The notes under the pieces: model-generated
What the model saw: the letters and a program-made list of their open reading frames with translations, nothing else
Databases searched by the model: none
What the model was told of the DNA's origin: nothing
Shown: positions 1-64,000 of the stretch, piece by piece
Position numbering within the stretch: position 1 is the stretch's first letter
Layout: every line of letters begins with the position of its first letter
Assembly: GCA_021775855.1 (NCBI GenBank)
Contig: JAJFGZ010000050.1
Location: 23,335 to 87,334, forward strand
Length of the DNA stretch: 64,000 nt
Direction: 5' to 3'
DNA from: Hyphomicrobiales bacterium
GTDB taxonomy: Bacteria; Pseudomonadota; Alphaproteobacteria; Rhizobiales; NORP267
Program-made: the position numbers and the translations under genes

Positions 1-1074
1 CGCGCCCATTTTCTCCATCAGAAACAAGGGCCCTACAGACATGGTGCCATTGGCGTTGACCGAGAAACTATCTTTGATGAGCACAGAAGACTGTGGCATC
101 TGGGTTGTTTCTTCGTATTTGCCGTAAGCGCTGGCACCCTGTGTGTTCGAGTAGTTCATCACATACCGCCCGCCATGGGTGGCGGAGACGTAGGGAACGC
201 TTGAGAACTGGGTTGCCCAGGCACGCCAGTTCCGGGTCGCGGGGACGCCGGTATTGGCATACGCGGCCTTCATTTCGCTATACAGGCAATCGTAGGCTGC
301 TGCCGCTTCCGCGTTGGTCAATTCGGCACCGCCGCCACCTGCTCCACACGGGTTGCAGGCGCCACACGCCGATGCGGCGCAAGGATTGCTCGCGGCACAA
401 GGGTTGCACGGGTTGCCGGCACCACACGCGCCACAGGCCGAGGCTCCACATGCCGAAGCACCACAGGCGGACGCTGCGCAGGGATCTTTAGCCGCACACG
501 GGTTGCAAGCGCCACAGGCGGACGCGCCGCACGCGGATGCGCCACAAGCGCCGCACGCACCACAGGCAGAAGCACCACACGGATTCTTGGCGGCACAAGG
601 GTTGCAAGCCGACGCCTGCTGCAGGCGCGGTACGACACATTCCTGGCTCACATTTGCCAAAGCTGCGCCACAGGCACCACACGCTCCGCATGCACCACAC
701 GCCGAGGCGGCGCAAGGGTTGCTTGCCCCACAGGGATTGCAGGGATTGCAGGCGCCGCAGGCGGAAGCACCACAGGCACTTGCTGCACACGGGTTGCTGC
801 CACCGCAGGCAGACGCGCCGCAGGCGGAAGCACCACAGGCTGACGCGGCGCAAGGGTTTTTAGCTGCACATGGGTTGCATGGATTACAAGCACCACACGC
901 GCCGCAAGCCGATGCACCGCACGCCCCACACGCGCCGCAGCCGTCACTTGAGGCAATCGCCATATCGGGCGCCGAAACCATCATCACGCCCGTGACGATA
1001 GTCCCAACAGACATGCCCACGATAAGCGGCATAGCTGCAGCTGTTGAAAAAAGCTGCTTCCTGGAAAATTTCAT
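1..1074 (-). CDS. Secreted cysteine-ladder repeat protein; only the N-terminal 358 codons are in the window. Sec signal, then ~208 aa of Cys/Gly/Ala/Ser/Asn/Pro repeats, then a globular C-terminal domain.
   Basis: Hand translation of the reverse strand from ATG (1074-1072) gives 358 sense codons down to position 1 with no stop. It is absent from the ORF track because the stop lies outside the window. GGAGGGAG Shine-Dalgarno sits 5 nt upstream. N-terminus MKFSRKQLFSTAAAMPLIVGMSVGTIVTGVMMVSAPDMAIA is signal-like. Residues 42-249 consist of ACG / SACGA / NPC units (45 Cys by my count). The rest reads ELTNAEAAAAYDCLYSEMK...THGGRYVMNYSN...LFLMEKMGA. Confidence 0.8.
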   Translation of the reverse strand, partial: MKFSRKQLFSTAAAMPLIVGMSVGTIVTGVMMVSAPDMAIASSDGCGACGACGASACGACGACNPCNPCAAKNPCAASACGASACGASACGGSNPCAASACGASACGACNPCNPCGASNPCAASACGACGACGACGAALANVSQECVVPRLQQASACNPCAAKNPCGASACGACGACGASACGASACGACNPCAAKDPCAASACGASACGASACGACGAGNPCNPCAASNPCAASACGACNPCGAGGGGAELTNAEAAAAYDCLYSEMKAAYANTGVPATRNWRAWATQFSSVPYVSATHGGRYVMNYSNTQGASAYGKYEETTQMPQSSVLIKDSFSVNANGTMSVGPLFLMEKMGA

Positions 1075-1287
1075 CTGGTCTCCCTCCGAAGATTTAAGTT
1101 TTTGCCAAGCCGGCCATGGCGTATTTGCTTTGTGCACTTTGGTAGCGCCGGTACTGCCCCCAATAATTCCAGTTCGCAGCGTAGCAACCTATACGGACAA
1201 TGCGATTCACTTGAGTTCACATAGATGTGAGGCACCCAACTCAGGAATTGTCAGGATAATCAGTTTACGGACCGATCATCCCTCAAG

Positions 1288-2229
1288 TTACTCAACCTGT
1301 TCGAGAACCAAGCGAAATCCAACAAGTATATGCTTGATGCCGTTGGGCCGGGAGTGGCGTGCTGACGGACGGCAAATTCCGCACCCCCTATCGTCCCAGG
1401 ACCCGCCTTTGACGATCCAGCGACCCGGATTTGCGGGCGTTGACGTCCACTCAAATACCTGTCCAGCCGGGTCGAGCATGCCAAACGGACTTTCGCCGGC
1501 GGGGAATTGTCCAACCGGCATCGTATCGAACGGACCGCCGTCATGGCTGTTCAACAGATTGCTGTCAAAGTCTTCGCCCCACGGGAATCTCCGTCCGTCG
1601 GTTCCCCGCGCCGCTTTTTCCCATTCGGCCTCGCTCGGCAGCCGCCAGACGGCTCCCGTCCGGGTGCTTAGCCATTCGGCATATGCCTCAGCGTCATCAT
1701 GGGAGACCATCACAATGGGGTGGTTTTCCCGCCCCTCTGGGGGCCTGCCGTCCAGCCAGGCGTACCGCCGCGTGCGCTCGTACGGATGGATCAATCCGTA
1801 ACCTTCCCAGGTTTCACGATCGACGTCCGGGGCGCGGTAACCTGTATCAGCGACAAACAGCGCGTAGTCAGCGTTGGTCACCAGATTCTTCATAATATTG
1901 TAGGCGGGCAGGTCTACGTTTTGCCGCTCAGGCTCGCTTTCGTACCAGCGACCGCGTCTTGTGGCGCTATGGCCATATGCTGCTTCGTCCAACAGGTAGG
2001 CCGCCTCGCGTTCGGCGCGGTCAGAACCGGTAATATAGGGGCCAGAGGGAATTAAAATTGTCTCCGGCGCGGGGATACCCGGCCCCACTTCGTTTTCGCC
2101 CGCCCGGGCGGCAACGGCGTACAAAATTGTTGCCGTGCACAAAATAAATAAAACCCGAAACACGGAAGCTGGAATCAGCTCCGCATTCCGGGTTCCTAAT
2201 CTGGACGGCGACCGAAAAGAATTGGTCAT
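1288..2229 (-). CDS. FGE/SUMF1/EgtB/PvdO-family (formylglycine-generating-enzyme-like) protein with N-terminal membrane anchor or signal
   Basis: 313-aa ORF with FGE-sulfatase-domain hallmarks: HPIVMVSHDDAEAYAEWL, WRLPSEAEWEKAARG, FPWG, GQVFEWT, KGGSW...VGFRLV. Hydrophobic N-terminal segment VFRVLFILCTATILYAVAARA. A CGIC pair follows GGSW. Confidence 0.85.
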   Translation of the reverse strand: MTNSFRSPSRLGTRNAELIPASVFRVLFILCTATILYAVAARAGENEVGPGIPAPETILIPSGPYITGSDRAEREAAYLLDEAAYGHSATRRGRWYESEPERQNVDLPAYNIMKNLVTNADYALFVADTGYRAPDVDRETWEGYGLIHPYERTRRYAWLDGRPPEGRENHPIVMVSHDDAEAYAEWLSTRTGAVWRLPSEAEWEKAARGTDGRRFPWGEDFDSNLLNSHDGGPFDTMPVGQFPAGESPFGMLDPAGQVFEWTSTPANPGRWIVKGGSWDDRGCGICRPSARHSRPNGIKHILVGFRLVLEQVE

Positions 2230-2253
2230 ATCGCCGTCCGCTATCCGCTTAAA

Positions 2254-2547
2254 CTAGTCTGCCGAGCAGGGGTTGCAGCCAGCCGCGGCGCACGGGTTTT
2301 TCGCCGCGCAAGGATTGCAGGCGCCGCATGCCGAAGCGCCACAAGCAGATGCGGCACACGGATTACAGGCTGCACAAGCACCGCATGCGCCACAGGCGCC
2401 ACAGGCACCACACGCATCGCTGCTTGCATACGCGGAGGAAGAACCCGCGACGGAAGCTGTCAGCATGACCGGGGCGGCAAGCGCCAGGCCAAGGACGACA
2501 GGTAATATAGCTGTGGAGGACAGAAGGCTTCTTTTATTGCTACTCAT
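2254..2547 (-). CDS. 97-aa secreted cysteine-ladder peptide (41-aa signal-like leader plus 56-aa core with 14 Cys)
   Basis: ORF-track protein MSSNKRSLLSSTAILPVVLGLALAAPVMLTASVAGSSSAYA|SSDACGACGACGACGACAACNPCAASACGASACGACNPCAAKNPCAAAGCNPCSAD. GAGGGAG Shine-Dalgarno upstream. Same repeat units and same post-signal SSD[AG]CGACGAC start as the 1-1074 protein. Confidence 0.75.
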   Translation of the reverse strand: MSSNKRSLLSSTAILPVVLGLALAAPVMLTASVAGSSSAYASSDACGACGACGACGACAACNPCAASACGASACGACNPCAAKNPCAAAGCNPCSAD

Positions 2548-2643
2548 GGATATTACTCCCTCAGGATTGCGTCACGCTGAATTGGTGACAGATGACATCA
2601 TTTCCGGCTCATCCGGTTATGATTAGGTGTGGGCAGGTGGGCC

Positions 2644-3126
2644 CTAATTTACGACAATCGAATAGTTCGGGGTGGGGTTGAGTGGACACGAATACACATA
2701 CTGGATTCCCGCCTCCAGAACGACTTCATAGTCAAGCGTGGTTCCCGTATTGAGTCCACCGCCTGAAACACTCGTCTTGGTCAATTTATGTATCGGATTG
2801 CCAAGCTGGTAATCAGTTTCCCGCAACCAGAACCCGAGCGGGTACGGGACATTGCGGTTTTCAACCCGGAAAATATATCGCCCTGGCGCCAGGTTCAGAA
2901 CCTTGGCCTCGGCCAATCGCGCTTCGCCCGATTCGTTGTTGATATCGACACAATCAGCGGCCGACATGGGCATATATCCCCGGTTGACGTCGTTCTCCGA
3001 TTCAAGGAACTGACACCCGACCTGGGTCAAATTAATAATAGTTGCTTCCTGCGCTCCAACCGGTGAAGCGATACCCGCTACACCGAACAAAATCGCACTG
3101 GTCAGCCATTGAAGCTTGCTGAGCAT
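2644..3126 (-). CDS. Secreted hypothetical protein (~160 aa, beta-rich, possibly cupredoxin/Ig-like sandwich)
   Basis: I prefer the internal ATG at 3126 (MLSKLQWLTSAILFGVAGIASPVGAQE is signal-like). The longer 192-aa ORF start lacks a signal peptide. No family recognised. PGRYIFRVENRN and YVYSCPLNP resemble beta-sandwich proteins, but no His/Met copper ligand set is visible. Confidence 0.6.
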   Translation of the reverse strand: MLSKLQWLTSAILFGVAGIASPVGAQEATIINLTQVGCQFLESENDVNRGYMPMSAADCVDINNESGEARLAEAKVLNLAPGRYIFRVENRNVPYPLGFWLRETDYQLGNPIHKLTKTSVSGGGLNTGTTLDYEVVLEAGIQYVYSCPLNPTPNYSIVVN

Positions 3127-3274
3127 GAATTCGTCCTTCAGCCACGCCCGCCCCCGGGTTAGCCTGATTGAAAGCTCAAGATTGCATCGACAAACCCAAA
3201 GCGCAACAAACGAGGCGTACAAGTCCTTTCAACTTTTTGTCATTGAAAGTTGGTCGGGACGTTCTGCCGGCGGT

Positions 3275-4003
3275 TCAGGACTGTTTTTTGATGGCCTTTT
3301 CAACCGCGGTCGATTGTTTTTTCACGTCTACCTTTAGAATCGACGTGAGTTCAAGTTCGCGGTCTTCATACACATCCTTGTCAGGATGACTTTCCTGCCA
3401 ATCCGCAATGACGCGGTCGCGTTCCCACAACAAGGCCTCGATTTGCGGGCGGAACAAGATAATCATCGCCGAAATCCAGTGATTGGTGGCGAGGCACGGG
3501 TAGGTGTGATCCATGAGAAACCCGTCGAGGAGGCGAATTGCGTCTTCGGCAGAATAAAAAGTTTCTCCTGTCACCCACCTGTTTGTTGAAAATAACCCGA
3601 TCGGATAGCCGGGACGGTTCATCGAGACCGCGATCAAATGGCAAATCGCGTCCTTTCCGGATGGAACCTCGGCATCGCCGCTATACGGTACGGGTTCGAT
3701 ATCATCCGGCATCCCTCCCGAGCGCATGAAAGTATGAAAATGGCCATGTTCACCCGATTCCTTGCGGTGGGCGTGGTAATAATATTGGCTCTTGGTCTCG
3801 CTATCGAAAATATCGCCCTTGGGGAAGTGATCGAATTCTACAAACTTTCCCTGATTGGCGAGACATTGACCGACCACATTTGCGTTGGCCTTGCGCAGGA
3901 CCCTGTAACATTCTTCGATGCGCAGGCTGGCTGCCCTCATGGCCTCGAGTTGTTCGGGCGGCAAATCGCTGAATTCTGTCTTGAATTTCATCGCTTGTTC
4001 CAT
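3275..4003 (-). CDS. Conserved-looking hypothetical cytoplasmic protein with a His-rich motif
   Basis: 242-aa ORF without a signal peptide. Contains YYYHAHRKESGEHGHFHTF (6 His in 19 residues). Co-oriented and upstream of the cysteine-ladder cluster. Family not recognised. Confidence 0.55.
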   Translation of the reverse strand: MEQAMKFKTEFSDLPPEQLEAMRAASLRIEECYRVLRKANANVVGQCLANQGKFVEFDHFPKGDIFDSETKSQYYYHAHRKESGEHGHFHTFMRSGGMPDDIEPVPYSGDAEVPSGKDAICHLIAVSMNRPGYPIGLFSTNRWVTGETFYSAEDAIRLLDGFLMDHTYPCLATNHWISAMIILFRPQIEALLWERDRVIADWQESHPDKDVYEDRELELTSILKVDVKKQSTAVEKAIKKQS

Positions 4004-4275
4004 TGCTCTTCAAAAAGGCATGGCCAAAGCCACGATGCTGGATCCCGGTTTGCCCGCAATGGGATGAAGTTACAAAAGCACAATTATTCGCCGGGATGAA
4101 GTTCAAAAACACGTGATCGGCGGCGCCGGCGGGACAGAATAGCGGTCTGGTAAATTCTGTATGGACATTGTTGCCAAATTGTCACGGTTCGTTATTAGAA
4201 TCGTGGTAGAGGCAGTGAATCCATTGCCAAAATGGCTGGATTCGGGTTTTGTTGCACAATATCTGAACAATTTCA

Positions 4276-4869
4276 TTGCCCAAACTGGAGCAAATTATGC
4301 GCACGAATCTTATCTTTGCAGGTCTGCTGGCATTCGCAATGTCGGTTTCCGTATCAGGCCAGGCCAATGCTCTGGGTGAATCCGGCGATGTTACGGTTGC
4401 TGTCGGAGGCGGCGGTTTCTTTAGCGGCGGTTCTACCCGCAGCGTCGTTCGCTACGAAACACAATATTCGCCTGGCACAATCGTCATCAGCACCGAGGAT
4501 CGCAAGCTGTATCTGGTGCAGGATAACGGTCGCGCAATCTCCTACAGCGTCGGCGTTGGACGTCCCGGATTCCAGTGGGGCGGCACCATGCGGATTTCTC
4601 GCAAAGCCGAGTGGCCGGGCTGGACGCCGCCACCTGCCATGCGCCGGCGCCAACCTTATCTGCCGGCCTTTGTTCCTGGCGGGATCAACAATCCCCTTGG
4701 AGCGCGCGCCATGTATCTCGGCTCAAGCCTATACAGAATTCACGGAACGACTGAAGCCGATACGATCGGATCAGCGGTTTCGTCAGGATGCATCCGCATG
4801 CTGAATGAAGATGTGGAAGAATTGTACGAGATGGTCAATGTAGGCACGCGCGTGGTGGTTCAACGCTAG
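4276..4869 (+). CDS. L,D-transpeptidase (YkuD/ErfK family), secreted
   Basis: Signal-like N-terminus. YkuD-domain motifs include the catalytic HGT...SSGCIRM (RIHGTTEADTIGSAVSSGCIRMLNEDV). Confidence 0.85.
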   Translation: MPKLEQIMRTNLIFAGLLAFAMSVSVSGQANALGESGDVTVAVGGGGFFSGGSTRSVVRYETQYSPGTIVISTEDRKLYLVQDNGRAISYSVGVGRPGFQWGGTMRISRKAEWPGWTPPPAMRRRQPYLPAFVPGGINNPLGARAMYLGSSLYRIHGTTEADTIGSAVSSGCIRMLNEDVEELYEMVNVGTRVVVQR

Positions 4870-4891
4870 GCCAACTTTCCAGCATTACAAG

Positions 4892-4923
4892 AAGCCCGCT
4901 GCCTCCTCGCGGCGGGCTTTTTA
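4892..4923 (+). terminator. Rho-independent terminator after the L,D-transpeptidase gene
   Basis: Stem AAGCCCGC (4892-4899) pairs with GCGGGCTT (4912-4919), followed by a T-run (CTTTTT). It lies between convergent genes. Confidence 0.7.
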
Positions 4924-4939
4924 CTATCTGGACTGCGGT

Positions 4940-5365
4940 TTAATCTGGAATGACGGCCGTTGCCTCGATCTCGATGCGGGCCCGATCTTCCATCAGGGAG
5001 ACCACTTCGACCACCGCCATGACCGGATAATGCTGGCCGAAAGCTTCGCGATACGCGGCACCAACGCCAGCAAGCGATGCCAGGTATTCCTGTTTGTCAA
5101 CCACGTACCAGGTCAGCCGGGTGATGTGTTCAGGCTTGCCGCCGGCCGCATTTAAAATTGCAACGATGTTCCGAAATGCCATGGCGGCCTGTTCGGCAAA
5201 ATCGTCGCTCTCAAATTCTTCCATGGAATTCCAGCCTATCTGGCCAGCGACGAATACCGTGCGTCCACGGGCAATGATGCCCTGGGAATACCCTTTTGGG
5301 CGGGGCCAGCCTTCCGGCAAAACTGATTGATGGACCATTTTCTCTCCGATTTCTTTCAGATTCAC
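4940..5365 (-). CDS. RidA/YjgF/TdcF-family reactive-intermediate deaminase
   Basis: 141 aa. Contains GYSQGIIARGRTVFVAGQIG and a C-terminal ARIEIEATA, typical of the YjgF/RidA fold. Confidence 0.8.
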   Translation of the reverse strand: MNLKEIGEKMVHQSVLPEGWPRPKGYSQGIIARGRTVFVAGQIGWNSMEEFESDDFAEQAAMAFRNIVAILNAAGGKPEHITRLTWYVVDKQEYLASLAGVGAAYREAFGQHYPVMAVVEVVSLMEDRARIEIEATAVIPD

Positions 5366-6960
5366 CCGTTCAGGCGCAATTTGAAACGTTGCAATTTGCC
5401 GGTCTGGGTTTTTGGCAAACTGTCCACGAATTCGATTTCGCGGGGATATTTGTATGGTGCGATTGCTTCTTTGGCGTGGTCCTGAAGGGATTTCGCCAAT
5501 GTATCTGATGGTTTGATGCCGGGGCCTGGCACAACAAACGCCTTAACGATTGAACCGCGCATATTATCGGGTTTACCGACAACCGCGCATTCACCGACCG
5601 CCGAATGCTCAAGCAGAGCGTTTTCAACCTCCGGACCGGCAATATTGTAGCCAGCAGAAATGATCATGTCGTCGGCGCGGGCCTGGTACCAAAAGAATCC
5701 ATCCTCATCCATTGAGAAGGTATCGCCGGTCAGGTTCCAACCATCTTGCACATAGTTCGTTTGCCGGTCGTCGGCGAGATAGCGGCAACCGGTTGGCCCC
5801 TTGACCGCGAGCCGGCCAACGCTGCCAATCGGTAGATCGTTACCATCCTCGTCGACAATCTTGCCCTGAAAACCTGGTACCATTGTTCCCGTTGAACCCG
5901 GGACCAGGCCGGCCTCAGACGACGATATCATCGTGTGCAGCATTTCGGTCGAGCCGATCCCGTCAAACAGCCGCAATCCACTCGCATTCAGAAACCCATC
6001 GTACGTCGCCTTCGGTAAATGTTCACCGGCCGAAATACCCCGCCTCAGGCTCGAAATATCACGGCCCTCCAAAAGCGATGTCATCGCGCGATACGCCGTA
6101 GGAGCGGTGAATAGAATGGTCGCCCGGTAGTCTTCGATCACATCCAGCAGGTCGGCCGGTGTTGTAGCCTCAGCCAATACAGTAGCGGCGCCTGCATGGA
6201 GTGGGAACAGGGCAAGTCCACCTAGACCGAACGTAAAAGCCAACGGCGGCGACCCGCAAAATATATCGTCCGGGGTCGGGTCGATAACATGGTTGCAAAA
6301 ACCGTCGCATACCGCCAGCAAATCCCGATGGAAATGCATCGTCCCCTTGGGTTTGCCGGTCGTGCCGGACGTAAATGCAATCAGACAAATATCGTCGGCC
6401 CGGCATTCATACGGCCTGAAAACGTCTGACTTGGTTCCCATCAGAGCTTCAAGTTCATTATCAGATGATGCATCGAAATATCTGATTTTTTTCAGAAATT
6501 CCGAATTACGCGTTGTATTTTTTAGTTCATGTTGGAGACGAATATCGCAAAGCGCGTGGCTGATTTCTGCTTTATCGATAATCACGTCCAATTCGCCGGC
6601 GCGCAATAATGGCATTGTGCCAACTGCGATACCGCCGGCGCGGATCACAGCCAGGTACGCGGCGACCATCATCGGGTTGTTGCCGGAGCGCAGCAAGACC
6701 CGGTTGCCGGGTATCAAACCCATATCCTCGACCAGGACATGCGCGATCTGGTTCACAGCCGCTGCCAGTCCGGCGTAGCTCCAGTTGCCGAAAGGGGAAT
6801 AAATCGCGGTCGCGTCACCGCGGCCGTTCGCCAGCCAATGATCAAGAAACCGTGCCGTACAGTTCATCATATCCGGGTACTGGTATGCCGGGTGGCTGAA
6901 ATCCAGATCCGGCCAATGCGCGGCGGGCGGTAGATTATCCCGTGCAAACGTGTCGATCAT
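5362..6960 (-). CDS. AMP-dependent acyl/aryl-CoA ligase (benzoate/aminobenzoate-CoA-ligase-like)
   Basis: 532 aa. AMP-binding signature [11 protein letters not shown], plus GDT...[16 protein letters not shown] and a C-terminal KTQTGKLQR. Overlaps neighbouring genes by 4 nt on each side. Confidence 0.85.
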
Positions 6961-8150
6961 TTGCCGCCGCCCTGGCGCTGGGCCTGCCGGGCGTCTTCGG
7001 CCTGACGCGCGATCACGATTTTTTGTACCTCGGTCGCTCCCTCGTAAATCCGCAGCGCACGAATATCGCGGTACAATTCCTCGACCTTGTTGCCTGAGCG
7101 GACCCCCTCCCCGCCATGAAGCTGGACCGCCATATCGATGATCTTCTGGGCTTCCTCGGTCGCGAACATTTTGGCCATCGAGGCTTCCCGGCTGATCCGC
7201 GGGGCGCCCTGGTCCTTGGTCCAGGCGGCCCGATAAATCAGTAGGGCGGCGGCATCGATCGCGGTTGCCATATCGGCGATCATGGCTTGCGGCATTTGCA
7301 GGTCCGCGAGGCGGTCCTCACCGATCATGCGGCTGGCGGTGTGATCGAGCGCCTCGTCGTGGGCGCGGCGCGCCAATCCCAGTGCGGCAGCGCCAACGGT
7401 GGAGCGGAACACATCGAGGGTCGCCATGGCGATTTTGAACCCGTCGCCCGGTTTACCAAGCATGTCGGCAGCAGGCACCCGACAATCCGTCAGCCGGAGC
7501 CGCGCCAACGGATGCGGCGCGATCACATCGATCCGCTCGACAATTTCAAACCCCAGCGTGTCGGCGGGGACAACAAAGGCTGACAGGCCTTTGGCTCCAG
7601 GGGCTTCACCTGTACGGGCGAACACCACGTAGTGACCGGCGATACCTCCATTGGAAATCCAGGTTTTCTCACCGTTCAGGATATAGTCTTTTCCGTCAGG
7701 AACAGCGGACAGTGAAATGGCGGCGGCGTCCGATCCGGCGACAGGTTCGGTGAGGGCGAAGGCAGCCAGCGATTTACCTGACGCCACGGGCGGTAGAAAC
7801 CGGGCTTTGGTCTCGTCCGACCCAAACAGGGAAATCGGGCCCGTGCCGAGCCCCTGCATGGCGAAGGCGAAATCTGCCAAACCGTCGTGGCGAGCCAGGG
7901 TTTCGCGGATGATACAAAGCGAACGGACGTCAAGAATATCGGTGTTGCCCCCGTACGGTGCGACAACGGCGTGGGCGCATATTCCTGCCTGCCCCATAGC
8001 GGCTGCCAGACGGATGCAGCGCTCGTCCAGATCATCGGTCGAGGACATGATGGCGTGGACGTTGCCCGACGCCCAGTCATCAACCGTGCGGGCCAGATCG
8101 CGGTGCGTTTTCTCAAAGAAAGGCCAGTCCAGGAACGTCCGGTCGGGCAT
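6957..8150 (-). CDS. Acyl-CoA dehydrogenase
   Basis: 397 aa. ACAD-like motifs: [19 protein letters not shown], and C-terminal [16 protein letters not shown]. Confidence 0.85.
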
Positions 8151-8152
8151 CT

Positions 8153-8965
8153 CTAATTGCCCTCAAATACCGGTTCGCGCTTTTCAGCGAAGGCTTCGAA
8201 AGCGCGGCGGAAATCCTTGGTCTGCATGCAGATCGCCTGGGCACGGGCCTCTTCTTCGATGGCTTCGTCCACGCCCATATCCCATTCGGTATGGAGCATC
8301 CGTTTGGTTATCCCGTGCGCAAAAGTCGGGCCGTCCGCGATCCGGTTGGCCATTTTGGTGGCCTCCTCCAAAAGCGCACCTGGTTCGCACAAGCGGTTAT
8401 AAAAACCCCAGCGCTCGGCCTCGTCGCCGGGCATCGCGCGGCCGGTATAGAGCAATTCTGAAGTGCGGCCATGACCGATGATCCGGGGCAGCATGTTGCA
8501 CGCCCCCATGTCGCACCCGGCCAGGCCGACCTTTACAAACAGGAAGGCAACTTTTGACCTGGCGGTGCCGTAGCGCAGGTCAGACCCCATCGCGAGGCAG
8601 GCCCCGGCACCGACGCATATGCCATCGATTGCCGCAATTATCGGCTGCGGGCAGGCACGCATGGCGCGCACCACCGCGCCGGTCATGCGGGTAAATTTGA
8701 GCAGGTCGGGCATGCTCATTTTGGTCAATGGCTCGATGATTTCGAAGACGTCGCCACCAGCACAGAAATTGTCCCCCGCCCCTGTCAGAACGATCGACTT
8801 GATATCTTCATCGTGGCAGAGCGCTTCGAATGTCTGGCGCAACTCGGCGTAGGATTCAAACGTCAGCGGGTTCTTCCTGTCGGGGCGATTCAGGGTCAAG
8901 GTAGCCACCTTGCCATCGACCTCCCAGAGGAAATGCCGGGCCTTGTAATCGGTCAAGTTTGTCAT
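8153..8965 (-). CDS. Enoyl-CoA hydratase/isomerase (crotonase) family
   Basis: 270 aa. Contains [19 protein letters not shown] and [21 protein letters not shown] (crotonase oxyanion-hole pattern). Confidence 0.85.
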
Positions 8966-9492
8966 GAGGCTTGCTCCTTGCCGACAATGCGCCGGTCGGC
9001 AGCACGTTCGGCGGAAATTTTCAATTTGGCCAGCATGTCCTGCAACTCACTAGCACTCGCTGTATCGACATCTGCAAAAATCTCACCGATCCACTGGCTG
9101 TGGATCGCGGCCATTCTCTCAAAAAAATCTCGCCCCTGATCGGTCAGACAAATGCGCTGCACCCGCCGGTCGCGGGGATCCGCCCGGCGCTCGACATGCC
9201 CGTCCTTGGCGAGGCGGTCGGTCAGGCCAGTGATGTTGCCGCCAGTTACCATCAGGCGCTGTCCGAGGTCCGTCATGGTCAGTTCGTTTTCGCCAGCCCG
9301 ATAAAGCTGCGCCAGAAAATCGAAGCGCGCGAGTGAAATACCAAAATTCTCGCGGAGTCGCTGTTGGAGTTCATATTCGACAAAATTGGTGCAGGACAAA
9401 AGACGTAGCCAAAGTCGCAAATCATCCCGATTATTTTCAGTCACCTGAACACCTCCTCGCCCGCTGCTGCTCGTGCCCCATGGTGGCACCAT
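8962..9492 (-). CDS. MarR-family transcriptional regulator (start uncertain)
   Basis: Winged-HTH MarR pattern: [14 protein letters not shown]...[41 protein letters not shown]. First gene of the CoA operon. Confidence 0.8.
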
Positions 9493-9653
9493 CGCATTCG
9501 ATGCCCGAATCCGGTGTAAATAGCCGCACCTTCAGGATTGCAAAAATGCTAGAAATTATTAGTACGAAAGTCAATTATTTATATATCAAACTTGTCCCAT
9601 TGCCTGAACCGGATCGTTGGTTAGAATAAAATCTGGGTCGCCGTCGGTGGCCC

Positions 9654-10097
9654 GTGAATTCTGGGATTGGTATCGTGACCAGAAACCGGAAAGTCGATCG
9701 CGCCCTGGCTCTGAAGGGAGCCTACGCTGTAAGTCTGATGCTGGCTGGAATCGCCCCTGCCGGTGCCGAGGGGAACCCGGAAAGGGGCGAGAAAATCGCC
9801 AGTGAGGGTTGCGCACGGTGTCACGCAATCTCCGAGGCACACCGTTTTTCCGGCATCGGCTCAACGCCATCCTTCATGATGATGGTAAATTTCATGGGTG
9901 ATTGGGAAGAACGTTTTCAGACTTTCTATGCACGACGCCCGCACTTTGTTCATATCCGTGTTGAGGGAATAGCCCCTCTGACGACATTACCGTCCAATGC
10001 GGCCATTATCGAGTTGACGCTGGACGATGTCGACGATCTGGTCGCGTATGCGCGCTCTTTGCAGGACCCAGATGATACCGGGGAACCCGCTGACTAG
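9654..10097 (+). CDS. Small periplasmic c-type cytochrome-like protein
   Basis: 147 aa with a signal-like N-terminus and a single CxxCH heme motif (GCARCH). Confidence 0.6.
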   Translation: MNSGIGIVTRNRKVDRALALKGAYAVSLMLAGIAPAGAEGNPERGEKIASEGCARCHAISEAHRFSGIGSTPSFMMMVNFMGDWEERFQTFYARRPHFVHIRVEGIAPLTTLPSNAAIIELTLDDVDDLVAYARSLQDPDDTGEPAD

Positions 10098-10465
10098 GAC
10101 GGATCGCGGCTTAGGCCCTTTTCACCGATTTCCTGCTTGTAGCGCTCCCACAGAAAATCGTGGTCACGGGCAATCTGTGAAAGATAATCCCAGGAATATA
10201 TGCCGGTATCATGCAGATCCGTAAATGTCAGACGGATTGCATAATTCCCCACCGGTTCAACCTTCATGATTTCGATATTGCGTTTGCCCGGGATCGTCTG
10301 GCGCTGGGACGGACTATGACCCTGCACCTCCGCGCTAGGGCTGACGATGCGTAGATATTCAGCAGTATAGTCGTGGGTCTGGTCATCCGAAAAGGCAACG
10401 GTCAGGCTTTTCTTGTCCTTGGCCAGCCGAATTTCGGTGGGCCAGGGTTTAACGTCAGTGGTCAT
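10094..10465 (-). CDS. DUF971-like protein (gamma-butyrobetaine-hydroxylase N-terminal-like domain)
   Basis: 123 aa. Pattern YTAEYLRIVSPSAEVQGH...VGNYAIRLTFTDLHDTGIYSWDYL matches my memory of DUF971. Confidence 0.6.
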   Translation of the reverse strand: MTTDVKPWPTEIRLAKDKKSLTVAFSDDQTHDYTAEYLRIVSPSAEVQGHSPSQRQTIPGKRNIEIMKVEPVGNYAIRLTFTDLHDTGIYSWDYLSQIARDHDFLWERYKQEIGEKGLSRDPS

Positions 10466-10620
10466 GATGGTGATCCAGGGTTGAAAGCACGAAATTGCGT
10501 AGTTCGAACTGATTTTACAATACCATTAAGGCGAATGGCGGTTTATATTTCCCCGGTGGAAAGATCAACCCAACAATCATCGCCTCCGCCACGGCCAACA
10601 GGTTCCAAAGTGCGTATTTC

Positions 10621-11340
10621 ATGAACAGCATTCTCGAAGGATTTAGCGAAGCTTTCGGTCTGTTGATCTCGCTTGATCCTGATCTTATTGAAATCGTTCT
10701 TCTTTCCCTTCGGGTATCGCTCACCGCGGTCTTCTTTAGCGCCCTGATCGGGTTGCCGCTCGGCGCCGTGCTGGCCGTTGCAAAATTTCCTGGTCGGCGG
10801 CTCATGATCGTTCTGATTAACGCCTTTATGGGACTGCCACCGGTTGTCGTTGGCCTGGTTGTTTATCTGCTGCTCTCGCGGTCAGGTCCGTTCGGGGTGC
10901 TTGGTCTATTGTTCACCCCGACCGCCATGATTATTGCTCAAACGATCCTGATCACGCCGATCGTGGCGTCGCTAACCAGACAGTCCATTTCCGATCTCTG
11001 GCTGGCTTACCGCGACCTCCTGCATTCGTTCGATGCCAGCCCGATGCAGATCATGCGCACCCTTCTCTGGGAAGGACGGGTATCGCTCATGACCGGAATC
11101 CTCGCCGGATTTGGCCGGGCAATCGCAGAAGTCGGGGCCGTGATGATTGTCGGCGGCAATATCGACCGGGCCACCCGGGTGCTCACCACGGCCATCGCGC
11201 TTGAGACCAGCAAGGGCGATCTTGGATTGGCGCTTGGCCTCGGGATCGTGCTCGTTACCATCGCGATTGTGGTCAACATTCTCACCCTGTCGGTCGGCCA
11301 GGTGGTGGGCGGCCAATCTCTCGAAGGCCGGGCGCCTTGA
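10621..11340 (+). CDS. tupB: Tungstate/oxyanion ABC transporter permease (TupB-like)
   Basis: 239-aa polytopic membrane protein with an ABC permease EAA-like loop. Operon with a TupA-type binding protein. Confidence 0.7.
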   Translation: MNSILEGFSEAFGLLISLDPDLIEIVLLSLRVSLTAVFFSALIGLPLGAVLAVAKFPGRRLMIVLINAFMGLPPVVVGLVVYLLLSRSGPFGVLGLLFTPTAMIIAQTILITPIVASLTRQSISDLWLAYRDLLHSFDASPMQIMRTLLWEGRVSLMTGILAGFGRAIAEVGAVMIVGGNIDRATRVLTTAIALETSKGDLGLALGLGIVLVTIAIVVNILTLSVGQVVGGQSLEGRAP

Positions 11341-12023
11341 GCAAAATCCTGCCCCTCACCCTCAATAATGTCTTCTACCGGGTCGGCGAAGATCGCCTGA
11401 TCCAGGATGTCAGCCTGCGGTTTGAAGCCGGCCCGATTACGCTGGTGATTGGCCCAAACGGGGCCGGCAAGAGCCTGTTGCTGCGCCTCTGCCACGGATT
11501 GATCGCGCCAGAATCCGGATCGATCGCCTGGGGTGGGTCGGACGCCGTGCAAGCCGCCAAACACCAGGCCTTGGTGTTTCAAAAGCCAATCCTGCTGCGC
11601 CGGTCGGTATACGCAAACATCGCCTACCCCCTTCAAATTGGGGGCGTCTTGCGCGATACCGAGATCGTCGACCGGGTGCAGGAAGCGCTGAAACTCGCCG
11701 GGCTTGAACATATTGCCGATAGGCCCGCAAAAGTGCTCTCGGGTGGTGAACAGCAGAAGCTGGCGCTCGCGCGCGCCCGTGCACAGCGCCCCGAGGTTCT
11801 GTTTCTCGACGAACCGACCGCCAACCTGGATCCGCGCAGTCTGAAAGATGTTGAAGCCTTGATCCGGGCATTGCACAAAGCCGGCACCAAAATCATCATG
11901 ACATCCCATGACATGGCCCAGGTAAAACGATTGGCGGATGAAATCGTCTTTATATATGATGGCCGGATTGTTGAAGCGGGGCCCGCCGAAAAGGTGCTCC
12001 GCAGCCGACACATTAAATATTAG
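11337..12023 (+). CDS. tupC: ABC transporter ATP-binding protein (TupC-like)
   Basis: Walker A GPNGAGKS, signature LSGGEQQ, Walker B LFLDEPT. TTG start overlaps the tupB stop. Confidence 0.75.
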   Translation: MSKILPLTLNNVFYRVGEDRLIQDVSLRFEAGPITLVIGPNGAGKSLLLRLCHGLIAPESGSIAWGGSDAVQAAKHQALVFQKPILLRRSVYANIAYPLQIGGVLRDTEIVDRVQEALKLAGLEHIADRPAKVLSGGEQQKLALARARAQRPEVLFLDEPTANLDPRSLKDVEALIRALHKAGTKIIMTSHDMAQVKRLADEIVFIYDGRIVEAGPAEKVLRSRHIKY

Positions 12024-12071
12024 GGCAGCTCAAAGCCGGAGACCGAGCGGCGGCTGCATCAAGGAGTTGCA

Positions 12072-12917
12072 GTGATGTGGTTGTTTAATAGATTTATTCT
12101 GGCTTTGCTGTTCGCGATCTTATTGGTGGCACCACGCGTCGCGACCGCCCAGGAAAACTCAATCACCGTGGCGGTGACCACATCCTTCGAAAATTCGGGC
12201 CTGGCCGAAGTTCTGCTGCCGCAGCTACTTGAAGATACCGGGCTTGAAGTGCGGCTTGTTGTCGTTGGCACTGGTCAGGCGCTCAAACTCGGAGAGAATG
12301 GTGACGTTGATGCGGTCCTTGTGCACGCCAGGCAGGCGGAACTGGCCTTCATCGAAGCCGGCTTTGGCACCGAGCGGATTGAAATCATGTACAACGATTT
12401 CGTCATTGTTGGTCCCTCCGGGGACCCGGCGGGGATCCGCGATATGAGCGGTGTCGCCGAGGTGTTGGGGCAAATCGCTACAACCGAGTCTATTTTTTCC
12501 AGTCGGGGCGATGATAGCGGGACCCATAAAAAGGAAATATCTCTATGGGCGCTGGCCGGGATCGACGCAGAAAATCTTGAAGCGCCCTGGTACCGCTCAA
12601 CCGGGTCCGGGATGGGCGCCACGCTGAACATTGCGGCGGCAACAGACAGCTATATTCTCACCGACCGGGGCACCTGGATCAGCTTCGGGAACAAACAAGA
12701 TCTCCAAATTCTGTTCGACGGCGACCCGCCGCTCAACAACCAGTATTCGATCCTTCTGATCAATCCCGAGCGGCACCCCTACATCAATATGGAAGGGGCG
12801 AGGCTATTTGCCGACTGGATGGCAAGCGAACGCGGCCAGCAGGTGATTGGGGGATACCGTCTCGAGGGCGAGCAATTGTTCCATCCCAATGCTTCAATGG
12901 CTGGCGGACCGTCTTAG
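12072..12917 (+). CDS. tupA: Tungstate-binding periplasmic protein (TupA-like)
   Basis: Signal peptide. VTTSFENSGL, VVGTGQALKLGENGDVDAVLVHA and MYNDFVIVGPSGDPAGI match the TupA signature (TTTS..DSGL / NDFVIVGP) from memory. Confidence 0.75.
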   Translation: MMWLFNRFILALLFAILLVAPRVATAQENSITVAVTTSFENSGLAEVLLPQLLEDTGLEVRLVVVGTGQALKLGENGDVDAVLVHARQAELAFIEAGFGTERIEIMYNDFVIVGPSGDPAGIRDMSGVAEVLGQIATTESIFSSRGDDSGTHKKEISLWALAGIDAENLEAPWYRSTGSGMGATLNIAAATDSYILTDRGTWISFGNKQDLQILFDGDPPLNNQYSILLINPERHPYINMEGARLFADWMASERGQQVIGGYRLEGEQLFHPNASMAGGPS

Positions 12918-12920
12918 CCT

Positions 12921-14249
12921 GTGGCTTACAGGCGGCAGAATTTGTCCGGTGTAAAAGGTACCGCTGCGGGACTTATTGTGGGGCTGGCGGCATTCGCCGC
13001 GCAGGCGCAGGAAGTCGACCTCCTCATCCCGGGGTCGGCTATAGACAGCCTCAAAGCCGTGTGTGTGACGGCGAATGAAGGGGCAACCAGTCTCGATACC
13101 CTGGCCCGCGAATTTCAGGTGGCGCCTCAGAATGTCTCGAACCTGAACGTGAACCCCAATCTCGTCACCGCTGATATTCTTGGCGACCAGCACCAATTCC
13201 GGGTATCGGTCCGGCTCCCGGGTTCGCCATCCCAGCGCACCCGCCTGGAAGCGATTACGGCCGGCGATCAGCTGATCCAGCTCTCGTTTCTGTTGCAGGC
13301 AGGCCCGGCGTGCGAACTCGATCTTACGCGGGCAGTCGTATTTGATGAAGACGGTTTGCCAGCCGATCTGGTGCACCTGGCGGGTGACCCGCCTTCGGTC
13401 GAATCGCGGGAGCCCCTCAATCCGGGGGTGCCGTCTGGACGCGACCCAGGCGGGATCGCGGTGGCCCACGTGGATTCAGGCGTTAATTACCTGTTGCCGC
13501 AAATCAGTTCGCGGCTCGCCCGCGACACCCAGGGTATCATTCTCGGCCTCGACATGTTCGATGACGACCAGTTGCCGTTCGACTTTGATCCGGAGTCATC
13601 GCCGCTGACCCCGCGCCGCCACGGCACCGGGGTCGCAAGCCTGTTGCTCGGCGAAGCTCCCGCCGCGCGGCTGATCCCGTACCGGCATCCGGGGCGCGAT
13701 TATGGAGCGTTTGAGGACCTGGTCGAGGATATTGCTGAAGGACCAGCGCGGATTGTCGCCATGCCGCTTGGTGGGTATCGCAAGTCCGACTGGGACCGGC
13801 TTGGCGCAGCAATCATAGCCCATCCGGAGTTGCTGTTTGTCGTCTCGGCGGGCAATGACGGGCGCGATATCGATAGCGAGCCGGTCTACCCGGCATCTTT
13901 CAGCGCCGACAATCTGCTCGTGGTGACATCGGTCGACACCTTTGGCGTGCTCGCGGTCGAGTCTAATTGGGGTGCCGTTTCTGTCGATATCGCGGTGCCG
14001 GCGGAGCAGATTGAGACGACTGATTATCGCGGCGCGTTGGTCCGGGCGTCCGGCGCCAGCTACGCGGTGCCCCGGGTTGCTGCTCTAGCGGCGCGGATTT
14101 CGGCCGCCAATCCCACCTGGTCAACGAGCGATATCAAAGACGCGATTATCAGCTTGGCCAGCCCGCTGCCGCGCCCGGGCACGGACCGCGTCCGGCACGG
14201 CTGGATCGTCAACCCGGCACTTGTCGGGCCGAACCCGCCGCTGCGCTAA
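12921..14249 (+). CDS. Secreted subtilisin-like serine peptidase (S8 family)
   Basis: Asp-His-Ser triad contexts: AHVDSGVNY, HGTGVASLL, SGASYAVPRVAALAA. Signal-like N-terminus. Confidence 0.8.
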   Translation: MAYRRQNLSGVKGTAAGLIVGLAAFAAQAQEVDLLIPGSAIDSLKAVCVTANEGATSLDTLAREFQVAPQNVSNLNVNPNLVTADILGDQHQFRVSVRLPGSPSQRTRLEAITAGDQLIQLSFLLQAGPACELDLTRAVVFDEDGLPADLVHLAGDPPSVESREPLNPGVPSGRDPGGIAVAHVDSGVNYLLPQISSRLARDTQGIILGLDMFDDDQLPFDFDPESSPLTPRRHGTGVASLLLGEAPAARLIPYRHPGRDYGAFEDLVEDIAEGPARIVAMPLGGYRKSDWDRLGAAIIAHPELLFVVSAGNDGRDIDSEPVYPASFSADNLLVVTSVDTFGVLAVESNWGAVSVDIAVPAEQIETTDYRGALVRASGASYAVPRVAALAARISAANPTWSTSDIKDAIISLASPLPRPGTDRVRHGWIVNPALVGPNPPLR

Positions 14250-14259
14250 ACGGATAAAA

Positions 14260-14952
14260 TTACCGGCGGAAGAACCTGGAAATATCGGTGGACAGGCCGA
14301 CGCGGACGATATGCAGGTTGTCGATGCTGACATTGGTCACGCCGCCTGCAAACGCCATATTTTCGTTCCCCAGATCCACATATTGATAATCGAGCCGTGC
14401 GGTCCAGTCGTCGGACATCGCCCAATCGATGCCGCCGCCAACTACATAACCGACAAAAATATCGTCTCGATTACCACCACCGGGGTTCAATGCCGGGGGA
14501 AGGGTCACTTCTACTTCGCCATAAGCTACGCCTGCGGTCACGAACGGCAGGACATTATCGTAGGCCACACCGACGCGACCCCGGAATGTGCTGAGCCAGT
14601 TGATCTCTGTCGTACAGGTAACGCAAACACTAGCCGGCGATGTTGTCCCTTCGAGACTGCCGAAGGCGGTATCCGTATCGATCCCGAAAACGATATTGCC
14701 GGACTGGAAATTGTACCCGCTCATTGTCCCGATCAGACCACCGTCGATCGTATAATCGCCGGTGTTCCCAAAAGGCCCGACAAGGCGCGCGTCACCTGAG
14801 GCGTATCCGCCCTTGATACCAAAGTACCAGCCCGACCAGTCGTGGCTATATTGAGTGCCGGGGGTAGCCATGTCTGCGGCGTTCGCAGCGCCGGTCATCG
14901 CAACGCTTGCAAGTGCGATCAGTGAAACTGACCCTGCCAGGAGTTTATTCAT
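14260..14952 (-). CDS. Outer-membrane beta-barrel protein (Omp25/Omp31/porin-family-like)
   Basis: Signal peptide MNKLLAGSVSLIALASVAMTGAANA. Alternating aromatic/Gly beta-strand pattern and a C-terminal aromatic-rich strand. Confidence 0.7.
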   Translation of the reverse strand: MNKLLAGSVSLIALASVAMTGAANAADMATPGTQYSHDWSGWYFGIKGGYASGDARLVGPFGNTGDYTIDGGLIGTMSGYNFQSGNIVFGIDTDTAFGSLEGTTSPASVCVTCTTEINWLSTFRGRVGVAYDNVLPFVTAGVAYGEVEVTLPPALNPGGGNRDDIFVGYVVGGGIDWAMSDDWTARLDYQYVDLGNENMAFAGGVTNVSIDNLHIVRVGLSTDISRFFRR

Positions 14953-15080
14953 CGATCAAAATCCTGTTCTTCTCGGTTTCCCGGATACCTGGTGAAGGCC
15001 ATCGTTGATTGCAATATCAATTGCAATCAACTTTTCGCGCGATTCTCGAACAAAAAGTGTACCGGGAAGGGTTGAATAAA

Positions 15081-16211
15081 TTATTGAGACCGGCGCTGGG
15101 GTGGCGCCGGGATATCGGCGTCCAGAAACCGCTGGGCCGCCTCGGCCATTTGCGGGTTGTGCTCGCGGACCAGCGCGACACCGCGCTCGGCCAAGGCCAA
15201 ATCCCCGCCCCACTTGCCCGCCTGGACCGCGAACCGTTGGAGCATCGGTTCCTCGGGGATTAGATCGAGCAGCGCTCGGACGATCGGGACTTCCTCTTCG
15301 TAGCGCCCGAGTAGATGCAGGGTTGTAAGGTACCCCAATCTGGTCTTGACGGCTTCGGGTTCGATCTCGAGCGAGGCCTCGAATAATCGTGCCGACGATT
15401 CATAGGCACCATGGCGTCCAGCCTCTGTCGCCGCTAAATCGATCATCTGCCGATTGCCGGTATCCAGACAGGCCTGTTGCAATTCGCTTAAAATAGTGAC
15501 CGGTAGCGGGCCAGTTATGCCCTTGGTCTCCTCGACCATCTGGTCGCAGCCCCGGAAAGCCAGGCCGATACGCCTGCTCTCCGGGTCATGACCAGGCCCG
15601 CTCATATTCTGGAGGCGCGTCAATTCGCGCACCGGGACAGCTTCGTTCATCCCCTGTCCGCCGGACGCGATCACGCCGACAAGTTCGCCTTCACCGTCTA
15701 CCAGTGCACCGCCGCTATTCCCGGGTTGGGAATAGGCCTGGTGGTGCAGCCGCGCGCCGACCGTATTGCCGAGGAGGGTACGGCGGCCGGAAGGGTAAAT
15801 CCGGATTTCTCCGGTGGCGATTTCCGCGCCGATGGCCTGGTAGGGACCGGTATCGTCGTCATCATCCAGAGAAATAGACGGGCCGTCGTCAAGGTCGGCC
15901 TCGATCAACACCAGATCACCCGGATAACTGGTCGGGATAATTGTCCCTACAACCTTGCTGCCGTCGGTGCGGACTATCTCGACCTCGGCGAGATCGACCA
16001 CGAGATGGCGGTTGGTCACGAGCCTGTCCGGGGCAATCCGCACGGCGCTGCCGAGGGGATAATAATCTGTCGAGATCGCGAACACGGATGCCCGGGCTGC
16101 ACATACACCCGCTGCATAGGGGCAATCGGACTGGGACTGGGCCGACGCGGCAACTGGCACGAGCAAAGCCGCGCTTAGCAACATCGATTTGGATACTTTG
16201 CGAAACCCCAT
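15081..16211 (-). CDS. Secreted trypsin-like serine protease fused to a helical-repeat (TPR-like) C-terminal domain
   Basis: Signal peptide. LVTNRHLV (His), GNSGGALV (Ser). The C-terminal ~150 aa are helical-repeat-like. Confidence 0.7.
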   Translation of the reverse strand: MGFRKVSKSMLLSAALLVPVAASAQSQSDCPYAAGVCAARASVFAISTDYYPLGSAVRIAPDRLVTNRHLVVDLAEVEIVRTDGSKVVGTIIPTSYPGDLVLIEADLDDGPSISLDDDDDTGPYQAIGAEIATGEIRIYPSGRRTLLGNTVGARLHHQAYSQPGNSGGALVDGEGELVGVIASGGQGMNEAVPVRELTRLQNMSGPGHDPESRRIGLAFRGCDQMVEETKGITGPLPVTILSELQQACLDTGNRQMIDLAATEAGRHGAYESSARLFEASLEIEPEAVKTRLGYLTTLHLLGRYEEEVPIVRALLDLIPEEPMLQRFAVQAGKWGGDLALAERGVALVREHNPQMAEAAQRFLDADIPAPPQRRSQ

Positions 16212-16242
16212 CCGGGTATCAAAGTTGAGCTATCGTCATGCG

Positions 16243-16896
16243 TCAAGCTTGGGGAACAAGAAACTCTTCCCCGGTTTTGACCCAGGGCGGGTATTTGGTC
16301 ATCACGCCTGTAAAGAGCGGCGACGCAATCTGTCTCTCCAGCCATGCCTGAAGGGCGGATAAATTAAGTCCCGCGAACCATTCGGGATCGACGCCGGCGA
16401 ACTGACGGACAAACGGAAAAATCGCGATGTCGGCCAGCGCCAGACGATCGCCAAAAAGATTGACGCTGGACTGTAACCGGTCATCCAACACTTCAAGAAA
16501 TTCCAGCGCCCTGCCCCGCGCGGCCAAACGACCGCTTTCATCCCCGTCTGTCGCATATTTATACGCGTCGAGATTTGGTTTGAAGTCGCTTTCGCAGCGC
16601 GCAATCAGATCCAGCATGTCCTGCCGGGTACCGGATAGCGGAGCGCATAGCTCATCGGGATCGGCTCCGGCCAACGCCCAGAGCATGATGTCGAGGCTCT
16701 CATCGACTATTTCTCCGTCGGCGGTCACAAGCACCGGGACAGTCGCTTTCGCCGAATGGGCGATAAATTCGGCGGGTTTATCGCGCAGGACGATCTCGCG
16801 CAGCCGGACAGATTTGCCGCTTGAGGAAATCGCCATCCGTGCCCGCATAGCGTAAGGGCAGCGGCGGAACGACCAGATAAGCGGCGACTTGATCAT
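16243..16896 (-). CDS. Glutathione S-transferase family protein (Cys-type N-terminal motif)
   Basis: 217 aa. Thioredoxin-like N-terminal domain with RRCPYAMRAR, TVPVL and ESLDI. Confidence 0.7.
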   Translation of the reverse strand: MIKSPLIWSFRRCPYAMRARMAISSSGKSVRLREIVLRDKPAEFIAHSAKATVPVLVTADGEIVDESLDIMLWALAGADPDELCAPLSGTRQDMLDLIARCESDFKPNLDAYKYATDGDESGRLAARGRALEFLEVLDDRLQSSVNLFGDRLALADIAIFPFVRQFAGVDPEWFAGLNLSALQAWLERQIASPLFTGVMTKYPPWVKTGEEFLVPQA

Positions 16897-17846
16897 GGGT
16901 CTGATTTCGAAAGCGTCGACGCATCAGCACCGATATGGGCCACGCCCCGCTTTTTGGCCAGATCGATCTGGCGCTGGCGGGACGCGTAGCGCTGGCGTTG
17001 TTGGTCCGAGCGTTCGTCATGACAGGCCGGGCAGGAAATTCCGGGAATAAATAATTCTGATTTTCTAGCAGCCGCGCTCACGGGCCGTCTGCAGGCGTGG
17101 CACATCCCGTAGGAGCCGGGCCTCAACCCGTGGCCGACCGAAACCCGCTGGTCAAAGACAAAACATTCGCCTTCCCACAAGCTTTCGTCTTCGGGCACGT
17201 CTTCCAGGTATTTCAGGATCCCGCCCTTCAGATGATAAACCTGATCGAACCCCCGCGACTTCAGCAGGGCGGTGGATTTTTCGCAGCGAATTCCCCCGGT
17301 GCAGAACATGGCGATCTTCGCTTCGCCGCGCAGATCCTTAAAATTGTCGACCCACTTCGGAAATTCGCCAAACGACGCTGTTTCGGGATTGGTCGCGCCG
17401 CGGAATGTGCCGATCTCAACTTCGTAATCGTTGCGGGTGTCGATCAGGATGGTATCAGGATCGGAAATAAGGGCATTCCAATCGGCAGGTTCCACATAGT
17501 TGCCGGCATTGTTGACCGGATCCACGTCGCCCGCGCCAAGGGTCACAATCTCTTTCTTGAGGCGTACTTTCATACGCAGGAACGGGTTTTCCTCGGCAAG
17601 GGATTCCTTGTGTTCAAGATCAGCGCAACCGGGCAGGCTCCTGATATGCCGCAACACCTGATCGACCCCGGTCCGGCTCGCAGCGATCGTCCCGTTGATG
17701 CCTTCGGGCGCCAACAGCAATGTGCCGCGCGCGCGCGCCTCCTGGCACACCTCGTGCAGAGGCGTGCGTAACGATGCGGGGTCGGAAAATCGGGCAAACT
17801 TATACAGTGCGGCGACGACAAACTGGTTCGATTGATCAGACATCAA
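16893..17846 (-). CDS. trhO: Rhodanese-domain tRNA uridine(34) hydroxylase (UPF0176/YceA/TrhO)
   Basis: AALYKF, APEGINGT, and the rhodanese active-site loop CTGGIRCEKS. Confidence 0.8.
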   Translation of the reverse strand: MMSDQSNQFVVAALYKFARFSDPASLRTPLHEVCQEARARGTLLLAPEGINGTIAASRTGVDQVLRHIRSLPGCADLEHKESLAEENPFLRMKVRLKKEIVTLGAGDVDPVNNAGNYVEPADWNALISDPDTILIDTRNDYEVEIGTFRGATNPETASFGEFPKWVDNFKDLRGEAKIAMFCTGGIRCEKSTALLKSRGFDQVYHLKGGILKYLEDVPEDESLWEGECFVFDQRVSVGHGLRPGSYGMCHACRRPVSAAARKSELFIPGISCPACHDERSDQQRQRYASRQRQIDLAKKRGVAHIGADASTLSKSDP

Positions 17847-17889
17847 GAAAAACTCGTGGTCGAATACCGGCCACCTTGCTGGACGCCGG

Positions 17890-18105
17890 CTATTCCGGAG
17901 GATCCGGTTGATATGCCAGTAAATCGCCCGGCTGACAATCGAGCGCTTTGCAGATCGCGTCCAGCGTCGTCAGACGAACGGCCCTCGCCTTGCCGGTCTT
18001 CAGGATGGACAGGTTCTGTTCTGTGATCCCGATATGCTCGGCAAGCTCGTTGGATTTCATTTTCCGAACAGCGAGCATCACGTCGAGATTTATAATGATC
18101 GCCAT
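17890..18105 (-). CDS. Small Cro/C1-type HTH regulator (YozG-like)
   Basis: 71 aa. LDVMLAVRKMKSNELAEHIGITEQNLSILKTGKARAVRLTTLDAICKALDCQPGDLL. Confidence 0.8.
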   Translation of the reverse strand: MAIIINLDVMLAVRKMKSNELAEHIGITEQNLSILKTGKARAVRLTTLDAICKALDCQPGDLLAYQPDPPE

Positions 18106-18113
18106 TGCATTTC

Positions 18114-18653
18114 CTACACCGTGTGGGCTTGTTCGTCTTCCAGTTTGCGGCCTTCATTCATGACCCATGCAATGATCAAGACGATTCCCGCAATGATCAA
18201 AGTAAATATGTCTATCAATTCAAAACCAACGACCAGCTCTCGTTGTCCGACCGGGTTTGTAAACGAAACAACCATGCTGATCAGCGGTGTGAAAAGCGTC
18301 GCGGCAATTGCCCAAGCGATAAACGTATACCCCAGTTGGCGGAAATATTTCACATTCTCATTGGCGAATATGATTCCGTCGGCGTAGAGCCTGAACAAGC
18401 CTTTCAAGGTCACAAGGCCATAAATAATGACGCCTATCGGCAACAGGCTGACCAGGGCTCCAAGCACCAGTTGAATTATTGTCAGGTCTCGGCTTGGCAT
18501 CACCGGCAGGTCGCTGTGCAATTCAACGGGCAACCGGTTGAAAAGTGCCCAGTAAAAAAGTCCGGCAACCGGCACGACGACGAGCAGCGCATTGAACAAT
18601 AGGATGTACTTACGGCTGACCCGCTTTATGTGGTGCATGCTGTTATCGGCCAT
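18114..18653 (-). CDS. DUF2975-like integral membrane protein
   Basis: 179 aa with 4-5 hydrophobic helices. The pairing with a YozG-like HTH gene is characteristic, from memory. Confidence 0.6.
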   Translation of the reverse strand: MADNSMHHIKRVSRKYILLFNALLVVVPVAGLFYWALFNRLPVELHSDLPVMPSRDLTIIQLVLGALVSLLPIGVIIYGLVTLKGLFRLYADGIIFANENVKYFRQLGYTFIAWAIAATLFTPLISMVVSFTNPVGQRELVVGFELIDIFTLIIAGIVLIIAWVMNEGRKLEDEQAHTV

Positions 18654-18688
18654 CGTCCCTATCCTTACTTTTATAAATCCGACACCAA

Positions 18689-19591
18689 TTATTGGCGGCC
18701 AAATTGGTAGGCCGCGCCAATCAGAACCCTGAATTGATTCTGCGACCCGGTATTGGCAACAATAGGACTGTCGGCGGCTTCATCAAGCAGGCGTTGATAG
18801 CCGACATCGCCGACAAGAACAATTTTATCCGATATCTCATACGTCGCGCCGATTTGAATCCCGACGTCTTTCATGCCCGAACCAGCGCTAAATGCCGTCA
18901 GCCCGGTTGCAGCTGCCTGGGCCGGGGTGACACCGAAGAACCCTTGCATGAAATTATCGTCTGCCCAACTTGCAGACACACCGAACGTCAGATCAAGCCG
19001 ATCATTTGGTTGCGCCGTCAGATCTGTGCTGAAAGTCATTAGTTCGCCATCCTGGGCGCCGCCCACATCCTGAGGACTGTATGTAAATTCCGCCGACCAG
19101 GGTCCGGCACTGGCTTCGAGGAAGGCGCCGATCGCGACGCTGTCGTCGATTTCTCCGAGGCCACGCAGCGCATCATCGGGGTCCCGTCCCTGATGCACGC
19201 GCAGCATCGGACCGGCTGACAGCATAAACCGCTGTTCCAACCCTTCAGTGTAGCCAAAATTAAGGGCGTTCCATCCAAGTGTCGCAATGCCGTAATTTGG
19301 ATTGGCGGTTGCGCCTTTCAGAAAAAAGAAGCCCTGCTGGCGGATGTCGGCCAATGGCATTAAATTGGCGGATTGCCCGTCCGATCCCGGATAGTCCGGT
19401 GACGCAACGGCGGCGAGGCCAATATACCCGGCAACGCCAGTACCGTTCGGGAGGCCGACCCCAACGGAAACAGTACGGGTCCCTGCGCCTGCAGCGGGCG
19501 TTTCTTGCGCAAACAGGTTTTGGCCAGGGAGCGCGATAGCGAGGGCCGCTGTGGTGGTAAATACAACGATCAGAGATTTCATGGCGGTCAT
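18689..19591 (-). CDS. MipA/OmpV-family outer-membrane protein
   Basis: Signal peptide. SPDYPGSDGQ motif and a beta-barrel pattern ending in ...AAYQFGRQ. Confidence 0.65.
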   Translation of the reverse strand: MTAMKSLIVVFTTTAALAIALPGQNLFAQETPAAGAGTRTVSVGVGLPNGTGVAGYIGLAAVASPDYPGSDGQSANLMPLADIRQQGFFFLKGATANPNYGIATLGWNALNFGYTEGLEQRFMLSAGPMLRVHQGRDPDDALRGLGEIDDSVAIGAFLEASAGPWSAEFTYSPQDVGGAQDGELMTFSTDLTAQPNDRLDLTFGVSASWADDNFMQGFFGVTPAQAAATGLTAFSAGSGMKDVGIQIGATYEISDKIVLVGDVGYQRLLDEAADSPIVANTGSQNQFRVLIGAAYQFGRQ

Positions 19592-19851
19592 AATTCCTTA
19601 TGCAACTGGATACTATGTCCGCTTTAAGATGAATAATTATCGTTTGTCAATAAATTGTTACCCTTATATATTTATTTCTCCCCATTCCTTGCCGCCTTGT
19701 CCATCCTGAATTTGAAAACCATGTCGTACATGCCGGCGGAACGGTCGAGTAGACGGCGGGCGTCAACATTTCGCGCCGCCCCGGTCACGCCGATAGACAT
19801 GCCGAACGCCACTCTGCTAGGATTCCCAAAATCTAGCTCTGGGAAAAAACC

Positions 19852-20157
19852 ATGAATCGCAAGGACCGTCTCGCCGCACGCAAGGATGGGGAATTGGACA
19901 CAACCGGATTTTTGCGGGTCGCCGACAAATTCATCGATGTGGCGAACCGTGAAAACAAGAAGGTGAACGCCACCCAATTGCATATGGTGTTTCTTTACGC
20001 CTCAACCCGCTACAGCGCGTATGTGGCCAACGCGATCCTCAATGTGGACAATCACGAAGAATTTGTGGAGACCATGACCGGGCATTACCAGGAAATGCTG
20101 CGCCAACATCTGGCTGACGAAAACCTGAGTGCGCCGGCTAAAAATACATCGAATTAA
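19852..20157 (+). CDS. DUF3144-like small protein
   Basis: 101 aa. FIDVANRENKK...LYASTRYSAYV pattern recalled for DUF3144. Confidence 0.5.
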   Translation: MNRKDRLAARKDGELDTTGFLRVADKFIDVANRENKKVNATQLHMVFLYASTRYSAYVANAILNVDNHEEFVETMTGHYQEMLRQHLADENLSAPAKNTSN

Positions 20158-21371
20158 GCGCCATCCCGCAATATGGCTGCGATGTCGTCGTGCCCAGCCA
20201 TCTCGGCGGCTTCGATCGCCGTCCACCCGCCATTGTCGCTCAAGGTTGGATCGGCTCCGGCATCCAGCAACTTCTGTACTATATGGATATGGCCGCCATT
20301 GGCGGCCCACATGATGGCTGTCGATCCATCCGAGGAATTGCGCAAATCGGGCGGAAAACCCTCGGCCAGAAGATAGTCCACGATATCTTCAAATCCGCTA
20401 CCGCTGGCCAGGGTCAAGGGATGGCGGCCGATGATGTTTTCGGCGTCCAGCGGCAACCCGGCATCAACCAGTTTCTGAACAATTTCTAAAATGCCTGAGG
20501 CGACGCCTGCAGCCAAATGGCCGCCACGAACATCAGGCGCGACGCCAACAAGATCCTGCGCGGCCCCTCGCGCGATCAATATATCTACGAGTGTAGCATT
20601 GCCATTTTCCGCAGCCATGGCCAAAGCCGTGCGGCCTTTGTGATCAAAATCGTGGAGACCGGCCCCGCTATCGAGTATCAGTCGAACCCGGTCGGTTTCG
20701 CCATTGGCGACAGCCGACATAAGCGGCGTCCAGCCGTCATCCGCCGCCTGATTGACATCCGCTCCCGCCGCCAGCAATTCGGTAATGACCGCAATCGCGG
20801 ATTCGCGGGGGTCGTCGGCAACGGAATCGCGGCGGCTCTGAAGCGCGAAATGCAGTGCGGTCATCCCGTTGCCTGCGCTGCGGGCACCAACATTCGCTCC
20901 GGAATCAAGCAACAGAGCAATCATTGTCGCGGAATCGCTGCGGGCAGCCACCATCAACGCTGTTTTGCCACCACGGGCTTCCTGCACCTCCAGATCGGCG
21001 CCGGATTCCACCAAAAGGCGAACCGCGCCGGGTTTGGATTTATCGGCCGCCTCCATCAGGGGCGTCCAGTTTTCGCGATTCGCTCGATCCGGGTCGGCGC
21101 CCTGATCGAGCAGAATTTCCATGGCGGCAAGACTGCCGCGTTCGGCGGCGCGGATAAGCGCGGTTGTGCCTGACCCGGTTTCCGGCCAGATCGCGTCGGG
21201 GTCGACGCCGTTGCGGAGCAAAACCCGGACAATATCGGCGCGGTCTTCTGTCACCGCCGCCAAAAGCAGTTCGGCGGGTGCGCGTTCTGATGCTGTTTGG
21301 GCGACAGCCGGGATGACGCCCGCAAGCAGAATTAGAAAGGCAAGAAGTCTAGGTAACATTGTCTTCGCCAT
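20154..21371 (-). CDS. Periplasmic ankyrin-repeat protein
   Basis: Start chosen at MAKTMLPRLLAFLILLAGVIPAVAQ (ATG 21371; alternative 21359). About 11 ankyrin-like repeats (G.TALM.AA..G....V..LL..GAD). The longer track ORF (to 21578) would overlap the upstream gene by 230 nt. Confidence 0.8.
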   Translation of the reverse strand: MAKTMLPRLLAFLILLAGVIPAVAQTASERAPAELLLAAVTEDRADIVRVLLRNGVDPDAIWPETGSGTTALIRAAERGSLAAMEILLDQGADPDRANRENWTPLMEAADKSKPGAVRLLVESGADLEVQEARGGKTALMVAARSDSATMIALLLDSGANVGARSAGNGMTALHFALQSRRDSVADDPRESAIAVITELLAAGADVNQAADDGWTPLMSAVANGETDRVRLILDSGAGLHDFDHKGRTALAMAAENGNATLVDILIARGAAQDLVGVAPDVRGGHLAAGVASGILEIVQKLVDAGLPLDAENIIGRHPLTLASGSGFEDIVDYLLAEGFPPDLRNSSDGSTAIMWAANGGHIHIVQKLLDAGADPTLSDNGGWTAIEAAEMAGHDDIAAILRDGA

Positions 21372-21945
21372 TGTCCCCGTCTCCGACCCCGGCTTCGTCG
21401 TCTTTGGCCGTTGATTCAACCGGAATATCTTCGTTCTCCGATATGCTGGTCGCTTCAGGCACCGCCGTGTTCTCACCTTCAGCAACGGCATTATCTTCCG
21501 GGCGCACCTCTTCGACGACCTTTTTGCCCTGGTTGAGATACCCCTCGCCCGCCTGATACGCTGATTGGATGGCCACACCCTTGTTGCTCATGTCGGAATA
21601 GTCTTCGCCATATTCCAACAAGCCGTCAACAACCCTGAAGGAGGGGTCGGTACGCCACAATTTTTGCAGCGCCATGCGTTTGATATGTTGCGGCACTGAT
21701 TTTTTTAGGAATGTCGAGAAATCGGAATCAATATCCAGTTTTTCCACGTCTTCTTCTGTGGGGATAAAGTCCGATTCCCCGTCCGGGGATAACGAAACCT
21801 CATCCGCTTCGGCAGGAACGGTGTCCGGGTCGGCCTTAAGCAATTCGAGATCATCCAGGGGGCCGGAACTCTCAACTTCCTGGACAGCGACTTTTCGCTC
21901 GGACCAGCGCGCGAGAAAACCTTTGTCGTCCTTCTCACTGGTCAT
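21349..21945 (-). CDS. DUF3306-family protein
   Basis: N-terminal GFLARWSERK, an acidic middle region, and C-terminal ALQKLWRTDPSF..DGLLEYGEDYS, as recalled for DUF3306. Confidence 0.7.
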   Translation of the reverse strand: MTSEKDDKGFLARWSERKVAVQEVESSGPLDDLELLKADPDTVPAEADEVSLSPDGESDFIPTEEDVEKLDIDSDFSTFLKKSVPQHIKRMALQKLWRTDPSFRVVDGLLEYGEDYSDMSNKGVAIQSAYQAGEGYLNQGKKVVEEVRPEDNAVAEGENTAVPEATSISENEDIPVESTAKDDEAGVGDGDNGEDNVT

Positions 21946-22486
21946 CGTTAGGTCTTCCTAAATCCGATTGCCGGGTCAATCCGAAAATCGGTTCCTTGCC
22001 GAATTTTTCCGGCTCGTCACGGAAATCGTGGCGTTTGCGCTTTTTGAAAGGCTCCTCGACATGGTGTGCATCGACAAAATCACGGACCCAGGCGATCAAG
22101 CCGTCCGGCATGGGAATCCGCTCGACAATATCCTCGCCTGCATCTTCCAGGTCCTGGGCTTCGAACGGCGATGCCGTCACCATAAAAACCCTGTAGGGCT
22201 GTTCCGTATCACCATCCTCCTTGTCGCGCAGCACCGTATAGACCGAGGGTTGCTTGTCCGACAGATTGACCACGTAAGCTTCGGTGTCGGTGTGGTGGAG
22301 CGACAATGGCATGGTGGCAGCGTGGTAATGGGTCCATCCATCGCCAGCGGCGATCTCGAGCCAATCATCGCGTGGACCGGCGCCCGGTAGAATACCGACA
22401 GGCTTCCAGACCCAGTCGATCCACGGAGACGTCGCCTTGCGCTTCTCGACCACAACCCCAAGCGGCATGGTTATTTCCGGTTCCAC
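21935..22486 (-). CDS. DUF3305-family protein
   Basis: MPLGVVVEKRKATSPWIDWVWKPVGILPGA...; pattern recalled for DUF3305. Overlaps the DUF3306 gene by 11 nt. Confidence 0.7.
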   Translation of the reverse strand: MEPEITMPLGVVVEKRKATSPWIDWVWKPVGILPGAGPRDDWLEIAAGDGWTHYHAATMPLSLHHTDTEAYVVNLSDKQPSVYTVLRDKEDGDTEQPYRVFMVTASPFEAQDLEDAGEDIVERIPMPDGLIAWVRDFVDAHHVEEPFKKRKRHDFRDEPEKFGKEPIFGLTRQSDLGRPNDDQ

Positions 22487-22654
22487 CGCAATTCCTCTTA
22501 AATCTGGAAAAAATCAGTATAGCCGAACGGCTGATATGGGCCAGCTTTTTAGACTGGTTCCAAACCGGCGAGACGGATAGACTGCCCTATTGAGGGAGTT
22601 GACGGCGGTAGCATTAAGCCGCCGATTTATGGTTGGATTCGCGGGAGCGTTAGT

Positions 22655-24754
22655 ATGAAGATCAAGGACCGCAGGGTCCTGGTCTGCAATTGCGAGCAGA
22701 CCATGGAGTTGGATCCCCGCGCTTTGGCAAAGGCGCTTGGTGCTGAAGACGGACCGCATATCCACAACAATCTCTGCCGGATGGAGATCGAAGCCTTCGA
22801 AACCGCGCTGAAGGGCGGGGATCCGCTACTCGTTGCCTGCTCCCAGGAAGCGCCGCTTTTCAAGGAAATCAACGCCGAGAATGGTGACGAGGCGGACCTC
22901 GCCTTCGTCAATATCCGCGAACGCGCCGGGTGGTGCACGGGACGCGCCAAGCCCACCGCAAAAATAGCGGCATTATTGGCGGAAGCAGTTCATGTGGCCA
23001 AGCCGACTGGGTCGATAAGCCTGAATTCCGACGGCATGTGCCTCGTCTACGGTGCCGGACAGGAGGCACTGGACGTTGCTGAGCAACTATCGCCGCGGCT
23101 CAACGTCACGCTACTACTCAACAACGTAGACAACATCGTCCCCCCCACGGTTGTGAATGTGCCTGTCTATCAGGGTCAAATCGCGCGGGCGTCCGGGCAC
23201 CTGGGTGCGTTCGAGATCATCGTCGACCAATACGCGCCGGTGATGGCGTCTTCGAAATCGTCGCTTGAATTCCTGATGGCCCAGGACGGCGCGGCGTCGA
23301 AATGCAGCCTGATATTCGATATGTCCGGCGGCGCGCCGCTATTCACTGGACACGAAAAGCGCGACGGATATTTTCACGTGGACCCCGGCCATCCTGCGGG
23401 AATCGCGCAGGCCATGTTCGAGATTTCCGATATGATCGGCGAGTTTGAAAAGCCGCTATATGTGGATTTCGACGCCGATATCTGTGCCCATAGCCGAAAC
23501 GGCCTGGTGGGGTGCAGCAATTGTCTTGATGCCTGTCCGGCGGGCGCGATTGAACCTTCGGGCGACTATATCCGTGTCGATCCGGCGGTCTGCGGCGGGT
23601 GCGGCATGTGCAGTTCGGCCTGCCCAACAGGCGCTGTCAGTTTCGCCCTGCCGCGCCGTGAAGATTTGACCAAGCGGATCCAGATACTGCTTGCAACTTA
23701 TACTGGAGCCGGGGGCAAAAGCCCGGTTCTGTTGTTCCACGACCAATCCCACGGCGCCGATCTGATCAGCGCCATTTCGCGTTTTGGTGGCGGATTGCCG
23801 ATCAATGTGTTGCCGATAGCGGTATTTTCAACGGGCCAGATCGGACACGATGTGATCGCTGCTGCGCTTGCGGCGGGTGCCGAACAGGTGGTCGCGCTGG
23901 CATCGCCCCAGCGAATGGAAGAGAACGCGACGCTGGAAACCCAGATCGAGCTGGCCAATGCGTTTATATCAGGACTTGGGTTGGACGATGCTTCCCGGGT
24001 CCACGGGCTCGTCGAATCCGATCCGGACAAGGTGGAGATCTTTCTCCGGGAGTTGCCGGCGGGAAGGCTAGGCAAATCGCGCGGCAAGGGCAAACAAGGC
24101 GCGCCAGGACTGTTCGAGGCGGTTGGGGGGAAGCGGGCTATTGCCAGGGCGGCGTTTCTGAGGCTGCATGAACGTGCGGACAAGGCCCCGGATACGATCG
24201 AACTACCCGCCCTCGCGCCTTATGGCGAAATAAAAATCGCGACAGAGGGATGCACTCTCTGTCTGGCCTGTGTCAGTTGTTGCCCGGCCGACGCGCTCCA
24301 CGACAATCCGGATAAGCCCCAGGTCAGGTTCCTTGAATCGGCCTGCGTCCAGTGCGGCCTGTGCGCCACCACCTGCCCGGAGAAAGTGATTACCCTCGTT
24401 CCGCGTTTCAACTTCGCAACAGAGGCGCTGTCGCCCCGCATTCTCTACGAGGAAGAGCCTGCGGAATGCATCCGTTGCGGCAAGGAGTTTGGATCGAAGG
24501 GCACGATCGAGCGGATCGTCGAGCAGTTGGCGAACAAGCATTCCATGTTCATGGGCGAAGACCGCGCCGACCTGATCCGCATGTGCGACGATTGCCGGAT
24601 CATCGCCCAGAGCGAATCCACCGACAACCCTTTTGCCGCCGGGGACCGGCCACGGGTACGCATGTCGGAAGATTACCTCTCAGCGGAAGAGGATATCCGC
24701 AAGCAAGGCGACAAAGCCTTGAAAAGCCGTGATTTCCTGAAGGATGAAGACTGA
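22655..24754 (+). CDS. Large (699-aa) 4Fe-4S poly-ferredoxin-like protein
   Basis: Two 2x[4Fe-4S] ferredoxin motifs (CSNCLDACP...CGGCGMCSSACP and CTLCLACVSCCP...CVQCGLCATTCP), an N-terminal CNC motif and a C-terminal CIRCG...CDDC zinc-ribbon-like pair. Confidence 0.8.
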   Translation: MKIKDRRVLVCNCEQTMELDPRALAKALGAEDGPHIHNNLCRMEIEAFETALKGGDPLLVACSQEAPLFKEINAENGDEADLAFVNIRERAGWCTGRAKPTAKIAALLAEAVHVAKPTGSISLNSDGMCLVYGAGQEALDVAEQLSPRLNVTLLLNNVDNIVPPTVVNVPVYQGQIARASGHLGAFEIIVDQYAPVMASSKSSLEFLMAQDGAASKCSLIFDMSGGAPLFTGHEKRDGYFHVDPGHPAGIAQAMFEISDMIGEFEKPLYVDFDADICAHSRNGLVGCSNCLDACPAGAIEPSGDYIRVDPAVCGGCGMCSSACPTGAVSFALPRREDLTKRIQILLATYTGAGGKSPVLLFHDQSHGADLISAISRFGGGLPINVLPIAVFSTGQIGHDVIAAALAAGAEQVVALASPQRMEENATLETQIELANAFISGLGLDDASRVHGLVESDPDKVEIFLRELPAGRLGKSRGKGKQGAPGLFEAVGGKRAIARAAFLRLHERADKAPDTIELPALAPYGEIKIATEGCTLCLACVSCCPADALHDNPDKPQVRFLESACVQCGLCATTCPEKVITLVPRFNFATEALSPRILYEEEPAECIRCGKEFGSKGTIERIVEQLANKHSMFMGEDRADLIRMCDDCRIIAQSESTDNPFAAGDRPRVRMSEDYLSAEEDIRKQGDKALKSRDFLKDED

Positions 24755-24777
24755 CCTCAGACAGTCATACGCCACTT

Positions 24778-25074
24778 TCATTGCGGGGGCGGAGAACTGT
24801 CCACATCGCCAAATTCATACAGGCAATAGGCTTCCGCCCTGCCCTTGAACAATTCATACTGGGCGTCCTGCAACACATTTTCAGCGCGCATATTTTCAAC
24901 GGCGCCGAGGCGGCGCTCCAGGCACGCCGCCAGTGCCGGCTGGGTGATCTGGTCTTCGACCTCGGGCGGCTCGATAAAACTTTCCCGGTTCAGATAAGCG
25001 AACGCGCCTATGCCCGCCGCCAGAACAAGGGCTGCGATGATCCGCCCTGTTTTACTGTCGGGCTTTTCAGCCAT
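24778..25074 (-). CDS. Small membrane-anchored hypothetical protein
   Basis: 98 aa with one N-terminal TM helix (IIAALVLAAGIGAFAYL). Last gene of the long minus-strand operon. Confidence 0.5.
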   Translation of the reverse strand: MAEKPDSKTGRIIAALVLAAGIGAFAYLNRESFIEPPEVEDQITQPALAACLERRLGAVENMRAENVLQDAQYELFKGRAEAYCLYEFGDVDSSPPPQ

Positions 25075-25088
25075 TCTTGCTCCCCGTT

Positions 25089-26111
25089 CTAGCTTTCCTT
25101 CACGAGCGGCAGATTGATCAACAGGTTCTGGGGCTTCATTTTCACACGGCTGCCCTGCCCCATAGCCAGCCCCAGATAGACCGGCTTATGTTGCATAGAA
25201 GATACCGCATCGGCGGGGTCGCGGAAATCCAGTTTAAAAAGGGCGATGATCCGCGTCATGTCTTCGACCGGAACGTCGCGCCCTTCATAGAGGGCGTTCA
25301 GGATCCGGGTTGCCTCGATATCGAGCCCCACATGCCAGCTCCAGCGCTCGTCCGTGATCGACTGCATGGGTTGGACGCGGGTCTCGACGCGGAGGAAATG
25401 AGAGATCCAGGCTTCGATCACCCGGGCGAATGCGTCGAGGCCAGGTTGGGTAAAACGCAGATCGAGGACAGTATCGAACCGGTCGCTGCGCTCCCAATAT
25501 TGGTATTTATTGTCGTCATCGAGCACGTCCAGTTCGACGCTCGCCATCGGGGTGTTGGTTGAGGTAAGCAACTGGCCGAGGCCTCCGAGACCACCTGTCT
25601 CGGCGTGCATACTGACAATCTCCTCGTCCGCAAGCATCAATTGTCCGTCACTGGTATTGACATTCTGATCTCGGAAAAACAATTCGCCCGCCCGCGCCCT
25701 CAACGGGTCCTGAACGGAACGTAATATATTGTGCATGATGACGTGGACCATCTGGTCGATAAAAACCGGCGGCACCCGTATATCGGACTGCTTCATCATG
25801 CTTATATAGGCAGCCTCAAGGGTTCCATGTTTGATCAGCAGGTCACGAAATCCGAGGATGATCTGATAATTCTCGCGGGCATCCTCGTCGATAATTCGAG
25901 CAATTTGATCCGAATCAACCTTGCAGAATGGGTCCGCCATGAGCGTTTCGAACAGGGCGTGTTCGGCCTCACAGGATTCCTCCACGGGGTGGATTTCCGG
26001 GCGGGTAAAGTAGGCCCGTAGATAGTCCGGCGTAACTTTCAACCAGCCGTCATCGGTGGTTTCCAGCAAATGACCGCCTGCTGATTTCCAGAATTCAGGC
26101 ATCGTCCTCAA
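25089..26111 (-). CDS. Uncharacterised conserved protein (340 aa; DUF-type)
   Basis: No motif recognised. Tightly coupled to its neighbours (17-nt overlap upstream, 14-nt gap downstream). Confidence 0.6.
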   Translation of the reverse strand: MRTMPEFWKSAGGHLLETTDDGWLKVTPDYLRAYFTRPEIHPVEESCEAEHALFETLMADPFCKVDSDQIARIIDEDARENYQIILGFRDLLIKHGTLEAAYISMMKQSDIRVPPVFIDQMVHVIMHNILRSVQDPLRARAGELFFRDQNVNTSDGQLMLADEEIVSMHAETGGLGGLGQLLTSTNTPMASVELDVLDDDNKYQYWERSDRFDTVLDLRFTQPGLDAFARVIEAWISHFLRVETRVQPMQSITDERWSWHVGLDIEATRILNALYEGRDVPVEDMTRIIALFKLDFRDPADAVSSMQHKPVYLGLAMGQGSRVKMKPQNLLINLPLVKES

Positions 26112-26577
26112 CCTGCCAAATCTTGGTGTGGACCAATCCGGTCGGGGGCTGAATTATTCTGAATTCTTCGTGGATGGCGCCCTGCGTGTCAAATTCGCGC
26201 AGCACAGCGAACAGGGTATTGATCGGGACATTGCTGCAAAAATCTGCCGTGAAATCTATCTCTGACTTGGCGGCGTCTTGCGCTTCTGCCTTACCGGGCG
26301 CGCCATAAACGTTGATCAGATGCTCTGCGAGTTGACCGCAACATTGTTCATAATCATCGTTGCCCGCATCGGCGACGGACACAAAAGTCGCGCGGGCAAA
26401 GTTCGACAGGCCGAGCCAGCCATTGCGGAATGCCTGCTTCTCCTTGCCTTCAATGGTTTCAGGGTCGACGTCAACGAAAGCGAAGGCGCCCGAGATAGCC
26501 CATTCATCGGGACCGGCGGCGATCCCGAAAATGTTGTCGTCGGTGTCGTCAAAACGGATTGTGCGCAACAGTCTCAT
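26095..26577 (-). CDS. Uncharacterised conserved protein (160 aa; DUF-type)
   Basis: MRLLRTIRFDDTDDNIF... No recognised catalytic motif. 4-nt overlap with the upstream BPL-like gene. Confidence 0.6.
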   Translation of the reverse strand: MRLLRTIRFDDTDDNIFGIAAGPDEWAISGAFAFVDVDPETIEGKEKQAFRNGWLGLSNFARATFVSVADAGNDDYEQCCGQLAEHLINVYGAPGKAEAQDAAKSEIDFTADFCSNVPINTLFAVLREFDTQGAIHEEFRIIQPPTGLVHTKIWQVEDDA

Positions 26578-27320
26578 GACCCGTCCCGGGCATTTCCAAG
26601 GGCATTCTCGACGCTCAGAAGCCGGGTCTTTTCGCCCTCGCGCAACAAAAGATTGCCGGATTCGTCCAGACCCATGAAAGTTCCGATCAATGTCTCGCCC
26701 TCATAGGCAAGCGTGATTTCGCTCTCTTCGTCTTCGGCGCGATCCATCCAGGTATCGTGGACACTGCGAAACCCATCCGCTGACCAATTGTGGATCCAGG
26801 TCAGCAGGTGGCGGGCATAAGATTCCAGCAACTCGGAGCGGGTGATCTCGCCACAACCTTCTTCCATCAGGTTCGTAAAATCCAGATCGGTGCCAGGGTC
26901 GTCGATCATCCTGGCGGGCCGTATCTGGATACCCAGATCGAGCACCAGCCAGTCCGGCACACCTTCGCTGTCTGAATTATTCGAGGCAACAAGACGCATC
27001 ATGCCGATCTCGCCCTTATTGATCCGTAACCTGTTGGGCCATCGATAAAGCACGCCCACCTCCGGCGGCGCGAGTGCGCCAAAGGCGTCTGCGAACGCAA
27101 CCATCCCCACATGCAAAATCTCCATGGAGCGCGCACGGGATACTTCAGGCTCCAGTACAAGGGCGCATTCGAGCCGCTGAGTATTGTGGCTCCAGACCAA
27201 ATCGCCTGCGCTAAATGTTCCCGCACGGGCACCTTCGAGCGCATGTTCAAAAGCCCGCGTCGGGCTTTTGACACCGTGCCCGGTCAGCAACGGGGGAAAT
27301 GTGGGATCAGGCTGGTGCAC
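26574..27320 (-). CDS. Biotin/lipoate A/B protein-ligase-family-like protein (degenerate)
   Basis: 248 aa. YRWPNRLRINKGEIGMMRL parallels BirA KWPNDL..DRKLAGILVE. No GRGRxGRxW-type loop seen. Confidence 0.6.
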   Translation of the reverse strand: MHQPDPTFPPLLTGHGVKSPTRAFEHALEGARAGTFSAGDLVWSHNTQRLECALVLEPEVSRARSMEILHVGMVAFADAFGALAPPEVGVLYRWPNRLRINKGEIGMMRLVASNNSDSEGVPDWLVLDLGIQIRPARMIDDPGTDLDFTNLMEEGCGEITRSELLESYARHLLTWIHNWSADGFRSVHDTWMDRAEDEESEITLAYEGETLIGTFMGLDESGNLLLREGEKTRLLSVENALGNARDGS

Positions 27321-27328
27321 AGGGCTGG

Positions 27329-27523
27329 TTATCCAACGTCAATTTCACCCGTGACCACGTGATTCAATCCGGTGCCTTCGGCGGTTAAAACCATCTTGAC
27401 CTTGAGTGTGGGTGCGTCACCAAGGTCGGTCTCGCGGACCGTCGCCTCGATCTCCTGCTGCGATGTGACGCCAACCTGTTTCAGGAATTTGCGCATCGAC
27501 ATATTGAAATTTTCGTTGTCCAT
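27329..27523 (-). CDS. Small (64-aa) hypothetical protein
   Basis: I prefer the internal ATG at 27523 (MDNENFNMSMRKFLKQVGVTSQQEIE...). Short intergenic distances on both sides. Confidence 0.5.
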   Translation of the reverse strand: MDNENFNMSMRKFLKQVGVTSQQEIEATVRETDLGDAPTLKVKMVLTAEGTGLNHVVTGEIDVG

Positions 27524-27554
27524 TCTTCTCTCCAGAATATCTTGAAGGGTGAAA

Positions 27555-28547
27555 TTACTCGGCGAAACTGATCGTGGCGCTTTGTTGCACACCGCCGCGC
27601 AGGAATTCAACGGTCAAATCGCCTGGCGGGGTCAGGCGTGCGGAGACGCCAACGAAATCAGCCGGTTTGCGGATCCGCCGCCCATCTACCGATACGATCA
27701 CATCGTCGATTTCGATCCCCGCTTGCGCCGCCGGGGACCCGGCCCTGACCCGTGCCACGCGCGCTCCAAGTTCACCGATATCGCCGGCGTCGAGAGCCTG
27801 GACAAGTCGTAGCCCGCTGGAGACCCATGGGACCCGGCCTGTGTCCCGCAGCGCGATCGCGACGCGATTTGCCAGAGGAGCCGAGACCGCAAAATTCACC
27901 CCTATATTGGCGTCCGACTGTTTGGTGAAAATAGCCGAAAGGATGCCAATCAACCGGCCATCGCGGGTCACCAGCGCGCCGCCCGACGCACCTGGATTGA
28001 CTGCGGCGTCGGTTTGCACGAAATCCTCAATTCCATTGAACCCGACACCCGCCCGGTTAACACCGGAGACAACCCCGCAGGTAACCGAGAGGCCAAGGCC
28101 GAAGGCGTTGCCGATAGCACAAACCTCCTCGCCCAATTCCACATCGCCTGAAAATTCCAGCGCGGGAAGAGCCGCGGTGACCCTGAGCATGGCCAGGTCG
28201 GTTGCCTGATCGCGGCCGACCAGTTCGGCAGGAACAACTTGCCCGTCCGACGTGCGCACCCGGATCGAGCTGGCGGCGTCGACGACGTGCAGGGTTGTTA
28301 CGATATGAAGCCCGTCAAATACCACAACGCCGCTGCCTTCAGGCTCCTCGTTGCGGGTCTCGTCCGGCGGCCATTCCGGCAACACACTGACGACCGAGCG
28401 GAGCACCTTGGAAATGCTGTCCTCGCGCGCCGTCGCCGGGGTCTGTATCCACGGAAACGCGGTCATCGCAACAAATGCGATGATGATCAACCGCTGGAAA
28501 TAATCCTGTCCAGGGCATGTTGCACCAGAACCCGAAACCCGTATCAC
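27555..28547 (-). CDS. HtrA/DegP-like trypsin-fold serine protease with C-terminal PDZ domain
   Basis: HIVTTLHVV (His), TDLAMLR (Asp), NPGASGGALV (Ser). PDZ-like C-terminus (AAQAGIEIDDVIVSVDG). GTG start overlaps the stop of the 42-codon ORF. Confidence 0.8.
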   Translation of the reverse strand: MIRVSGSGATCPGQDYFQRLIIIAFVAMTAFPWIQTPATAREDSISKVLRSVVSVLPEWPPDETRNEEPEGSGVVVFDGLHIVTTLHVVDAASSIRVRTSDGQVVPAELVGRDQATDLAMLRVTAALPALEFSGDVELGEEVCAIGNAFGLGLSVTCGVVSGVNRAGVGFNGIEDFVQTDAAVNPGASGGALVTRDGRLIGILSAIFTKQSDANIGVNFAVSAPLANRVAIALRDTGRVPWVSSGLRLVQALDAGDIGELGARVARVRAGSPAAQAGIEIDDVIVSVDGRRIRKPADFVGVSARLTPPGDLTVEFLRGGVQQSATISFAE

Positions 28548-28672
28548 CTCAGGCGAACGGATTGGGGCGAGCTAAAGGCATCGGCTGCGGACATGTCGAA
28601 CGTATCAAGTACTGCCCAGGCAATCACCGAGACCGCGATAACCAGACAAACGCCGCCTATAAAACCTTTCAT
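28544..28672 (-). CDS. Unannotated 42-codon single-pass membrane peptide
   Basis: Hand translation: MKGFIGGVCLVIAVSVIAWAVLDTFDMSAADAFSSPQSVRLR*. The ATG is 3 nt after the WD40-cytochrome c stop and AGGAG lies 8 nt upstream. The stop overlaps the protease GTG start (GTGA). Too short for the ORF track. Confidence 0.55.
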   Translation of the reverse strand: MKGFIGGVCLVIAVSVIAWAVLDTFDMSAADAFSSPQSVRLR

Positions 28673-28675
28673 GGC

Positions 28676-30115
28676 TTACTCCTGTTGTTGAGCGCCGGAT
28701 ACCGAAGCCGACGACGGACGTGATTCATTTATAGCGCCATTTTCGGGCGATGTGGCGATTTTCAGGTATGCGATCAAAGCATCACGATGTTCCACATCTT
28801 TCAACCGCTGGAGCGGCATCTTGGATCCCGGGGTGACAACTTCGGGGCCTTCGTCGAACAGCCGGGCTATTGTTTCCTCGTTCCAGACAATACGCGAATT
28901 TTCCAGGCCAGGCGAATAGGGATAGTCGGGCAATGACCCTGCCCTCCGCCCGAAGAGGGCGTACAGGGTTGGCCCGGCACGATTTTGGCTGTCGGCGGAA
29001 AGGCTGTGACAAATGCTGCACGTGCGCACGAATTCGCTCTCGCCCGGACCCATATCCGCGCGCACCTGGTAGCGGCGCGGGAATTCGCTGGTTACCGGTT
29101 CAAACGCAGCCCGCGGCGAGATCATCCACCCGGCCACGAAATCATCCAGACCGGCGCGGTAGATCGTGGTCCCATCGCCCGAAATGGCCAGCGACCAGGC
29201 AGGGCCGTACGGGTCTTCCATTTCGTGCAGCAGATCCCAATTGTCCATATTCCAGACGCGGATCGTGCCGTCGCTACCGCCCGCAGCCGCAAGGCCGTGT
29301 AGCGGCCACACGGCAACCGCCAGCACCGGTCCCATATGCTCGGCCAAGGTTTCGACCCCGCCTGTCGCAATATCAACAATGGCAACTGCGCCATTATTGG
29401 CGCCAATCAGGATTTGAGTTCCGCCGGGTAGCAGGCGCATAACATTGATTCCCCAGCCATTGCGGTAAACCAACCCTTCGCTCGATCCGGTGACGACATC
29501 CCAGACGCGGATTGTGCCGTCATAACTTGCGGTGTACAGCCGGTCCCCATCGGGCGAAAATTCAACCGAGTTGACGTTGCCGCGATGCCCCTCCATCACC
29601 GGGCCCGGCTCAAGCGTCTCCAGGTTCCAGATCCGCGCCGTATTGTCCCAACCCGCGCTCGCCGCCAATCGTCCGTCGGGCGAGACAGCAACCCCGACCA
29701 CTTTGACACCGTGTCCCTCGAAGCGGCGCAGTAGCTGGTTCTGTTCCAGATCCCAGACTGCCACTGTACCGTCGTCGCTCACTGAAACCGCTCTGTCGCC
29801 TGCGGGAGTGATGGCGACATCATTGACGGCAGCATCGTGTTCGGTGAACCTGAATTGCTGATGCGGCCCGTCAGAATCGATTGACCAACTGATCAGCGAG
29901 TAATCGAAGCTCGCGGTCATGGCAGTCCGGCCGTCTTCCGAAATATAGATCGACCGAATTGGGCCCCCGTGACCCTCAAACCGCATCGGTGACCCGGCCT
30001 GGACTTGAGATTGCGCAAGGAATGCCGCAGTGAAGATCAGCAACACCAGCTTGGCAATGCCCGGACTCCCCACGGCAAGCGTGTGCCATCGCAATACCGG
30101 GTAAACCCTAGCCAC
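28676..30115 (-). CDS. Periplasmic WD40 beta-propeller fused to a C-terminal class I cytochrome c domain
   Basis: Signal-like N-terminus. Repeated ...GH.G.V.SV..SPDG......S.D.T.R.W... units. C-terminal CSICH, GPTLYALFGRRAGS and GSKMP (Met ligand). GTG start overlaps the fdhC stop by 1 nt. Confidence 0.8.
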   Translation of the reverse strand: MARVYPVLRWHTLAVGSPGIAKLVLLIFTAAFLAQSQVQAGSPMRFEGHGGPIRSIYISEDGRTAMTASFDYSLISWSIDSDGPHQQFRFTEHDAAVNDVAITPAGDRAVSVSDDGTVAVWDLEQNQLLRRFEGHGVKVVGVAVSPDGRLAASAGWDNTARIWNLETLEPGPVMEGHRGNVNSVEFSPDGDRLYTASYDGTIRVWDVVTGSSEGLVYRNGWGINVMRLLPGGTQILIGANNGAVAIVDIATGGVETLAEHMGPVLAVAVWPLHGLAAAGGSDGTIRVWNMDNWDLLHEMEDPYGPAWSLAISGDGTTIYRAGLDDFVAGWMISPRAAFEPVTSEFPRRYQVRADMGPGESEFVRTCSICHSLSADSQNRAGPTLYALFGRRAGSLPDYPYSPGLENSRIVWNEETIARLFDEGPEVVTPGSKMPLQRLKDVEHRDALIAYLKIATSPENGAINESRPSSASVSGAQQQE

Positions 30116-31263
30116 TATTCGGCCGGAACCCCTGCTGCCTCGCCTGACTGTTTGCCGGCTTTATCGGCATTTTCAAGTTCTTCTGTCCAGATGCTGTGAT
30201 GTTCGCGCGCCCAGTTGACGTCAACTTCCCCGGTCCCCATGGCGTCAAACGCGCCCTCCATACCGACACTACCGATATAGATATGAGCAACGACGACGAC
30301 GATGAGGAAGACCGCCTGGATGGCATGCCAGCCCTGCGAGAATTGCATTTCCTGGACCGCTGACAGGTTCGTTGGCAAGTCAAAGCCAAAGAAATTCAGG
30401 AACGCAAACGTTTTCGCGAACAGCGCTATCTCGAACGGGAACATTAAGGAAATCCCGGTCAGGCTAAGCGAAATTCCGATCAGGATTACGGCCCAGAAAA
30501 TGAGCTTTTGACCAGCGTTGAATTTTTTTGCCGGAGGATGCGAATGTTTCACGAACAAGCCACCACCGCGCATCAACCAACCGATATCGGTCTTGCTTGG
30601 CAGATTGTGCAGAACCCACATGACGAAAATCATGATTAACCCGGCCATGAAGGCAAAGCCCACATAATTGTGTGAAATCTTTCCCCAGGTGGAAATGGTG
30701 CCGAACGCCTCTGGCCCGAGAATTGGCAACAATACGTATCTGCCATAGAGCACATTCAAGCCCGTCAGAGCGAGTACAATGAAGGATACCGCCAGGGTCC
30801 AATGGCCGACGCGCTCGATCAACTTGAAGCGCGTGACTGTATTGCCGGATTTACCAGATTCAATCCGGATACGTCCGCGCAGGAGATAAAACAGCGCGAG
30901 CAAAGCGACAATGCCCAAAAGCGCCCAAGCGCTGTATTTCATAAGCGGGCCGCTGCGGAACAATCGCCAGGTTTCGCCCTCGGCCTGGATAAGCCGACCG
31001 CCACTCGGGTCGCGCGTCGATGCGGTACCGCCAGCGCCGTTGCGAATGGCTTCCCAAATAATACCGTTTGAATCCGTGCCGCGGGAACTGCCGGGTACAC
31101 TCCCGTCAGTTGGATTGCTTTCGAGTCCGGGTGGGGTTTCCTGAGCCTGGGCAGAGGTCGGGCCCAATGCCAGGCCTGGTTCGAGGTTAGACAGCAGAAA
31201 GATCGACAGGAACACGAACAACGTGCCCGCGACTTTATTCCACCGGTAATTGCCTTGGGTCAC
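30115..31263 (-). CDS. fdhC: Formate dehydrogenase gamma subunit (membrane cytochrome b, FdnI-like) with periplasmic N-terminal extension
   Basis: 382 aa with 4-5 TM helices and conserved His (ERVGHW, ISHNYVGF, HIYIGS). Position directly after the FDH alpha/beta genes. GTG start with an AGGGAG Shine-Dalgarno. Confidence 0.75.
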   Translation of the reverse strand: MTQGNYRWNKVAGTLFVFLSIFLLSNLEPGLALGPTSAQAQETPPGLESNPTDGSVPGSSRGTDSNGIIWEAIRNGAGGTASTRDPSGGRLIQAEGETWRLFRSGPLMKYSAWALLGIVALLALFYLLRGRIRIESGKSGNTVTRFKLIERVGHWTLAVSFIVLALTGLNVLYGRYVLLPILGPEAFGTISTWGKISHNYVGFAFMAGLIMIFVMWVLHNLPSKTDIGWLMRGGGLFVKHSHPPAKKFNAGQKLIFWAVILIGISLSLTGISLMFPFEIALFAKTFAFLNFFGFDLPTNLSAVQEMQFSQGWHAIQAVFLIVVVVAHIYIGSVGMEGAFDAMGTGEVDVNWAREHHSIWTEELENADKAGKQSGEAAGVPAE

Positions 31264-31362
31264 GGCAAATCTCCCTTTGATCCGACGTCATTTCCGAAGC
31301 GATAACCAGAGGATTTCCACCTGCTGGCACCCCATCATTGATCTGTACACATCCCTTATTGC

Positions 31363-31378
31363 GCTGACGTGCGTCAGC
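31363..31378. promoter_or_regulatory. Inverted repeat GCTGACG-N2-CGTCAGC in the fdhB-fdhC spacer
   Basis: 16-bp palindrome read directly from the sequence, ~100 nt upstream of the fdhC GTG start. Confidence 0.35.
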
Positions 31379-31403
31379 CGGCACAGGGCAAGCCGGAACC
31401 AGA

Positions 31404-31446
31404 CAAAAAATTGTGTGGGAGGCGACAATTCAATGCCGCCTCCCAC
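31404..31446 (-). terminator. Terminator/attenuator-like hairpin immediately after fdhB
   Basis: Minus strand reads GUGGGAGGCG-(12-nt loop)-CGCCUCCCAC followed by ACAAUUUUUUGU. 10-bp GC-rich stem; the U-run is offset by 4 nt. Confidence 0.5.
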
Positions 31447-31455
31447 GTATATCAA

Positions 31456-32049
31456 TTAGGTACCCTTGCGTTCGTACGCCGTGCCCCAACCCCAGGCACC
31501 GGATCCGAAGCCGCGAGCGACCACGCGTTCACGGTAAATGTTGGACACAACATCACCGTCACCGGCCAAGAGCGCCCGGGTCGAACACATTTCCGCACAG
31601 AGCGGTAATTTGCCTTCGGCCAGACGGTTGCGCCCATACGCCTGAAATTCTGCAGCCGAATGATCCACTTCAGGACCACCGTTGCAGAAGGTGCATTTGT
31701 CCATTTTCCCGCGCGACCCGAAATTGCCAGCCTGAGGATATTGCGGCGCGCCAAACGGGCACGCATAGAAGCAATAGCCACAGCCAATACACAGGTCCTT
31801 GGAATGAAGGACGACGCCTTCTTCTGTCTGGTAAAACACATCAACCGGACAGACCGCCATGCAGGGTGCATCTGAACAATGCATGCACGCGACCGAGATG
31901 GACCGCTCGCCCGGCGAACCGTCGCCGATTGTTACGACCCGACGGCGGTTCACGCCCCACGGTACTTCATTTTCGTTCTTACAGGCCGTGACGCAGGCGT
32001 TGCATTCGATGCAGCGCTCGGCGTCACAGAGGAACTTCATTCGTGCCAT
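31456..32049 (-). CDS. fdhB: Formate dehydrogenase beta (4x[4Fe-4S] ferredoxin) subunit
   Basis: CIECNACVTAC, CMHCSDAPC, CIGCGYCFYACP, CTFC motifs. 197 aa. Adjacent to the alpha subunit. Confidence 0.85.
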   Translation of the reverse strand: MARMKFLCDAERCIECNACVTACKNENEVPWGVNRRRVVTIGDGSPGERSISVACMHCSDAPCMAVCPVDVFYQTEEGVVLHSKDLCIGCGYCFYACPFGAPQYPQAGNFGSRGKMDKCTFCNGGPEVDHSAAEFQAYGRNRLAEGKLPLCAEMCSTRALLAGDGDVVSNIYRERVVARGFGSGAWGWGTAYERKGT

Positions 32050-32061
32050 GATAAACCCTCC

Positions 32062-34932
32062 CTATGCACGCTCGACGCGGCAAAGCGTCACTTTGGATTC
32101 CTGCATATGGGTCACGGAATCATACCCATATGTGCCAACCGTGTTCGATGATTCACCGAGCACGTAGGGGTCCGCCCCCTCAGGATATTTGTCCCGAAGA
32201 TCCTCGCCCTGGAATTGGCCACCGAAATGGAACGGCATGAACACAAGATTGCGGTTCACCCTTTCCGTAATCATCGCCATCACTTTGACCCTGGTGCCTT
32301 CAGGCCCATAGATCCAGACCTGTTCACCGTCGCGAATGCCGAGATCGTTGGCATCGCCCGGATTGATCTCTGCGAACATGTCCTGCTGCAGCTCGGCCAG
32401 CCAGGGGTTGGAGCGCGACTCGTCGCCACCGCCTTCATATTCAACAAGGCGACCGGAGGTGAGGATCATCGGAAAATCAACCGAGAAATCCTGGTCCTGG
32501 ATCGTCTTATAGAGCGTTGGCAGACGAAGTTTCTGGGTATCCTCGTAGGTCGGATAATCAGCAACCAGGTCACGCCGCGGCGTATAAAGCGGCTCTCTGT
32601 GGATCGGAATTGGATCCGGGAAGGTCCACACATTGACCCGCGCCTTGGCGTTGCCGAACGGGGCACAGCCATGGGCAATCGCAACACGCTGGATACCGCC
32701 AGATAAGTCGGTTTTCCAGTTTGTACTCTCGCCGGCTATGCCGTCGATCGTAGCGCGTTCCTCAGCGGTCAAGTCACCATCCCAGCCAAGCCGTTGCAGC
32801 ATGGCCATGGTGAACTCGGGATAACCATCCTCGATTTCGGACCCGATTGGATAGGAACCCTCGGCAAGAAGGTTGGTGCCGTTGCGCTCGACGCCGTAAC
32901 GGGCGCGGAAGCAAAGGCCGCCTTCGGCAACCGATTTGGATGTGTCATACAGCACTGGCGTGCCGGGATGACCCATTTCCGGGGTGCCCCAGCATGGCCA
33001 GGGAAGGCCATAATATTCACCGTCAGCCGGTCCGCCATTGGCGAGCAGCGTGGTGCGGTTGAATGTATGCTGGTTTGCCATATGCAACTTCATCCGCTCC
33101 GGTGACTGACCGGTATAACCGATGGTCCACATGCCCCTGTTCCATTCGCGGGTGATGTCCTCTACCAGAGGTTCGTCATTCTCGACGGTGATGTTCTTGA
33201 ACATCTCGTCGGCAATACCGAATTTCACCGCGAATTTATACATGATCGTGTGATCGGGGAGCGATTCGAACACGGGTTCGACGACCCTGTCGCGCCACTG
33301 GAACGACCGGTTGGATGCGGTTACCGAGCCGTAGGTCTCGAATTGGGTCGAGGCCGGTAACAGGTAAACACCATCCTTGCGGTCGTGGAGCACCGCTGAA
33401 AGTGTCGGATACGGATCAACCACGACAAGGGTGTCGAGTTGATCCATCGCCACTTTCATCTCGCCAAGACGGGTTTGCGAGTTCGGCGCGTGGCCCCAGA
33501 ACACCATGCCACGGATATTCTCAGGCTGGTCGATATTTTCCTTGTCTTCAAGGACACCGTCGATCCAGCGCGACACCGTGATCCCGGCCCGTTCCATGAG
33601 ATCCTGCGAGCCAAAACGCCCCAGGAGCCAGTCATAGTCGGTTTCCCATACCCGGGCCCAATGCTTCCACGATCCGGTTTTCAGGCCGTAATAACCCGGC
33701 AACGAATGCGAGAGCACGCACATGTCAGTAGCACCCTGCACGTTGTCATGGCCGCGGAAAATGTTGCAGCCACCGCCCTGGGTACCGATCGTGCCAAGGG
33801 CAAGACCAAGAACGCAATAGGCGCGGGTGTTGTTGTTACCGGTCGTGTGCTGGGTCCCGCCCATGCACCAGATGATGGTGAAGGGCCGGTTGTTGGCCAA
33901 TGTCCGGGCGACGCGGCGAAGCTGCGAGCCTGGAACACCTGTGACACGTTCGGTTTCTTCCGGGGTCCATTTGGCGACTTCGGCCCGGATATCTTCCATG
34001 CCGTAAACGCGCTGGCGGATGAATTCCTTGTCTTCCCAGCCGTTCTCAAACACATGCCAGAGAATGCCCCAGATGAGCCCGACATCGGTCCCCGGGCGCA
34101 GCCGCACAAATTCATCGGCATGGGCGGCCGTACGCGTGAAGCGCGGGTCGCAAACGATAAGCGACGCGTTGTTCACTTCCTTGGCCCGCATAATATGCAG
34201 TAGCGAGACCGGATGTGCCTCGGCCGGATTTCCGCCAATCAGGAAAATGGCCCTGGAATTGTGGATATCGTTCATCGAATTGGTCATCGCGCCGTAGCCC
34301 CAGGTGTTGGCAACACCAGCGACCGTGGTCGAGTGACAAATCCGTGCCTGATGATCCGTATTGTTCGAGCCCCAATAGGCGGCGAACTTGCGGAAGAGAT
34401 AAGCCTGTTCGTTGCTGTGCTTGGCCGAACCGAGCCAGTAGACTGAATCCGGTCCTGACGACTCGCGAAGGGCTAGCAGACGATCACCGACTTCGTCGAT
34501 CGCTTCGTCCCAAGTGATCCGGGTCCAACGCCCATCGACCAGTTTGGTCGGGTACTTCAGCCGGCGTTCGCCGTGGGCGTGTTCGCGCACAGACGCACCT
34601 TTGGCGCAATGGGCGCCGAGGTTGATCGGGCTGTCGAAACCAGGCTCTTGGCCAATCCAGACGCCGTTCGTGACTTCCGCCATGACCGTACAGCCAACCG
34701 CACAATGGGTGCAAACCGATTTGATGATTTCAACCATCTCGTCGCCAGACGTTGCCGTCTGCGCTTTCGCCACCATACCGCTGGACAACGTCGTCGCTGC
34801 CGCAATGCCACCAATTGTCAGGCCTGAGCGGCGCAGGAACGTCCTGCGGTCGACGGCACCATTGGTGAGCTCCGCGAGGGCCGATGACAACCGGGGGCCA
34901 GATGCAACCCCGCCAGTCTTCTTCCTAAGCAT
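32062..34932 (-). CDS. fdhA: Formate dehydrogenase alpha (bis-MGD molybdo/tungstopterin) subunit, Tat-exported, cysteine type
   Basis: Tat motif DRRTFLRRSG. N-terminal Fe-S motif CTHCAVGC. DHQARICHSTTVAGVANTWGYGAMTNS aligns with E. coli FdnG DNQARVUHGPTVA...GRGAMTNH, with Cys in place of Sec. 956 aa. Confidence 0.9.
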   Translation of the reverse strand: MLRKKTGGVASGPRLSSALAELTNGAVDRRTFLRRSGLTIGGIAAATTLSSGMVAKAQTATSGDEMVEIIKSVCTHCAVGCTVMAEVTNGVWIGQEPGFDSPINLGAHCAKGASVREHAHGERRLKYPTKLVDGRWTRITWDEAIDEVGDRLLALRESSGPDSVYWLGSAKHSNEQAYLFRKFAAYWGSNNTDHQARICHSTTVAGVANTWGYGAMTNSMNDIHNSRAIFLIGGNPAEAHPVSLLHIMRAKEVNNASLIVCDPRFTRTAAHADEFVRLRPGTDVGLIWGILWHVFENGWEDKEFIRQRVYGMEDIRAEVAKWTPEETERVTGVPGSQLRRVARTLANNRPFTIIWCMGGTQHTTGNNNTRAYCVLGLALGTIGTQGGGCNIFRGHDNVQGATDMCVLSHSLPGYYGLKTGSWKHWARVWETDYDWLLGRFGSQDLMERAGITVSRWIDGVLEDKENIDQPENIRGMVFWGHAPNSQTRLGEMKVAMDQLDTLVVVDPYPTLSAVLHDRKDGVYLLPASTQFETYGSVTASNRSFQWRDRVVEPVFESLPDHTIMYKFAVKFGIADEMFKNITVENDEPLVEDITREWNRGMWTIGYTGQSPERMKLHMANQHTFNRTTLLANGGPADGEYYGLPWPCWGTPEMGHPGTPVLYDTSKSVAEGGLCFRARYGVERNGTNLLAEGSYPIGSEIEDGYPEFTMAMLQRLGWDGDLTAEERATIDGIAGESTNWKTDLSGGIQRVAIAHGCAPFGNAKARVNVWTFPDPIPIHREPLYTPRRDLVADYPTYEDTQKLRLPTLYKTIQDQDFSVDFPMILTSGRLVEYEGGGDESRSNPWLAELQQDMFAEINPGDANDLGIRDGEQVWIYGPEGTRVKVMAMITERVNRNLVFMPFHFGGQFQGEDLRDKYPEGADPYVLGESSNTVGTYGYDSVTHMQESKVTLCRVERA

Positions 34933-35002
34933 TGCTTATCTCCTTCATATTTTTTCAGTTTCAGATTCCAACAATCAACCGGTCATGGAGACCATGTGAT
35001 TT

Positions 35003-35191
35003 CTAGAACTTCGCCAGTTCGTAGTATTTTTTGACGTGGTCGGTTTCCCGATACCCCGATTGTGACTTGGTTGATTCCGCCGCCTCAACCGCTTTGTCCC
35101 CGGCAACGAGAGCAGCGCCCCCGGCGACAGTTCCAAGACCGGCTAGCTTCAAAAAGCCGCGGCGATCGGTTTCAGTATCAGTTTTCGTCAT
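35003..35191 (-). CDS. Small 'formate dehydrogenase region TAT target' protein (62 aa)
   Basis: I prefer the internal ATG at 35191: MTKTDTETDRRGFLKLAGLGTVAGGAALVAG... (twin-arginine motif). It sits directly upstream of fdhA, as recalled for this small family. Confidence 0.7.
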   Translation of the reverse strand: MTKTDTETDRRGFLKLAGLGTVAGGAALVAGDKAVEAAESTKSQSGYRETDHVKKYYELAKF

Positions 35192-35270
35192 TTTAAGGTC
35201 TCCTTCCTCCTGATTTCGTTCCATCCAACAAAACCGCCCGATACTTCCCCTTGGGCGGCAATTCCCTAAA

Positions 35271-35885
35271 TCAGTCCATCGTGAACGCAGTCTCCTCGAT
35301 GCCCATGAAAATCCGGCCGATGGCACCGAGGGCGGCGTAAAATACGGATGATTTCGCGCCCTCAAGGTCTCTGAAAAAATGTGCCGCCCAAGGCGCCAGG
35401 TGATCATCGAAAAAGCTTTTTTGCGCTGCAATATCTCCGGCCCCGGCGAACGCGCCGAGGATAATTCCACCCATCATGTCCATCAGGGCAGCGATATGAT
35501 CCTCCGGTTCCTTGACAGAATCGCGCCGCACAATGCCACGCTGATCCATGTCGGAGCGCAGCTTGGAGAGTGGCTTCTCCATCAAAAAACCGGTCAGATA
35601 ATAAGATGCGTACGGGAGCAGTTCACCGCGCCCGACACCGATGAAAAGGTCGTGGTATTCGGCATCGACCTGTTCAGGGGATACATTGCTCGCAATTTTC
35701 CCAAGTGCTTGAATTGCCTGACCAAGCTCGGTCTCGTCACCCACCATAGAGGCCGCGATCGCGAGCTCGTCCGCGCCCGGCGGGTGCGCCAGATAGCCTG
35801 CAAGGAGCCGGTAAAGATGCGCCCGCAGCACATCCTCCTCAGCAACTTCGTGAATAGATTCACTCGCCGGTTTTTCGGCAGACAT
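35271..35885 (-). CDS. TorD/DmsD-family redox-enzyme maturation chaperone
   Basis: 204 aa. AEYHDLFIGVGRGELLPYASYY and PEDHIAALMDMM are typical TorD-like motifs. Confidence 0.75.
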   Translation of the reverse strand: MSAEKPASESIHEVAEEDVLRAHLYRLLAGYLAHPPGADELAIAASMVGDETELGQAIQALGKIASNVSPEQVDAEYHDLFIGVGRGELLPYASYYLTGFLMEKPLSKLRSDMDQRGIVRRDSVKEPEDHIAALMDMMGGIILGAFAGAGDIAAQKSFFDDHLAPWAAHFFRDLEGAKSSVFYAALGAIGRIFMGIEETAFTMD

Positions 35886-36157
35886 TTTCTTTGATTTCTC
35901 CCCTACAATTTTTATTTTGAGACAAAATCAGGCAACAAATCAAGTTTATATCTCAATACCTTATATGCAGTGCAGCATGGATCAGGTGTAGTTCAGCAAG
36001 TGAGAAGAATATTCCCGGGCGTAAATATCGCGGAATTGTCACGGCAGCAAACCAATCAGAGATTTGTCGCCTGCCCTGCTTGGCAGATGCCTCCGTAAGT
36101 CATATGTTGACAACAAGGTCCGGAATTTGAGCCGGGTCGTATTGGAGTTTATTTCAA

Positions 36158-37186
36158 GTGACAATCCCGCCCATTAGCGCGACCGGATCGCAGGAGCTGG
36201 TTGATCCCTTTGGACGGCACGTATCGTATTTGCGTGTCTCGGTGACCGACCGGTGCGATTTCCGCTGTGTCTATTGCATGTCGGAAAACATGACATTCTT
36301 ACCCAAGAAGGACGTGCTCAGTCTGGAGGAGCTTGACCGGCTGTGTTCGGCCTTTGTGGCAAAGGGCGTCCGCAAACTCCGGATCACGGGCGGCGAGCCG
36401 CTGGTGCGGCGGAATATCATGAGCCTGTTCCGGGCCCTTGGCCGTCATCTGGAAACTGGCATGCTCGACGAATTAACGCTGACCACCAATGGCAGCCAAT
36501 TGCCGAAATATGCCAAGGAACTCTACGATTCCGGCGTACGGCGGATCAACGTGTCGATCGATACGCTGGACGCTGACAGATTCCAATCAATCACCCGGTG
36601 GGGGTCCCTCGACAAAGTCATGGCCGGGCTTGAGGCGGCGGAGAAGGCCGGCCTTCAGATAAAAATCAACGCGGTCGCCCTCAAAGGCGTCAACGAGCAC
36701 GAAATCCCGTCGATGATCCAGTGGGCCCATGGCCGGGGTTACGACCTGACCCTGATCGAGACCATGCCGCTTGGCGAAATCGAGGAAGACCGGACGGATC
36801 AATATCTGTCCCTGTCACAAGTGCGGGCAGGCCTTGAGGAAAACTGGACACTCAACGAAATTCCACACAAGACGGGTGGCCCGGCCCGCTACGTAAATAT
36901 CGAGGAAACCGGCGGACGGCTTGGATTTATCACGCCGCTGAGCCATAATTTCTGCGAAAGCTGCAACCGCGTACGGGTTACGTGTACTGGCACGCTTTAT
37001 ATGTGTTTGGGCCAGGACGACGCGGCCGACCTGTGCACGCCGCTGCGTGCCTCCGAGGGCGATAACCTGCTCTCGCAGGCCATCGATGAGGCGATCGGGC
37101 GCAAACCCAAAGGTCATGATTTCATCATCGACCGGGATTCTCGAAGCCCGGCCGTCGGCCGGCATATGAGCGTAACCGGAGGGTAA
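36158..37186 (+). CDS. moaA: GTP 3',8-cyclase MoaA (radical SAM)
   Basis: GTG start. [16 protein letters not shown] radical-SAM cluster motif and C-terminal [13 protein letters not shown]. 342 aa. Confidence 0.9.
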
Positions 37187-37275
37187 CGCATTTACTATTT
37201 GATCTGCTCTTGGTGTCCCGTCGTTAGTGCAAACGCCGGAATTCGGGAGGCGTTCGTGTCGTCGGGGCCTTCAAA

Positions 37276-37521
37276 TCACTCCAAAAATGTCACCAGTTCG
37301 TCCATCGGGGCGCGGTCGGTACGCCAATTGTTGATCGGCGCGGTTTTATCCTCGTAGCCGATGCTAATGCCCGCGAAGAAAATAAAATCATCAGGAATCG
37401 GGATGTGAATGCGCACTACGTCGTTCCATTGGGCCCAGGCTTCCTGGGGACAAGTGGCGAGCCCCTGCTCGTGCGCCAGCAACATGATCGTTTGCAAATA
37501 CATGCCCATGGCCGCCTGCAA
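37276..37521 (-). pseudogene. Nitroreductase gene fragment (C-terminal ~76 codons only), a paralogous copy of the 3' end of 39171-39848
   Basis: ...GMYLQTIMLLAHEQGLATCPQEAWAQWNDVVRIHIPIPDDFIFFAGISIGYEDKTAPINNWRTDRAPMDELVTFLE differs from the full-length gene's C-terminus at 2 residues. The N-terminal two-thirds are missing. Confidence 0.75.
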
Positions 37522-37617
37522 AACCGCCTTATCTCGATACCTTAAAACAAAATGCTTGCATTACATAAATGTCTATTTATATAATACATCAACCGTCATT
37601 GATGTAAGGATTTAAGA

Positions 37618-38241
37618 ATGATCTTGCACGGATTAATCCCCTCACCGTTTTCACGAAAGGTCGTTGTCGTCTTGGAAGAGAAGGGCATAGCCCATGAAAC
37701 GCGCGACTTGGAGCCCTTTCCCAAACGCGATGAACTTGCTGACATGAATCCCTTGCAGCTCATCCCGATACTGGAACATGATGGGCGACTGATACCGGAT
37801 TCGTCGGTGATCGTTGCGTATCTTGAGCGGCTGTATCCGAATCGTTCCGTCTATCCGAGCGACCTCCGCGACTATGCACAAGCGTTGTTTCTCGAAGAAT
37901 ATTCCGATACCTGCGTGACCGATGCTATTGCTCCGGTTTTTCGAGAACGGTTTGTGAAACCGCATGCCATGAACGAAGAACCAGATGAATCCATCGTGAA
38001 GTCAGCAATGAACGAGGGATTGCCACCCGTGTTCGACTATTTGGAAAGTCGTCTGGAAACAGGCCGTTCGACGTTTCTCAACGAATTCACGGTCGCAGAT
38101 GCAGCGTTAGGAACGACCCTCACATCACTGCATTTGGCAAACGAACAAATCGACCCTACCAAGTGGCCGAAACTCGTGGCTTATCATGCTGCATTGCTTG
38201 AGCGTCCATCGTTTCAAAAAGCCCTACCGATGGCAGCTTGA
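37618..38241 (+). CDS. Glutathione S-transferase
   Basis: 207 aa. N-terminal thioredoxin-like domain (SPFSRKV, IPILEHDG, DSSVIVAYLE) and a helical C-terminal domain. Confidence 0.8.
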   Translation: MILHGLIPSPFSRKVVVVLEEKGIAHETRDLEPFPKRDELADMNPLQLIPILEHDGRLIPDSSVIVAYLERLYPNRSVYPSDLRDYAQALFLEEYSDTCVTDAIAPVFRERFVKPHAMNEEPDESIVKSAMNEGLPPVFDYLESRLETGRSTFLNEFTVADAALGTTLTSLHLANEQIDPTKWPKLVAYHAALLERPSFQKALPMAA

Positions 38242-38564
38242 GCATGGCAAATTTGATGGAGGTTATAGCCGATCCGATGCGACGAGAAATTCTCCGCGAA
38301 GTTTGGAACGAAGAAAAATCCGTCGGCACGCTAGTTGATATATTCGACGTCACCCAACCCGCGATTTCATTTCATTTGCGGGTGCTACGCGAGCATGATC
38401 TTGTAGGGCTTCGGAAGGAAGGTATATATCATTACTATCAGGCTTTCCCCGATAATTTTGGCGCGTTGCGCGAATACCTTGAATCATACTGGCGTGATCG
38501 ACTTTCGCGCCTGAAAGATCAAGCAGAGCTTGAAGCGCGTAGGGAGCGTCGTCGTGGAAAATAA
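38238..38564 (+). CDS. ArsR/SmtB-family metalloregulator-type HTH repressor
   Basis: ADPMRREILREVWNEEKSVGTLVDIFDVTQPAISFHLRVLREHDLV. 4-nt overlap with the GST gene. Confidence 0.85.
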   Translation: MSMANLMEVIADPMRREILREVWNEEKSVGTLVDIFDVTQPAISFHLRVLREHDLVGLRKEGIYHYYQAFPDNFGALREYLESYWRDRLSRLKDQAELEARRERRRGK

Positions 38565-39042
38565 CTCGTTCGAATTTACCACCGAGATAGATATCGAAGC
38601 CCCTCCAGAACTGGTCTTTCGATTTTTCACAGAGTCCGACCTAGTGACGCGATGGCACGGCACGTATGCGGAATGCGACGCTCGATCAGGCGGTGTTTTC
38701 TTTCTCAACGTGACGGGAGAAGACACAAAGATCGGCGAATTCGTCGAGGTTGACCCTCCGCACCGCGTGGTTTTCACTTGGGGTCACGAGGCGGGGTTGG
38801 ATGATTTCCAGCCCGGCTCATCTACTGTCGAAGCCACGTTTGAGCCGATCACATCAGGGACGCGAGTTCGCATTCGCCACCATTCCATCCCGACTCAGCA
38901 TCACCGCGATACGCACAAAGTAGGTTGGGGTCACTATCTGGGCAGACTAGCGAAAGTGGCTGCCGGAAACGATGCAGGCGTAGACCCTTGGCGCAAATGT
39001 GACCCACCGCAGGCACAGGCGGAACAAAGAACCGGCGGGTAA
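38530..39042 (+). CDS. SRPBCC/AHSA1 (Aha1-like, START-fold) protein; the true start is probably the GTG near 38555
   Basis: FEFTTEIDIEAPPELVFRFFTESDLVTRWHG... and VVFTWGHE are typical of ArsR-linked AHSA1-domain proteins. Confidence 0.75.
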   Translation: MKRVGSVVVENNSFEFTTEIDIEAPPELVFRFFTESDLVTRWHGTYAECDARSGGVFFLNVTGEDTKIGEFVEVDPPHRVVFTWGHEAGLDDFQPGSSTVEATFEPITSGTRVRIRHHSIPTQHHRDTHKVGWGHYLGRLAKVAAGNDAGVDPWRKCDPPQAQAEQRTGG

Positions 39043-39050
39043 TAAATTCC

Positions 39051-39080
39051 GTCATTCCGGCGAACGCAGGAATCCAGGGC
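39051..39080. repeat. REP/MITE-like hairpin element (GTCATTCC-GGCGAACGC-AGGAATCCAGGGC)
   Basis: Resembles the widespread proteobacterial 'GTCATTCCCGCGAAGGCGGGAATCC' intergenic repeat. Imperfect hairpin ATTCCGGCG-AA-CGCAGGAAT. Confidence 0.45.
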
Positions 39081-39170
39081 GGACCCTCAACTTGCTCGCT
39101 AGTCTCCTTAGACCCTGGCTTTCACCGGGGTGCCGAGCGAAGATGTGCTAATACAGTTGGAGCTACCAGA

Positions 39171-39848
39171 TCATTCCAGAAAAGTCACAAGCTCCTCCAT
39201 CGGGGCGCGGTCTGTGCGCCAATTGTTGATCGGGGCAGCTTTATCCTCGTAGCCGATGCTGATGCCCGCAAAAAAAATAAAATCATCAGGAATCGGGATG
39301 TGGATGCGCACTACGTCGTTCCATTGGGCCCAGGCTTCCTGGGGACACGTGGCGAGCCCCTGCTCGTGCGCCAGCAACATGATTGTCTGCAGATACATGC
39401 CGACGTCCGACCATTGACCAGGCTGCATCTCCCGTCCAAGGGCAAATAACAGCAATGTGGGCGCCCCGAAACATTCGTAATTGCGGGCAAGCTGTCGCAA
39501 ACGCGCCGGGCGGTCGTCGCGCGGGATGTCGATCGCAGCATAAAGGTCTTCACCGCATTTGAAGCGCCTCGAGCGGTAGGGTTCGCCCAGTTTTTCGGGG
39601 TAGATGCGGTATTCGTTCTGACCGCCGCGTTTTTCAGCGCTGATTTCCGCGCGGATCGCTTCCTGCAGGTTGCTCAACCGCTCGCTGCCCACGACCCAGG
39701 TTCGCCACGGCTGGACATTGCCGCCGGACGGGGATTGACGCGCTTTGTCGAGGATTTCTTTGAGCGTGTTGTCAGGAACAGGTCGATCGGGCTGAAACGC
39801 GCGGCACGAATAACGACCGAGCACGGCGTCAGATACAGATATTGTCAT
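39171..39848 (-). CDS. Nitroreductase-family (FMN) oxidoreductase, full length
   Basis: 225 aa. RYSCRAF, SPSGGNVQPW, and a C-terminus shared with the fragment at 37276-37521. Confidence 0.8.
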   Translation of the reverse strand: MTISVSDAVLGRYSCRAFQPDRPVPDNTLKEILDKARQSPSGGNVQPWRTWVVGSERLSNLQEAIRAEISAEKRGGQNEYRIYPEKLGEPYRSRRFKCGEDLYAAIDIPRDDRPARLRQLARNYECFGAPTLLLFALGREMQPGQWSDVGMYLQTIMLLAHEQGLATCPQEAWAQWNDVVRIHIPIPDDFIFFAGISIGYEDKAAPINNWRTDRAPMEELVTFLE

Positions 39849-39922
39849 GGGATATTCCGAAATTGGTTTGCGGGACTATTTGCCGAAGAGTCTAGTCCCG
39901 GCTATTCCCGAAATCCAGATGC

Positions 39923-41074
39923 TTAGCCCTGAATCAGGAATGCAGTAGCAAACATCACCACGATTCCGCCGAGAAAACCAGAAATCCCGGCACGGCTGAA
40001 CCAGATCTGGGTAGCGCCGCTTGTCGAGCGCTGCATCGCTGAACCAACTTCGATGATGACCTGGAGGATGGCGCCCGCGCCGACGCCAAATGCGAGAGCG
40101 GTCCAGAAAGGCGACACCGCGAAGGTGCCGACAATGGTACCCAGGCTCGCAGGCGCGCCGGCGATCAGTGCCAGTCCAATGAGTAGAAACGGTGACACAT
40201 TTTCCCTCCGGACCGGGGCCAGAATGGCGATCCCTTCGGTGACGTTGTGGATCGCGAATCCAAGCACCAGGAAGGATGCGAGCGCGACTTCGCCGACCGC
40301 GAAAGAAGCTCCGATCGCGAGCCCTTCCCCAAGATTGTGGATCCCGATGCCGATTGCGATAAAGAGCGCTAGAGACACGCCTTCGGGAGGTTTGCCGCTC
40401 CGCCTGCCAATCGCCAGCAGCGTCAACAGGGTAACCAGGCCCCCGAGCCAGACTGCGGTCGTGGCCTTCAGGCTTGAAATTGCCGTTGCTGCGACGTCGA
40501 GACCTTCCTGCAGGGTGTCGAGAAGCAGGAACACCAACAGACCGATGGTCAGCGCCATCGCAAAGTGACGCCCCTGTTCGCCAAAACTCACTAACCCCGG
40601 GTAGAATGCGTACCCGATCAGAATTGGCACGACACCTACAAACAGGCCTATCAAGGCAAGGCTCAGCAGATTGGCCACATCGTGAGTTGGCGTCACAATC
40701 GCCGCTTCGATTGTGTGATCAAAGGTCAATCCAGACCGGGTTACAAATCGCAAATGATAGGTATCCCCGTTGATCCAGGAATAAGGGATCAGAAAAACCG
40801 CACTGCCAAGATGGCTAATCGGGCCGGGCGGCGTTTGGGTGAAGGTCCGGTACGCGCTATCGACTTGGACCTGCGCCACGCTGACCGGCTCTGAACCGGC
40901 GGCGCGGACCGAGACGTGGAAACCCTCTGCGTCAATCTTGACAAATTCTATACTGATATCTTCGGAGGGCGGGGTTCCCTGGCTCAGACGGTCAAATGGA
41001 CGAAATATCAAGAATATTGCGACTAGCCCAGCCACCAGTAAAAACGGCACGATGAGAGACAATCTTGCCGACAT
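39923..41074 (-). CDS. ZIP-family (ZupT/GufA-like) metal transporter with a ~130-aa N-terminal TM plus periplasmic extension
   Basis: HNLGEGLAIG and HNVTEGIAI motifs in the C-terminal TM bundle. 383 aa. 2-nt gap after the multicopper oxidase gene. Confidence 0.75.
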   Translation of the reverse strand: MSARLSLIVPFLLVAGLVAIFLIFRPFDRLSQGTPPSEDISIEFVKIDAEGFHVSVRAAGSEPVSVAQVQVDSAYRTFTQTPPGPISHLGSAVFLIPYSWINGDTYHLRFVTRSGLTFDHTIEAAIVTPTHDVANLLSLALIGLFVGVVPILIGYAFYPGLVSFGEQGRHFAMALTIGLLVFLLLDTLQEGLDVAATAISSLKATTAVWLGGLVTLLTLLAIGRRSGKPPEGVSLALFIAIGIGIHNLGEGLAIGASFAVGEVALASFLVLGFAIHNVTEGIAILAPVRRENVSPFLLIGLALIAGAPASLGTIVGTFAVSPFWTALAFGVGAGAILQVIIEVGSAMQRSTSGATQIWFSRAGISGFLGGIVVMFATAFLIQG

Positions 41075-41076
41075 GT

Positions 41077-42255
41077 TTACACCACCTCGAAATGGGCCAT
41101 CCAGCCCAGTTCGGCGAATTCAGCCTGGTGGGCGTGGAACATGTACATGCCCGGACCGTGGTCTTCGAAGGTAAACTCTATGATACCGCGCTGGGCCTGA
41201 CACTGCATAACGGTGTCGATGGTTTTATGGGTCGGCTCCAGGGTGGTGCCGTGGTCGTAATAATTGAAAAAATTGGCGTGCAGGTGGAACGAATTTATGG
41301 GGTCGAACTCTGTTATATTGACCAGGTAAATCCTGACCGGCTTGTCCCGTGTGATCCGGACGGGTTTTTTCTCGAACGCGAAAGCAATGGAATTGACGGC
41401 GTAAATTTCGTTGTCGTCATCGAAATTTGTATCAAACCCGTTCATCACCATTACAAATTCCTGCCATTGCCGGTTCTCGGGCGAACCAAGCAGGCGGCTC
41501 TGGGCGACGTCTTCAAATTCGGGGTGCCGCGCTGGGTCGGGATCGACAATGAATGCCCCGTACAAACCACGATGCAGGTGGCGCTTAAACGGAAACGAGT
41601 GGCAGTGATATAAGTGACAGCCAAACGGCTCGGCAAAAAACTCGTAAGTGAATTCATCCCCCGGAATGACCTCGCCGGCGCCGGGTACGCCGTCCATGTT
41701 GGCGGCATGGATGCCGTGGAAATGCATGGTGTGGGGGTGACTGCCCTCGTTCATAAAATGGATGCGGATCAATTCCCCCTCGGTCGCCCTGAGGGCGGGT
41801 CCGGGTACCCGGCCGTTATAGGTCCAGGCGGGAAAAAACACTCCGGGAGCTATTTCAATATCTTTGTCGACCGCCGTGACGTTGAACGTTCGGACGACCT
41901 GCCCGTCAGGCGCGGTTGTAACAATCCCGGTCTCCCAATCGGTCAGCATATCGTAGGGATCGAAGCCGTTGCGGGCGTGATCCACTTCACCCACCACGGA
42001 GTTTTCGCCAAAGGCACCGTGACCAGGAACACCCGTATAGGAGGATGCGTTTTGAAACGAGCCGGGAATTCGCCCGTCCGTACGGCCGATCGCTCTGCTA
42101 TCCAACAGGGCATCCGCCGGTGTCACACCACTTCCCAGCCGTGCCGCCGCTGTCCCGCTCACCAGCGCGCCAGTGCCCGTGGCTAATCCCGCCTTCAGCA
42201 GGCCGCGTCGCGACAACAGGCGTTTCAACAAATTTGTGGATCCGGCCATCATCAA
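41077..42255 (-). CDS. Tat-exported two-domain multicopper oxidase
   Basis: Tat motif SRRGLLKAG. Cu-ligand patterns HTMHFHG, CHLYHCH (H-C-H type 1/trinuclear link), FHLH and MFHAH. 392 aa is too short for a 3-domain laccase. Confidence 0.75.
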   Translation of the reverse strand: MMMAGSTNLLKRLLSRRGLLKAGLATGTGALVSGTAAARLGSGVTPADALLDSRAIGRTDGRIPGSFQNASSYTGVPGHGAFGENSVVGEVDHARNGFDPYDMLTDWETGIVTTAPDGQVVRTFNVTAVDKDIEIAPGVFFPAWTYNGRVPGPALRATEGELIRIHFMNEGSHPHTMHFHGIHAANMDGVPGAGEVIPGDEFTYEFFAEPFGCHLYHCHSFPFKRHLHRGLYGAFIVDPDPARHPEFEDVAQSRLLGSPENRQWQEFVMVMNGFDTNFDDDNEIYAVNSIAFAFEKKPVRITRDKPVRIYLVNITEFDPINSFHLHANFFNYYDHGTTLEPTHKTIDTVMQCQAQRGIIEFTFEDHGPGMYMFHAHQAEFAELGWMAHFEVV

Positions 42256-42334
42256 TACTCTTTGACGGTCGCATGGACCGGTTGCTTTCCAAATCCGAAA
42301 AAAGTCCAGTTTAGAACGGTTCCGACCCTAGACC

Positions 42335-42385
42335 AGAATGCGAATAAGTTGCAATAGCAATATTCTTTAGAATGCGAATAAGTTG
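42335..42385. promoter_or_regulatory. Two exact 17-bp direct repeats AGAATGCGAATAAGTTG (42335-42351, 42369-42385) in a divergent promoter region
   Basis: Read directly from the sequence, 34-bp period. Lies between the multicopper oxidase (-) and thioesterase (+) starts. Confidence 0.45.
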
Positions 42386-42479
42386 AAACTGCAATAAGAC
42401 GCTTGTTTTGTGCCCCCCATTACGCCAAGGGTTAGGGGTCAAATTTAGCGGACGTACGGGATCATGGAGCAGGGACGAA

Positions 42480-42866
42480 ATGTGCGGATTTTCCTACCGG
42501 GGACAGATAGAATTCGAAATTCTCGCGGTAGACGACATGTCTGCAACGGCAAATATGCCGGTGATTGAGGGAATACGGAATCCGTTCGGCACGGTCCATG
42601 CGGGTGCTATTCTCTGGTTTGCCGATGTCACTGCGACCGTTCTCGCGATGGGCAAAATGGACGCAGCCGAGGCCGAACCCGGGTTTCCCCTGGCGATCAA
42701 TCTGTCCGCAAACCTGATCGGTAACGTCAAAGAGGGTGATTTGCGTGCCACTGCACGCTTTGTCAAAAAGGGGCGCCGGGTGACAACGATCCGCACTGAA
42801 ATTACCGACGAAAATAACCGGCTGCTGGTGGATATGACCACCACCCATGTCCCGTCCGGGTCGTAA
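42480..42866 (+). CDS. PaaI/hotdog-fold thioesterase
   Basis: I prefer the internal ATG at 42480. NPFGTVHAGAILWFADVTA is a typical PaaI-family motif. Confidence 0.7.
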   Translation: MCGFSYRGQIEFEILAVDDMSATANMPVIEGIRNPFGTVHAGAILWFADVTATVLAMGKMDAAEAEPGFPLAINLSANLIGNVKEGDLRATARFVKKGRRVTTIRTEITDENNRLLVDMTTTHVPSGS

Positions 42867-42876
42867 AGCCAATCCA

Positions 42877-43770
42877 ATGCCCCAGAACAACACCCTCGGC
42901 GTAATCACCATGCTTGCGGCCATGGCGTTCCTGATCGTGAACGACGCCATTGTGAAATATACCAGCAGCAGCCTGCCAACCGGGGAAATCATATTCGTGC
43001 GCGGATTGATGGCCAGCGCCATCATCTTGACGGTGTCTTGGCTGCGCGGCGAATTTTCGCGGTGGCGCAGCCTGTTGCAGAAAGGCGTTGTCTTGCGAAC
43101 TTTAGGTGAGACCATTGCAACAATGTTCTATCTGTCCGCTCTGGTCCTGATGCCGATCGGAAATGTGACCGCCATCCTCCAGGTAGCGCCATTGATGGCA
43201 ACAGCAGGGTCCGCGATTTTTTTGAAGGAACAGGTTGGCCTGCGCCGTTGGATGGCGGCCATTGCCGGTTTTCTTGGGGTGCTTCTGATTATTAAGCCCG
43301 GCGCTGAGGGGTTCAACATTGCATCAATGCTGGCGCTGGCCGGGGTGTTCTTTGTATCAGTGCGCGATGTCGCAACCCGAACGATCCATCCACACGCGCC
43401 TTCATTCTTGATCACGGCTGCGAGCGCCATTACGGTTTCAATTGCAGGGTTTATTTATAGCCTGTTTGACGCCTGGGTGCCGCTAAATAGTGGAGATATG
43501 ATCGGCCTCGGGTTTGCTTCGGTCTGCATTCTTGGCGGGTATTATTTTACCCTGATTGCCTTCCGGGTCGGCGAAGTGTCGTTCATTTCCCCGTTCCGCT
43601 ATTCGATCATTATATGGGCAATTCTACTCGGCTATTTTGTCTGGGGCGATATTCCGGATAACCTGACATTTGTGGGAATATTCGTCGTCATTGCCGCCGG
43701 GGTCTACACTTTCCGGCGGGAAGCACGACCTACACGTATCAGCACCACACATCCAGAGGACAAGCCATGA
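42877..43770 (+). CDS. DMT-superfamily (EamA-like) transporter
   Basis: About 10 TM helices with two EamA-like halves. Start at MPQNNTLGV preferred. Confidence 0.75.
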   Translation: MPQNNTLGVITMLAAMAFLIVNDAIVKYTSSSLPTGEIIFVRGLMASAIILTVSWLRGEFSRWRSLLQKGVVLRTLGETIATMFYLSALVLMPIGNVTAILQVAPLMATAGSAIFLKEQVGLRRWMAAIAGFLGVLLIIKPGAEGFNIASMLALAGVFFVSVRDVATRTIHPHAPSFLITAASAITVSIAGFIYSLFDAWVPLNSGDMIGLGFASVCILGGYYFTLIAFRVGEVSFISPFRYSIIIWAILLGYFVWGDIPDNLTFVGIFVVIAAGVYTFRREARPTRISTTHPEDKP

Positions 43771-44843
43771 CCTGGCCGACAACAAGATTGACAGACCTGT
43801 TGGGTATCGAACACCCGATCATCCAGGCGCCGATGGCCGGGGCTTCGACGCCAGCGCTTGCCGCCGCCGTGTCCAACGCCGGCGGGCTTGGCTCGCTCGG
43901 GTGCGCAATTCAAACCGCCGAGGTGTTTCGCTCCGATATCGGGGCCACGCAAAAAGCTACCAATCGGCCCATCCACGTCAATTTTTTTGCCCACGAAGCG
44001 CCCACACCCGACGACGCAAAAGCTGCCCGAGCCACCGAGTTGCTGGCGCCATACTATGAGGAACTTGGGCTTGGAGATGTGCCGCCCGCTATCGCCACAC
44101 ATTTTCCGTTCGATGCAGCGATGCTCGATGCGGTTCTGGCGGTCCGGCCCCAGATTATCAGTTTCCATTTTGGATTACCCGAAGAAGAACTGGTCCGCGC
44201 CATCAAGGATGCCGGGATTATTCTGCTAAGTTCGGCGACTTCGGTGCGGGAAGCGGTTGACCTAGAAAAGCGCAGCGTTGATGCCGTAATCGCGCAGGGC
44301 TGGGAAGCCGGCGGTCATCGCGGCACATATCTGTCGTCATTCGAAGGCGCACGTGCAGGAACTATGTCGCTCGTCCCCCAGGTGGTAGACGCGGTCAATG
44401 TGCCGGTGATCGCCGCAGGCGGGATCGCCGACGGGCGGGGAATAGCGGCGGCGTTCGCCCTCGGTGCCAGTGGCGTGCAGATAGGTACGGCCTTCCTGAC
44501 CTGCATGGAGGCCGGAATTCCGGACATCCACAAAGAGATATTGTTGAAATCCAGCGACGACGATACCCGCGTCACCAAGGCCTTTTCCGGCCGCCCGGCC
44601 CGCGGCATCGTCAACCGCTATATCGAGGATATGGCGGCGTTTGAGAACGACCTTCCCGATTTTCCACTGGTCAACACCCTGACCGGCCCATTGCGCAAGG
44701 CCAGCGCCGCCAGAGGCGAAGGTGATTTTATCGCGCTCTGGTCCGGCCAGAGCGTCGGGCTCAACCGCGCTATGCCGGCGGGCGAGCTGTTTGACAAACT
44801 GGTCGAAGAGGCGCAAAGCGTGCTACAGCACGGAAATAAATAA
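43767..44843 (+). CDS. Nitronate monooxygenase (NMO / 2-nitropropane dioxygenase family)
   Basis: LLGIEHPIIQAPMAGAS, IAAGGIADGRG and GASGVQIGTAF. Confidence 0.85.
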   Translation: MTWPTTRLTDLLGIEHPIIQAPMAGASTPALAAAVSNAGGLGSLGCAIQTAEVFRSDIGATQKATNRPIHVNFFAHEAPTPDDAKAARATELLAPYYEELGLGDVPPAIATHFPFDAAMLDAVLAVRPQIISFHFGLPEEELVRAIKDAGIILLSSATSVREAVDLEKRSVDAVIAQGWEAGGHRGTYLSSFEGARAGTMSLVPQVVDAVNVPVIAAGGIADGRGIAAAFALGASGVQIGTAFLTCMEAGIPDIHKEILLKSSDDDTRVTKAFSGRPARGIVNRYIEDMAAFENDLPDFPLVNTLTGPLRKASAARGEGDFIALWSGQSVGLNRAMPAGELFDKLVEEAQSVLQHGNK

Positions 44844-44847
44844 CGTT

Positions 44848-46038
44848 TCACTCGATAACGATATTCGGCGCTGTATTGGTCTCGCTCTGACGGACCCGTT
44901 CGACTTCGGCCCAGGCTTTTGTTGCAATATCACGGTATATGCGTGCGTATGCACTTTCCGGGTCCGAAATGACCACCGGATGACCTTCGTCGGAAGTTTT
45001 CCGGATCGCAATGTTCAGCGGCACTTCGCCTAAAAATTCAACGCCGAATTTATCCGCTTCCGCACGCGCGCCTCCATGGCCAAACACCTCTGAGCGCTCG
45101 CCGCAATTGGGGCAGAGGAAATAGCTCATATTCTCGACAATTCCGAGGATTGGCACGTCGACCTTGCGGAACATGTTGATGCCTTTCCGGGCATCAAGCA
45201 ACGCCAGATCCTGAGGCGTCGAGACGATCACCGCGCCTGCGAGCGGGACTTGCTGTGCCATCGTCAGCTGGGCATCACCGGTACCGGGCGGCATGTCCAC
45301 CACCAGCACGTCCAGTTCGCCCCATACAACCTCGCGCAGCATCTGGGTGAGCGCCGAAATGACCATGGGACCGCGCCAGATCATCGGAGTATCTTCTTCA
45401 ACAAGCAACCCCATCGACATGACTTTGATGCCGTACCCGTCCATGGGTTTCAAACTGTTTCCCGAGGGTTGCGGGCGCCCGGTAATGTTCATCAGGCGCG
45501 GCATGGAAGGACCATAAATATCAGCGTCCAGGATACCAACTTTCAAACCGTTGGACTGGAACGCGAGTGCGAGATTTGCGGCGGTCGTTGATTTGCCGAC
45601 CCCGCCTTTGCCGGACGCGACCGCGATGATTGCCCCGATCCCGGGCACGCCGGCTTTCTGCCCCTGGCTCGGCGCCTGCGCGCCCCCTTGTGCCGCCTTT
45701 GGCGGCGGGATGGTACCCGGTCCGGCGCCCGGCTTCGGCTTATCGCGTGCTGCACCATTGCCGGGACCGGTTGTCGCTTCATTATGAGCGGTCAAGCCGA
45801 CCAGGACTTGCTCGACGCCGTCGATACCTTCGGTGATTTCCTGCGCAGCGCGGCGCAGGGGTTCGAGCTCCTCAGCCCGGGCGGGATCGATCGAGATCGA
45901 AAAAATTACCTTTCCGTCGTTGACAACGATGTCGGATACCAGTCCCAGATTGACAATGTCGCCTTCCAGGTCCGGGCCTTTGACCCGTCGTAATTGTTCG
46001 CGCACCTGCTCCGGCGTTACGTCTGCCATCTTTTCCAC
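44848..46038 (-). CDS. apbC: Mrp/NBP35/ApbC-family Fe-S cluster carrier ATPase
   Basis: N-terminal DUF59-like domain, VASGKGGVGKST P-loop, and a CPNCG motif. Confidence 0.85.
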   Translation of the reverse strand: MEKMADVTPEQVREQLRRVKGPDLEGDIVNLGLVSDIVVNDGKVIFSISIDPARAEELEPLRRAAQEITEGIDGVEQVLVGLTAHNEATTGPGNGAARDKPKPGAGPGTIPPPKAAQGGAQAPSQGQKAGVPGIGAIIAVASGKGGVGKSTTAANLALAFQSNGLKVGILDADIYGPSMPRLMNITGRPQPSGNSLKPMDGYGIKVMSMGLLVEEDTPMIWRGPMVISALTQMLREVVWGELDVLVVDMPPGTGDAQLTMAQQVPLAGAVIVSTPQDLALLDARKGINMFRKVDVPILGIVENMSYFLCPNCGERSEVFGHGGARAEADKFGVEFLGEVPLNIAIRKTSDEGHPVVISDPESAYARIYRDIATKAWAEVERVRQSETNTAPNIVIE

Positions 46039-46204
46039 TTCCCTGTTTCGTGGCGCGGCTTTACGCCGTCGCCGCTTGATCGAATTCTTGCAGCTAACTT
46101 AGTGATCTGTGAGAATGGATCAAGCCGCTCGATGGGTGCATTGCAAACCGTACCCGCCGGTTTCTAACATGGACCCGCGCCCCAACCGGAGGAAAATTAT
46201 CCCG

Positions 46205-46573
46205 ATGGCAGGATTTCAACCACCGATCCCCATTCTTCGAAGTTTCGATGAGACCGCCACCAGAGATTTTTATCTTGGCTTTCTCGGTTTTGAGGTGGAA
46301 TTTGAACACCGGTTTGAGCCGGAATTGCCGCTCTATCTGGGCGTCCGGCTCGACGATTGCGCTATACACTTGTCCGAGCATTTTGGGGACAGCAGTCCCG
46401 GAACAGCCCTCCGAATTGACGTGCCGGATGTCGCGGCTTACTGCCGGACGCTGAACGATAAACACTACAAACATGCGCGACCCGAGGTGCAGCATCAGCC
46501 TTGGGGGTACGACGATATGAGCATCACCGACCCTTCCGGTAACAGGCTGATTTTCTGCACACCGTACGCTTGA
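46205..46573 (+). CDS. Glyoxalase/bleomycin-resistance (VOC) family protein
   Basis: Start at MAGFQPPIPILRS. FYLGFLGFEVEFEH...HLSEHFGD... pattern of bleomycin-resistance-like VOC proteins. Confidence 0.7.
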   Translation: MAGFQPPIPILRSFDETATRDFYLGFLGFEVEFEHRFEPELPLYLGVRLDDCAIHLSEHFGDSSPGTALRIDVPDVAAYCRTLNDKHYKHARPEVQHQPWGYDDMSITDPSGNRLIFCTPYA

Positions 46574-46586
46574 GACGCAGTTCAAT

Positions 46587-47210
46587 TCAGTGCTGAGCCT
46601 GGATCGCCGTCCCAAGGTCGCCGTATCCGCAAAACCGGTACTCGTAATCAAGCTTGAGACGCACGGCTATCTCGCGCGCCTTTAATTCCAGCTCCGGGTC
46701 CTCGACCTGGGGCATGAAAACAAGTTTGGTGTAATTCCCGAATATAAATTCCAGCATGTCGCGGTGCTTGTGCAGGCCAAGGGCTTCCCAGACAAACTTT
46801 TCGAAAAACCTGCAAAAATAGTCAGTCAGGTAAAAGGTCGTGATCTCGTCTTCGGAATAAGAGGCAAATCGGTCGTTACCCATAAAGAACGAAAAGCAAT
46901 GTGGACCGGGAATGCGCTCGATACCGCCCTCTTCATCCAAGACCTTGTCCAGTAATCCACCAGTGCCGCAGTCGCCGTAGAGCACGTAGATTTTGTCAAA
47001 CTTGTCTTTCCCGGCACGGATTTTTTTGCGGACGGCCTCCGGGATCAATTGCGGGTTATGGTGCAGCTTGGCCGGTAGACAGGTCACATCGAGATGGGTC
47101 CAGCGGTTCATTTCGATCAGATCGATAATTTCGCGCCCCAACGCGCCACACGCAATCAATAACGTCGTGCCCTGTCCGCGTCTGAAGCGAATATTTTGTT
47201 CCGGTTCCAT
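46587..47210 (-). CDS. DUF1638-like protein
   Basis: 207 aa. LLIACGALGREI...LPAKLHHNPQ...YGDCGTGG pattern recalled for DUF1638. Confidence 0.55.
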   Translation of the reverse strand: MEPEQNIRFRRGQGTTLLIACGALGREIIDLIEMNRWTHLDVTCLPAKLHHNPQLIPEAVRKKIRAGKDKFDKIYVLYGDCGTGGLLDKVLDEEGGIERIPGPHCFSFFMGNDRFASYSEDEITTFYLTDYFCRFFEKFVWEALGLHKHRDMLEFIFGNYTKLVFMPQVEDPELELKAREIAVRLKLDYEYRFCGYGDLGTAIQAQH

Positions 47211-47413
47211 GACACAAATTGTACCTGCTGTCCGTTCGCGCGAATCTCGAAATCACGACATCCTTCGCGTCGGGAACGACGCCCATCCGCGTTCACTTCC
47301 GGGTAAGATCCGGCGTTGCCTTAAAATGGCCGTTGATGGCGGGCACCCGGGTATCTCGTGCGAGCGGACAGTATACTCGCGCTCAATTTACTGGACATGA
47401 ATCGAGAGACAAA

Positions 47414-48061
47414 ATGGCGAAAATGAATTCTCCCTTTGGGGAAACGATTGATATGCGCGGCCACGCTGCGGCTTTGATCTTTTTCGTATTTACAGCATTG
47501 GCTTCCCTTACGGCGAGCGCCAATGCCCACGAATTCACGGTGCTGATCGCCACCCCGAATTCCGGCCCTGACGCCGGTCTCGGCTTGACCACCTATCACG
47601 GCTTTATCATCGCGGCGGGCGAGCGTGACAGCCACCCGGATGAAACCGCGGACGGCCACCTGGGCGGGCTTGATGTGAATGTGCATCGCTTCGATTCCGC
47701 TGCCGAGGGCGCAGCCGAGGCACTCCGTGTCAGGTTGGAAGAGGGCGATGTCGACGTTTTTGTGACGATTTCGGCCGGTGCGATAGCAGAAGATTTACGC
47801 GAGGTCGCGGATGCCGCTGGTGTCGTCACGTTTGCGTCCGCCGACTTGCCATTTGACGGATCTCCGAGCGAGGCCGCGTCCGCGCTTGAATTTGCCGAGG
47901 CATTCGAAGAACATTTTGATGTTGCACCGGACCGCGACGCGGCGCAAGGCTACCAGGCCGCGCGGCGTATTGACGATGCGGTGAGGCCGTTCGACAGCGC
48001 TGCAAATACCCCGGGGCTGCAGCAACGCCTACAGGCAACAGCGAACGGAATGACCTGGTAA
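47414..48061 (+). CDS. Secreted hypothetical protein, short periplasmic-binding-protein-like
   Basis: Start at MAKMN (47414). Signal-like ALIFFVFTALASLTASANA. Weak resemblance to type I solute-binding proteins. Acidic composition. Confidence 0.4.
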   Translation: MAKMNSPFGETIDMRGHAAALIFFVFTALASLTASANAHEFTVLIATPNSGPDAGLGLTTYHGFIIAAGERDSHPDETADGHLGGLDVNVHRFDSAAEGAAEALRVRLEEGDVDVFVTISAGAIAEDLREVADAAGVVTFASADLPFDGSPSEAASALEFAEAFEEHFDVAPDRDAAQGYQAARRIDDAVRPFDSAANTPGLQQRLQATANGMTW

Positions 48062-48183
48062 CCACCCTTCAAAATCAGAAAAAACCCGTTGTCCGTTTTT
48101 CCCGGTTAAATTCCGATTGAAGCTGCCATTCGACCTTCCATGCTGTATGGTCGCCTCCGACATTTATTTGCCGTGCAGCGGAT

Positions 48184-49719
48184 ATGAAAGAGTTTGAAGT
48201 CAAACCCGATCCTGACGATCAGCGCCTTTCGCAGATCGTCACAGGGATCGACCACAGGGGCGAAACGGTCGACACATCCGTTGTCACCGAACAACCCCTG
48301 ACGCTGTTTCTCAACGCCCAGGAAATCGTCACCATGATGACGATTGGCGACTACCCGGACCTGCTCGCGGTAGGCTACCTTCTCAACCAGAATATGCTGC
48401 TCGAGGATGACAAGATCACGGCGATCGAGCACGACGAAGATCTCGGTATTGTAGTCGTGCGAACAGCACGGAAAACCGATTACGAGGAAAAACTCAAGAA
48501 AAAGGTACAAACATCCGGGTGCGCCCAGGGCACCACGTTCGGCGACCTGATGGAGCGGTTTGAAGAAGTCAACCTGGACCCCAACGTCCGTCTGAAAACC
48601 AGTTGGCTGCATGCCATAACGAGGAAAATCAACACTGCGCCGAGCCTGTATCTCAAGGCCGGGGCGATCCATGGTTGTGCGCTCTGCGAGGAGGACCGGC
48701 CTCTGCTCTATGTTGAGGATGTGGGCCGCCACAATGCGGTCGACAAGATCGCCGGGTACATGTTCCTGAACAAAATTTCGCCGGATAACAAGATTTTCTA
48801 TACGACCGGCCGGCTGACGTCCGAGATGGTTATCAAAACTGTGAAAATGGGGCTTCCCATTCTGGTATCACGGTCGGGTTTTACCGCGTGGGGCGTGGAA
48901 CTGGCGCGCGAAGCCAATCTAACTCTGATTGGTCGGGCGCGGGGCAAGCGCTTTGTCGCCCTGTCCGGCGCCGAGCGGATTATTTTTGACAGTGCCGTAG
49001 ACGATGCCGACGCCGGAGATGATTCAAATCGGCGCAGCGCTGATCCGAAGCCGAATGGTGCGCAAATACCGGCGCTCAATTCATTCAAGGACCAGGTCGC
49101 CGGCGTGGTTCTGGCAGGCGGATTGTCGCGGCGCATGGGCGGCGGCAACAAAAGCCTGAAGCCCATTGGGGGGCGCGCCATGATCGCCCACACGCTGGCC
49201 CGGCTGGTGCCCCAGGCGGATCAGACAATCATCAACGCCAATGACGGGGTCGAGGCATATTCCGAATTCGACCATTCGGTTGTTCCCGATTCCAAGGAAG
49301 GCCATGCCGGGCCGCTCGCCGGGGTACTAACCGGCATGCAATGGGCCCGGGTAAATGCGCCGGATGCGCGCTGGATCGTGACGGCGGCGGCCGATACCCC
49401 GTTTTTCCCGACCGATCTTGTGGACAGTTTCGTTGCAGCCGTTGCCCCCCATCAGACCAAGATCGCACTCGCCAGGTCGGCGGGTAAACTGCACCCGGTT
49501 TTCGGGTTGTGGCCAGTTTCGCTGGCCGATGACCTGGCGGCGTGGCTCGAGGACGACAAGAACCGAAAGGTGCTCGCCTGGGTGGACCGGCATGAACTGG
49601 TTGAAGTTTCTTTTTCGGGCTTTGAGGTCGCGGGGAAAAAACGCGACCCGTTTTTCAACGTGAATACGCCCGAGGATCTGGACGTGGCCCGGGCGATCGT
49701 CGCGGGGATAGACGAATGA
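48184..49719 (+). CDS. fdhD-mobA: FdhD (formate dehydrogenase sulfurtransferase/chaperone) fused in frame to MobA (Moco guanylyltransferase)
   Basis: The N-terminal ~270 aa are FdhD-like (EDVGRHNAVDKIAG, ILVSRSGFT). An acidic linker follows. The C-terminal ~200 aa are MobA-like (VVLAGGLSRRMGGGNKSL). No stop codon between the halves. Confidence 0.8.
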   Translation: MKEFEVKPDPDDQRLSQIVTGIDHRGETVDTSVVTEQPLTLFLNAQEIVTMMTIGDYPDLLAVGYLLNQNMLLEDDKITAIEHDEDLGIVVVRTARKTDYEEKLKKKVQTSGCAQGTTFGDLMERFEEVNLDPNVRLKTSWLHAITRKINTAPSLYLKAGAIHGCALCEEDRPLLYVEDVGRHNAVDKIAGYMFLNKISPDNKIFYTTGRLTSEMVIKTVKMGLPILVSRSGFTAWGVELAREANLTLIGRARGKRFVALSGAERIIFDSAVDDADAGDDSNRRSADPKPNGAQIPALNSFKDQVAGVVLAGGLSRRMGGGNKSLKPIGGRAMIAHTLARLVPQADQTIINANDGVEAYSEFDHSVVPDSKEGHAGPLAGVLTGMQWARVNAPDARWIVTAAADTPFFPTDLVDSFVAAVAPHQTKIALARSAGKLHPVFGLWPVSLADDLAAWLEDDKNRKVLAWVDRHELVEVSFSGFEVAGKKRDPFFNVNTPEDLDVARAIVAGIDE

Positions 49720-50240
49720 CCTTTATTTTCGGCGTGACGGGGTGGAAGAATTCCGGCAAGACCACGCTGGTGGCCAGCCTTGTCAGCGAATTCGCCCGCC
49801 GCGGCCTGAAGGTCGCCACCATCAAGCACGCGCATCATTATTTCGATATTGATCACGAAGGTACGGATTCCTGGAAACACCGCGAGGCGGGCGCCCGCGA
49901 GGTGGCAATCGTTTCAGGCACGCGCTGGGCGCTGATGCACGAACTGGAGGGCGAAACCGAGCCCAGCCTTGACGATGTAATTGCCCGCATGTCGCCCGCT
50001 GATATTATTATCATCGAAGGGTACAAGCGCGAGGCGCACTTGAAAATTGAGACCCGGCGCAAAGGGAGTGTGAACACCGAACCGCTTGCCGACAGCGACC
50101 CGAATATTATCGCCATCGCCAGCGATTTCGATATTATTGAGAGTAGGTTACCGGTGTTTGATCAACAAAACATTCAAGGTGTTGCCGATTTCCTGCTGGC
50201 CCGCGCCGGGATAAAATCCGAGACCGCAAATGCCTCCTGA
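49716..50240 (+). CDS. mobB: Molybdopterin-guanine dinucleotide biosynthesis adaptor MobB
   Basis: GVTGWKNSGKTTL P-loop and ATIKHAHH. 174 aa. 4-nt overlap with the upstream gene. Confidence 0.85.
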   Translation: MTFIFGVTGWKNSGKTTLVASLVSEFARRGLKVATIKHAHHYFDIDHEGTDSWKHREAGAREVAIVSGTRWALMHELEGETEPSLDDVIARMSPADIIIIEGYKREAHLKIETRRKGSVNTEPLADSDPNIIAIASDFDIIESRLPVFDQQNIQGVADFLLARAGIKSETANAS

Positions 50241-51516
50241 AGCACCGAAAAAACTGCTCGACGATTGTTTCCTTCACGACAGCGACCGGCTGCGACATGG
50301 CGATGCGCTGGCGCTCCTAAAGGACCGCGTTCGGCCTGTCGCGGAGGTTGAAACGGTTAACCTCGCGAAAGCCGACGGGCGCATTCTGGCGCAAACGATC
50401 AAGGCGCCGCGCCCGGTCCCGGCAACCGATAATTCCGCCGTAGATGGTTACGCGTTCGCCCACAGCGATTACGTGACGCATAACGGACGGTTGCCGATCT
50501 CGGACCGCATTGTCGCCGGACATCCCGCAGGCCGAGCGTTGGCGCCCGGAACCGCGGCCCGGATTTTCACCGGCGCGGTGATGCCGGAAAATGCAGATAC
50601 CATCGTCATGCAGGAGGACACGCAGCTGGTCTCCGGCGATCCCGATTTGATCGTCGTGCCACAAGGTTTGAAAGCCGGCGCCAATTGCCGCAAAGAGGGT
50701 GAGGATCTGGTCGCGGGAGATATTATTCTCGATGCCGGGACCAGGCTCCGGCCCCAGGATGTTGCAGCGATCGCCTCCACCGGACTGAATTCGATTTCCT
50801 GCTTCGCGCCGCTCAAACTGGCGCTGGTATCCACTGGCGACGAGATTTTGCGGCCCGGCGATACATTCTCTACAGGCAAGGTCTATGACGCCAATTTTTT
50901 TCTGTTGTGCGGATTATTGGAGAGCGTCGGCGCGGAAATTTCCGACCTTGGAATTCTCGAAGACAAGGCCGAGACCGTCCGCGATGCGCTCGAGAACGCG
51001 GCCAAAACCCATGATGCCATTCTGACCACAGGCGGTGCCAGCAGGGGCGAAGAGGACCACGTTGTGGAATCCGTCGATGCGCTTGGTAAACTGCATATGT
51101 GGCAATTGGCGATCAAGCCGGGGCGGCCCATGAGTTTTGGTCAGATCGGGGAATGTATATTCCTCGGTCTGCCGGGCAACCCGGTCGCGGCCATGGTCTG
51201 TTTTCTGCTCTATGTGCGCCCTGTCCTGCTACGGCTTGGCGGCGCGGAATGGCGGGACCCTGTCCGGTACCAGGTCCCGGCCACCTTCGCGATGACCAAG
51301 AAGCCGGGGCGGCGCGAATTTCTGCGCGGGATTGTTGAGCAGGACACAGAGGGCACGGCCAGCATCAAACGCTTCCCGCGCGACGGCTCGGGGCTGATTT
51401 CCTCGTTGCGCCTCGCCGACGGGCTGATCGAAATCGGTGAAGATGTCGAGCAGATCGACCCCGGCGATCCTGTCTGGTTCCTGCCCTTCCCCGAACTCGG
51501 CGTGATGCCGCGCTGA
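50230..51516 (+). CDS. moeA: Molybdopterin molybdenum/tungsten transferase MoeA
   Basis: 428 aa. SAVDGYAF, STGDEI, ILTTGGASRGEEDHV and LPGNPVAA. Confidence 0.85.
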   Translation: MPPEAPKKLLDDCFLHDSDRLRHGDALALLKDRVRPVAEVETVNLAKADGRILAQTIKAPRPVPATDNSAVDGYAFAHSDYVTHNGRLPISDRIVAGHPAGRALAPGTAARIFTGAVMPENADTIVMQEDTQLVSGDPDLIVVPQGLKAGANCRKEGEDLVAGDIILDAGTRLRPQDVAAIASTGLNSISCFAPLKLALVSTGDEILRPGDTFSTGKVYDANFFLLCGLLESVGAEISDLGILEDKAETVRDALENAAKTHDAILTTGGASRGEEDHVVESVDALGKLHMWQLAIKPGRPMSFGQIGECIFLGLPGNPVAAMVCFLLYVRPVLLRLGGAEWRDPVRYQVPATFAMTKKPGRREFLRGIVEQDTEGTASIKRFPRDGSGLISSLRLADGLIEIGEDVEQIDPGDPVWFLPFPELGVMPR

Positions 51517-51586
51517 CAGGGTTTGGAAAATGGGCTAGAAAGGTCCTCAACTTCTCCGGATTTCACAACATTTACAGAGGCATATT

Positions 51587-52456
51587 ATGGCAAAAGTTGC
51601 GTTTCTTGGTCTTGGCGTCATGGGGTATCCGATGGCCGGGCACCTCAAAATCAAGGGCGGGCACGACGTCACGGTCTATAACCGCACCACCGCCAAGGCG
51701 GAAAAATGGGCTGCGGAATTTGGCGGCGGGTTTGGCAAAACCCCGGCGGAAGCTGCCAACGGCGCTGAATTCGTCTTTTGCTGCGTCGGCAACGACAATG
51801 ACCTGCGCGAAGTGACGCTTGGGCCGGACGGGGCGTTTAATTCGATTTCGGCGGGGTCGATTTTTATCGACAACACGACGGCATCCGCCACGATCGCCCG
51901 GGAGCTGGATGAAGCCGCCCGCGCCAAGGGGTTCGGCGCGCTGGATGCGCCCGTCTCCGGCGGCCAGGCCGGGGCCGAAAACGGCGCACTGACTGTGATG
52001 GTTGGCGGCGCCCAGGCGGATTACGATAAGGCGCAACCGGTGATCGAATGCTACGCCAAGATGGTCGGCCTGATGGGCCCGGCAGGGTCCGGTCAGATCA
52101 CCAAGATGGTCAACCAGATCTGCATTGCGGGACTTGTCCAGGGCCTTTCCGAAGGCATCCATTTTGCGGCCAAGGCCGGGCTGGACGTCCCCAACGTGAT
52201 CGACGTGATCTCAAAAGGCGCGGCGCAATCCTGGCAAATGGACAACCGGTTTGAGACCATGGCCAAGGGCGAATACGATTTCGGTTTCGCGGTCGACTGG
52301 ATGCGCAAGGACCTCGCCATTTGCCTTGACGAAGCGCGCAACAACGGCGCCCACATCCCCGTCGCCGCCCTGGTGGACCAATTCTATTCCGAAGTTCAAA
52401 AAATGGGCGGCAGCCGGTGGGACACGTCCAGCCTGCTGGCGCGGCTGGAGAAATAG
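51587..52456 (+). CDS. NAD(P)-dependent 3-hydroxyisobutyrate-dehydrogenase-family oxidoreductase
   Basis: Rossmann motif VAFLGLGVMGYPMA, DAPVSGG and KMVNQ. Confidence 0.8.
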   Translation: MAKVAFLGLGVMGYPMAGHLKIKGGHDVTVYNRTTAKAEKWAAEFGGGFGKTPAEAANGAEFVFCCVGNDNDLREVTLGPDGAFNSISAGSIFIDNTTASATIARELDEAARAKGFGALDAPVSGGQAGAENGALTVMVGGAQADYDKAQPVIECYAKMVGLMGPAGSGQITKMVNQICIAGLVQGLSEGIHFAAKAGLDVPNVIDVISKGAAQSWQMDNRFETMAKGEYDFGFAVDWMRKDLAICLDEARNNGAHIPVAALVDQFYSEVQKMGGSRWDTSSLLARLEK

Positions 52457-52564
52457 ATCCGCCGGCTCGTCCAACCCACCACTCACCCTCGTCATTCCCG
52501 TGCCGGCTGCATTCCTCGCGCAAATTTGTAGTGCACCGGTGGCATTTCCCGCTATGTTTGCGAA

Positions 52565-53437
52565 ATGTTGAAACTGGCGGGCATCAAGAACCGGCAAGCG
52601 CGGATCAATCAGGTATCCGTTGGAATTGTACGACCAGGCTTTCCTTACCTGCGCGTCGCGGGCGGGGAGAAAATTCTTGTCTACCTTCCGGGCCTGAGCG
52701 ATGCGTTCGCGTCACCGGGTGAATATCCCCACGCCTATGCGGGGATCATGCCCCGACTTCGCGAAACCCATACGATCTTATTTTTGGGCCGGTCCGGACA
52801 GCGCCCGCCCGGCATGGGCCTCGCGGACATGGTTGACGATATCGATACCGCGATCAATTCCGTTCTGATCCAGGAAAAGCCGGACAACCATGTGGTCGAT
52901 CTGGCGGGGTCCGCGATTGGCGGGATTGCGGCGCTTGCGGTCGCCGCGCACCACCCCGAGCAGATCGCCCGCATCAGCATCAATTCCGCCGCCCACCGGC
53001 TCTCGGACGAGGGAAAAAGCATTGTTTCCCATTGGCTCGAACTCGCAACCCAACAGAGCTGGTCGGCGCTCTCGGACGCCATGGCCGGCGTCGCGTTTAC
53101 AGGTTTGCGCCGCTCCCTGACCAAGGCTCTGTCGCGCATCCTGCTGCCCATCGGATCGGGGATTCCGGAAAGCCCGGAGCGCCTGATGCAGGCGCTTCAG
53201 GCGATGCTCGCGGCGGACCTTGGTACCCATTTGGGAAAGATCCAGGTCCCCACGCAAATTATCGGTGGGGCCATGGACCCGTTGTTTCCAAACGATATAC
53301 TGGAAGAAGCAGCCGCACTAATCCCCTATTCAGACCTGTTGATGTTTGGCAGCGCCGCGCACGGACTGGCTATTGAAAAACGCAAACAGTTTGAAGCCGA
53401 AATGACGGCGTTTTTCCAGGAAGAACTTGAAGATTAA
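52565..53437 (+). CDS. Alpha/beta-fold hydrolase
   Basis: 290 aa. Nucleophile-elbow-like LAGSAIGG and an overall alpha/beta hydrolase pattern. Confidence 0.6.
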
Positions 53438-53454
53438 TCCAAACCGAGGACCAC

Positions 53455-54339
53455 ATGACCGAGATATCCGCTAAAGAGCATCCTAAAAAATTCGTCGACG
53501 TAAAGGGCAAAAAAATGGCCTATGTGGAGATGGGGTCCGGTGATCCGATCATCTTCCAGCACGGCAACCCTACATCGTCCTATCTGTGGCGCAATATAAT
53601 GCCGCATTTGGCGGACAAGGGACGCTGCATCGCGATCGACCTGATCGGAATGGGCGATTCCGACAAACTCGATAATTCCGGACCGGACAGCTATACATTC
53701 GTGGAACACCGCGACTATTGGCAGGGCGCGCTGGCGGCGCTCGGGGTGACCTCCAACGCGACCTTTGTGATCCACGACTGGGGTTCGGCGCTCGGCTTTG
53801 ACTGGGCGCGGCAAAACCCGGATGCGGTTAAAGGCATTGCCTATATGGAGGGGATTGTGCGGCCAATCCCCGGTTGGGACGACTGGTCGGAGGCCGCCCG
53901 GCCTGTTTTCAAGGCGTTTCGCTCACCGGCTGGAGAGGAGATGGTGCTCGAACAGAATATATTTGTCGAGAAGGTCTTGCCGGGATCGGTTCTGCGGGAT
54001 CTGACCGACGAGGAGATGGAAGTTTACCGCCGCCCGTTTGCAAATCCCGGCGAAGACCGCCGCCCGACGCTGACCTGGCCCCGTCAGATCCCGATCGGCG
54101 GTGATCCGGCGGATGTTGCTCAAATCGTTGGCGACTATTCGGGTTGGCTACCAACCAGCAACACCCCGAAGCTGTTCATCAATGCTGAGCCTGGCGCGAT
54201 CCTTACCGGCGCAAATCGCGAATATTGCCGGACCTTTGCGAACCAGACCGAAGTGACGGTCAAAGGCGTCCACTTTATCCAAGAAGACAGTCCCCACGAG
54301 ATCGGCCAGGCTGTTGCCGACTGGATGGAGAAGCTTTAG
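53455..54339 (+). CDS. Haloalkane dehalogenase (HLD-II, DhaA/LinB-like)
   Basis: [22 protein letters not shown] (Asp nucleophile), IQEDSPHE. 294 aa. Confidence 0.85.
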
Positions 54340-54956
54340 GTCTGGCTGATTTGCTGGCGTACATCGCGCCGCAATACAGGTAACAATTCGGTCTCGAACC
54401 AGGGGTTTTTCCTGATCCAGGCATTGTTGCGCCACGACGGGTGGGGCAAGGGCAAGATCCTTTGGGGGGCATCCGGATCATAAAAATCGCGCCACGCAAT
54501 GACCGTCTCCGTCAAGTTGCGTTTTCGCGCCTTGCCCAGATGCCAGGCCTGGGCATATAGGCCAATCACCAGGGTGAGCGAAATACCTGTGGCCTCCGCC
54601 ATCACCCGCTCGCGCCATGCGGGAGCGCATTCCTTTCTCGGTGCCAGATCGCCGCCCTTGGCATCGAGCCCCGGAAAGCAAAACCCCATGGGGATGACCG
54701 CGACGCGAGACAGGTCGTAAAACTCGTCCCGGCTGACCCCCATCCAGTCGCGAAGCCGGTCGCCGGACGGGTCGTCGAACGGGACGCCGCTCGCATGCAC
54801 GCGGGTGCCCGGCGCCTGCCCCACAATGGCGATGCGGGAAGTGGCGCTGAGGCGCACAACCGGGCGGGGTTCGTGGGGCAATGGAGATTTTTGTGTGGGC
54901 GCGTCCCGGCAAATCCTGCACCGGGCAATCTCGTCGAGCAATATATCCAATGACAT
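54336..54956 (-). CDS. Uracil-DNA glycosylase-superfamily protein
   Basis: Start at MSLDILL (54956) avoids overlap with the upstream gene. VGQAPG motif and C-terminal HPSWRN. Confidence 0.7.
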
Positions 54957-54969
54957 CTTATACCGACCT

Positions 54970-55713
54970 TCAGAGCAGGAATTCGAGACCGTCTTCGGCA
55001 AGCGTTACGCGCGACAGATCGACTTTGTCCCGATTGGCCATCATGTCTTCACCCATATGGGTCAGGACGACCTGTTTTGCCGCCAGTTCGTCCAGGCGTT
55101 CGAGGATGACCGAATAGCTCATGTGAAATTTTACGACCCGTTCGAACATGTAGCATTCGCAGATGAACAGATCGGCGCCGTTCGCAATCGGCAACAGCGC
55201 CTCGGTCCACTGGGTGTCCCCCGAATAGGCGATCGTCTTGCCGTCGACCTCGATCCGCAGGGCCGTCGACGGCGCCCCTGATGGGTGCACCACTTCTTGG
55301 GTCAGGAGGTTCAGACCGGGAAAGTCGGTGGTCGTTGCAAGCGGGATATCAATGACGTCCAGATCAAATTTCCAGGGGATCTTGCTGGAACCTGTAAACA
55401 GCGCTTCCATCGCCATATCCAGTCTCGCCTTCAAGCCCGGTGGACCGGCAATGGTCAGCGGATTTGTCCGCGACGCGACCAGTTGAGCATCGAGCAGGAA
55501 AAACGGCAGGCCGCCAAAATGATCGCCGTGCAGGTGGCTAATCAAAATGAGGTCAATCGCATTTCGATCTATCTGGCGTTGTTTCAAGGCAACCAGCGAA
55601 GACGCCCCACAATCGATCAGAAAATTGACAGTACCGGATACGACTTGGATACACGTATTGAACCGGCCGCCGGTTCCAAACGCGTCCCCAGACCCGATAA
55701 ATGTCAGTTTCAA
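54970..55713 (-). CDS. MBL-fold metallo-hydrolase
   Basis: ISHLHGDHFGG (HxHxDH motif). 247 aa. Confidence 0.8.
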   Translation of the reverse strand: MKLTFIGSGDAFGTGGRFNTCIQVVSGTVNFLIDCGASSLVALKQRQIDRNAIDLILISHLHGDHFGGLPFFLLDAQLVASRTNPLTIAGPPGLKARLDMAMEALFTGSSKIPWKFDLDVIDIPLATTTDFPGLNLLTQEVVHPSGAPSTALRIEVDGKTIAYSGDTQWTEALLPIANGADLFICECYMFERVVKFHMSYSVILERLDELAAKQVVLTHMGEDMMANRDKVDLSRVTLAEDGLEFLL

Positions 55714-55740
55714 GACAGTCCCCTTTTTGCCCGGATATCC

Positions 55741-56349
55741 TCAGGCAGTGTAGCTCGGGCGGGCTTTCATGGCTTCGCGCCAACGAATGAGATTTGTCTG
55801 ATCTTCAAGTTTGCGCCCGAGCACCCGCATGAAATCGATCGCGCAAATGGCGGTGATATCGGCAATCGAATAACAATCGCCCGCGATAAATTCGCGGCTC
55901 TTCAACTCATCGTCGTACAATGCAAGCGCGGCATCAATCTTCGACTGGTTAGCCTCCCCCCATTCCGCGACTTGCGGGACTTCCAGTTCGGCCATGGCCG
56001 GATGGGTATGGCGAAATGCGGACGCAATCGGGAACAGCAGGTTGAAATCGCTCCGGCGGTTCCACATTTCCACCTGCGCCCGTTCGACCGGGTTAGTTCC
56101 AAAAAGCGGCGGTTCCGGATTGGTTTCCTCGAAATAGCGGCAAACCGCGACCGATTCTGATATCGTCGTGCCGTCATCCAGTTCCAGTACCGGTACGCGC
56201 TGCATCGGGTTTTTGGCAGTGAATTCCTCCGTTTTACAATCGAGCTTCATGATATCGATTTCCTCAAAAGGAATCTCGAGGCCCTTTTCGGCGAGAAAAA
56301 TACGGACGCGGCGCGGGTTGGGGGCAATCCTGGTTTCGTAAATTTTCAT
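55741..56349 (-). CDS. Glutathione S-transferase
   Basis: 202 aa. RVRIFLAEKG, VPVLELDDGT and ESVAVCRYFE. Confidence 0.8.
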   Translation of the reverse strand: MKIYETRIAPNPRRVRIFLAEKGLEIPFEEIDIMKLDCKTEEFTAKNPMQRVPVLELDDGTTISESVAVCRYFEETNPEPPLFGTNPVERAQVEMWNRRSDFNLLFPIASAFRHTHPAMAELEVPQVAEWGEANQSKIDAALALYDDELKSREFIAGDCYSIADITAICAIDFMRVLGRKLEDQTNLIRWREAMKARPSYTA

Positions 56350-56430
56350 TTTGATGTCCTGATAATGTTGGTTGCCGCGAGTGGACCATGGGCTGGGCCG
56401 CGCTTCAAGCCCGTCCAGGAGCCAAAAGGT

Positions 56431-56955
56431 TCAAATTCCGCGCTCGCGGCGCCACTCCTGCGGGCGCTGGAATTCTCCGGACCATATGCCAAGCCGGTTT
56501 GAGCGCGCATGGCGCTCATCATCGCGATAAGCACCAAAGGAAATTGCCCAGCCGTTACGCACAAGCCAGGCATTCAAGTCCTCTCCCTCGACCTGGCAGC
56601 GGGCCAGAATTCGGTCATATTGGTCGAGTTCGATTGGATCGCAATCGACGGTGCGGCCATTGATTTTGCGCCGAAGCGCTGACCCTGCCTCGCGTCCGCA
56701 CGCCCAATTTCGGCCGTCTTTTTCGCAGTCCTGCAATGCCTCAGGAGCGTCGACCCCGTACAGACGCACCCGGCTGCCAATTATTTCAAGGGAATCACCG
56801 TCGACAACGAAGGCCGGTCCGCGCAGGGTTTCGGGCAGGCCCGAGGGCAACAGGTATATCGCCGCCAGGATGATGACAGCGATTGCAATAGTGCCTAGCC
56901 GATCACGCGATCTGTTCAGAAATCCCTGCAATCCTGCCCGCCACCTAAAATTCAC
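56431..56955 (-). CDS. Thermonuclease (SNase)-family protein, membrane-anchored or secreted
   Basis: VVDGDSLEI...VRLYGVDAPE and RILARC...DLNAWLVRNGWA. Confidence 0.75.
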   Translation of the reverse strand: MNFRWRAGLQGFLNRSRDRLGTIAIAVIILAAIYLLPSGLPETLRGPAFVVDGDSLEIIGSRVRLYGVDAPEALQDCEKDGRNWACGREAGSALRRKINGRTVDCDPIELDQYDRILARCQVEGEDLNAWLVRNGWAISFGAYRDDERHARSNRLGIWSGEFQRPQEWRRERGI

Positions 56956-57066
56956 AATTGGTTAACCATGTTATTCAGGTTGTTCTTAATACTTTCCCAC
57001 CAAAATCCAATCCTCAAAGAAATTCAGGAGCGGAACGGATTCCGCCGGTTGGAGCATGGCGCAATC

Positions 57067-58596
57067 ATGACGCGCATAAATACCAGACAGGGTATTTACG
57101 GACCCGATGTTGATCCGCCGGATGCGCGCCGACGGCGGGAACTTGTCAGCCAGGTGAGCCAGGTCCGCGAGCGGTTGACGTCGAAATCCGGCGAGGGTCC
57201 TAACTTCGACTACGAAGTTCTTCTGATCTACGCCAACAACCAGCTGCACGCACCGCTGGTCACGCCGCTACTGGGCACCGCTGTCGCGATTATGTTGACG
57301 ATCTGGGTCCCTATCACCTCGGCCTTGGTGTGGCTGTGCTCGATCCTTGTCTCCCAGGGCATCATGATGAGCCTGTGCCGGAGTTTTATAAAGTCATCCG
57401 TCACGGATATCGAGCTCGGGGTATGGCGTTCAAAATTGTCGGCCGCAGAATTTTTCTACGCGGTCACCTGGGCATCGCTGGCGCTCACCGAGGTGCCAAA
57501 CCACCAACCTGAAACCTATGTATTTGTATTCGCGACGCTGATCATCGTTCTGGCTATCCGAACTATGTTGTCGGGGGTCCTTGTGCCCACTGTGTATATC
57601 GGGACGTTGCCGATCACGATTGCCATTACCGTGAGTTTTGTCGGGATCGGCGGCGTCATATATTACGTCATGGCGGCGATTGCGCTGGGCGCGCAATTCT
57701 ATTTCACGCTGATTTCCAGGCGTATAGCTGAAAGCGCGCACGCCATGCTGACGTTTCGCGCGGAGAAAGAATCTCTGATTACCGAACTTGAAGAAGCCAA
57801 GGCCATGTCCGACGAAGCGCGGCGGCGGGCTGAAAGCTCGAATATCGCCAAATCCCGGTTTTTGGCTACCATGAGCCACGAATTGCGGACCCCGCTGAAC
57901 GCCATTCTCGGGTTTTCCGAGGTCATGAAATCAGAAATTCTAGGTCCCCACGCCAACCCGAAATACGCCGAATATGCCGGTGATATCCACCGCAGCGGCG
58001 AACACCTCCTGAACCTGATCAACGAAATCCTCGATCTGTCGCGCGTAGAAGCGGGTCAACTGGAACTCCACGAGGAGGCCATCGGACTCGTCGGCGTTGT
58101 TGAGGATTGTGTTCGGCTGGTGGAGCTTCGCGCGTCCGAAAAAGGCGTAGCACTAGTCAAAGAATTTGAGCCGCAAATGCCGAAACTCTGGGCTGATGAA
58201 CGCGCCCTTCGCCAGATATCCCTCAATCTGCTTTCCAACGCAATCAAATTCACGCCAAATGGCGGCACAATCACAATCCGCGCCGGATGGACCGAGGGTG
58301 GCGGGCAATATCTGAGCGTGCGGGATACAGGTCCCGGGATTCCTGAAGAAGAAATCCCGCAAGTCCTGACATCCTTCGGCCAAGGATCCCACGCCCAGAA
58401 AATTGCCGAACAGGGCGCCGGCCTTGGCCTGCCGATCGTCATGGGGCTGGTTGAGCTGCACGACGGCACGTTTGACCTGCAGAGCAAGCTCCGCGAGGGG
58501 ACCGCAGTCACCACCACATTCCCGCGCAAACGGGTCATGAAAGCTCTGCCGCCGGTGCCGGATGCGGAAGACCCGCAAATGCGCGGTGCTGCTTAA
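57067..58596 (+). CDS. Membrane sensor histidine kinase (HisKA + HATPase_c); no adjacent response regulator
   Basis: About 5 TM helices. H-box FLATMSHELRTPLNAI, N-box LLSNAIKFT, and G-boxes RDTGPGI / GAGLGLPIV. Start at MTRINTR preferred. Confidence 0.8.
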   Translation: MTRINTRQGIYGPDVDPPDARRRRELVSQVSQVRERLTSKSGEGPNFDYEVLLIYANNQLHAPLVTPLLGTAVAIMLTIWVPITSALVWLCSILVSQGIMMSLCRSFIKSSVTDIELGVWRSKLSAAEFFYAVTWASLALTEVPNHQPETYVFVFATLIIVLAIRTMLSGVLVPTVYIGTLPITIAITVSFVGIGGVIYYVMAAIALGAQFYFTLISRRIAESAHAMLTFRAEKESLITELEEAKAMSDEARRRAESSNIAKSRFLATMSHELRTPLNAILGFSEVMKSEILGPHANPKYAEYAGDIHRSGEHLLNLINEILDLSRVEAGQLELHEEAIGLVGVVEDCVRLVELRASEKGVALVKEFEPQMPKLWADERALRQISLNLLSNAIKFTPNGGTITIRAGWTEGGGQYLSVRDTGPGIPEEEIPQVLTSFGQGSHAQKIAEQGAGLGLPIVMGLVELHDGTFDLQSKLREGTAVTTTFPRKRVMKALPPVPDAEDPQMRGAA

Positions 58597-58738
58597 CCAA
58601 GAATATCACAAGGGCCGCCGGGTAACGGTTTTTTAGACTGTCTGGTGTCTTATCACTTATATGGCCGCGTACTGGCCATGGTTGGCCGGTGCCAGGTATC
58701 CCGGCCAAGTGCCCGATTTGTTGCGTAAAGGGTTACCC

Positions 58739-59251
58739 ATGCTGAACCGAATCCCCCTGTTGTTTCTTGTTGCCGCCGGAATCGCGGTCGCGACTGGAAT
58801 GATCGACGAGAGCACTCTCAATTTTGTGGCCGAAGATCCCGATACCGGCCCCTCTCGTCCCGCGATCAGCCGTAGCGGACCATCGGTCACCGCCATCTCT
58901 GCCGGTCAGCGCGGGCAGTTCACAGCCGAAACCCTGGTCAACGGCGTACATGTCCAGATGTTGGCCGACACCGGCGCGACGGTGGTCGCGTTGACAACTT
59001 CGGATGCCCAACGGATCGGCATTGATCTGGAATGGCTGGAATTCGACCGGCCGATCCGCACCGCGAACGGGACGGCGTTGGCAGCCGGGATCACGCTCGA
59101 CACACTGTCGGTCGGTGGCATCGAAATCCGCGACGTGAGCGCGATCGTCGTCGGCGAAGGATTGCTTGGAAATTCGCTCCTTGGCATGAGTTTTCTCGGC
59201 GCGATCTCGCGGTTCGAGATCAGGGGCGACCAAATGGTGCTATACCGCTAA
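58739..59251 (+). CDS. Retropepsin-like (clan AA) aspartic protease, membrane-anchored (TIGR02281-like)
   Basis: N-terminal TM helix. MLADTGATVVALT catalytic D-T-G motif. Confidence 0.7.
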   Translation: MLNRIPLLFLVAAGIAVATGMIDESTLNFVAEDPDTGPSRPAISRSGPSVTAISAGQRGQFTAETLVNGVHVQMLADTGATVVALTTSDAQRIGIDLEWLEFDRPIRTANGTALAAGITLDTLSVGGIEIRDVSAIVVGEGLLGNSLLGMSFLGAISRFEIRGDQMVLYR

Positions 59252-59253
59252 AT

Positions 59254-60756
59254 ATGCTGAAAAAACCCCTTCCATTGGTCGCGCCGAACACGGCCGCGTT
59301 TGAAGTCACACCGCAGGTCAAGCCGACCGGGTTTCGCGAGTATGACGCACGCTGGCGGTACCCTGAGGAAATCAACCTGCTTGGTATCCAGGCGCTCGGC
59401 CAAGGGCTTGGAACTCTTCTGCACCGGCTGGACATTACGCCGCCCGCAATCGTTGTCGGGCACGATTACCGGTCCTACTCACTCAGCATCAAACAGGCCC
59501 TGAGCCTCGGGCTGATGGCCGCCGGGTGCGACGTCCACGACATCGGACTGGCGCTTTCTCCGATGGCCTATTTCGCACAATTCGCGCTCAACGTGCCCGG
59601 CGTCGCGATGGTCACCGCGAGCCACAACGACAATGGCTGGACTGGGGTCAAGATGGGCTGCAACGCTCCCCTCACCTTTGGGCCTGATGAAATGACCCAG
59701 TTGAAAGCCATCGTCCTCGACGGTGAGCTTGATATGCGCGGTGGCGGCCACTACCAATATATTGACGGATTTGATGAGGTTTATCTGGCGGCACTCACTG
59801 ACCGGCCAAAACTGACCCGCCCGCTCCGGGTCGTAGCAGCGTGCGGCAACGGCACAGCGGGCAATTTTGCGCCACGCGCCCTGACCGCCATCGGTGCCGA
59901 AGTAATCCCGCTGAATGCACGGCTTGATCATACTTTCCCGCACCATAATCCGAACCCCGAAGACCTGAAGATGCTGAACGCGGTGCGCGATTGCGTTCTG
60001 GAAACAAAAGCCGATGTGGGGCTTGCATTCGATGGCGATGGCGACCGCTGCGGGGTTATCGACAATGAAGGCGAGGTTATTTTCGCAGACAAGGTCGGGG
60101 TCATGCTGGCGCGCGATATATCCGCGCTCCATAAAGGCGCGAAATTTGTCGCCGACGTGAAATCTACCGGATTGTTCGAGACAGACCCCGTCCTGATCGC
60201 CAATGGCGCGACGACCGAATACTGGAAGACCGGGCATTCCTACATCAAACGCCGCAGCCACGAGACCGGCGCGCTGGTGGGGTTCGAAAAAAGCGGGCAT
60301 TTCTTCTTCAACGAGCCGCTCGGGCGCGGGTACGACGACGGCATCGTGGCGGCCTTCGCGGTCCTCGACATGCTCGACAGGAACCCCTCCAAAACAATGG
60401 CCGACCTGCGCAGGGAACTGCCCATGACCTGGCAATCCCCGACCATGTCGCCGCATTGTAAGGACGAGGAGAAATACGCTGTCGTCGATAAAGTCGTCGC
60501 GCATTTCGAAGCGGCGGCGAACAATGGTGAAAATCTTGCGGGTCAAAAAATCCGGCGCGCAATCACGATCAACGGCATCCGGATCGTGCTGGATGACGGC
60601 ACCTGGGGCCTGATCCGGGCATCCTCAAACACCCCCAACTTGGTGGTTGTCTGCGAGAGCCCCACATCAGACGAAAACATGCGCGCCATGTTTGCCGAAA
60701 TCGACAAGCATCTTTCACAATATCCGGAAATCGGCAATTACGACCAGAAGATTTGA
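59254..60756 (+). CDS. Phosphomannomutase/phosphoglucomutase
   Basis: Start at MLKKPL (in frame with the longer track ORF). TASHN phosphoserine loop (VTASHNDNGW), FDGDGDRCG metal loop, and GFEKSGH. Confidence 0.85.
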   Translation: MLKKPLPLVAPNTAAFEVTPQVKPTGFREYDARWRYPEEINLLGIQALGQGLGTLLHRLDITPPAIVVGHDYRSYSLSIKQALSLGLMAAGCDVHDIGLALSPMAYFAQFALNVPGVAMVTASHNDNGWTGVKMGCNAPLTFGPDEMTQLKAIVLDGELDMRGGGHYQYIDGFDEVYLAALTDRPKLTRPLRVVAACGNGTAGNFAPRALTAIGAEVIPLNARLDHTFPHHNPNPEDLKMLNAVRDCVLETKADVGLAFDGDGDRCGVIDNEGEVIFADKVGVMLARDISALHKGAKFVADVKSTGLFETDPVLIANGATTEYWKTGHSYIKRRSHETGALVGFEKSGHFFFNEPLGRGYDDGIVAAFAVLDMLDRNPSKTMADLRRELPMTWQSPTMSPHCKDEEKYAVVDKVVAHFEAAANNGENLAGQKIRRAITINGIRIVLDDGTWGLIRASSNTPNLVVVCESPTSDENMRAMFAEIDKHLSQYPEIGNYDQKI

Positions 60757-60774
60757 TTCCCGCTAGCGGCCCGC

Positions 60775-61392
60775 TCAGGGCGAAGGGTCCTGCCTAAACT
60801 GCCGGTTTTTCCAGGATTCGAGAATTTTGACGGCCATGCTTGCCTGGTGGCGCGCGGCGGCGACCGAGCCATTCATCCGGTTATAAACCTGCATGCCCAT
60901 GGCCAGGCCGAGCAGGAACGAGGCGGCCTCCTCCAGATCAATGTCGTCATGGAGTTCGCCGATGTCGCGAGCCTTCTTCAGGGCTGAACTGAAAGCCTTC
61001 AGCATTCCGGCATAATGGTCATCGGTTCTTTTTTTAAGCTCGGCATTCTGAAGCGATGCGTTTTCAATTGCCGTGTTGACCATCAGGCAGCCAAAGTCAC
61101 GCGGGTCGTTGTCCCGTACAGTGACCGCCTCGACGAAAAACTGCGTGAGGGAATCGATGCCACCCTCAGATATCGGATCGAGAATGGTCCGGATCGCCTC
61201 CTCGGTATAATTGTCGAGAGCTTCCAGAAACAGTCCTTCCTTGCCCCCAAATTCGGTCTGAATTGCAAACCGATTCAGGTTTGTACTCCGTTCGATGGCG
61301 CGCACGCCAAGCGCGTCGTAGCCGTGCTGCCAAAATGCATCCCGCGCTTTTTCAAGCGCTTCCGACCGAATATAGCCTTTGGTTCTTGGCAT
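60775..61392 (-). CDS. TetR/AcrR-family transcriptional regulator
   Basis: The N-terminal HTH is TetR-like (FWQHGYDALGVRAIERSTNLNRFAIQTEFGGKEGLF). Confidence 0.8.
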   Translation of the reverse strand: MPRTKGYIRSEALEKARDAFWQHGYDALGVRAIERSTNLNRFAIQTEFGGKEGLFLEALDNYTEEAIRTILDPISEGGIDSLTQFFVEAVTVRDNDPRDFGCLMVNTAIENASLQNAELKKRTDDHYAGMLKAFSSALKKARDIGELHDDIDLEEAASFLLGLAMGMQVYNRMNGSVAAARHQASMAVKILESWKNRQFRQDPSP

Positions 61393-61424
61393 TTTTGAAC
61401 CTTTATCAAGACGGTTGACAATAA

Positions 61425-61467
61425 CTAGACATATGTCTAGAAATGTTTACTAGTCGATTGTCTAGAA
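61425..61467. promoter_or_regulatory. Candidate TetR operator: perfect 16-bp palindrome CTAGACATATGTCTAG plus a second TGTCTAGAA half-site
   Basis: Palindrome at 61425-61440. TGTCTAGAA recurs at 61434-61442 and 61459-61467. Located between divergent TetR and SRPBCC genes. Confidence 0.55.
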
Positions 61468-61503
61468 TATGTAATTGAAACCCCATCCACAAGCGAGTGA
61501 ATT

Positions 61504-61890
61504 ATGTCCACTATCCGAAAAACAATTGATGTGAGCGCCGCCCCAGACACTGTCTGGGCTAAAATCGCTGATGTTTCGTCCATTTCCAATCTAATTGGTT
61601 TTCTTGAAAATAGTACATTGAACGGCCAAATTCGTGTCTGCACCCTGAGCGATGGCGGAACGCTTGAAGAAGAAATTATCAGCGTGGATTCCGATCTCCA
61701 ACGCGTCGTCTATTCGATCAGGAATTCGCCTCTGAACCTGTCATTTCACGTGGCTGCAATGGAGCTGGAGCAGCATGACGGCGGAACCCGTGTGACCTGG
61801 ACCGTCGATCTAAAGCCAGATGAAGCCGCACAGCACATGGAACCGATGCTGGAGGCGGCGTGTCGGGATATGCAAACAACGCTGGCCTAA
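61504..61890 (+). CDS. SRPBCC (Bet v1/polyketide-cyclase-like) family protein
   Basis: 128 aa. IDVSAAPDTVWAKIAD... is typical of the SRPBCC N-terminus. Confidence 0.65.
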   Translation: MSTIRKTIDVSAAPDTVWAKIADVSSISNLIGFLENSTLNGQIRVCTLSDGGTLEEEIISVDSDLQRVVYSIRNSPLNLSFHVAAMELEQHDGGTRVTWTVDLKPDEAAQHMEPMLEAACRDMQTTLA

Positions 61891-62004
61891 TCGGCTTCCA
61901 GTGATCGATATCTGGCAACACGAATTCCCCGCTCACCAGATTGTCATGATGAATGTCCCTGCTCCCATGCAATGATGCCCGAAATCTGAGTAGGGAGATC
62001 AGAC

Positions 62005-62649
62005 ATGACCATCGCCAAAAAAATAGCTTCAACAGCAATCGTCGTTTTACTGAGCGGTACGCTCGCGGGCGCGGGCGACCACCCAATGGGGTTTTTCGTG
62101 ACCAGTGTTGGTATGGGGGACGGCGCAAATCTCGGCGGGCTTGAAGGAGCCGACGCCTATTGCACCAGTCTGGCGGAAGCGGCCGGCACGACCGGACGCA
62201 CCTGGCGCGCCTATCTCAGTACCCAGGAAGATGGCCGTCGGGGCATCTCGGCGCGCGACCGGATAGGCCTCGGGCCCTGGTACAATGCCAACGGCGAATT
62301 GATCGCGAGCGATATCGATATGCTGCATCTCAACCCGAACATCGTGATTCGGACGGCGGTGGACGAGAACGGCAACCGGGTCAACGGACGCGGTGATCGG
62401 CCGAACGAACACGACATGCTGACCGGATCGATGGCCGATGGCACTGCCTATTTCCCCTGGCAGGAAGGTGACCATACCTGCAGCAACTGGACCAGCAACG
62501 ACGAAGGCTCGGCCCAGGTCGGCCACCATGACAGGCACGGTGGCGGCAACACGTCGTGGAATGCTGCCCATCCGTCACGCGGGTGCAGCCAGGCCGGTCT
62601 GGTCTCAACCGGGGGTTCGGGATTGTTTTACTGTTTCGCTGCGGACTGA
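62005..62649 (+). CDS. Secreted Cys-containing hypothetical protein (DUF1554/endostatin-C-type-lectin-like pattern)
   Basis: Signal peptide. FFVTSVGMGDGANLGGLEGADAYCTSLAEAAG...WRAYLS and C-terminal LFYCFAAD match my memory of DUF1554-type proteins. Confidence 0.45.
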   Translation: MTIAKKIASTAIVVLLSGTLAGAGDHPMGFFVTSVGMGDGANLGGLEGADAYCTSLAEAAGTTGRTWRAYLSTQEDGRRGISARDRIGLGPWYNANGELIASDIDMLHLNPNIVIRTAVDENGNRVNGRGDRPNEHDMLTGSMADGTAYFPWQEGDHTCSNWTSNDEGSAQVGHHDRHGGGNTSWNAAHPSRGCSQAGLVSTGGSGLFYCFAAD

Positions 62650-62664
62650 CTGCTGAACCAATAG

Positions 62665-63663
62665 CTATTCAGCGGCGATCCGGGGCCGGTCTTCGACCAA
62701 AGCGCGGGCCTCCAGCAAAACCGCGATACCGGCGTCAGGCTTTACCCCGGCGGTGCTCAGATGCCGCCGCCACTGGCGGGCGTTGGGCTCGCCATTATAC
62801 AGGCCCAGCATGTGGCGGGTTATTTGGTGGAGGCGCGCTCCCCTGGCCAGTTGCTCCGCGATATAGGGGAGCATTTGATCGACAATTTCGCTCCGGGTCA
62901 GGGTTGGTTGCGGCGCGTCAAACAGAGATTGGTCTACGCCCGATAAAATATAAGGCGACTGGTAAGCCGCGCGCCCAAGCATGACACCATCCAAACGGGT
63001 AAGATGGCCTTCGGCCTCTTCGAGCGTCGTGATGCCGCCGTTGATGACAATCGTCACGCCCGGCAATCGCTGTTTCAGGCGGTAGACGCGGTTATAATCG
63101 AGCGGCGGCACATCGCGGTTCTGTTTCGGGCTCAAGCCGTCCAGCCAGGCTTTGCGCGCATGGACAATGATTGTTGTTATGCCTGACTCCAGTACGCAAT
63201 CAACAAACCTGTCCAGATCATTTTCGACATCGGTCTCGTCGATCCCGATCCGGCATTTGATGGTGACCGGGATATCGACCGCGTCGCGCATGGCTTTGAG
63301 GCAATCGCGGGTCAATTCCGGTTCCGCCATCAGGCAGGCGCCGAACCTGCCCGACTGGACCCGGTCGCTGGGACAGCCGACGTTGAAGTTTATTTCTCCG
63401 TAGCCGAATATCGCGGCGATGCGCGCCGCCTCGGCGAGTTTCTCGGGGTCGCTGCCGCCAAGTTGGACCGCGACAGGCTGTTCTTTCGGGTTGAACCCAA
63501 GCAGGTGCTCGCGATCGCCGTGGATGACCGCCTCGGCCGTCAACATCTCGGTGTACAACAGCGCGTTCTTCGTCATGACGCGGTGGAAAAACCGGCAGTG
63601 GCGATCTGTCCAGTCCATCATCGGCGCGACGGCGAATATCTTGCAATTATATATCGACTGCAT
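62665..63663 (-). CDS. dusA: tRNA-dihydrouridine(20/20a) synthase DusA
   Basis: APMMDWTDRHCRFFHR, NVGCPSDRVQ and IHARKAWL. 332 aa. Confidence 0.9.
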   Translation of the reverse strand: MQSIYNCKIFAVAPMMDWTDRHCRFFHRVMTKNALLYTEMLTAEAVIHGDREHLLGFNPKEQPVAVQLGGSDPEKLAEAARIAAIFGYGEINFNVGCPSDRVQSGRFGACLMAEPELTRDCLKAMRDAVDIPVTIKCRIGIDETDVENDLDRFVDCVLESGITTIIVHARKAWLDGLSPKQNRDVPPLDYNRVYRLKQRLPGVTIVINGGITTLEEAEGHLTRLDGVMLGRAAYQSPYILSGVDQSLFDAPQPTLTRSEIVDQMLPYIAEQLARGARLHQITRHMLGLYNGEPNARQWRRHLSTAGVKPDAGIAVLLEARALVEDRPRIAAE

Positions 63664-63825
63664 GGATCGTTCTTCGATCGGTCGGAGGATAACAGGCCCG
63701 GACCGGGATAAATGGTTCAGGGCTTATACCCGATCTGAAAGGCGGCTGCACCGAAAATGAATGCCTGTCCGGAGCCGGCTGCGCCGATTTCGCCACCGCT
63801 GTTTCTTCCAAGCCCAGCCGATTTG

Positions 63826-63999
63826 CTACAGGTTCAAGTGAGGCTCTCTGCCGCCGGTGGGGGTGCGCATGGCCTCTATAATGGCCCGCATATCCTCGGG
63901 CGTGGGCGTGCGCGGGCTCATTTTTACTTGCCCGCTGGCCATCGCGGCTGTGGCAAGCGCATCGCGTTCCGCGTCTGATTTGACAAAATCATCGAGGCT
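63826..63999 (-). CDS. 3' end (57 codons) of an unidentified gene that starts beyond the window
   Basis: Hand translation is open from the window edge: ...SLDDFVKSDAERDALATAAMASGQVKMSPRTPTPEDMRAIIEAMRTPTGGREPHLNL*. Not in the ORF track (truncated). Function unknown. Confidence 0.3.
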   Translation of the reverse strand, partial: SLDDFVKSDAERDALATAAMASGQVKMSPRTPTPEDMRAIIEAMRTPTGGREPHLNL

Positions 64000-64000
64000 T

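What the first reader, a model, noticed from the sequence alone, without database searches (positions are those of the whole stretch)
1..1074. Large ORF missing from the ORF track: cysteine ladder fused to a globular C-terminal domain
The supplied track shows only antisense shadow ORFs here (e.g. + 314-1801, 'PHAPQAEAPHAEAPQ...'). My hand translation of the minus strand from ATG 1074 is open for all 358 codons to the window edge and is preceded by a strong GGAGGGAG Shine-Dalgarno. The repeat region (nt 328-951) consists of two half-arrays (aa 42-138 and 156-249) separated by a non-repeat linker, LANVSQECVVPRLQQAS, which suggests an internal duplication. The C-terminal part (AAYDCLYSEMK...SATHGGRYVMNYSNTQGASAYGKYEE...SVLIKDSF...GPLFLMEKMGA) is ordinary globular sequence. 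From memory, the pattern H-G-G-x-Y-V-x-N-Y...[IV]-x-K-[DE]...L-x-M-E-K resembles proteins annotated as cytochrome P460 family. The heme CxxCH of that family would lie beyond the window, so I cannot confirm this. A redox or heme domain tethered to a thiol array would be unusual.
Basis: partly seen in the sequence, partly recalled or inferred. Interest (0 to 1): 0.65.

Follow-up and report, generated by a model that had tools for sequence, protein, structure and literature searches.

The report
Cysteine-ladder cytochrome P460, exported protein
This is a real gene for an exported haem enzyme of the cytochrome P460 type. It carries a long disordered run of about 45 cysteines in front. Hundreds of mostly marine bacterial species have the same design, it sits with a conserved set of uncharacterised helper genes, and I found no description of it in the literature I could search.

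Summary
The minus strand is open from ATG 1074 to the window edge (358 codons), with GGAGGGAG 5 nt upstream.

**P460 domain.**
- The last 113 residues hit only PF16694 proteins (best 96% identity, E 6e-50).
- That relative's locus is syntenic and continues the same ORF to FCADCH and a stop.
- An AlphaFold model matches only P460/c'-beta structures in the PDB.
- The family-invariant Lys and Glu align with the cross-link Lys70 and distal Glu96 of Nitrosomonas P460.

**Ladder.**
- It is translated: against the closest relative there are 95 synonymous and 25 non-synonymous codon changes.
- It is disordered.
- It is interrupted by a conserved CxVPRL motif. That motif's Cys co-varies with a Cys on the first helix of the P460 domain, which suggests a docking disulfide.

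**Wider context.**
- 65 of 67 related loci have a ladder.
- The window holds a second, stand-alone mini-ladder gene (2254-2547, minus strand).
- Three neighbours (DUF6969, an FGE-like protein and a 192-aa protein) follow the ladder into other phyla, where it is fused to a different cytochrome.

**Function.** It is unproven. My best guess is a periplasmic thiolate array that binds metal or buffers redox, attached to a hydroxylamine/NO-oxidising haem.

The parts
1080..1087 (-). Shine-Dalgarno GGAGGGAG, 5 nt upstream of the start codon
   Evidence: Read directly from the sequence.
952..1074 (-). Start codon and N-terminal export signal, aa 1-41: MKFSRKQLFSTAAAMPLIVGMSVGTIVTGVMMVSAPDMAIA, with a likely AxA cleavage site before S42.
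   Evidence: The N-terminus is basic and is followed by a long hydrophobic stretch. The (K/R)xxLLSTT..P...G.G pattern is conserved at the N-termini of relatives. No dedicated signal-peptide predictor was available.
661..951 (-). Cysteine ladder, array 1 (aa 42-138, 23 Cys; units CGA, CGASA, CNP, CAAKNP)
   Evidence: The equivalent region in the AlphaFold model of relative P0080 is disordered (pLDDT 37-48).
610..660 (-). Conserved linker LANVSQECVVPRLQQAS (aa 139-155). Cys146 is at 637-639. I predict this is the docking element, disulfide-bonded to Cys263.
   Evidence: The motif C-x-[VI]-P-x-[LVIM] is present in 136 of 146 complete family members and co-varies with the helix Cys. The Cys is invariant in alignment A2. 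pLDDT peaks at 83 in residue block 91-100, which holds most of the linker motif (its Cys90 falls in block 81-90, pLDDT 60), between arrays scoring below 50.
316..609 (-). Cysteine ladder, array 2, plus a Gly-rich junction (aa 156-253; 21 Cys)
1..315 (-). N-terminal 105 residues of a cytochrome P460 domain (aa 254-358), cut by the window edge. It contains helix Cys263 (286-288), the THGGR motif (166-180), the predicted cross-link Lys334 (73-75) and the predicted distal Glu354 (13-15). The CxxCH motif lies beyond position 1.
2254..2547 (-). Second, stand-alone mini-ladder gene (97 aa). It has the same type of signal peptide (MSSNKRSLLSSTAILPVVLGL...AYA|SS), then about 55 residues holding 17 Cys, ending ...GCNPCSAD and a stop. 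GAGGGAG lies upstream.
   Evidence: Orthologues lie at the same position in L001-L003, and similar genes occur in 21 of 81 loci, always on the strand of the P460 gene.
1288..2229 (-). FGE-sulfatase-fold protein (313 aa) with an N-terminal signal and a conserved C-terminal GCGxC motif. It lies directly upstream of the ladder-P460 gene.
   Evidence: PF03781 at 1.4e-41. The best solved relative is ToxD (7SPQ), and it is not an equivalog of any named NCBIfam family. It is found within 6 kb of ladder-P460 in 32 of 81 loci. C283 and C286 are conserved in 94-97% of orthologues.
2644..3222 (-). 'p192': an exported protein of unknown family. The true start is probably the internal ATG at 3126, giving MLSKLQWLTSAILFGVAGIASPVGA...
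   Evidence: No Pfam, NCBIfam or PDB sequence match. Homologues of 46-61% identity lie next to ladder genes in other lineages.
3275..4003 (-). DUF6969 protein (242 aa) with no signal peptide and an invariant His/Asp/Glu cluster
   Evidence: PF22308 at 1.1e-78. Invariant columns are listed. It co-localises with ladder genes in 36 of 81 loci. In an independent metagenome sample, 31 of 39 loci of at least 6 kb have a ladder ORF within 5 kb.

Best explanation
**Shown**
- Window 1-1074 (minus strand) is the first 358 codons of a protein of about 435-450 aa that is exported to the periplasm.
- Its order is: export signal, Cys ladder, conserved CxVPRL linker, Cys ladder, cytochrome P460 domain.
- The P460 domain keeps the Lys that forms the haem-lysine cross-link and the distal carboxylate that marks the hydroxylamine-oxidising members. 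In the closest relative it also keeps the CxxCH haem site.
- The ladder is translated, under purifying selection and predicted to be disordered.
- The ladder is an independent module. It occurs alone in a second gene in this window. In other phyla it flanks a different c-type cytochrome.
- It travels with DUF6969, an FGE-fold protein and the p192 family.

**Inferred**
- The linker folds back onto the P460 domain, and its Cys146 pairs with Cys263 on the first helix. This would close array 2 into a loop of about 115 residues next to the haem domain.
- The ladder works as a metallothionein-like array of periplasmic thiolates. It would bind soft metal ions (Cu(I) is the first candidate) and/or act as a sacrificial and re-reducible thiol buffer.
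- The haem domain oxidises hydroxylamine or NO to N2O. The whole protein would therefore be an envelope detoxification device rather than a respiratory enzyme.
For: **Gene and frame.** The ORF is open with a Shine-Dalgarno sequence. The same ORF is continuous in L001, L002 and L003 although their ladder lengths differ. In the ladder there are 95 synonymous against 25 non-synonymous changes, and differences fall 19/19/105 by codon position.

**P460 identity.** The AlphaFold model has pLDDT 89. The Foldseek top 13 PDB hits are all P460 or c'-beta, probability 1.0, TM 0.5-0.65. hhalign places the invariant Lys on Lys70, the invariant Glu on Glu96, and CxxCH on CxxCH. The meaning of those residues comes from PMC11928373 Table 2.

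**Export.** The N-termini are hydrophobic and conserved.

**Ladder is the rule.** 65 of 67 loci not cut by a contig end have one.

**Docking disulfide.** After hand-correcting three regex errors, the counts are: both Cys present 136, linker Cys only 0, helix Cys only 2, neither 8 (raw table and Fisher p = 1.7e-9). Both were lost together, independently, in L003 (sister of L002) and in L037. Both Cys are invariant in alignment A2. pLDDT is 83 in the block just after the linker Cys (60 in the block that holds it) against 37-48 in the arrays.

**Metallothionein-like character.** The window ladder is 21% Cys with no aromatic residues. Across the family it is A 25, C 20, P 16, N 14, K 7, G 5.5%. 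Cys number ranges from 10 to 73 with no parity constraint (64 even, 81 odd, p = 0.18). Complete structural disulfide pairing is therefore not selected for.

**Context pointing to thiol or metal chemistry.**
- One ladder-cytochrome gene sits inside a copRS-copAB-cupredoxin cluster, next to DUF6969, thioredoxin and DsbD_TM genes.
- Other ladder loci carry TlpA-like thioredoxins, DsbD_TM, and ECF sigma/anti-sigma pairs (zf-HC2 or NrsF).
- A class I cytochrome c, a plausible electron acceptor, lies next to the P460 gene in 12 loci.
Against: - No metal binding, redox state or enzyme activity has been measured.
- Copper genes were seen next to a ladder gene in only 2 loci (L082, L106) among about 90 examined, so the copper link is thin.
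- The periplasm is oxidising, and known periplasmic Cu(I) binders mostly use Met and His (my own knowledge).
- Simple metal binding does not explain why 66% of ladder Cys are preceded by exactly Asn-Pro. It also does not explain why a cytoplasmic DUF6969 and an FGE-fold protein track the ladder.
- The hhalign match that maps the Lys and Glu has only 45% probability. It is supported by the fold match, not proven.
- Signal-peptide cleavage, lipidation and the disulfide are all predictions.
- The window itself lacks the CxxCH motif.
Confidence: 0.4

Rival explanations
1. The ladder is a substrate for enzymatic modification, in the manner of a RiPP. Cytoplasmic DUF6969 would act before export, and/or the exported FGE-fold protein would act afterwards. 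They would convert ladder Cys residues, recognised through the Asn-Pro-Cys motif, into another group. The mature product would be a modified metallophore or cofactor-bearing arm. The stand-alone mini-ladder gene would be the simplest precursor.
For: - DUF6969 tracks ladder genes whatever the passenger domain. In an independent metagenome sample, 31 of 39 loci of at least 6 kb have a ladder ORF within 5 kb. It also does so in Zobellella and Magnetospira.
- FGE-like and p192 homologues recur next to ladder genes in Methylomirabilales and Gammaproteobacteria.
- 2817 of 4237 ladder Cys are preceded by NP, a specificity that is unnecessary for plain metal binding.
- DUF6969 has an invariant cluster that looks like a metal site: H59, D64, D67, H77, H79, E85, H88, H90, H122.
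- FGE-like orthologues keep a CxxC motif.
- There is a precedent. Bufferins are Cys-containing copper-binding RiPPs (PMC11626156, abstract seen). That their precursors carry Sec signal peptides is my own knowledge.
Against: - The canonical FGE motif C-x-P-x-R is absent. The ladder has C-N-P-C-[A/N/G], and the linker CVVPR has Pro at +3.
- The closest solved relative of the FGE-like protein is ToxD, not FGE. The FGE active-site loop was not alignable.
- About half of the fully flanked ladder-P460 loci have neither FGE-like nor DUF6969 within 4 kb (22 of 47).
- No MNIO, radical-SAM or other known RiPP enzyme was seen among the five neighbouring proteins scanned.
- No modification has been observed.
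Confidence: 0.2
2. The ladder thiols are tethered co-substrates or carrier arms for the haem domain. The oxidised haem intermediate would be attacked by a ladder thiolate. For P460 this is the electrophilic {FeNO}6 species. For the SoxA/TsdA-like cytochrome in other lineages it is a thiosulfate adduct. The products would be S-nitrosothiol or thiosulfonate adducts and disulfides, which TlpA/CcdA-type reductases would later resolve. This is analogous to SoxAX loading SoxY.
For: - The ladder is fused to two unrelated c-type haem domains, P460 and PF21342 SoxA-TsdA_cyt-c.
- The docking linker would hold array 2 as a loop beside the haem domain.
- In P460 the {FeNO}6 intermediate is consumed by nucleophilic attack (PMC11928373).
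- Thiol reductase genes recur in ladder loci (TlpA-like, thioredoxin, DsbD_TM).
- A YeeE/YedE sulphur transporter recurs in 16 DUF6969 loci.
Against: - Stand-alone mini-ladders, and the Methylomirabilales protein P0166, have no haem domain.
- No TlpA or CcdA gene was found among the near neighbours in this window that I scanned.
- The argument is purely chemical. Nothing was measured.
Confidence: 0.15
3. The ladder is a passive spacer or tether with no chemistry of its own. It would either hold the haem domain away from the membrane or cross-link it by disulfides into a periplasmic or surface scaffold.
For: - The ladder is disordered and its length is highly variable, 10-73 Cys.
- Some relatives have a lipobox-like I/L-A-A-C at the end of the signal sequence, for example L002, L003, L009, L013 and L073.
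Against: - A spacer does not need 20% Cys or the conserved NPC unit.
- Stand-alone mini-ladders have nothing to tether.
- In gammaproteobacterial proteins the ladder flanks the cytochrome on both sides.
- Dedicated accessory genes track it.
Confidence: 0.1
4. The region is not this gene. The + strand ORF 314-1801 (495 aa, PHAPQAEAPHAEAPQ...) would be the real one, or the ladder would be untranslated repeat DNA in front of a short P460 gene that starts at an internal Met, as many public gene calls have it.
For: - Public gene callers often start the P460 gene at an internal Met or split the locus. In L001 they aa plus 150 aa. The hits are 110-191 aa.
- The + strand ORF is long.
Against: - Differences from the closest relative are concentrated at the third codon position of the minus frame (19/19/105).
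- Indels preserve the frame in four relatives.
- The short calls I inspected start inside the P460 domain or inside the ladder, so they lack the export signal a c-type cytochrome needs.
- 79 full-length ladder-P460 proteins with a signal peptide are already in the databases, for example P0142, 328 aa, named 'cytochrome P460 family protein' by NCBI.
Confidence: 0.01

Closest known systems
Cytochrome P460 (CytL) of Nitrosomonas europaea and Methylococcus capsulatus (PDB 2JE2/2JE3, 6HIU; Pfam PF16694)
   Same: - The predicted fold is the same beta-rich fold (Foldseek probability 1.0, TM 0.5-0.65).
- The CxxCH motif is C-terminal.
- The invariant Lys aligns with cross-link Lys70, and the invariant Glu aligns with distal Glu96 (PMC11928373 Table 2). 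This is the pair found in the NH2OH-oxidising members.
   Different: - Identity to the solved proteins is only 16-25%, and a profile search of PDB sequences finds none of them.
- It carries an N-terminal Cys ladder of 100-400 residues with a docking linker. The 2025 review of the family has no occurrence of 'cysteine-rich', 'extension' or 'fusion'.
- The hosts are mostly marine Alphaproteobacteria (Hyphomicrobiales, Sneathiella, Kiloniellales, Rhodospirillales), and none of the record titles names a known nitrifier or methanotroph genus.
Metallothioneins (for example Neurospora Cu-MT, cyanobacterial SmtA, mycobacterial MymT; my own knowledge)
   Same: - Cys content is about 20%.
- The other residues are small (Gly, Ala, Ser, Asn).
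- There are no aromatic residues.
- CxxC motifs are clustered.
- The apo form is predicted to be disordered.
   Different: - It is exported rather than cytoplasmic.
- It is several times longer.
- It is dominated by an Asn-Pro-Cys unit, and the window ladder has no CxC or CC motifs (spacings 3, 5, 6 and 11 only).
- It is fused to a haem domain.
- It has no sequence-family match.
- Metal binding has not been tested.
Bufferins (Cys-containing RiPP copper chelators made by MNIO enzymes; PMC11626156, PMC12452194)
   Same: - They are Cys-bearing ribosomal products (Sec signal peptides on the precursors: my own knowledge).
- Dedicated accessory genes accompany them.
- They have a role in metal stress (abstracts). 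ECF sigma/anti-sigma genes lie in some ladder loci.
   Different: - No MNIO (DUF692) or DUF2063 partner was seen among the near neighbours scanned. The accessory genes here are DUF6969, an FGE-fold protein and p192.
- The ladder has tens of Cys and is usually fused to a cytochrome.
Formylglycine-generating enzyme acting on CxPxR in sulfatases
   Same: - The neighbouring gene has the FGE-sulfatase fold (PF03781, 1.4e-41).
- That protein is exported and keeps two Cys near its C-terminus.
- The ladder is full of C-x-P motifs.
   Different: - The motif is C-N-P-C-[A/N/G] with no Arg at +4.
- The enzyme's Cys pair is CxxC, not CxxxxC (the canonical FGE spacing is my own knowledge).
- It is closest to ToxD among solved proteins and scores far below the cut-off of every NCBIfam equivalog.
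SoxAX cytochrome with the SoxY carrier arm (GGCGG) in thiosulfate oxidation (my own knowledge)
   Same: A c-type haem domain sits beside flexible arms rich in Gly, Ala and Cys. In Gammaproteobacteria the ladder flanks a PF21342 SoxA-TsdA_cyt-c domain.
   Different: - SoxY has a single carrier Cys on a folded protein.
- Here there are tens of Cys on a disordered chain, and in this window the partner domain is P460, not SoxA.

Membership tests
Cytochrome P460 / c'-beta superfamily (PF16694) | Match to the Pfam model above its gathering score | tested here: met
   The 96%-identical complete domain P0001 scores 32.9 bits against a cut-off of 27 (E 9.9e-8). All 46 homologues carry PF16694. The window fragment alone, which lacks the C-terminal third, gives no hit.
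Cytochrome P460 / c'-beta superfamily (PF16694) | Beta-sheet-rich P460 fold | tested here: met
   AlphaFold model with pLDDT 89 and pTM 0.84. The top 13 Foldseek PDB hits are all cyt P460 or cyt c'-beta, probability 1.0.
Cytochrome P460 / c'-beta superfamily (PF16694) | Single C-terminal CxxCH haem-binding motif | not testable with these tools
   The motif lies beyond window position 1. It is present as FCADCH in the syntenic relative L001 (96% identity in the P460 part) and is invariant in the family.
Cytochrome P460 proper (as opposed to cytochrome c'-beta) | Lys at the position that cross-links to the haem (NeP460 Lys70, McP460 Lys78; c'-beta has Met or Phe) | tested here: met
   Lys334 of the window protein (SVLIKDSF) is invariant in 45 of 45 sequences. 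hhalign places it on Lys70 of the verified 2JE2 sequence (probability 45%, E 2e-4). The reference residues come from PMC11928373 Table 2. Whether the chemical cross-link actually forms cannot be tested here.
NH2OH-oxidising cytochromes P460 | Distal carboxylate (NeP460 Glu96, McP460 Asp102; absent in the inactive NsP460, which has Ala131) | tested here: met
   Glu354 (LMEKM) is invariant and aligns with Glu96 (PMC11928373 Table 2). Activity itself was not tested.
Periplasmic c-type cytochrome | N-terminal export signal | tested here: inconclusive
   The N-terminus is basic, followed by a hydrophobic stretch of about 28 residues and A-I-A before Ser42. The pattern is conserved in relatives. No SignalP or LipoP-type predictor was available. 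The stretch is long enough to be a signal anchor instead.
Metallothionein | High Cys content, small residues, no aromatic residues, clustered Cys motifs | tested here: met
   45 Cys in 212 residues and no F, W, Y or H in the window ladder. Across the family, C is 20% and aromatic residues are at most 0.2% each.
Metallothionein | Homology to a known MT family, or demonstrated metal-thiolate clusters | tested here: not met
   No Pfam or NCBIfam match for the ladder-containing protein or for the mini-ladder. Metal binding cannot be tested here.
FGE substrate (sulfatase-type Cys to formylglycine) | C-[TSAC]-P-[SA]-R recognition motif | tested here: not met
   The residue after CxxC is A, N or G in 2171 of 2252 cases and R in 4. 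The linker CVVPR has Pro at +3, not +2.
Bufferin-type RiPP | MNIO (DUF692) enzyme with a DUF2063-type partner next to the precursor | tested here: not met
   The neighbours scanned are FGE-sulfatase, an unknown protein, DUF6969, YkuD and L-PSP. The called genes in L001 and in L082-L089 include no DUF692.

The most novel reading that the evidence does not exclude
The Asn-Pro-Cys ladder is the core of a periplasmic system that has not been recognised before and is shared by Alpha- and Gammaproteobacteria and Methylomirabilota. The system comprises ladder-haem proteins, stand-alone mini-ladders, DUF6969, an FGE-fold protein, p192, and often YeeE/YedE and thiol reductases. In this reading the ladder is not a passive metal sponge. 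Either its Cys residues are enzymatically modified into a new cofactor or metallophore, or they serve as tethered carrier thiols that capture the reactive intermediates made by the attached haem domain. For P460 that would mean {FeNO}6 giving S-nitrosothiol and then N2O. That would be a new way for heterotrophic marine bacteria to process hydroxylamine or NO.
Probability: 0.25. Interest if true: 0.85.

Novelty: new variant of a known kind. Interest (0 to 1): 0.66.

Why it matters
- **P460 enzymology.** Cytochrome P460 is studied as a source of N2O from hydroxylamine, almost entirely in nitrifiers and methanotrophs. This finding shows a large, mostly marine alphaproteobacterial clade, with relatives matched in 538 GTDB species genomes. 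Its members keep the catalytic Lys and Glu but carry a 10-73-Cys disordered arm that docks back on the enzyme. Work done on tail-less proteins may therefore miss part of how these enzymes behave in the cell.
- **Annotation.** Many public gene calls for this family are cut at internal Met codons and lack the export signal, so surveys based on them under-describe the family.
- **Handles on unknown families.** The ladder occurs alone and on a second kind of cytochrome. It drags DUF6969, an FGE-fold protein and an unnamed exported protein with it across phyla. This gives those three families their first concrete functional association, and it yields experiments that can be done in cultured Sneathiella, Kiloniella, Pelagibius or Magnetospira.

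Tried and rejected
- **Pfam and NCBIfam on the window fragment and on its last 110 aa.** No hits. The fragment lacks the C-terminal third, and the complete homologue does hit.
- **PDB sequence searches with the family profile.** At E up to 1 and up to 10, only spurious hits came back. I obtained the mapping of Lys and Glu another way: I recalled the N. europaea P460 sequence, verified it as 100% identical to 2JE2, and then ran hhalign.
- **Tandem Repeats Finder.** It gives only weak short repeats, so I did not pursue 'internal duplication' at the DNA level.
- **Promoter and terminator scan of 1-4300.** No better than shuffled sequence.
- **Literature.** There were no papers for 'cytochrome P460' with 'cysteine-rich', P460 with formylglycine, or DUF6969. 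One string search was badly designed, because CGACGAC matches primers. I repeated it with peptide strings only and got two irrelevant hits.
- **Copper hypothesis.** Cop genes flank the Zobellella ladder gene. A search of 80 further DUF6969 loci found a multicopper oxidase in only one, so I downgraded copper from 'context-supported' to 'first candidate'.
- **DUF6969 and p192 against PDB sequences, and p192 against Pfam at E up to 1.** Nothing usable came back. One p192 homologue gives a sub-threshold Cupredoxin_1 hint at E 0.11.
- **ORF clustering around DUF6969.** It produced one merged, unreliable cluster (the DUF302-like representative), which I discarded.
- **His avoidance after CxxC (to prevent stray haem attachment).** Only 1 of 2252 CxxC motifs is followed by His. 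His is 0.1% of the ladder anyway, so the test is uninformative.
- **Unused resources.** Both structure-prediction jobs went on the P460 domain and a full-length relative, so the folds of DUF6969, p192 and the FGE-like protein were not examined. I did not use the representative-library search or the third homology search.
Full report
**1. The observation**

The minus strand of window 1-1074 translates without a stop for 358 codons from the ATG at 1072-1074. GGAGGGAG lies 5 nt upstream. The product begins with a basic, hydrophobic N-terminus, MKFSRKQLFSTAAAMPLIVGMSVGTIVTGVMMVSAPDMAIA.

Two low-complexity Cys arrays follow: aa 42-138 with 23 Cys, and aa 156-249 with 21 Cys. They are separated by LANVSQECVVPRLQQAS. 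Ordinary globular sequence then runs to the window edge.

The ORF was 'missing from the track' for a trivial reason: the ORF lister omits ORFs that run off the source. It reports only shadow ORFs here, such as + 314-1801.

The ladder is a protein-level pattern rather than a DNA repeat. Tandem Repeats Finder finds only weak 9-30 bp repeats. The 45 ladder Cys use TGT 25 times and TGC 20 times, and all four Ala codons are used.

**2. The C-terminal domain is a cytochrome P460**

- The last 113 residues retrieve 46 proteins, all carrying PF16694. The best is 96% identical at E 6e-50.
- That protein, P0001, passes Pfam's gathering score (32.9 against 27 bits).
- The truncated window fragment on its own gives no hit in Pfam or NCBIfam.
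- An AlphaFold model built from the family alignment has pLDDT 89. Its 13 best Foldseek matches in the PDB are all cytochromes P460 or c'-beta, with probability 1.0 and TM 0.5-0.65.

The family is too far from the solved proteins for HMMER to connect them. I therefore took the N. europaea P460 sequence, verified it as identical to 2JE2, and aligned it to the family profile with hhalign. The match has E 2e-4 and 45% probability. It gives three correspondences:

- The invariant Lys of V-L-[IA]-K-D-S-F (window Lys334) falls on Lys70.
- The invariant Glu of L-M-E-K-M (window Glu354) falls on Glu96.
- CxxCH falls on CxxCH.

According to Table 2 of the 2025 review (PMC11928373), Lys70 is the haem cross-link residue that defines P460 as distinct from c'-beta. 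Glu96 (Asp102 in M. capsulatus) is the distal carboxylate found only in the members that oxidise hydroxylamine. On sequence grounds this is therefore a P460 proper of the catalytically competent type.

**3. The full gene, and proof of the frame**

P0001 comes from a 20 kb contig, L001, that is syntenic with the window. Its gene order is AMP-binding, L-PSP, DUF6969, a 165-aa gene, FGE-sulfatase, the P460 gene, and a 162-aa gene.

The public annotation splits the locus there into a 76-aa gene and a 150-aa gene. The DNA nevertheless carries the same continuous ORF: MKFSRKQLL..., ladder, QQCFVPRLQQAS, ladder, P460 domain, FCADCH, EEYRVSN, stop.

Aligning the window ORF with L001, L002 and L003 gives ladders of different length, and every indel is in frame. 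Against L001 the ladder codons show 95 synonymous and 25 non-synonymous differences, and changes fall 19/19/105 by codon position. The minus frame is under purifying selection through the ladder. The + strand ORF is a shadow.

**4. Anatomy of the ladder across the family**

A scan of GTDB species genomes found 538 loci encoding relatives. The 80 best are mostly marine Alphaproteobacteria: Hyphomicrobiales, Sneathiella, Kiloniellales, Rhodospirillales and Pelagibius.

I extended the reading frame upstream in each locus. Of the 67 loci not cut by a contig end, 65 have a Cys ladder. The exceptions are L049 and L077, which have an ordinary signal peptide.

Statistics from 147 ladders (20,734 residues):

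| Property | Value |
|---|---|
| Composition | A 25, C 20, P 16, N 14, K 7, G 5.5% |
| Cys preceded by Asn-Pro | 66% |
| Cys per ladder | 10-73, median 25 |
| Parity of Cys count | 64 even, 81 odd, p = 0.18 |

The lack of a parity preference argues against a fixed, fully paired disulfide structure.

The N-termini are conserved, with the pattern (K/R)xxLLSTT..P...G.G. A few end in lipobox-like motifs.

Many database entries for the family start at an internal Met or inside the ladder, and so lack an export signal. Others are full length. One is Magnetospira P0142, 328 aa, which NCBI names 'cytochrome P460 family protein'.

**5. The linker is a conserved docking element**

The 'non-repeat linker' recurs across the family as C-x-[VI]-P-[RSG]-[LVIM]. 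Its Cys co-varies with a Cys on the first helix of the P460 domain (A-Y-D-C-L; window Cys263). Among 146 complete sequences, after hand-correcting three regex errors, the counts are:

| Linker Cys | Helix Cys | Sequences |
|---|---|---|
| present | present | 136 |
| present | absent | 0 |
| absent | present | 2 |
| absent | absent | 8 |

The raw table and Fisher p = 1.7e-9 are. Relatedness inflates that p value. However, the pair was lost together at least twice independently: in L003, the sister of L002 within the window's own clade, and in a Sneathiella MAG (L037) whose congeners keep both.

Both Cys are invariant in a 76-sequence full-length alignment. An AlphaFold model of a full-length relative gives pLDDT 37-48 for both arrays, 83 for the ten-residue block just after the linker Cys (which holds most of the motif), 60 for the block holding the Cys itself, and 93-98 for the domain.

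I infer that the linker packs on the P460 domain and that Cys146 and Cys263 form a disulfide. This would turn array 2 into a closed loop beside the enzyme.

**6. The ladder is a module with its own gene set**

A search with the ladder alone found many full-length ladder-P460 proteins. It also found the same Asn-Pro-Cys repeats in three other settings:

- on both sides of a monohaem cytochrome c domain (PF21342/PF03150) in Gammaproteobacteria;
- around an unassigned domain in Methylomirabilales;
- with a LysM insertion.

It encodes 97 aa: the same kind of signal peptide, then about 55 residues with 17 Cys, then a stop. It lies between p192 and the FGE-like gene. Such mini-ladders occur in 21 of the 81 loci, always on the strand of the P460 gene.

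The neighbours of the window gene are conserved:

- An FGE-fold protein (51-80% identity) lies within 6 kb in 32 of 81 loci, and DUF6969 in 36 of 81. Their orientation varies. Among 47 fully flanked loci the counts are 21 and 24.
- These neighbours follow the ladder rather than the P460 domain. DUF6969 sits beside the ladder-cytochrome c gene of Zobellella and beside ladder-P460 in Magnetospira. p192 homologues lie beside ladder-cytochrome c genes in three other lineages. An FGE-like homologue lies in the Methylomirabilales locus.
- I then started from DUF6969 and sampled metagenome contigs independently. A ladder ORF lay within 5 kb in 31 of 39 loci of at least 6 kb. Across all 80 loci the ladder partner was P460 in 14 and the cytochrome c domain in 23, with the FGE-like gene in 24 and p192 in 23. 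In the rest of this 64 kb window, no other ORF has three or more NPC units.

What can be said about each accessory protein:

- **DUF6969.** It has no signal peptide and has an invariant His/Asp/Glu cluster.
- **FGE-like protein.** It is exported and keeps a C-terminal GCGxC motif. It is closest to ToxD among solved structures and is not an equivalog of any named family.
- **Other recurrent neighbours in ladder loci.** These are TlpA-like thioredoxins, DsbD_TM, ECF sigma/anti-sigma pairs, multihaem cytochromes, YeeE/YedE and MsrB.
- **Copper genes.** They appear in only two loci.
- **Electron acceptor.** A class I cytochrome c lies next to the P460 gene in 12 loci and is a plausible acceptor.

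**7. How it most likely works**

The following are shown:

- the gene, its frame and its modular order;
- membership of the P460 family, with the Lys, the Glu and (in relatives) the CxxCH motif retained;
- the predicted disorder of the ladder;
- the conserved linker and the Cys-Cys covariation;
- the existence of a ladder-centred gene set.

The rest is inferred. My preferred reading (confidence about 0.4) has three parts:

- The protein is exported.
- The haem domain oxidises hydroxylamine or NO, as in the characterised P460s (PMC11928373).
- The ladder is a metallothionein-like array of periplasmic thiolates that binds soft metals and/or buffers oxidants, kept near the enzyme by the docking disulfide.

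This reading fits the composition, the free variation in Cys number, and the thiol-reductase and stress-sigma contexts. It does not explain the strict Asn-Pro-Cys unit or the dedicated accessory proteins.

Those two features favour two rivals. In the first, the ladder is enzymatically modified, like a RiPP (0.2). In the second, the ladder thiols are carrier or co-substrate arms that attack the haem-bound electrophile, by analogy with SoxAX and SoxY (0.15). A passive tether (0.1) is hard to reconcile with the stand-alone mini-ladders. A non-coding or + strand reading is excluded for practical purposes.

**8. Comparison with what is known, and novelty**

The domain is a member of the P460 family. 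The membership table gives the result for each defining feature. The CxxCH motif cannot be tested for the window itself.

The ladder resembles metallothioneins in composition but belongs to no known family. It lacks the FGE recognition motif. Its loci lack the MNIO enzymes of bufferins.

I found no paper that mentions the repeat strings, a Cys-rich P460 or DUF6969. The 2025 family review has no occurrence of 'cysteine-rich', 'extension' or 'fusion'. The library I could search is incomplete, so this is absence of evidence. Full-length proteins of this kind are already deposited and named 'cytochrome P460 family protein'.

I therefore class the finding as a new variant of a known kind. There is a real chance (about 0.25) that the ladder system as a whole is something new.

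Noticed in passing
It encodes 97 aa: a signal peptide (MSSNKRSLLSSTAILPVVLGL...AYA|SS), then about 55 residues with 17 Cys. It has its own GAGGGAG ribosome-binding site. It is conserved at the same position in L001-L003, and similar genes occur in 21 of 81 related loci.
   Followed up: yes
window 1288-2229 (minus strand): An exported FGE-sulfatase-fold protein directly upstream of the ladder-P460 gene. Its orthologues keep a C-terminal VKGGSWDD.GCG.CR motif, that is CxxC rather than the CxxxxC of true FGE. The best solved relative is ToxD (7SPQ).
   Followed up: partly
window 3275-4003 (minus strand): A DUF6969 protein with no signal peptide and an invariant His/Asp/Glu cluster (H59, D64, D67, H77, H79, E85, H88, H90, H122). 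It is the most faithful companion of ladder genes across phyla. Neither literature nor a solved relative was found.
   Followed up: partly
window 2644-3222 (minus strand): 'p192' is an exported protein of about 160 aa with no family assignment. The listed TTG start is probably too far upstream, and an internal ATG at 3126 gives a normal signal peptide. Homologues of 46-61% identity lie beside ladder genes in Gammaproteobacteria and Methylomirabilales. The only hint of a fold is a sub-threshold Cupredoxin_1 match in one homologue (E 0.11).
   Followed up: partly
L001 5346-5576 and 6001-6453; the proteins returned: Public gene calls for this family are often wrong. The locus is split or started at an internal Met, which gives 'P460' proteins of about 150-190 aa with no export signal.
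   Followed up: yes
protein P0062; L056 and P0069: Ladder repeats can also be inserted inside the P460 domain. P0062 has an NPCAA run in the loop between KDSF and GPLF. L056 and P0069 carry a LysM domain within the ladder and a second ladder between the first helix and the rest of the domain.
   Followed up: no
L082 (Zobellella aerophila) 2169-11908: A ladder-cytochrome c gene lies between a copRS/copA/copB/cupredoxin cluster and DUF6969, GST, thioredoxin and DsbD_TM genes. This is the only clear copper context found. A multicopper oxidase appeared in one further locus, L106.
   Followed up: partly
L090-L169 (DUF6969-centred metagenome loci): A YeeE/YedE sulphur-transport gene (PF04143, 5e-67) lies about 0.8 kb downstream of DUF6969 on the same strand in 16 loci. 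MsrB/SelR occurs in 6. L088 has SelB next to the ladder gene. This may point to sulphur or selenium chemistry.
   Followed up: no
L001 6472-6960 (just beyond the window edge in this genome): A conserved exported 162-aa protein lies downstream of the P460 gene in 14-15 related loci. It has a DGDTL motif reminiscent of staphylococcal-nuclease-like proteins (my own reading). Pfam gives no match.
   Followed up: no
window 22553-24751 (+) and 31459-32061 (-): Two other open frames were flagged by my CxxC-density scan (10 and 6 CxxC motifs, no NPC units). I did not examine them. They are probably unrelated to the ladder.
   Followed up: no

Follow-up and report, generated by a model that had tools for sequence, protein, structure and literature searches.

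The locus described here raises the question of what a member of the FGE-sulfatase superfamily does when its cysteine pair has been rearranged and its immediate neighbors encode putatively secreted proteins built around cysteine repeats. The genes lie at one end of the window (the whole 64-kb stretch of DNA analyzed, 64,000 nucleotides from a Hyphomicrobiales bacterium), and the features discussed below are all on the minus strand:

1..1074, minus strand: large, putatively secreted Cys-rich protein, a cytochrome P460-like haem fusion that runs past the window end
622..639, minus strand: conserved CVVPRL linker, midway along the Cys-rich region and containing its only Arg
1218..1229, minus strand: palindrome CACATCTATGTG, within a 40-nt conserved block upstream of the large Cys-rich gene
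1288..2229, minus strand: FGE-like gene, a 313-aa ORF of the CG[VI]C subfamily within the FGE-sulfatase superfamily
1372..1383, minus strand: codons of C283-G-I-C286, a relocated Cys pair within the loop where FGE has its two Cu(I)-binding Cys
2254..2547, minus strand: small, putatively secreted Cys-rich protein of 97 aa, with a predicted signal peptide ending AYA and a Cys core
2644..3126, minus strand: cup160, a conserved cluster member, putatively secreted (160 aa, three invariant Cys, YSCPLNPTP at the C-terminus)
3275..4003, minus strand: DUF6969 protein, 238-242 aa (Pfam PF22308, E=1e-78)

An FGE-fold protein with a relocated cysteine pair

The ORF at 1288..2229 is real, and its product contains KGGSWDDRGCGICRPSARHSRP. 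A sequence-only reading of this DNA had described the product as an FGE-family protein with a CxxC, and both parts of that description were borne out: Pfam assigned PF03781 (FGE-sulfatase, E=1.4e-41) to residues 54-308 of the 313-aa protein, which holds no other domain, and CGIC is encoded at 1383..1372. The AF2 model (pLDDT 85, pTM 0.80) has the FGE fold, with Foldseek matches to ToxD, CalU17, EgtB, FGE, and PvdO (E 1e-14 to 5e-19). Although a CxxC is present, the fold is thus FGE/C-type-lectin-like and not that of thioredoxin. Near the N-terminus, residues 20-43 (nt 2172..2101) form a hydrophobic helix that we interpret as a signal for export or as a membrane anchor. In our alignment, column identity for the whole protein averages 62% across classes, and the protein carries an extra, invariant N-terminal segment (SDRAEREAAYxLDEAAYGH) relative to canonical FGE. 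The superfamily is large, with ~95,000 cluster-representative relatives of FGE, and many proteins with this fold are non-enzymes, e.g., PorK/GldJ and T6SS immunity proteins.

The FGE-like protein shares with FGE/SUMF1 (Thermomonospora curvata, Streptomyces coelicolor, human) the fold, the Pfam domain, and two Cys in the C-terminal loop flanked by GGS and R-x-A-A-R, but it differs in having CxxC instead of CxxxxC, in lacking RYR, and in missing two FGE-specific insertions. True FGEs read GGS[FH]LCxxxYCxRYRPAARH, while the window protein reads GGSWDDRGCGICRPSARH; the canonical C-x4-C within GGS[FYH]xC...YCxRYR is absent, the window having GGSWDDRGCGICRPSAR. In the alignment with true FGEs, CG[VI]C lies between GGSW and RPAARH, i.e., in the loop of the FGE CxxxxC. 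Both C283 and C286 are invariant in the closest homologues (120/120, 58-100% identity), and CG[VI]C is also kept in a 35-sequence alignment. This invariance, together with the CNPC-type ORFs found beside the gene at many loci and at none of the controls (see below), indicates that the feature as a whole is not due to chance.

The correspondence between C283/C286 and the two FGE Cys is ambiguous. In a MAFFT alignment with five true FGEs, C283 falls on the second Cys of the FGE pair, with a deletion in place of the first, whereas conservation in sister clades favors C286 as the anchor. These sister clades retain a Cys pair in which the partner Cys has shifted again (GC[SA]W..GxC), which suggests selection for a two-thiol site and not for a fixed sequence. 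To our knowledge, FGE is the only mononuclear Cu(I) bis-thiolate oxidase. Glu, Trp, and Ser residues that we take to line the FGE active site are conserved in the FGE-like protein, but they are conserved superfamily-wide. The FGE segments left unmatched by MAFFT, which presumably line the substrate groove, are deleted or replaced in the CG[VI]C clade. A Cys2His2 structural zinc site formed with H292 and H300 was considered as well and is unlikely, since Cys-less relatives and some true FGEs likewise conserve the two His.

Placement among the FGE-fold families

In a neighbor-joining tree, built without bootstrap, the CG[VI]C homologues form their own unnamed clade, apart from FGE, NirV, ToxD, CalU17, and OvsA. 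A phylogeny of this kind had been proposed as a check in the sequence-only reading, which had also named EgtB, PvdO, and NirV-like proteins as possible identities, and none of these three applies as named. NCBIfam scores fell far below the respective cut-offs for EgtB (TIGR03440, 68.8 vs. 360), SenA (69.7 vs. 420), OvoA (50.1 vs. 400), and PvdO (NF051459, 59.6 vs. 500 bits), and the protein does not carry the DinB-like N-terminal iron-binding domain of the EgtB/OvoA/SenA/OvsA type. NirV resembles the window protein as a periplasmic single-domain FGE-fold protein of Alphaproteobacteria, but it lacks CG[VI]C, although it has other Cys, and is the most distant branch of the tree. Rhizobium phaseoli NirV, encoded beside nirK, is only 29-36% identical, and nirK was found neither in the family loci L001-L167 nor beside the gene in the window, so that orthology with NirV was rejected.

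Among solved proteins, the best matches in both sequence and structure are ToxD (toxoflavin pathway, 7spq) and CalU17 (calicheamicin pathway). Sequence matches in the PDB reached E=2e-30 for ToxD and 4e-20 for CalU17 compared with ~1e-10 for true FGEs, and the corresponding Foldseek values were 5e-19, 7e-19, and ~1e-15. Like the window protein, ToxD and CalU17 consist of one FGE-fold domain with an unclear chemistry. However, identity is only 29-33% by Foldseek and about 30-44% over the aligned regions, the alignments end before the Cys loop, the two belong to another clade, and neither toxoflavin nor enediyne genes were observed near the FGE-like gene. An apparent fusion to DUF6969 in homologues of 496-516 aa was rejected, as these proteins are tandem FGE domains, and no CNPC or haem fusion to a CGxC-type FGE domain occurs among the top 150 cluster representatives.

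Cysteine-repeat proteins and the conserved neighborhood

The 97-aa protein consists of a predicted signal peptide followed directly by a core of ~54 aa with 14 Cys, arranged in CGAC, CNPC, and NPCAA units, and the stop codon of its gene lies 24 nt ahead of the FGE-like start codon. Its homologues are all annotated as 'hypothetical', share its architecture, and are encoded beside FGE-like genes in other taxa. In the large protein, the Cys-rich part spans approximately nt 945..289 and the P460-like part extends from nt 288 onward; the full-length version at locus L001 has 417 aa and includes a CAECH haem motif. The P460 assignment is based on a Pfam Cytochrome_P460 match to the called gene and, among PDB sequences, a weak similarity to P460 proteins. 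More broadly, 28 of the 32 large Cys-rich proteins carry CxxCH, and their haem fusions are either P460 or cytochrome c.

The count of C-N-P-C-[ANGS] motifs given in the sequence-only reading, eight in the downstream gene (1074..<1, minus strand) and three in the upstream 97-aa gene (2547..2254, minus strand), is exact. Its statement that the repeats contain no Arg needs a qualification: the Arg of the sulfatase-type CxPxR is indeed absent from the repeats, but a single Arg is present in the non-repeat linker CVVPRL (639..622), and C[VIFWY]VPRL recurs in the large homologues at many loci. In addition, CGAC/CGASAC units match CNPC in frequency within the window (13+5 CGAC), and the partner protein at locus L103 has CGAC repeats only, without Pro, so that C-x-P is not required. 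The suggestion that C-x-P is what the FGE-like protein recognizes is therefore weakened by this partner, and also by the deletion of the MAFFT-unmatched FGE segments and by the fact that the most faithful neighbor is DUF6969.

The linkage itself is strong. A Cys-repeat gene lies 0-405 bp from the FGE-like gene at 44 of 89 loci, and among the 39 loci flanked by ≥2.5 kb of sequence, CNPC-type or other Cys-repeat ORFs stand beside it at 23-25, vs. 0/75 control loci (1.09 Mb). The neighborhood is kept across Alpha-, Gamma-, and Betaproteobacteria, and the linkage persists, with the genes in several orders and orientations, in Hyphomicrobiales, Rhodospirillales-like MAGs, and Gammaproteobacteria. 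Cultured carriers include Denitrobaculum tricleocarpae, Pelagibius litoralis, and Anderseniella. The reciprocal search, starting from a small Cys-rich protein, recovered genes for DUF6969, FGE-like, small, and large-P460 proteins in a row. In gammaproteobacterial clusters, cytochrome c replaces P460 while the repeats are kept, indicating that the repeat, and not the haem type, is the common denominator.

DUF6969 is encoded beside the FGE-like gene at 30/39 loci, often overlapping it or less than 150 bp away. The DUF6969 protein has an invariant His patch (H77, H79, E85, H86, H88, and H90) and no signal peptide, and none of its 4333 homologues has a name. Although its AF2 model is of good quality (pLDDT 88, pTM 0.89), Foldseek returned nothing from the PDB below E=0.6, and the PDB sequence search returned nothing. 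The cup160 gene co-occurs at 15 of the 39 loci (tblastn). Its product has no match in Pfam, NCBIfam, or PDB sequences, and a cupredoxin identity, guessed from the C-terminal motif, found no support in profile searches of the same three collections. Our literature searches on DUF6969, on FGE-like proteins with Cys-rich or precursor peptides, on P460 with Cys-rich proteins, and on the motifs found nothing relevant.

Possible roles of the cluster

Overall, the conserved association of FGE-like, repeat, and DUF6969 proteins points to an undescribed periplasmic cysteine-chemistry system. Our preferred reading, which may be correct but which we hold tentatively, is that the FGE-like protein works in the periplasm as a cysteine oxidase, probably a copper-dependent one, with the repeat proteins as its substrates. 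It would most likely be an exported, copper- and O2-dependent enzyme in which the two-Cys site has been rebuilt as CG[VI]C, and its substrates would be the many Cys of secreted poly-(Cys-Asn-Pro)/(Cys-Gly-Ala) proteins, one small and one haem-fused. By analogy with FGE, a substrate thiol would become the third ligand at the bis-thiolate metal site before being oxidized, and the product could be formylglycine, a different thioaldehyde-derived group, or else a defined disulfide or cross-link; DUF6969, His-rich and presumably cytoplasmic, would act in the same pathway. The sequence-only reading had likewise entertained an FGE relative retargeted to Cys-Pro substrates. The contextual half of that proposal held up, as the linkage is strong, reciprocal, and survives rearrangement, N-terminal export signals are predicted on both the enzyme and the putative substrates, and the Cys pair is kept; the chemical half found no support.

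A more specific and more speculative extension is that the CG[VI]C FGE-like protein and DUF6969 might install a new multi-site modification on haem-tethered (Cys-Asn-Pro)n/(Cys-Gly-Ala)n arrays; the periplasmic proteins so formed would be a new redox or metal-binding class, widespread among Proteobacteria of marine and sediment habitats. Candidates for what the arrays may carry are poly-formylglycine, a thioaldehyde-derived group, a defined cross-link, or a metal-thiolate ladder. Several observations count against the preferred reading: a Cys-repeat gene is missing nearby at 14/39 loci and DUF6969 is the more constant neighbor, locus L168 has Cys-repeat and DUF6969 genes without an FGE-like gene within 6 kb, the L103 partner has only CGAC, many FGE-fold proteins are non-enzymatic, copper-homeostasis genes do not recur in the clusters, the presumed groove segments are deleted or replaced, and the repeats lack the CxPxR Arg.

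Close precedents for such a system are the bufferins and other MNIO-modified Cys peptides, which are copper-chelating RiPPs with Sec signal peptides (PMC11626156; PMC12452194). Rare Buf1|Cytochrom_C|FGE-sulfatase fusions are also known in copper-binding bufferin systems and provide an independent precedent, as they join three module types that also meet in the present clusters (PMC12452194). In bufferin systems and here, small, Sec-exported Cys-rich precursors are encoded beside an oxidative metalloenzyme and an uncharacterized partner, the enzyme role here being a proposed one, and the 97-aa protein, with its predicted AYA-ending signal peptide leading straight into the Cys core, has the layout of a bufferin-type precursor. 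However, neither MNIO (DUF692) nor DUF2063 was found among the Pfam-annotated neighbors at loci L001, L002, L084-L086, L168, and L169; the candidate modifier is instead a putatively exported FGE-fold protein, and the long, low-complexity (C-N-P)n/(C-G-A)n cores are often >200 aa and haem-fused. Metallothioneins and copper storage proteins (Csp) likewise have a very high Cys content and CxxC spacing, and the repeat proteins would be periplasmic, as are some Csp. Yet they are unrelated in sequence, and the proteins here have repeats with abundant Pro, Asn, Ala, and Gly, carry P460 or cytochrome c fusions, and are associated with an FGE-fold protein.

An alternative that we regard as possible, if rather doubtful, is that the FGE-like protein is a metal-handling or thiol-redox partner and that no covalent modification takes place. 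The repeats would then be periplasmic soft-metal sponges or haem-attached metal-thiolate 'wires', with Cu(I), Hg, and Cd as candidates and As, sulfane sulfur, or selenium as further possibilities, and the CxxC of the FGE-like protein would be an Atx1/CopZ/MerP-like metallochaperone site or a redox disulfide maintaining the repeats in a reduced or correctly paired state. This explanation fits the status of CxxC as a classic motif in Cu(I)/Hg(II) carriers and in thiol-disulfide oxidoreductases, as well as the dominant C-x-x-C spacing of the repeats (1010 of the 1578 Cys-Cys gaps of up to 12 residues equal 3) and the haem fusion of the large proteins. Bufferins set a precedent for copper buffering by exported Cys peptides, and accessory genes near some clusters encode a PCuAC copper chaperone (L085) or DUF302 and a YeeE-type sulfur transporter (L168, L086). 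By contrast, the fold is that of FGE and is neither thioredoxin- nor ferredoxin-like, the clusters have no recurrent efflux pump, MerR/CueR regulator, or other gene for metal resistance, the 62% identity across classes fits a catalyst better than a simple carrier, and a cytoplasmic DUF6969 is left unexplained.

It is unlikely that the FGE-like protein and DUF6969, while forming a real unit, act on something other than the Cys repeats, such as a small thiol or metabolite (cf. ToxD, CalU17, and EgtB) or in P460/c-type haem maturation, with the Cys-repeat genes being frequent but dispensable. The constancy of DUF6969 argues for this explanation, as do the FGE-like/DUF6969 pairs without a nearby Cys-repeat gene in Pelagibius litoralis and at ~12 other loci, the best matches to small-molecule pathway proteins, and the P460 domains at 20/39 loci. 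However, a signal peptide is predicted on the FGE-like protein and none on DUF6969, which makes cooperation on one substrate awkward; Gammaproteobacteria keep the repeats while exchanging the haem type, loci L084 and L104 have FGE-like and Cys-repeat genes without DUF6969, and no small-molecule biosynthetic genes recur in the clusters.

The FGE-like protein is no canonical FGE. That it should be an ordinary formylglycine-generating enzyme for a sulfatase from another part of the genome is barely credible, for although this would account for the FGE-sulfatase domain, the public annotation of homologues as 'formylglycine-generating enzyme', and the RPAARH..H.GFR tail common to this protein and to proteobacterial and actinobacterial FGEs, it conflicts with the missing CxxxxC and RYR, the deleted first FGE Cys, the separate clade, the predicted export of a protein whose bacterial FGE counterparts act in the cytoplasm, and conserved neighbors (poly-Cys repeat proteins and DUF6969) that are unrelated to sulfatases. 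The absence of sulfatases from the window, claimed earlier, was confirmed: no sulfatase signature or CxPxR is present in its long ORFs, the 22 real-frame ORFs of ≥330 aa covered by scanning or existing annotation gave no sulfatase Pfam match, and none of the annotated related loci encodes a sulfatase.

Because the two-Cys site is kept and obvious candidate substrates are at hand, FGE-fold cysteine chemistry is directly testable here with the 97-aa peptide. If the enzyme does modify the repeats, it would represent a new enzyme class for peptide and protein modification and possibly a multi-site aldehyde-tagging tool, would give a role to DUF6969, a family of thousands of members without a PDB fold match, and would explain the poly-cysteine-tailed haem proteins common in marine sediment bacteria. 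Should the cluster prove to be a metal or redox system, it would amount to a new device for thiol buffering in the periplasm.

As to regulation, an FNR/NnrR box was found upstream at loci L002 and L005 and not in the window. The 40-nt block upstream of the large Cys-rich gene is conserved in the aligned orthologous intergenic regions of L001, L002, and L005, and the palindrome within it is possibly a regulator site.

Organization and conservation of the gene row

The FGE-like gene lies in a compact row of co-directional genes on the minus strand, occupying positions 1 to 4003 of the window:

4003-3275, minus strand, DUF6969 gene, first in the row
3126-2644, minus strand, secreted 160-aa protein (here cup160), second
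2547-2254, minus strand, small secreted Cys-rich protein of 97 aa, third
2229-1288, minus strand, FGE-like gene (313 aa), starting 24 nt past the stop of the small Cys-rich gene
1074 to beyond position 1, minus strand, large Cys-rich protein, last in the row and continuing past the window end

The row is extended by L001, a longer near-identical contig, in which the large Cys-rich protein is 417 aa long and carries at its C-terminus a cytochrome P460-like domain containing the haem motif CAECH. Just beyond the window, the gene that comes after the large P460 gene in Hyphomicrobiales-type clusters encodes a secreted protein of 162 aa, which has several conserved Cys and weakly matches an SNase-like Pfam family (L001 8436-8924; L002 10680-11174; L168 2700-3188). 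Upstream of the large Cys-rich gene, the palindrome CACATCTATGTG (1218-1229, minus strand), embedded in a conserved block at about 1190-1236 and conserved in three Hyphomicrobiales loci, may be a regulator binding site. A 495-aa ORF at 314-1801 (plus strand) is a shadow ORF antisense to the FGE-like and large Cys-rich genes, created by GC-rich repeat codons, and gene callers picked wrong frames in the Cys-repeat on related contigs (L001 7291-7920). Elsewhere on the minus strand are genes for an ankyrin-repeat protein (20154-21578), a WD40 beta-propeller protein (28676-30115), a molybdopterin oxidoreductase (32062-34932), and a two-domain multicopper oxidase (41077-42255), and the window also contains Mo-cofactor genes (an FdhD-MobA fusion, MoeA, and MoaA); none of these adjoins the cluster. 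As the sequence-only reading had stated, the window contains no sulfatase: long ORFs had no sulfatase signature or CxPxR motif, and the scanned or annotated real-frame ORFs of 330 aa or more included none.

The same partners, namely small secreted CNPC proteins, large CNPC proteins with a haem domain, DUF6969, and cup160, recur in loci of Hyphomicrobiales MAGs, one Inquilinaceae MAG, and Gammaproteobacteria MAGs. The large proteins are fused to P460, which in Gammaproteobacteria is replaced by a cytochrome c domain flanked by CNPC. We found 80 further metagenome loci via the family-specific patterns GSWDD[KSR]GC and [LI]KHIL[IV]GFR, and counted neighbours in the 39 non-redundant loci whose flanks reach at least 2.5 kb on each side. 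A simple filter detected a CNPC-type ORF in 23 of the 39, and inspection raised this to 25/39 by adding L103, whose partner protein has CGAC repeats only, and L129. DUF6969 occurs in 30/39 loci, a P460 domain in 20/39, cup160 in 15/39, and either DUF6969 or a Cys-repeat gene in 36/39. The Cys-repeat and FGE-like genes are separated by 0-405 bp; the Cys-repeat gene can be on either strand, and several gene orders occur. Applied to 75 control loci that surround unrelated FGE-fold genes and cover 1.09 Mb, the same CNPC filter yielded nothing, and in the 64-kb window it recovered only the small and large Cys-rich genes of the cluster. The link is reciprocal, as a homologue of the 97-aa protein in Anderseniella sits in the row DUF6969, FGE-like, small CNPC, large CNPC-P460; all homologues of this protein are annotated as "hypothetical". 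DUF302 proteins were observed at cluster edges in L086 (9437-9919) and L168 (4033-5727), in the latter with a YeeE/YedE-type sulfur transporter (PF04143), which hints at sulfur or selenium chemistry.

Identity of the FGE-like protein and its Cys pair

The assignment to the FGE family with a CxxC pair was borne out by a Pfam match to PF03781 (E=1.4e-41) and by the motif region, which reads KGGSWDDRGCGICRPSARHSRP. No curated NCBIfam model was reached (score/cut-off: SenA 69.7/420, EgtB 68.8/360, PvdO 59.6/500). Of all solved proteins, ToxD (2e-30) and CalU17 (4e-20) matched best in sequence, with true FGEs at just ~1e-10. The AF2 model (pLDDT 85, pTM 0.80) has the FGE fold and is about equally similar in Foldseek to structures of ToxD, CalU17, EgtB, FGE, pFGE, and PvdO; therefore, the fold by itself cannot tell these members apart. 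NirV, whose gene neighbours nirK on a plasmid of Rhizobium phaseoli, shares 29-36% identity with the FGE-like protein, and nirK is absent near the FGE-like gene and its relatives in the loci searched. In a neighbour-joining tree (no bootstrap), all CGxC proteins fall into a single clade, nested in a larger unnamed group and separate from FGE, ToxD, CalU17, OvsA, and NirV. On motif loop, identity, curated cut-offs, and tree, the protein is not a canonical FGE and is none of the previously proposed EgtB, PvdO, and NirV.

The protein is instead a member of a large, unnamed, strongly conserved clade. Its closest 120 database proteins (58-100% identity) have generic names only, and among them GGSWDDxGCG[VI]CRPAARHxRP..KHIL[IV]GFR is nearly fixed, with C283, C286, H148, H170, H292, and H300 100% conserved. 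The N-terminal SDRAEREAAYxLDEAAYGH is as fixed in the clade as the Cys-loop motif, and is missing from FGE and NirV. Some homologues (P0008, P0012) are tandem proteins of 496-516 aa, in which a generic FGE-sulfatase domain that lacks the Cys pair comes after a CGxC-type FGE domain.

When the protein was aligned in MAFFT with five true FGEs taken from other loci (GGS[FH]LCxxxYCxRYRPAARH), the flanks GGS and RPAARH were common to both, and the loop between these flanks was two residues shorter in the window protein. C283 falls on the second FGE Cys, the first is deleted, and C286 falls on the Tyr of RYR; the correspondence of C283/C286 to the FGE Cys is ambiguous. Among 1.84 billion cluster representatives searched, the nearest sister clades retain the C286 position, with the partner Cys moved into the GGS motif (GC[SA]W..GxC; P0274, P0280, P0283, P0298, P0334, P0336), and other relatives have one Cys (P0266, P0288) or none (L010, P0281, P0301). 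From this migrating partner Cys, we infer that selection may have favoured a two-thiol site at the FGE metal position. Because Cys-less relatives and some FGEs have H292 and H300 too, these two His do not qualify as partners specific to the pair. Overall, the relatives present a case of an active-site Cys wandering around one fixed position.

Partner proteins and possible roles

The 8 and 3 copies of CNPC[ANGS] previously counted in the large and small genes were exact. The repeat regions consist almost entirely of A, C, G, S, N, and P, and CGAC plus CGASAC units are as common as CNPC in the window. Contrary to the earlier claim, they are not free of Arg: a single Arg lies in a conserved CVVPRL linker (622-639, minus strand). 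The C[VIFWY]VPRL linker, a candidate processing or recognition site, breaks up the repeat region of large haem-fused proteins in distant taxa (window, L002, L008, L103, L129, L168, L169). Across 65 repeat proteins, Asn-Pro precedes 55% of all Cys, and Cys most often follow one another at a spacing of 3 (1010 of 1578 gaps up to 12). A CxxCH haem site is present in 28 of 32 large proteins, and at least one of the remaining four is cut at a contig end. Judged by eye, all repeat proteins start with signal peptides, the first Cys of the small proteins immediately following the predicted cleavage site AYA, and the FGE-like protein carries a hydrophobic helix or signal peptide at its N-terminus.

The best-supported reading, which we put forward tentatively, is that the FGE-like protein could be a periplasmic, probably copper-dependent Cys oxidase acting on the neighbouring repeat proteins. 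The likeness of C-N-P to the sulfatase C-x-P core may be coincidental, given that one partner has CGAC repeats alone and that the window protein lacks the FGE insertions unmatched in MAFFT. A non-covalent metal-handling or thiol-disulfide role is only slightly less plausible than the Cys oxidase. A function centred on DUF6969 without involvement of the repeats is less likely. DUF6969 is the neighbour that accompanies the FGE-like gene most consistently. The three components also turn up in pairs: the FGE-like gene with DUF6969 in Pelagibius litoralis, the FGE-like gene with CNPC genes in L084 and L104, and DUF6969 with CNPC genes in L168.

DUF6969 has 4333 homologues, none of them named, and an invariant patch of five His and one Glu (HxH..EHGHFH), with the His on two adjacent strands. 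Its AF2 model is confident (pLDDT 88, pTM 0.89), with neither a Foldseek nor a sequence match in PDB, and, unlike the FGE-like and repeat proteins, it lacks a signal peptide. In cup160, three Cys are invariant and the C-terminal part carries the motif YSCPLNPTP[ND]Y. This motif resembles a cupredoxin copper loop minus its His and Met, but searches of Pfam, NCBIfam, and PDB gave no support for an assignment as cupredoxin and revealed no relative among known families or structures.

The literature searched contained no mention of DUF6969, nothing on an FGE-like protein with Cys-rich or precursor peptides, and nothing on P460 with Cys-rich extensions or on the motif strings of the cluster. Bufferins are Sec-exported Cys peptides that MNIO enzymes modify for copper chelation, and this family includes rare fusion proteins of the type Buf1|Cytochrom_C|FGE-sulfatase (PMC11626156, PMC12452194). 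Independently of the present cluster, these fusions bring together a Cys peptide, a haem domain, and the FGE fold.

Follow-up and report, generated by a model that had tools for sequence, protein, structure and literature searches.

The window analysed here is a 64,000-nucleotide stretch of a Hyphomicrobiales bacterium contig (JAJFGZ010000050.1, assembly GCA_021775855.1). At one end lies a cluster of genes on the minus strand. An ORF of 97 codons (2254-2547, stop codon at 2254-2256) is preceded by a Shine-Dalgarno-like GAGGGAG (2556-2562), 8 nt upstream of the ATG. Just 24 nt after its stop begins a gene for a 313 aa FGE-sulfatase-domain protein (1288-2229), followed by the 5' part of a large cysteine "ladder" protein (1-1074), which runs off the window and whose complete 418 aa sequence is in L001 (7164-8417; L numbers denote the loci compared). 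Directly upstream of the 97-codon ORF is a gene for a secreted 160 aa protein with a predicted cupredoxin fold (2644-3126), and further upstream one for a DUF6969 protein (3275-4003). Scans of the window for tRNAs and Rfam families found nothing, and a promoter and terminator scan found no more than is obtained with shuffled sequence.

A conserved gene for a cysteine-repeat peptide

The 97 aa product starts with a 41-residue signal-like leader (2425-2547, MSSNKRSLLSSTAILPVVLGLALAAPVMLTASVAGSSSAYA) with basic residues at positions 5-6, a long hydrophobic stretch and A-Y-A at positions -3/-1. The remaining 56 codons (2257-2424) encode a core with 14 Cys, made of CGAC, ASACG and CNPC units. The ladder protein also has a 41-residue leader, ending in A-I-A, and residues 41-54 of the two proteins match at 13 of 14 positions (A|SSD[A/G]CGACGACGA). 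The earlier note, which had described two such leaders ending in AxA, a common mature start and freely mixed codons, was therefore correct in its observation. The cleavage site itself is inferred: AYA|S fits the -3/-1 rule, and A39 and A41 are invariant and Y40 nearly so across the family, but ALA|A at residue 24/25 and an uncleaved signal anchor are not excluded.

Ten of the 13 identical residues use different synonymous codons. In the small core, Cys is encoded by TGT 7 times and TGC 7 times, and Ala by four codons (4, 6, 5, 4). In the ladder, Cys codons are divided 25/20, and Ala and Gly use four codons each. Tandem Repeats Finder detected only weak arrays of period 9, 15 or 30 with 66-82% matches. 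Slippage of a DNA unit was rejected as the source of the repeats because the DNA periodicity is weak and codons are mixed. The note had proposed that selection acts at the amino-acid level and that out-of-frame repeat tracts would contradict this. We computed dN/dS for three orthologues (the window, L173 and L174) and obtained 0.05-0.15 for the leader and 0.07-0.20 for the core, against about 0.10 for the enzyme gene, with dS of 0.7-1.2; indels were in frame. CGAC and CNPC units interchange between orthologues while the Cys spacing is kept. Two Denitrobaculum-type genomes (L002 and L003) differ in the small gene by 3 nucleotides, all synonymous, and their ladders differ only by in-frame repeat indels. 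The Shine-Dalgarno-like stretch is conserved in L173 and L174, where it is seen as an in-frame upstream 'PEG'.

The exact product is absent from a collection of 15 billion proteins, so the gene is unannotated, and gene callers did not call it. We found 17 homologues with phmmer, and a profile search gave 258 representatives at E<=1e-3, indicating an uncurated family of at least 258 clusters at 50% identity. Of the 145 newly listed representatives, 141 have at least three NPC units and 125 have a hydrophobic N-terminus. Pfam and NCBIfam searches gave no family for the peptide or for six relatives. The typical core is 21% Cys and dominated by CxxC units (25% Cys, 14 of 56, in the window), with a typical Cys/Ala/Pro/Asn/Lys composition and AAKK linkers, although the window peptide has only one Lys. 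About 4-8 of 108 small members carry Met/His features, such as Met/His-rich linkers or a G-H-H mature start, and some members are lipoproteins (L010) or LysM-fused. AlphaFold2 with a family alignment gave a pLDDT of about 40 and no secondary structure for the peptide, which is useful only as a sign of disorder.

L8, P16, L19, G20, L21, A39 and A41 are invariant in the family alignment. The leader is 83-90% identical to close orthologues, compared with 60-77% for the core, and is more conserved than the signal peptides of the co-encoded secreted proteins. The k-mer profile of the small peptide best matches the ladder of its own genome in 7 of 7 genomes (1 of 5040 permutations reaches the observed value). 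Gene conversion was rejected as the cause of this shared repeat "dialect", since the longest shared DNA is no longer than synonymous shuffles give. Both proteins therefore follow a common constraint at the protein level.

The FGE-like enzyme and other recurrent neighbours

The enzyme encoded at 1288-2229 matches PF03781 (E=1.4e-41) over profile positions 2-254 of 255. Its best solved relatives are ToxD, CalU17, OvsA and EgtB, whereas true formylglycine-generating enzymes (FGEs) score only about 1e-10. More than 120 clusters share 58-81% identity. The protein has its own signal peptide, as do orthologues, and in L093 it is fused to a multihaem c-type cytochrome, which places it in the periplasm and marks it as a redox enzyme. 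Positions 1372-1383 encode C283-G-I-C286, a CxxC within the motif GGSWDDxGCG[VI]CRPAA[RQ]H. C283 and C286 are invariant in 120 clusters, and the motif is present in every close orthologue locus where that region could be read and absent from more than 100 other FGE-sulfatase motif instances. It lies in the loop where true FGEs hold their Cu(I)-binding pair (C269/C274 in T. curvata; PMC5324649), but spacing and register differ from the Cx4C of true FGEs.

NPC ORFs lie within 6-10 kb of this CxxC-type FGE gene in 14 of 17 loci from alpha- and gammaproteobacteria, and near other FGE-sulfatase paralogues in 0 of 150 loci (Fisher p = 8e-18). These counts rest on 17 loci. In L088 the enzyme and a small NPC peptide are neighbours with no P460 or DUF6969 gene nearby, which points to a direct pairing. 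However, L007 and L087 have FGE and DUF6969 genes without an NPC ORF within 7-10 kb, and some genomes (L002, L169) keep the peptide away from the enzyme. In Denitrobaculum-type genomes the peptide and ladder lie more than 8 kb from any FGE gene, the FGE orthologue (P0109) being apparently on the same 448-kb contig.

The ladder protein comprises its leader, about 209 aa of Cys ladder and a cytochrome P460 domain (PF16694, 33.4 bits against a cut-off of 27) with a CAECH haem motif, distantly related to 7ead and 2je2. The same architecture occurs in L002, L004, L005, L008, L009, L089, L090, L092, L171 and L174. Gene callers usually cut the extension off.

The 160 aa protein is predicted by AlphaFold2 (pLDDT 89.6) to adopt a cupredoxin beta-sandwich, with Foldseek matches to the EfeO cupredoxin domain, azurin, amicyanin and small laccases (E 8e-5 to 1e-3). 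Of the type-1 copper ligands His, Cys, His and Met, only the Cys is kept (invariant C147, in YSCPLNPTP), the loop having no His or Met. More than 2100 homologues exist, none with a Pfam domain, and the protein was found in 8 of 20 related loci. DUF6969 (PF22308, E=1e-78) is the most constant neighbour of this FGE subfamily (15 of 20 loci); it has no signal peptide and has invariant His residues (H59, H77, H79, H88, H90 and H122). Sequence and profile searches of the PDB found no relative of either protein. L,D-transpeptidase (YkuD) genes lie close by in several loci, but this synteny is limited to related alphaproteobacteria. No RRE protein, dedicated protease, exporter, MNIO/DUF692, DUF2063, radical SAM or YcaO protein appears in the gene tables of the fully tabulated related loci, which also contain no sulfatase gene, and no cop, cus or mer gene, metal-sensing regulator or DsbD- or CcdA-like re-reducing system recurs in these loci. 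Literature searches on DUF6969, cysteine-rich P460 proteins, periplasmic CNPC proteins, periplasmic FGE-sulfatase proteins and copper, and formylglycine in precursor peptides described neither such peptides nor an aerobic FGE acting in RiPP maturation.

Possible roles of the peptide

Our analysis establishes that the gene is real, that its product has a Sec-type N-terminus, that the family exists, that selection acts on the protein sequence, that the genetic linkage is specific and that the enzyme's CxxC is invariant. The cleavage site, the enzyme-client relationship, the chemistry, including any metal binding, and the link to copper are inferred. We are almost certain that the gene is real, export is very probable, and a joint function with the FGE-like enzyme is likely, whereas covalent modification of the cysteines by that enzyme is a tentative proposal. 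Together these data suggest, but do not prove, a new peptide-modifying or copper-handling system outside the cytoplasm.

In the model that we tentatively favour, the peptide is a Sec-exported, intrinsically disordered, thiol-rich form of the module that is fused to the P460-family haem domain in the ladder protein. After export the leader would probably be removed at AYA|S, and the cysteine repeats of both proteins would act in the periplasm as clients of the FGE-like enzyme. This enzyme would perform copper- and O2-dependent chemistry on the repeat cysteines, either oxidation to formylglycine or a related product, or Cu(I) transfer, with the haem protein and the cupredoxin-like protein serving as electron partners. 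True FGE binds Cu(I) with a Cys pair, acts on Cys in peptides and needs an external two-electron donor (PMC5324649). The predicted disorder of the core, the conserved leader and the shared dialect are client-like features, and the predicted cupredoxin fold and the few Met/His-rich members fit a copper and redox context. On the other hand, no modification, product or metal binding has been observed, the FGE client motif CxPxR is absent, and DUF6969 has no role in this model. We considered that CNPC mimics the FGE motif, but dropped this idea because the conserved unit is N-P-C, not C-x-P: the repeats read C-N-P-C-A-A or C-G-A-C without Arg, and many units are A-N-P-C with no Cys before the Pro.

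The note had further compared the locus, a short stand-alone version beside a multi-copy one with the enzyme gene between them, with the precursor-plus-maturase logic of RiPP loci, except for Sec-dependent export. This interpretation is only partly supported. The peptide is a free-standing version of the ladder module specifically linked to the enzyme gene, its N-terminus is Sec-type, and a conserved 41 aa leader before a variable Cys core is the pattern seen in RiPP precursors. But the leader looks like a Sec signal peptide, and since the enzyme has its own signal peptide any modification would happen after export, when a signal peptide, cleaved at the membrane, cannot guide a soluble periplasmic enzyme as a classical RiPP leader. 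The fusion of the long version to a folded haem domain looks more like a functional appendage (metal binding, tether, redox) than a precursor to be cut out; it fits a working domain at least as well as a substrate.

The main rival, less likely than our model, is that peptide and ladder are an unmodified periplasmic thiolate buffer or chaperone that would bind soft metal ions, most likely Cu(I), through CxxC units in the manner of a metallothionein, the enzyme, cupredoxin-like protein and P460 being copper or redox partners and not maturases. The high Cys content, disorder like that of an apo-metallothionein, X-H-H N-termini and Met/His-rich linkers in some members, typical of periplasmic copper binders, the neighbouring predicted cupredoxin fold, the Cu(I) affinity of FGE-type Cys pairs (K_D about 1e-17 M; PMC5324649) and the permanent attachment of the ladder to a haem protein are in line with this view; a match to eukaryotic metallothionein was weak and non-significant (E=0.35). 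However, the periplasm is oxidising, so free CxxC units would tend to form disulfides, the absence of recurrent cop, cus or mer genes or metal-sensing regulators and the small number of Met/His-bearing members argue against it, and metal binding alone does not explain the specific pairing with an oxidase-family enzyme. A dithiol/disulfide redox shuttle appears unlikely. CNPC resembles the thioredoxin-type CxPC motif, FGE needs an auxiliary dithiol reductant in vitro while its natural donor has not been identified (PMC5324649), and the haem fusions of the ladder and of the L093 enzyme make electron transfer part of the system, so that the peptide could be the two-electron donor of the enzyme acting on another substrate, or a redox partner of the P460 haem. 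But no re-reducing system recurs, dozens of redundant CxxC units on a disordered chain are unusual for a catalytic redox carrier, and no other candidate substrate is conserved in the neighbourhood.

A structural role in the cell envelope, through intermolecular disulfides or, after oxidation, formylglycine-lysine cross-links that would build or anchor a periplasmic or surface matrix with the small peptide as a cross-linker, is still less likely: the family's Lys-containing composition, its lipoprotein and LysM-fused members and the nearby YkuD genes are compatible with it, but the window peptide has a single Lys, the YkuD synteny is limited and there is no direct evidence. A classical cytoplasmic precursor of the bufferin type, modified before export by a leader-recognising enzyme, with the signal peptide serving only for secretion, is very unlikely. 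The Sec-type signal with a Cys-rich core, the conserved leader and the frequent proximity of DUF6969, which is cytoplasmic, speak for it, but no MNIO/DUF692, DUF2063, radical SAM, YcaO or RRE protein appears in the gene tables of the related loci, the peptide has no bufferin domain and the only recurring enzyme is itself exported. Finally, a chance ORF in GC-rich repetitive DNA, with any real gene on the other strand, or a decaying duplicate of the 5' end of the ladder gene, is close to refuted. A 117 aa ORF does overlap on the plus strand and gene callers ignored the 97 aa ORF, but the dN/dS values, the synonymous differences between L002 and L003, the conserved Shine-Dalgarno sequence and the conservation of a separate small gene from alpha- to gammaproteobacteria all argue against it.

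If our model holds, the logic of ribosomal peptide maturation would extend to the periplasm, the aerobic FGE fold would gain a role beyond sulfatase activation, and there would be a testable answer to what supplies electrons to FGE-type copper oxidases in vivo. In its most far-reaching form, which we consider possible but unlikely, this would be the first peptide-maturation pathway running entirely outside the cytoplasm, in which a copper-dependent FGE-family oxidase converts many cysteines of exported NPC/CxxC-repeat peptides, and of the same repeats fused to haem proteins, into formylglycine or another oxidised residue, a cytochrome and a cupredoxin-like protein supplying the electrons. The product would be a new class of poly-aldehyde or metal-binding peptide, and the system would have stayed hidden because gene callers miss or mis-frame these genes. 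Even if the peptides are unmodified, they define an uncurated family of several hundred clusters, with a matching, unnoticed N-terminal domain on cytochrome P460-family proteins and conserved partners comprising the CxxC-type FGE subfamily, DUF6969 and the predicted cupredoxin-fold family, all currently labelled hypothetical or mis-annotated. This also reveals a systematic blind spot of gene callers for low-complexity, GC-rich repeat genes.

Relation to known systems

The ladder protein shares the P460 domain and a C-terminal CxxCH haem motif with the cytochrome P460 / cytochrome c'-beta family, but we found no description of P460 proteins with a 200-residue Cys-repeat N-terminal extension. 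Metallothioneins and copper storage proteins (SmtA/BmtA, Csp1) resemble the peptide in very high Cys content, common CxxC and CxC spacing, a disordered apo form and a plausible role in soft-metal buffering. The peptide, however, is predicted to be Sec-exported rather than cytosolic, its repeats are built on Asn-Pro-Cys and it matches no metallothionein family; Csp1 is a folded four-helix bundle exported by the Tat pathway.

The enzyme shares with true FGEs the FGE-sulfatase fold and a cysteine pair in the loop after the GGS[WY] strand. True FGE acts on a Cys in an unfolded peptide segment, in eukaryotes after translocation into the ER. Here the spacing is CxxC, CxPxR and sulfatase genes are absent, and the candidate clients carry 10-60 Cys each. 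PvdO is likewise a periplasmic, signal-peptide-bearing FGE-fold protein that acts in the maturation of a secreted metal-binding peptide product, pyoverdine, but it lacks the active-site cysteines, acts on a non-ribosomal chromophore and matches only weakly (E=2.8e-11).

Compared with the MNIO-modified, Sec-exported copper-binding bufferins and oxazolins (PMC11626156, PMC12452194), the peptide has no MNIO/DUF692 or DUF2063 partner and no bufferin domain (DUF2282, 6-Cys or EGKCG profile), its core is a low-complexity NPC/CxxC repeat rather than a folded 4-6-Cys domain, and the enzyme has the FGE-sulfatase fold and is itself exported, so any chemistry would follow export. Both are nevertheless small precursors with a Sec-type signal and a Cys-containing core, with a periplasmic site of action (inferred here) and a link to an oxidative metalloenzyme (putative here), and some bufferin domains occur fused to cytochrome c and FGE-sulfatase domains, the same trio of parts seen at this locus.

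Sequence constraint and family of the cysteine-repeat peptide

Positions 2254-2547 of the window, on the minus strand, contain an ATG-started ORF of 97 codons, with a Shine-Dalgarno-like sequence (GAGGGAG) 8 nt upstream. The product reads MSSNKRSLLSSTAILPVVLGLALAAPVMLTASVAGSSSAYA | SSDACGACGACGACGACAACNPCAASACGASACGACNPCAAKNPCAAAGCNPCSAD, that is, a 41-residue signal-like leader ending in A-Y-A, followed by a 56-residue core with 14 Cys. The large "ladder" gene starts at window position 1074 on the same strand and runs off the window (1074-<1). The complete gene, encoding 418 aa, could be read from an identical public contig (L001, positions 7164-8417). It encodes a 41-residue leader ending in A-I-A, about 209 residues of CGAC, ASACG and CNPC repeats split by a conserved ECVVPRLQQA spacer, and a C-terminal cytochrome P460 domain with a CAECH haem motif (Pfam score of 33.4 bits against a cut-off of 27). 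A non-repetitive spacer of this type, [EKR]C[VFIY][VI]PRL followed within 2-5 residues by Ala, is conserved across genera in the middle of the Cys ladders of the window/L001 and of the related loci L002, L004, L005, L008, L089, L090 and L174, dividing each ladder into two halves. Residues 41-54 of the small and large proteins match at 13 of 14 positions, yet 10 of the 13 identical residues use different codons. Codon use is also mixed inside the repeats, with 7 TGT and 7 TGC codons for Cys in the small core and four different Ala codons in both genes, and Tandem Repeats Finder detected only weak periodicity (66-82% matches). The observation made in the earlier note, of two proteins sharing leader length and predicted mature N-terminus with repeats kept at the protein rather than the DNA level, is therefore correct as written.

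We next estimated dN/dS by using two close orthologue loci (L173 and L174, whose enzyme is about 81% identical). The values were 0.05-0.15 for the leader and 0.07-0.20 for the core of the small gene, as compared to about 0.10 for the adjacent enzyme gene, with dS of 0.7-1.2. Indels were in frame and 6-7 codons long. Two Denitrobaculum-type genomes differ in the small gene by three nucleotides, all at synonymous third positions, whereas their ladder genes differ only by in-frame gains and losses of repeat units. Out-of-frame length variation among orthologues, which the earlier note had named as the outcome that would contradict its claim, was not seen in these comparisons. The exact 97-aa product is absent from a collection of 15 billion predicted proteins, although the same contig is present in that collection. 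Public gene calls on this contig miss the small gene entirely and split the ladder-P460 gene into two wrong-frame ORFs plus a 166-aa P460-only ORF. These genes are systematically missed.

A phmmer search found 17 relatives of 83-122 aa from marine alphaproteobacteria and metagenomes, including Denitrobaculum and Anderseniella. A profile constructed from 11 members found 258 cluster representatives (at 50% identity) with E<=1e-3, and 42 with E<=1e-10, among 1.84 billion proteins. Of the 145 newly listed representatives, 141 have at least three Asn-Pro-Cys (NPC) units and 125 have a hydrophobic N-terminus. The typical repeat composition is C 21%, A 21%, P 17%, N 16% and K 12%. The window's peptide is an unusual dialect in which many CNPC units are replaced by CGAC or ASACG, and close orthologues show the two unit types interchanging at fixed Cys spacing. 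Some members are lipoproteins. As an example, in a Granulosicoccaceae MAG (L010, 5966-6808), a lipoprotein with a LAISGC lipobox, 24 near-identical CNPCAAKA repeats and a poly-Lys tail is encoded directly upstream of the FGE-like gene. In other members the NPC-repeat module is fused to LysM domains (family members P0144, P0173 and P0230), to c-type cytochrome domains (P0143, P0147, P0182, P0187 and P0238) or to OB-like domains (P0193, P0235 and P0280). A few small members (P0215, P0252, P0257 and P0260) have Met/His-rich linkers, and P0177, P0215, P0228 and P0260 have HH just before the first repeat (G-H-H or E-H-H after the predicted cleavage site), reminiscent of periplasmic copper-binding motifs. 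Searches of Pfam and NCBIfam gave no matching model, and no description of these peptides was found in the literature searched. AlphaFold2 with the family alignment predicted no structure for the core (pLDDT about 40).

Genomic neighbourhood and the FGE-like enzyme

On the minus strand, the gene order is DUF6969 (4003-3275), without a signal peptide; a secreted 160-aa protein with a predicted cupredoxin fold (3126-2644); the small peptide (2547-2254); an FGE-sulfatase-domain protein with its own signal peptide (2229-1288), starting 24 nt after the peptide stop; and the ladder-P460 gene (1074-<1). In L001, where the contig continues, the ladder-P460 gene is followed by a secreted 162-aa protein with a weak staphylococcal-nuclease-like signature (8436-8924). 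Such a protein follows the ladder-P460 gene in 5 of the 20 related loci compared, including L002, L005 and L174. A YkuD-type L,D-transpeptidase gene lies close to the module in the window (4276-4869, plus strand) and in several alphaproteobacterial loci (L004, L005 and L171), which may be plain synteny or may point to a cell-envelope connection.

The 20 related loci come from alpha- and gammaproteobacteria and metagenomes. DUF6969 is present in 15 of them, the P460 domain in 12 and the 160-aa protein in 8. Of the 17 loci that carry this FGE subfamily, 14 have an NPC protein within the 6-10 kb examined, whereas none of 150 loci retrieved for more distant FGE-sulfatase paralogues has one (Fisher p = 8e-18). 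In locus L088, the enzyme and a 93-aa NPC peptide are divergent neighbours with none of the other partners nearby, which argues for a direct pairing. There are nevertheless exceptions. Loci L007 and L087 have the enzyme and DUF6969 but no NPC gene within 7-10 kb, and Denitrobaculum-type genomes keep the peptide, the ladder-P460 and DUF6969 together, with the enzyme orthologue elsewhere.

The enzyme has a full FGE-sulfatase domain (E=1.4e-41). Its closest solved relatives are ToxD, CalU17 and OvsA/EgtB, whereas true FGEs score only about 1e-10. More than 120 clusters share 58-81% identity with it. In all 120 examined, the motif KGGSWDDxGCG[VI]CRPAA[RQ]H is kept, with C283 and C286 invariant. 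This motif was found in every close orthologue locus where the region could be read, and in none of more than 100 other FGE-sulfatase motif instances. In true FGEs, the loop after GGS[WY] carries two essential cysteines spaced Cx4C that bind Cu(I) with a K_D of about 1e-17 M, and the enzyme also needs an external two-electron donor (PMC5324649). Here, a cysteine pair sits in the same loop, but it is spaced CxxC and in a shifted register, from which we infer a putative variant thiolate metal site. A different FGE-sulfatase subfamily carries KGGSW[WF]DCxFYxCG[IV]SAPxFNR, with the Cx4C spacing of true FGEs, in ten loci (L016, L031, L037, L079, L114, L119, L125, L137, L138 and L145; near position 7550-7600 or elsewhere in the locus). 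It occurs in records from Nitrospirae, Deltaproteobacteria, Gallionellaceae and uncultured Gammaproteobacteria MAGs and in metagenome contigs, and has no NPC genes nearby.

Three observations place the CxxC subfamily, and its likely chemistry, in the periplasm. Orthologues carry signal peptides; the orthologue of locus L093 is fused to a five-haem c-type cytochrome and a second FGE domain in a single ORF (3520-7509); and the ladder is fused to a c-type haem domain, which matures in the periplasm. Next to the L093 fusion gene are an 84-aa KNPCAA-repeat peptide with one Cys per repeat and no CxxC, and a cytochrome c flanked on both sides by NPC repeats. DUF6969, the cupredoxin-like gene and a P460 gene are also present in this locus.

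Behaviour of the peptide relative to its partners

In seven genomes harbouring both a small peptide and a ladder, the 4-mer and 5-mer profile of the small peptide is most similar to the ladder of the same genome in 7 of 7 cases, and only 1 of 5040 permutations reaches the observed mean. The longest exact DNA match between the two genes is no longer than that given by synonymous-codon shuffles. The shared dialect is therefore maintained at the protein level and not by recent gene conversion. We take this as evidence of a shared constraint, such as a common partner. Leader and mature-part identities were then compared between the window and L173 and between the window and L174. For the small peptide, identity was 83-90% in the leader and 60-77% in the mature part. 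In contrast, the corresponding values were 39-55% and 82-85% for the FGE-like enzyme, and 46-77% and 79-87% for the 160-aa protein. A leader more conserved than its core is the RiPP-like pattern, although this rests on only two comparisons.

In the case of the 160-aa protein (2644-3126, minus strand), AlphaFold2 gave a pLDDT of 89.6, and Foldseek matched the model to the EfeO cupredoxin domain, azurin, amicyanin and small laccases at E 8e-5 to 1e-3. C38, C59 and C147 are invariant. The last of these, C147, lies in the ligand loop (YSCPLNPTP), but the protein lacks the His and Met ligands of the type-1 copper set. Its family has more than 2100 members, all unannotated and none with a Pfam domain. 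DUF6969 (3275-4003, minus strand), the most constant neighbour of the CxxC-type FGE, has an invariant histidine cluster (H59, H77, H79, H88, H90 and H122) and overlaps the enzyme start by 4 nt in locus L004. Searches detected no solved relative and no literature on this protein, and its role remains unexplained here.

Interpretation and comparison with known systems

Our data establish a real, constrained gene for a cysteine-repeat peptide with an export-type N-terminus and a core predicted to be disordered, a paralogous module on a haem protein, and a specific genetic association with a periplasmic CxxC-bearing FGE-family enzyme and with copper/redox-type partners. Beyond this, we infer that the repeats could be clients of that enzyme after export, either for oxidative Cys chemistry or for Cu(I) transfer, with the haem and cupredoxin-like proteins as electron partners. 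This reading remains tentative. The proposal in the earlier note, that the locus resembles the precursor-plus-maturase logic of RiPP loci with Sec-dependent export, is supported only in part.

The main rival is that the peptide is an unmodified thiolate metal buffer, a possibility supported by the few Met/His-rich relatives with G-H-H mature N-termini and by the permanent fusion of the ladder to P460. A role as dithiol redox shuttle and a structural cross-linking role also remain possible. On the other hand, a classical cytoplasmic RiPP route is unlikely, because no MNIO, radical SAM, YcaO or RRE protein recurs in the related loci, and a spurious ORF is essentially excluded.

In this view, the system would work most like the bufferins, with a Sec-exported Cys peptide, an oxidative metalloenzyme and a copper theme, and bufferin domains fused to cytochrome c and FGE-sulfatase domains have been noted (PMC12452194). 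It would be categorically new only if its cysteines were modified in the periplasm, which is at present a hypothesis. It is not a bufferin, because MNIO/DUF2063 and a bufferin domain are both absent. Similarly, the enzyme is a member of the FGE-sulfatase fold but differs from a true FGE in that the Cx4C pair, the CxPxR client motif and nearby sulfatases are all absent.
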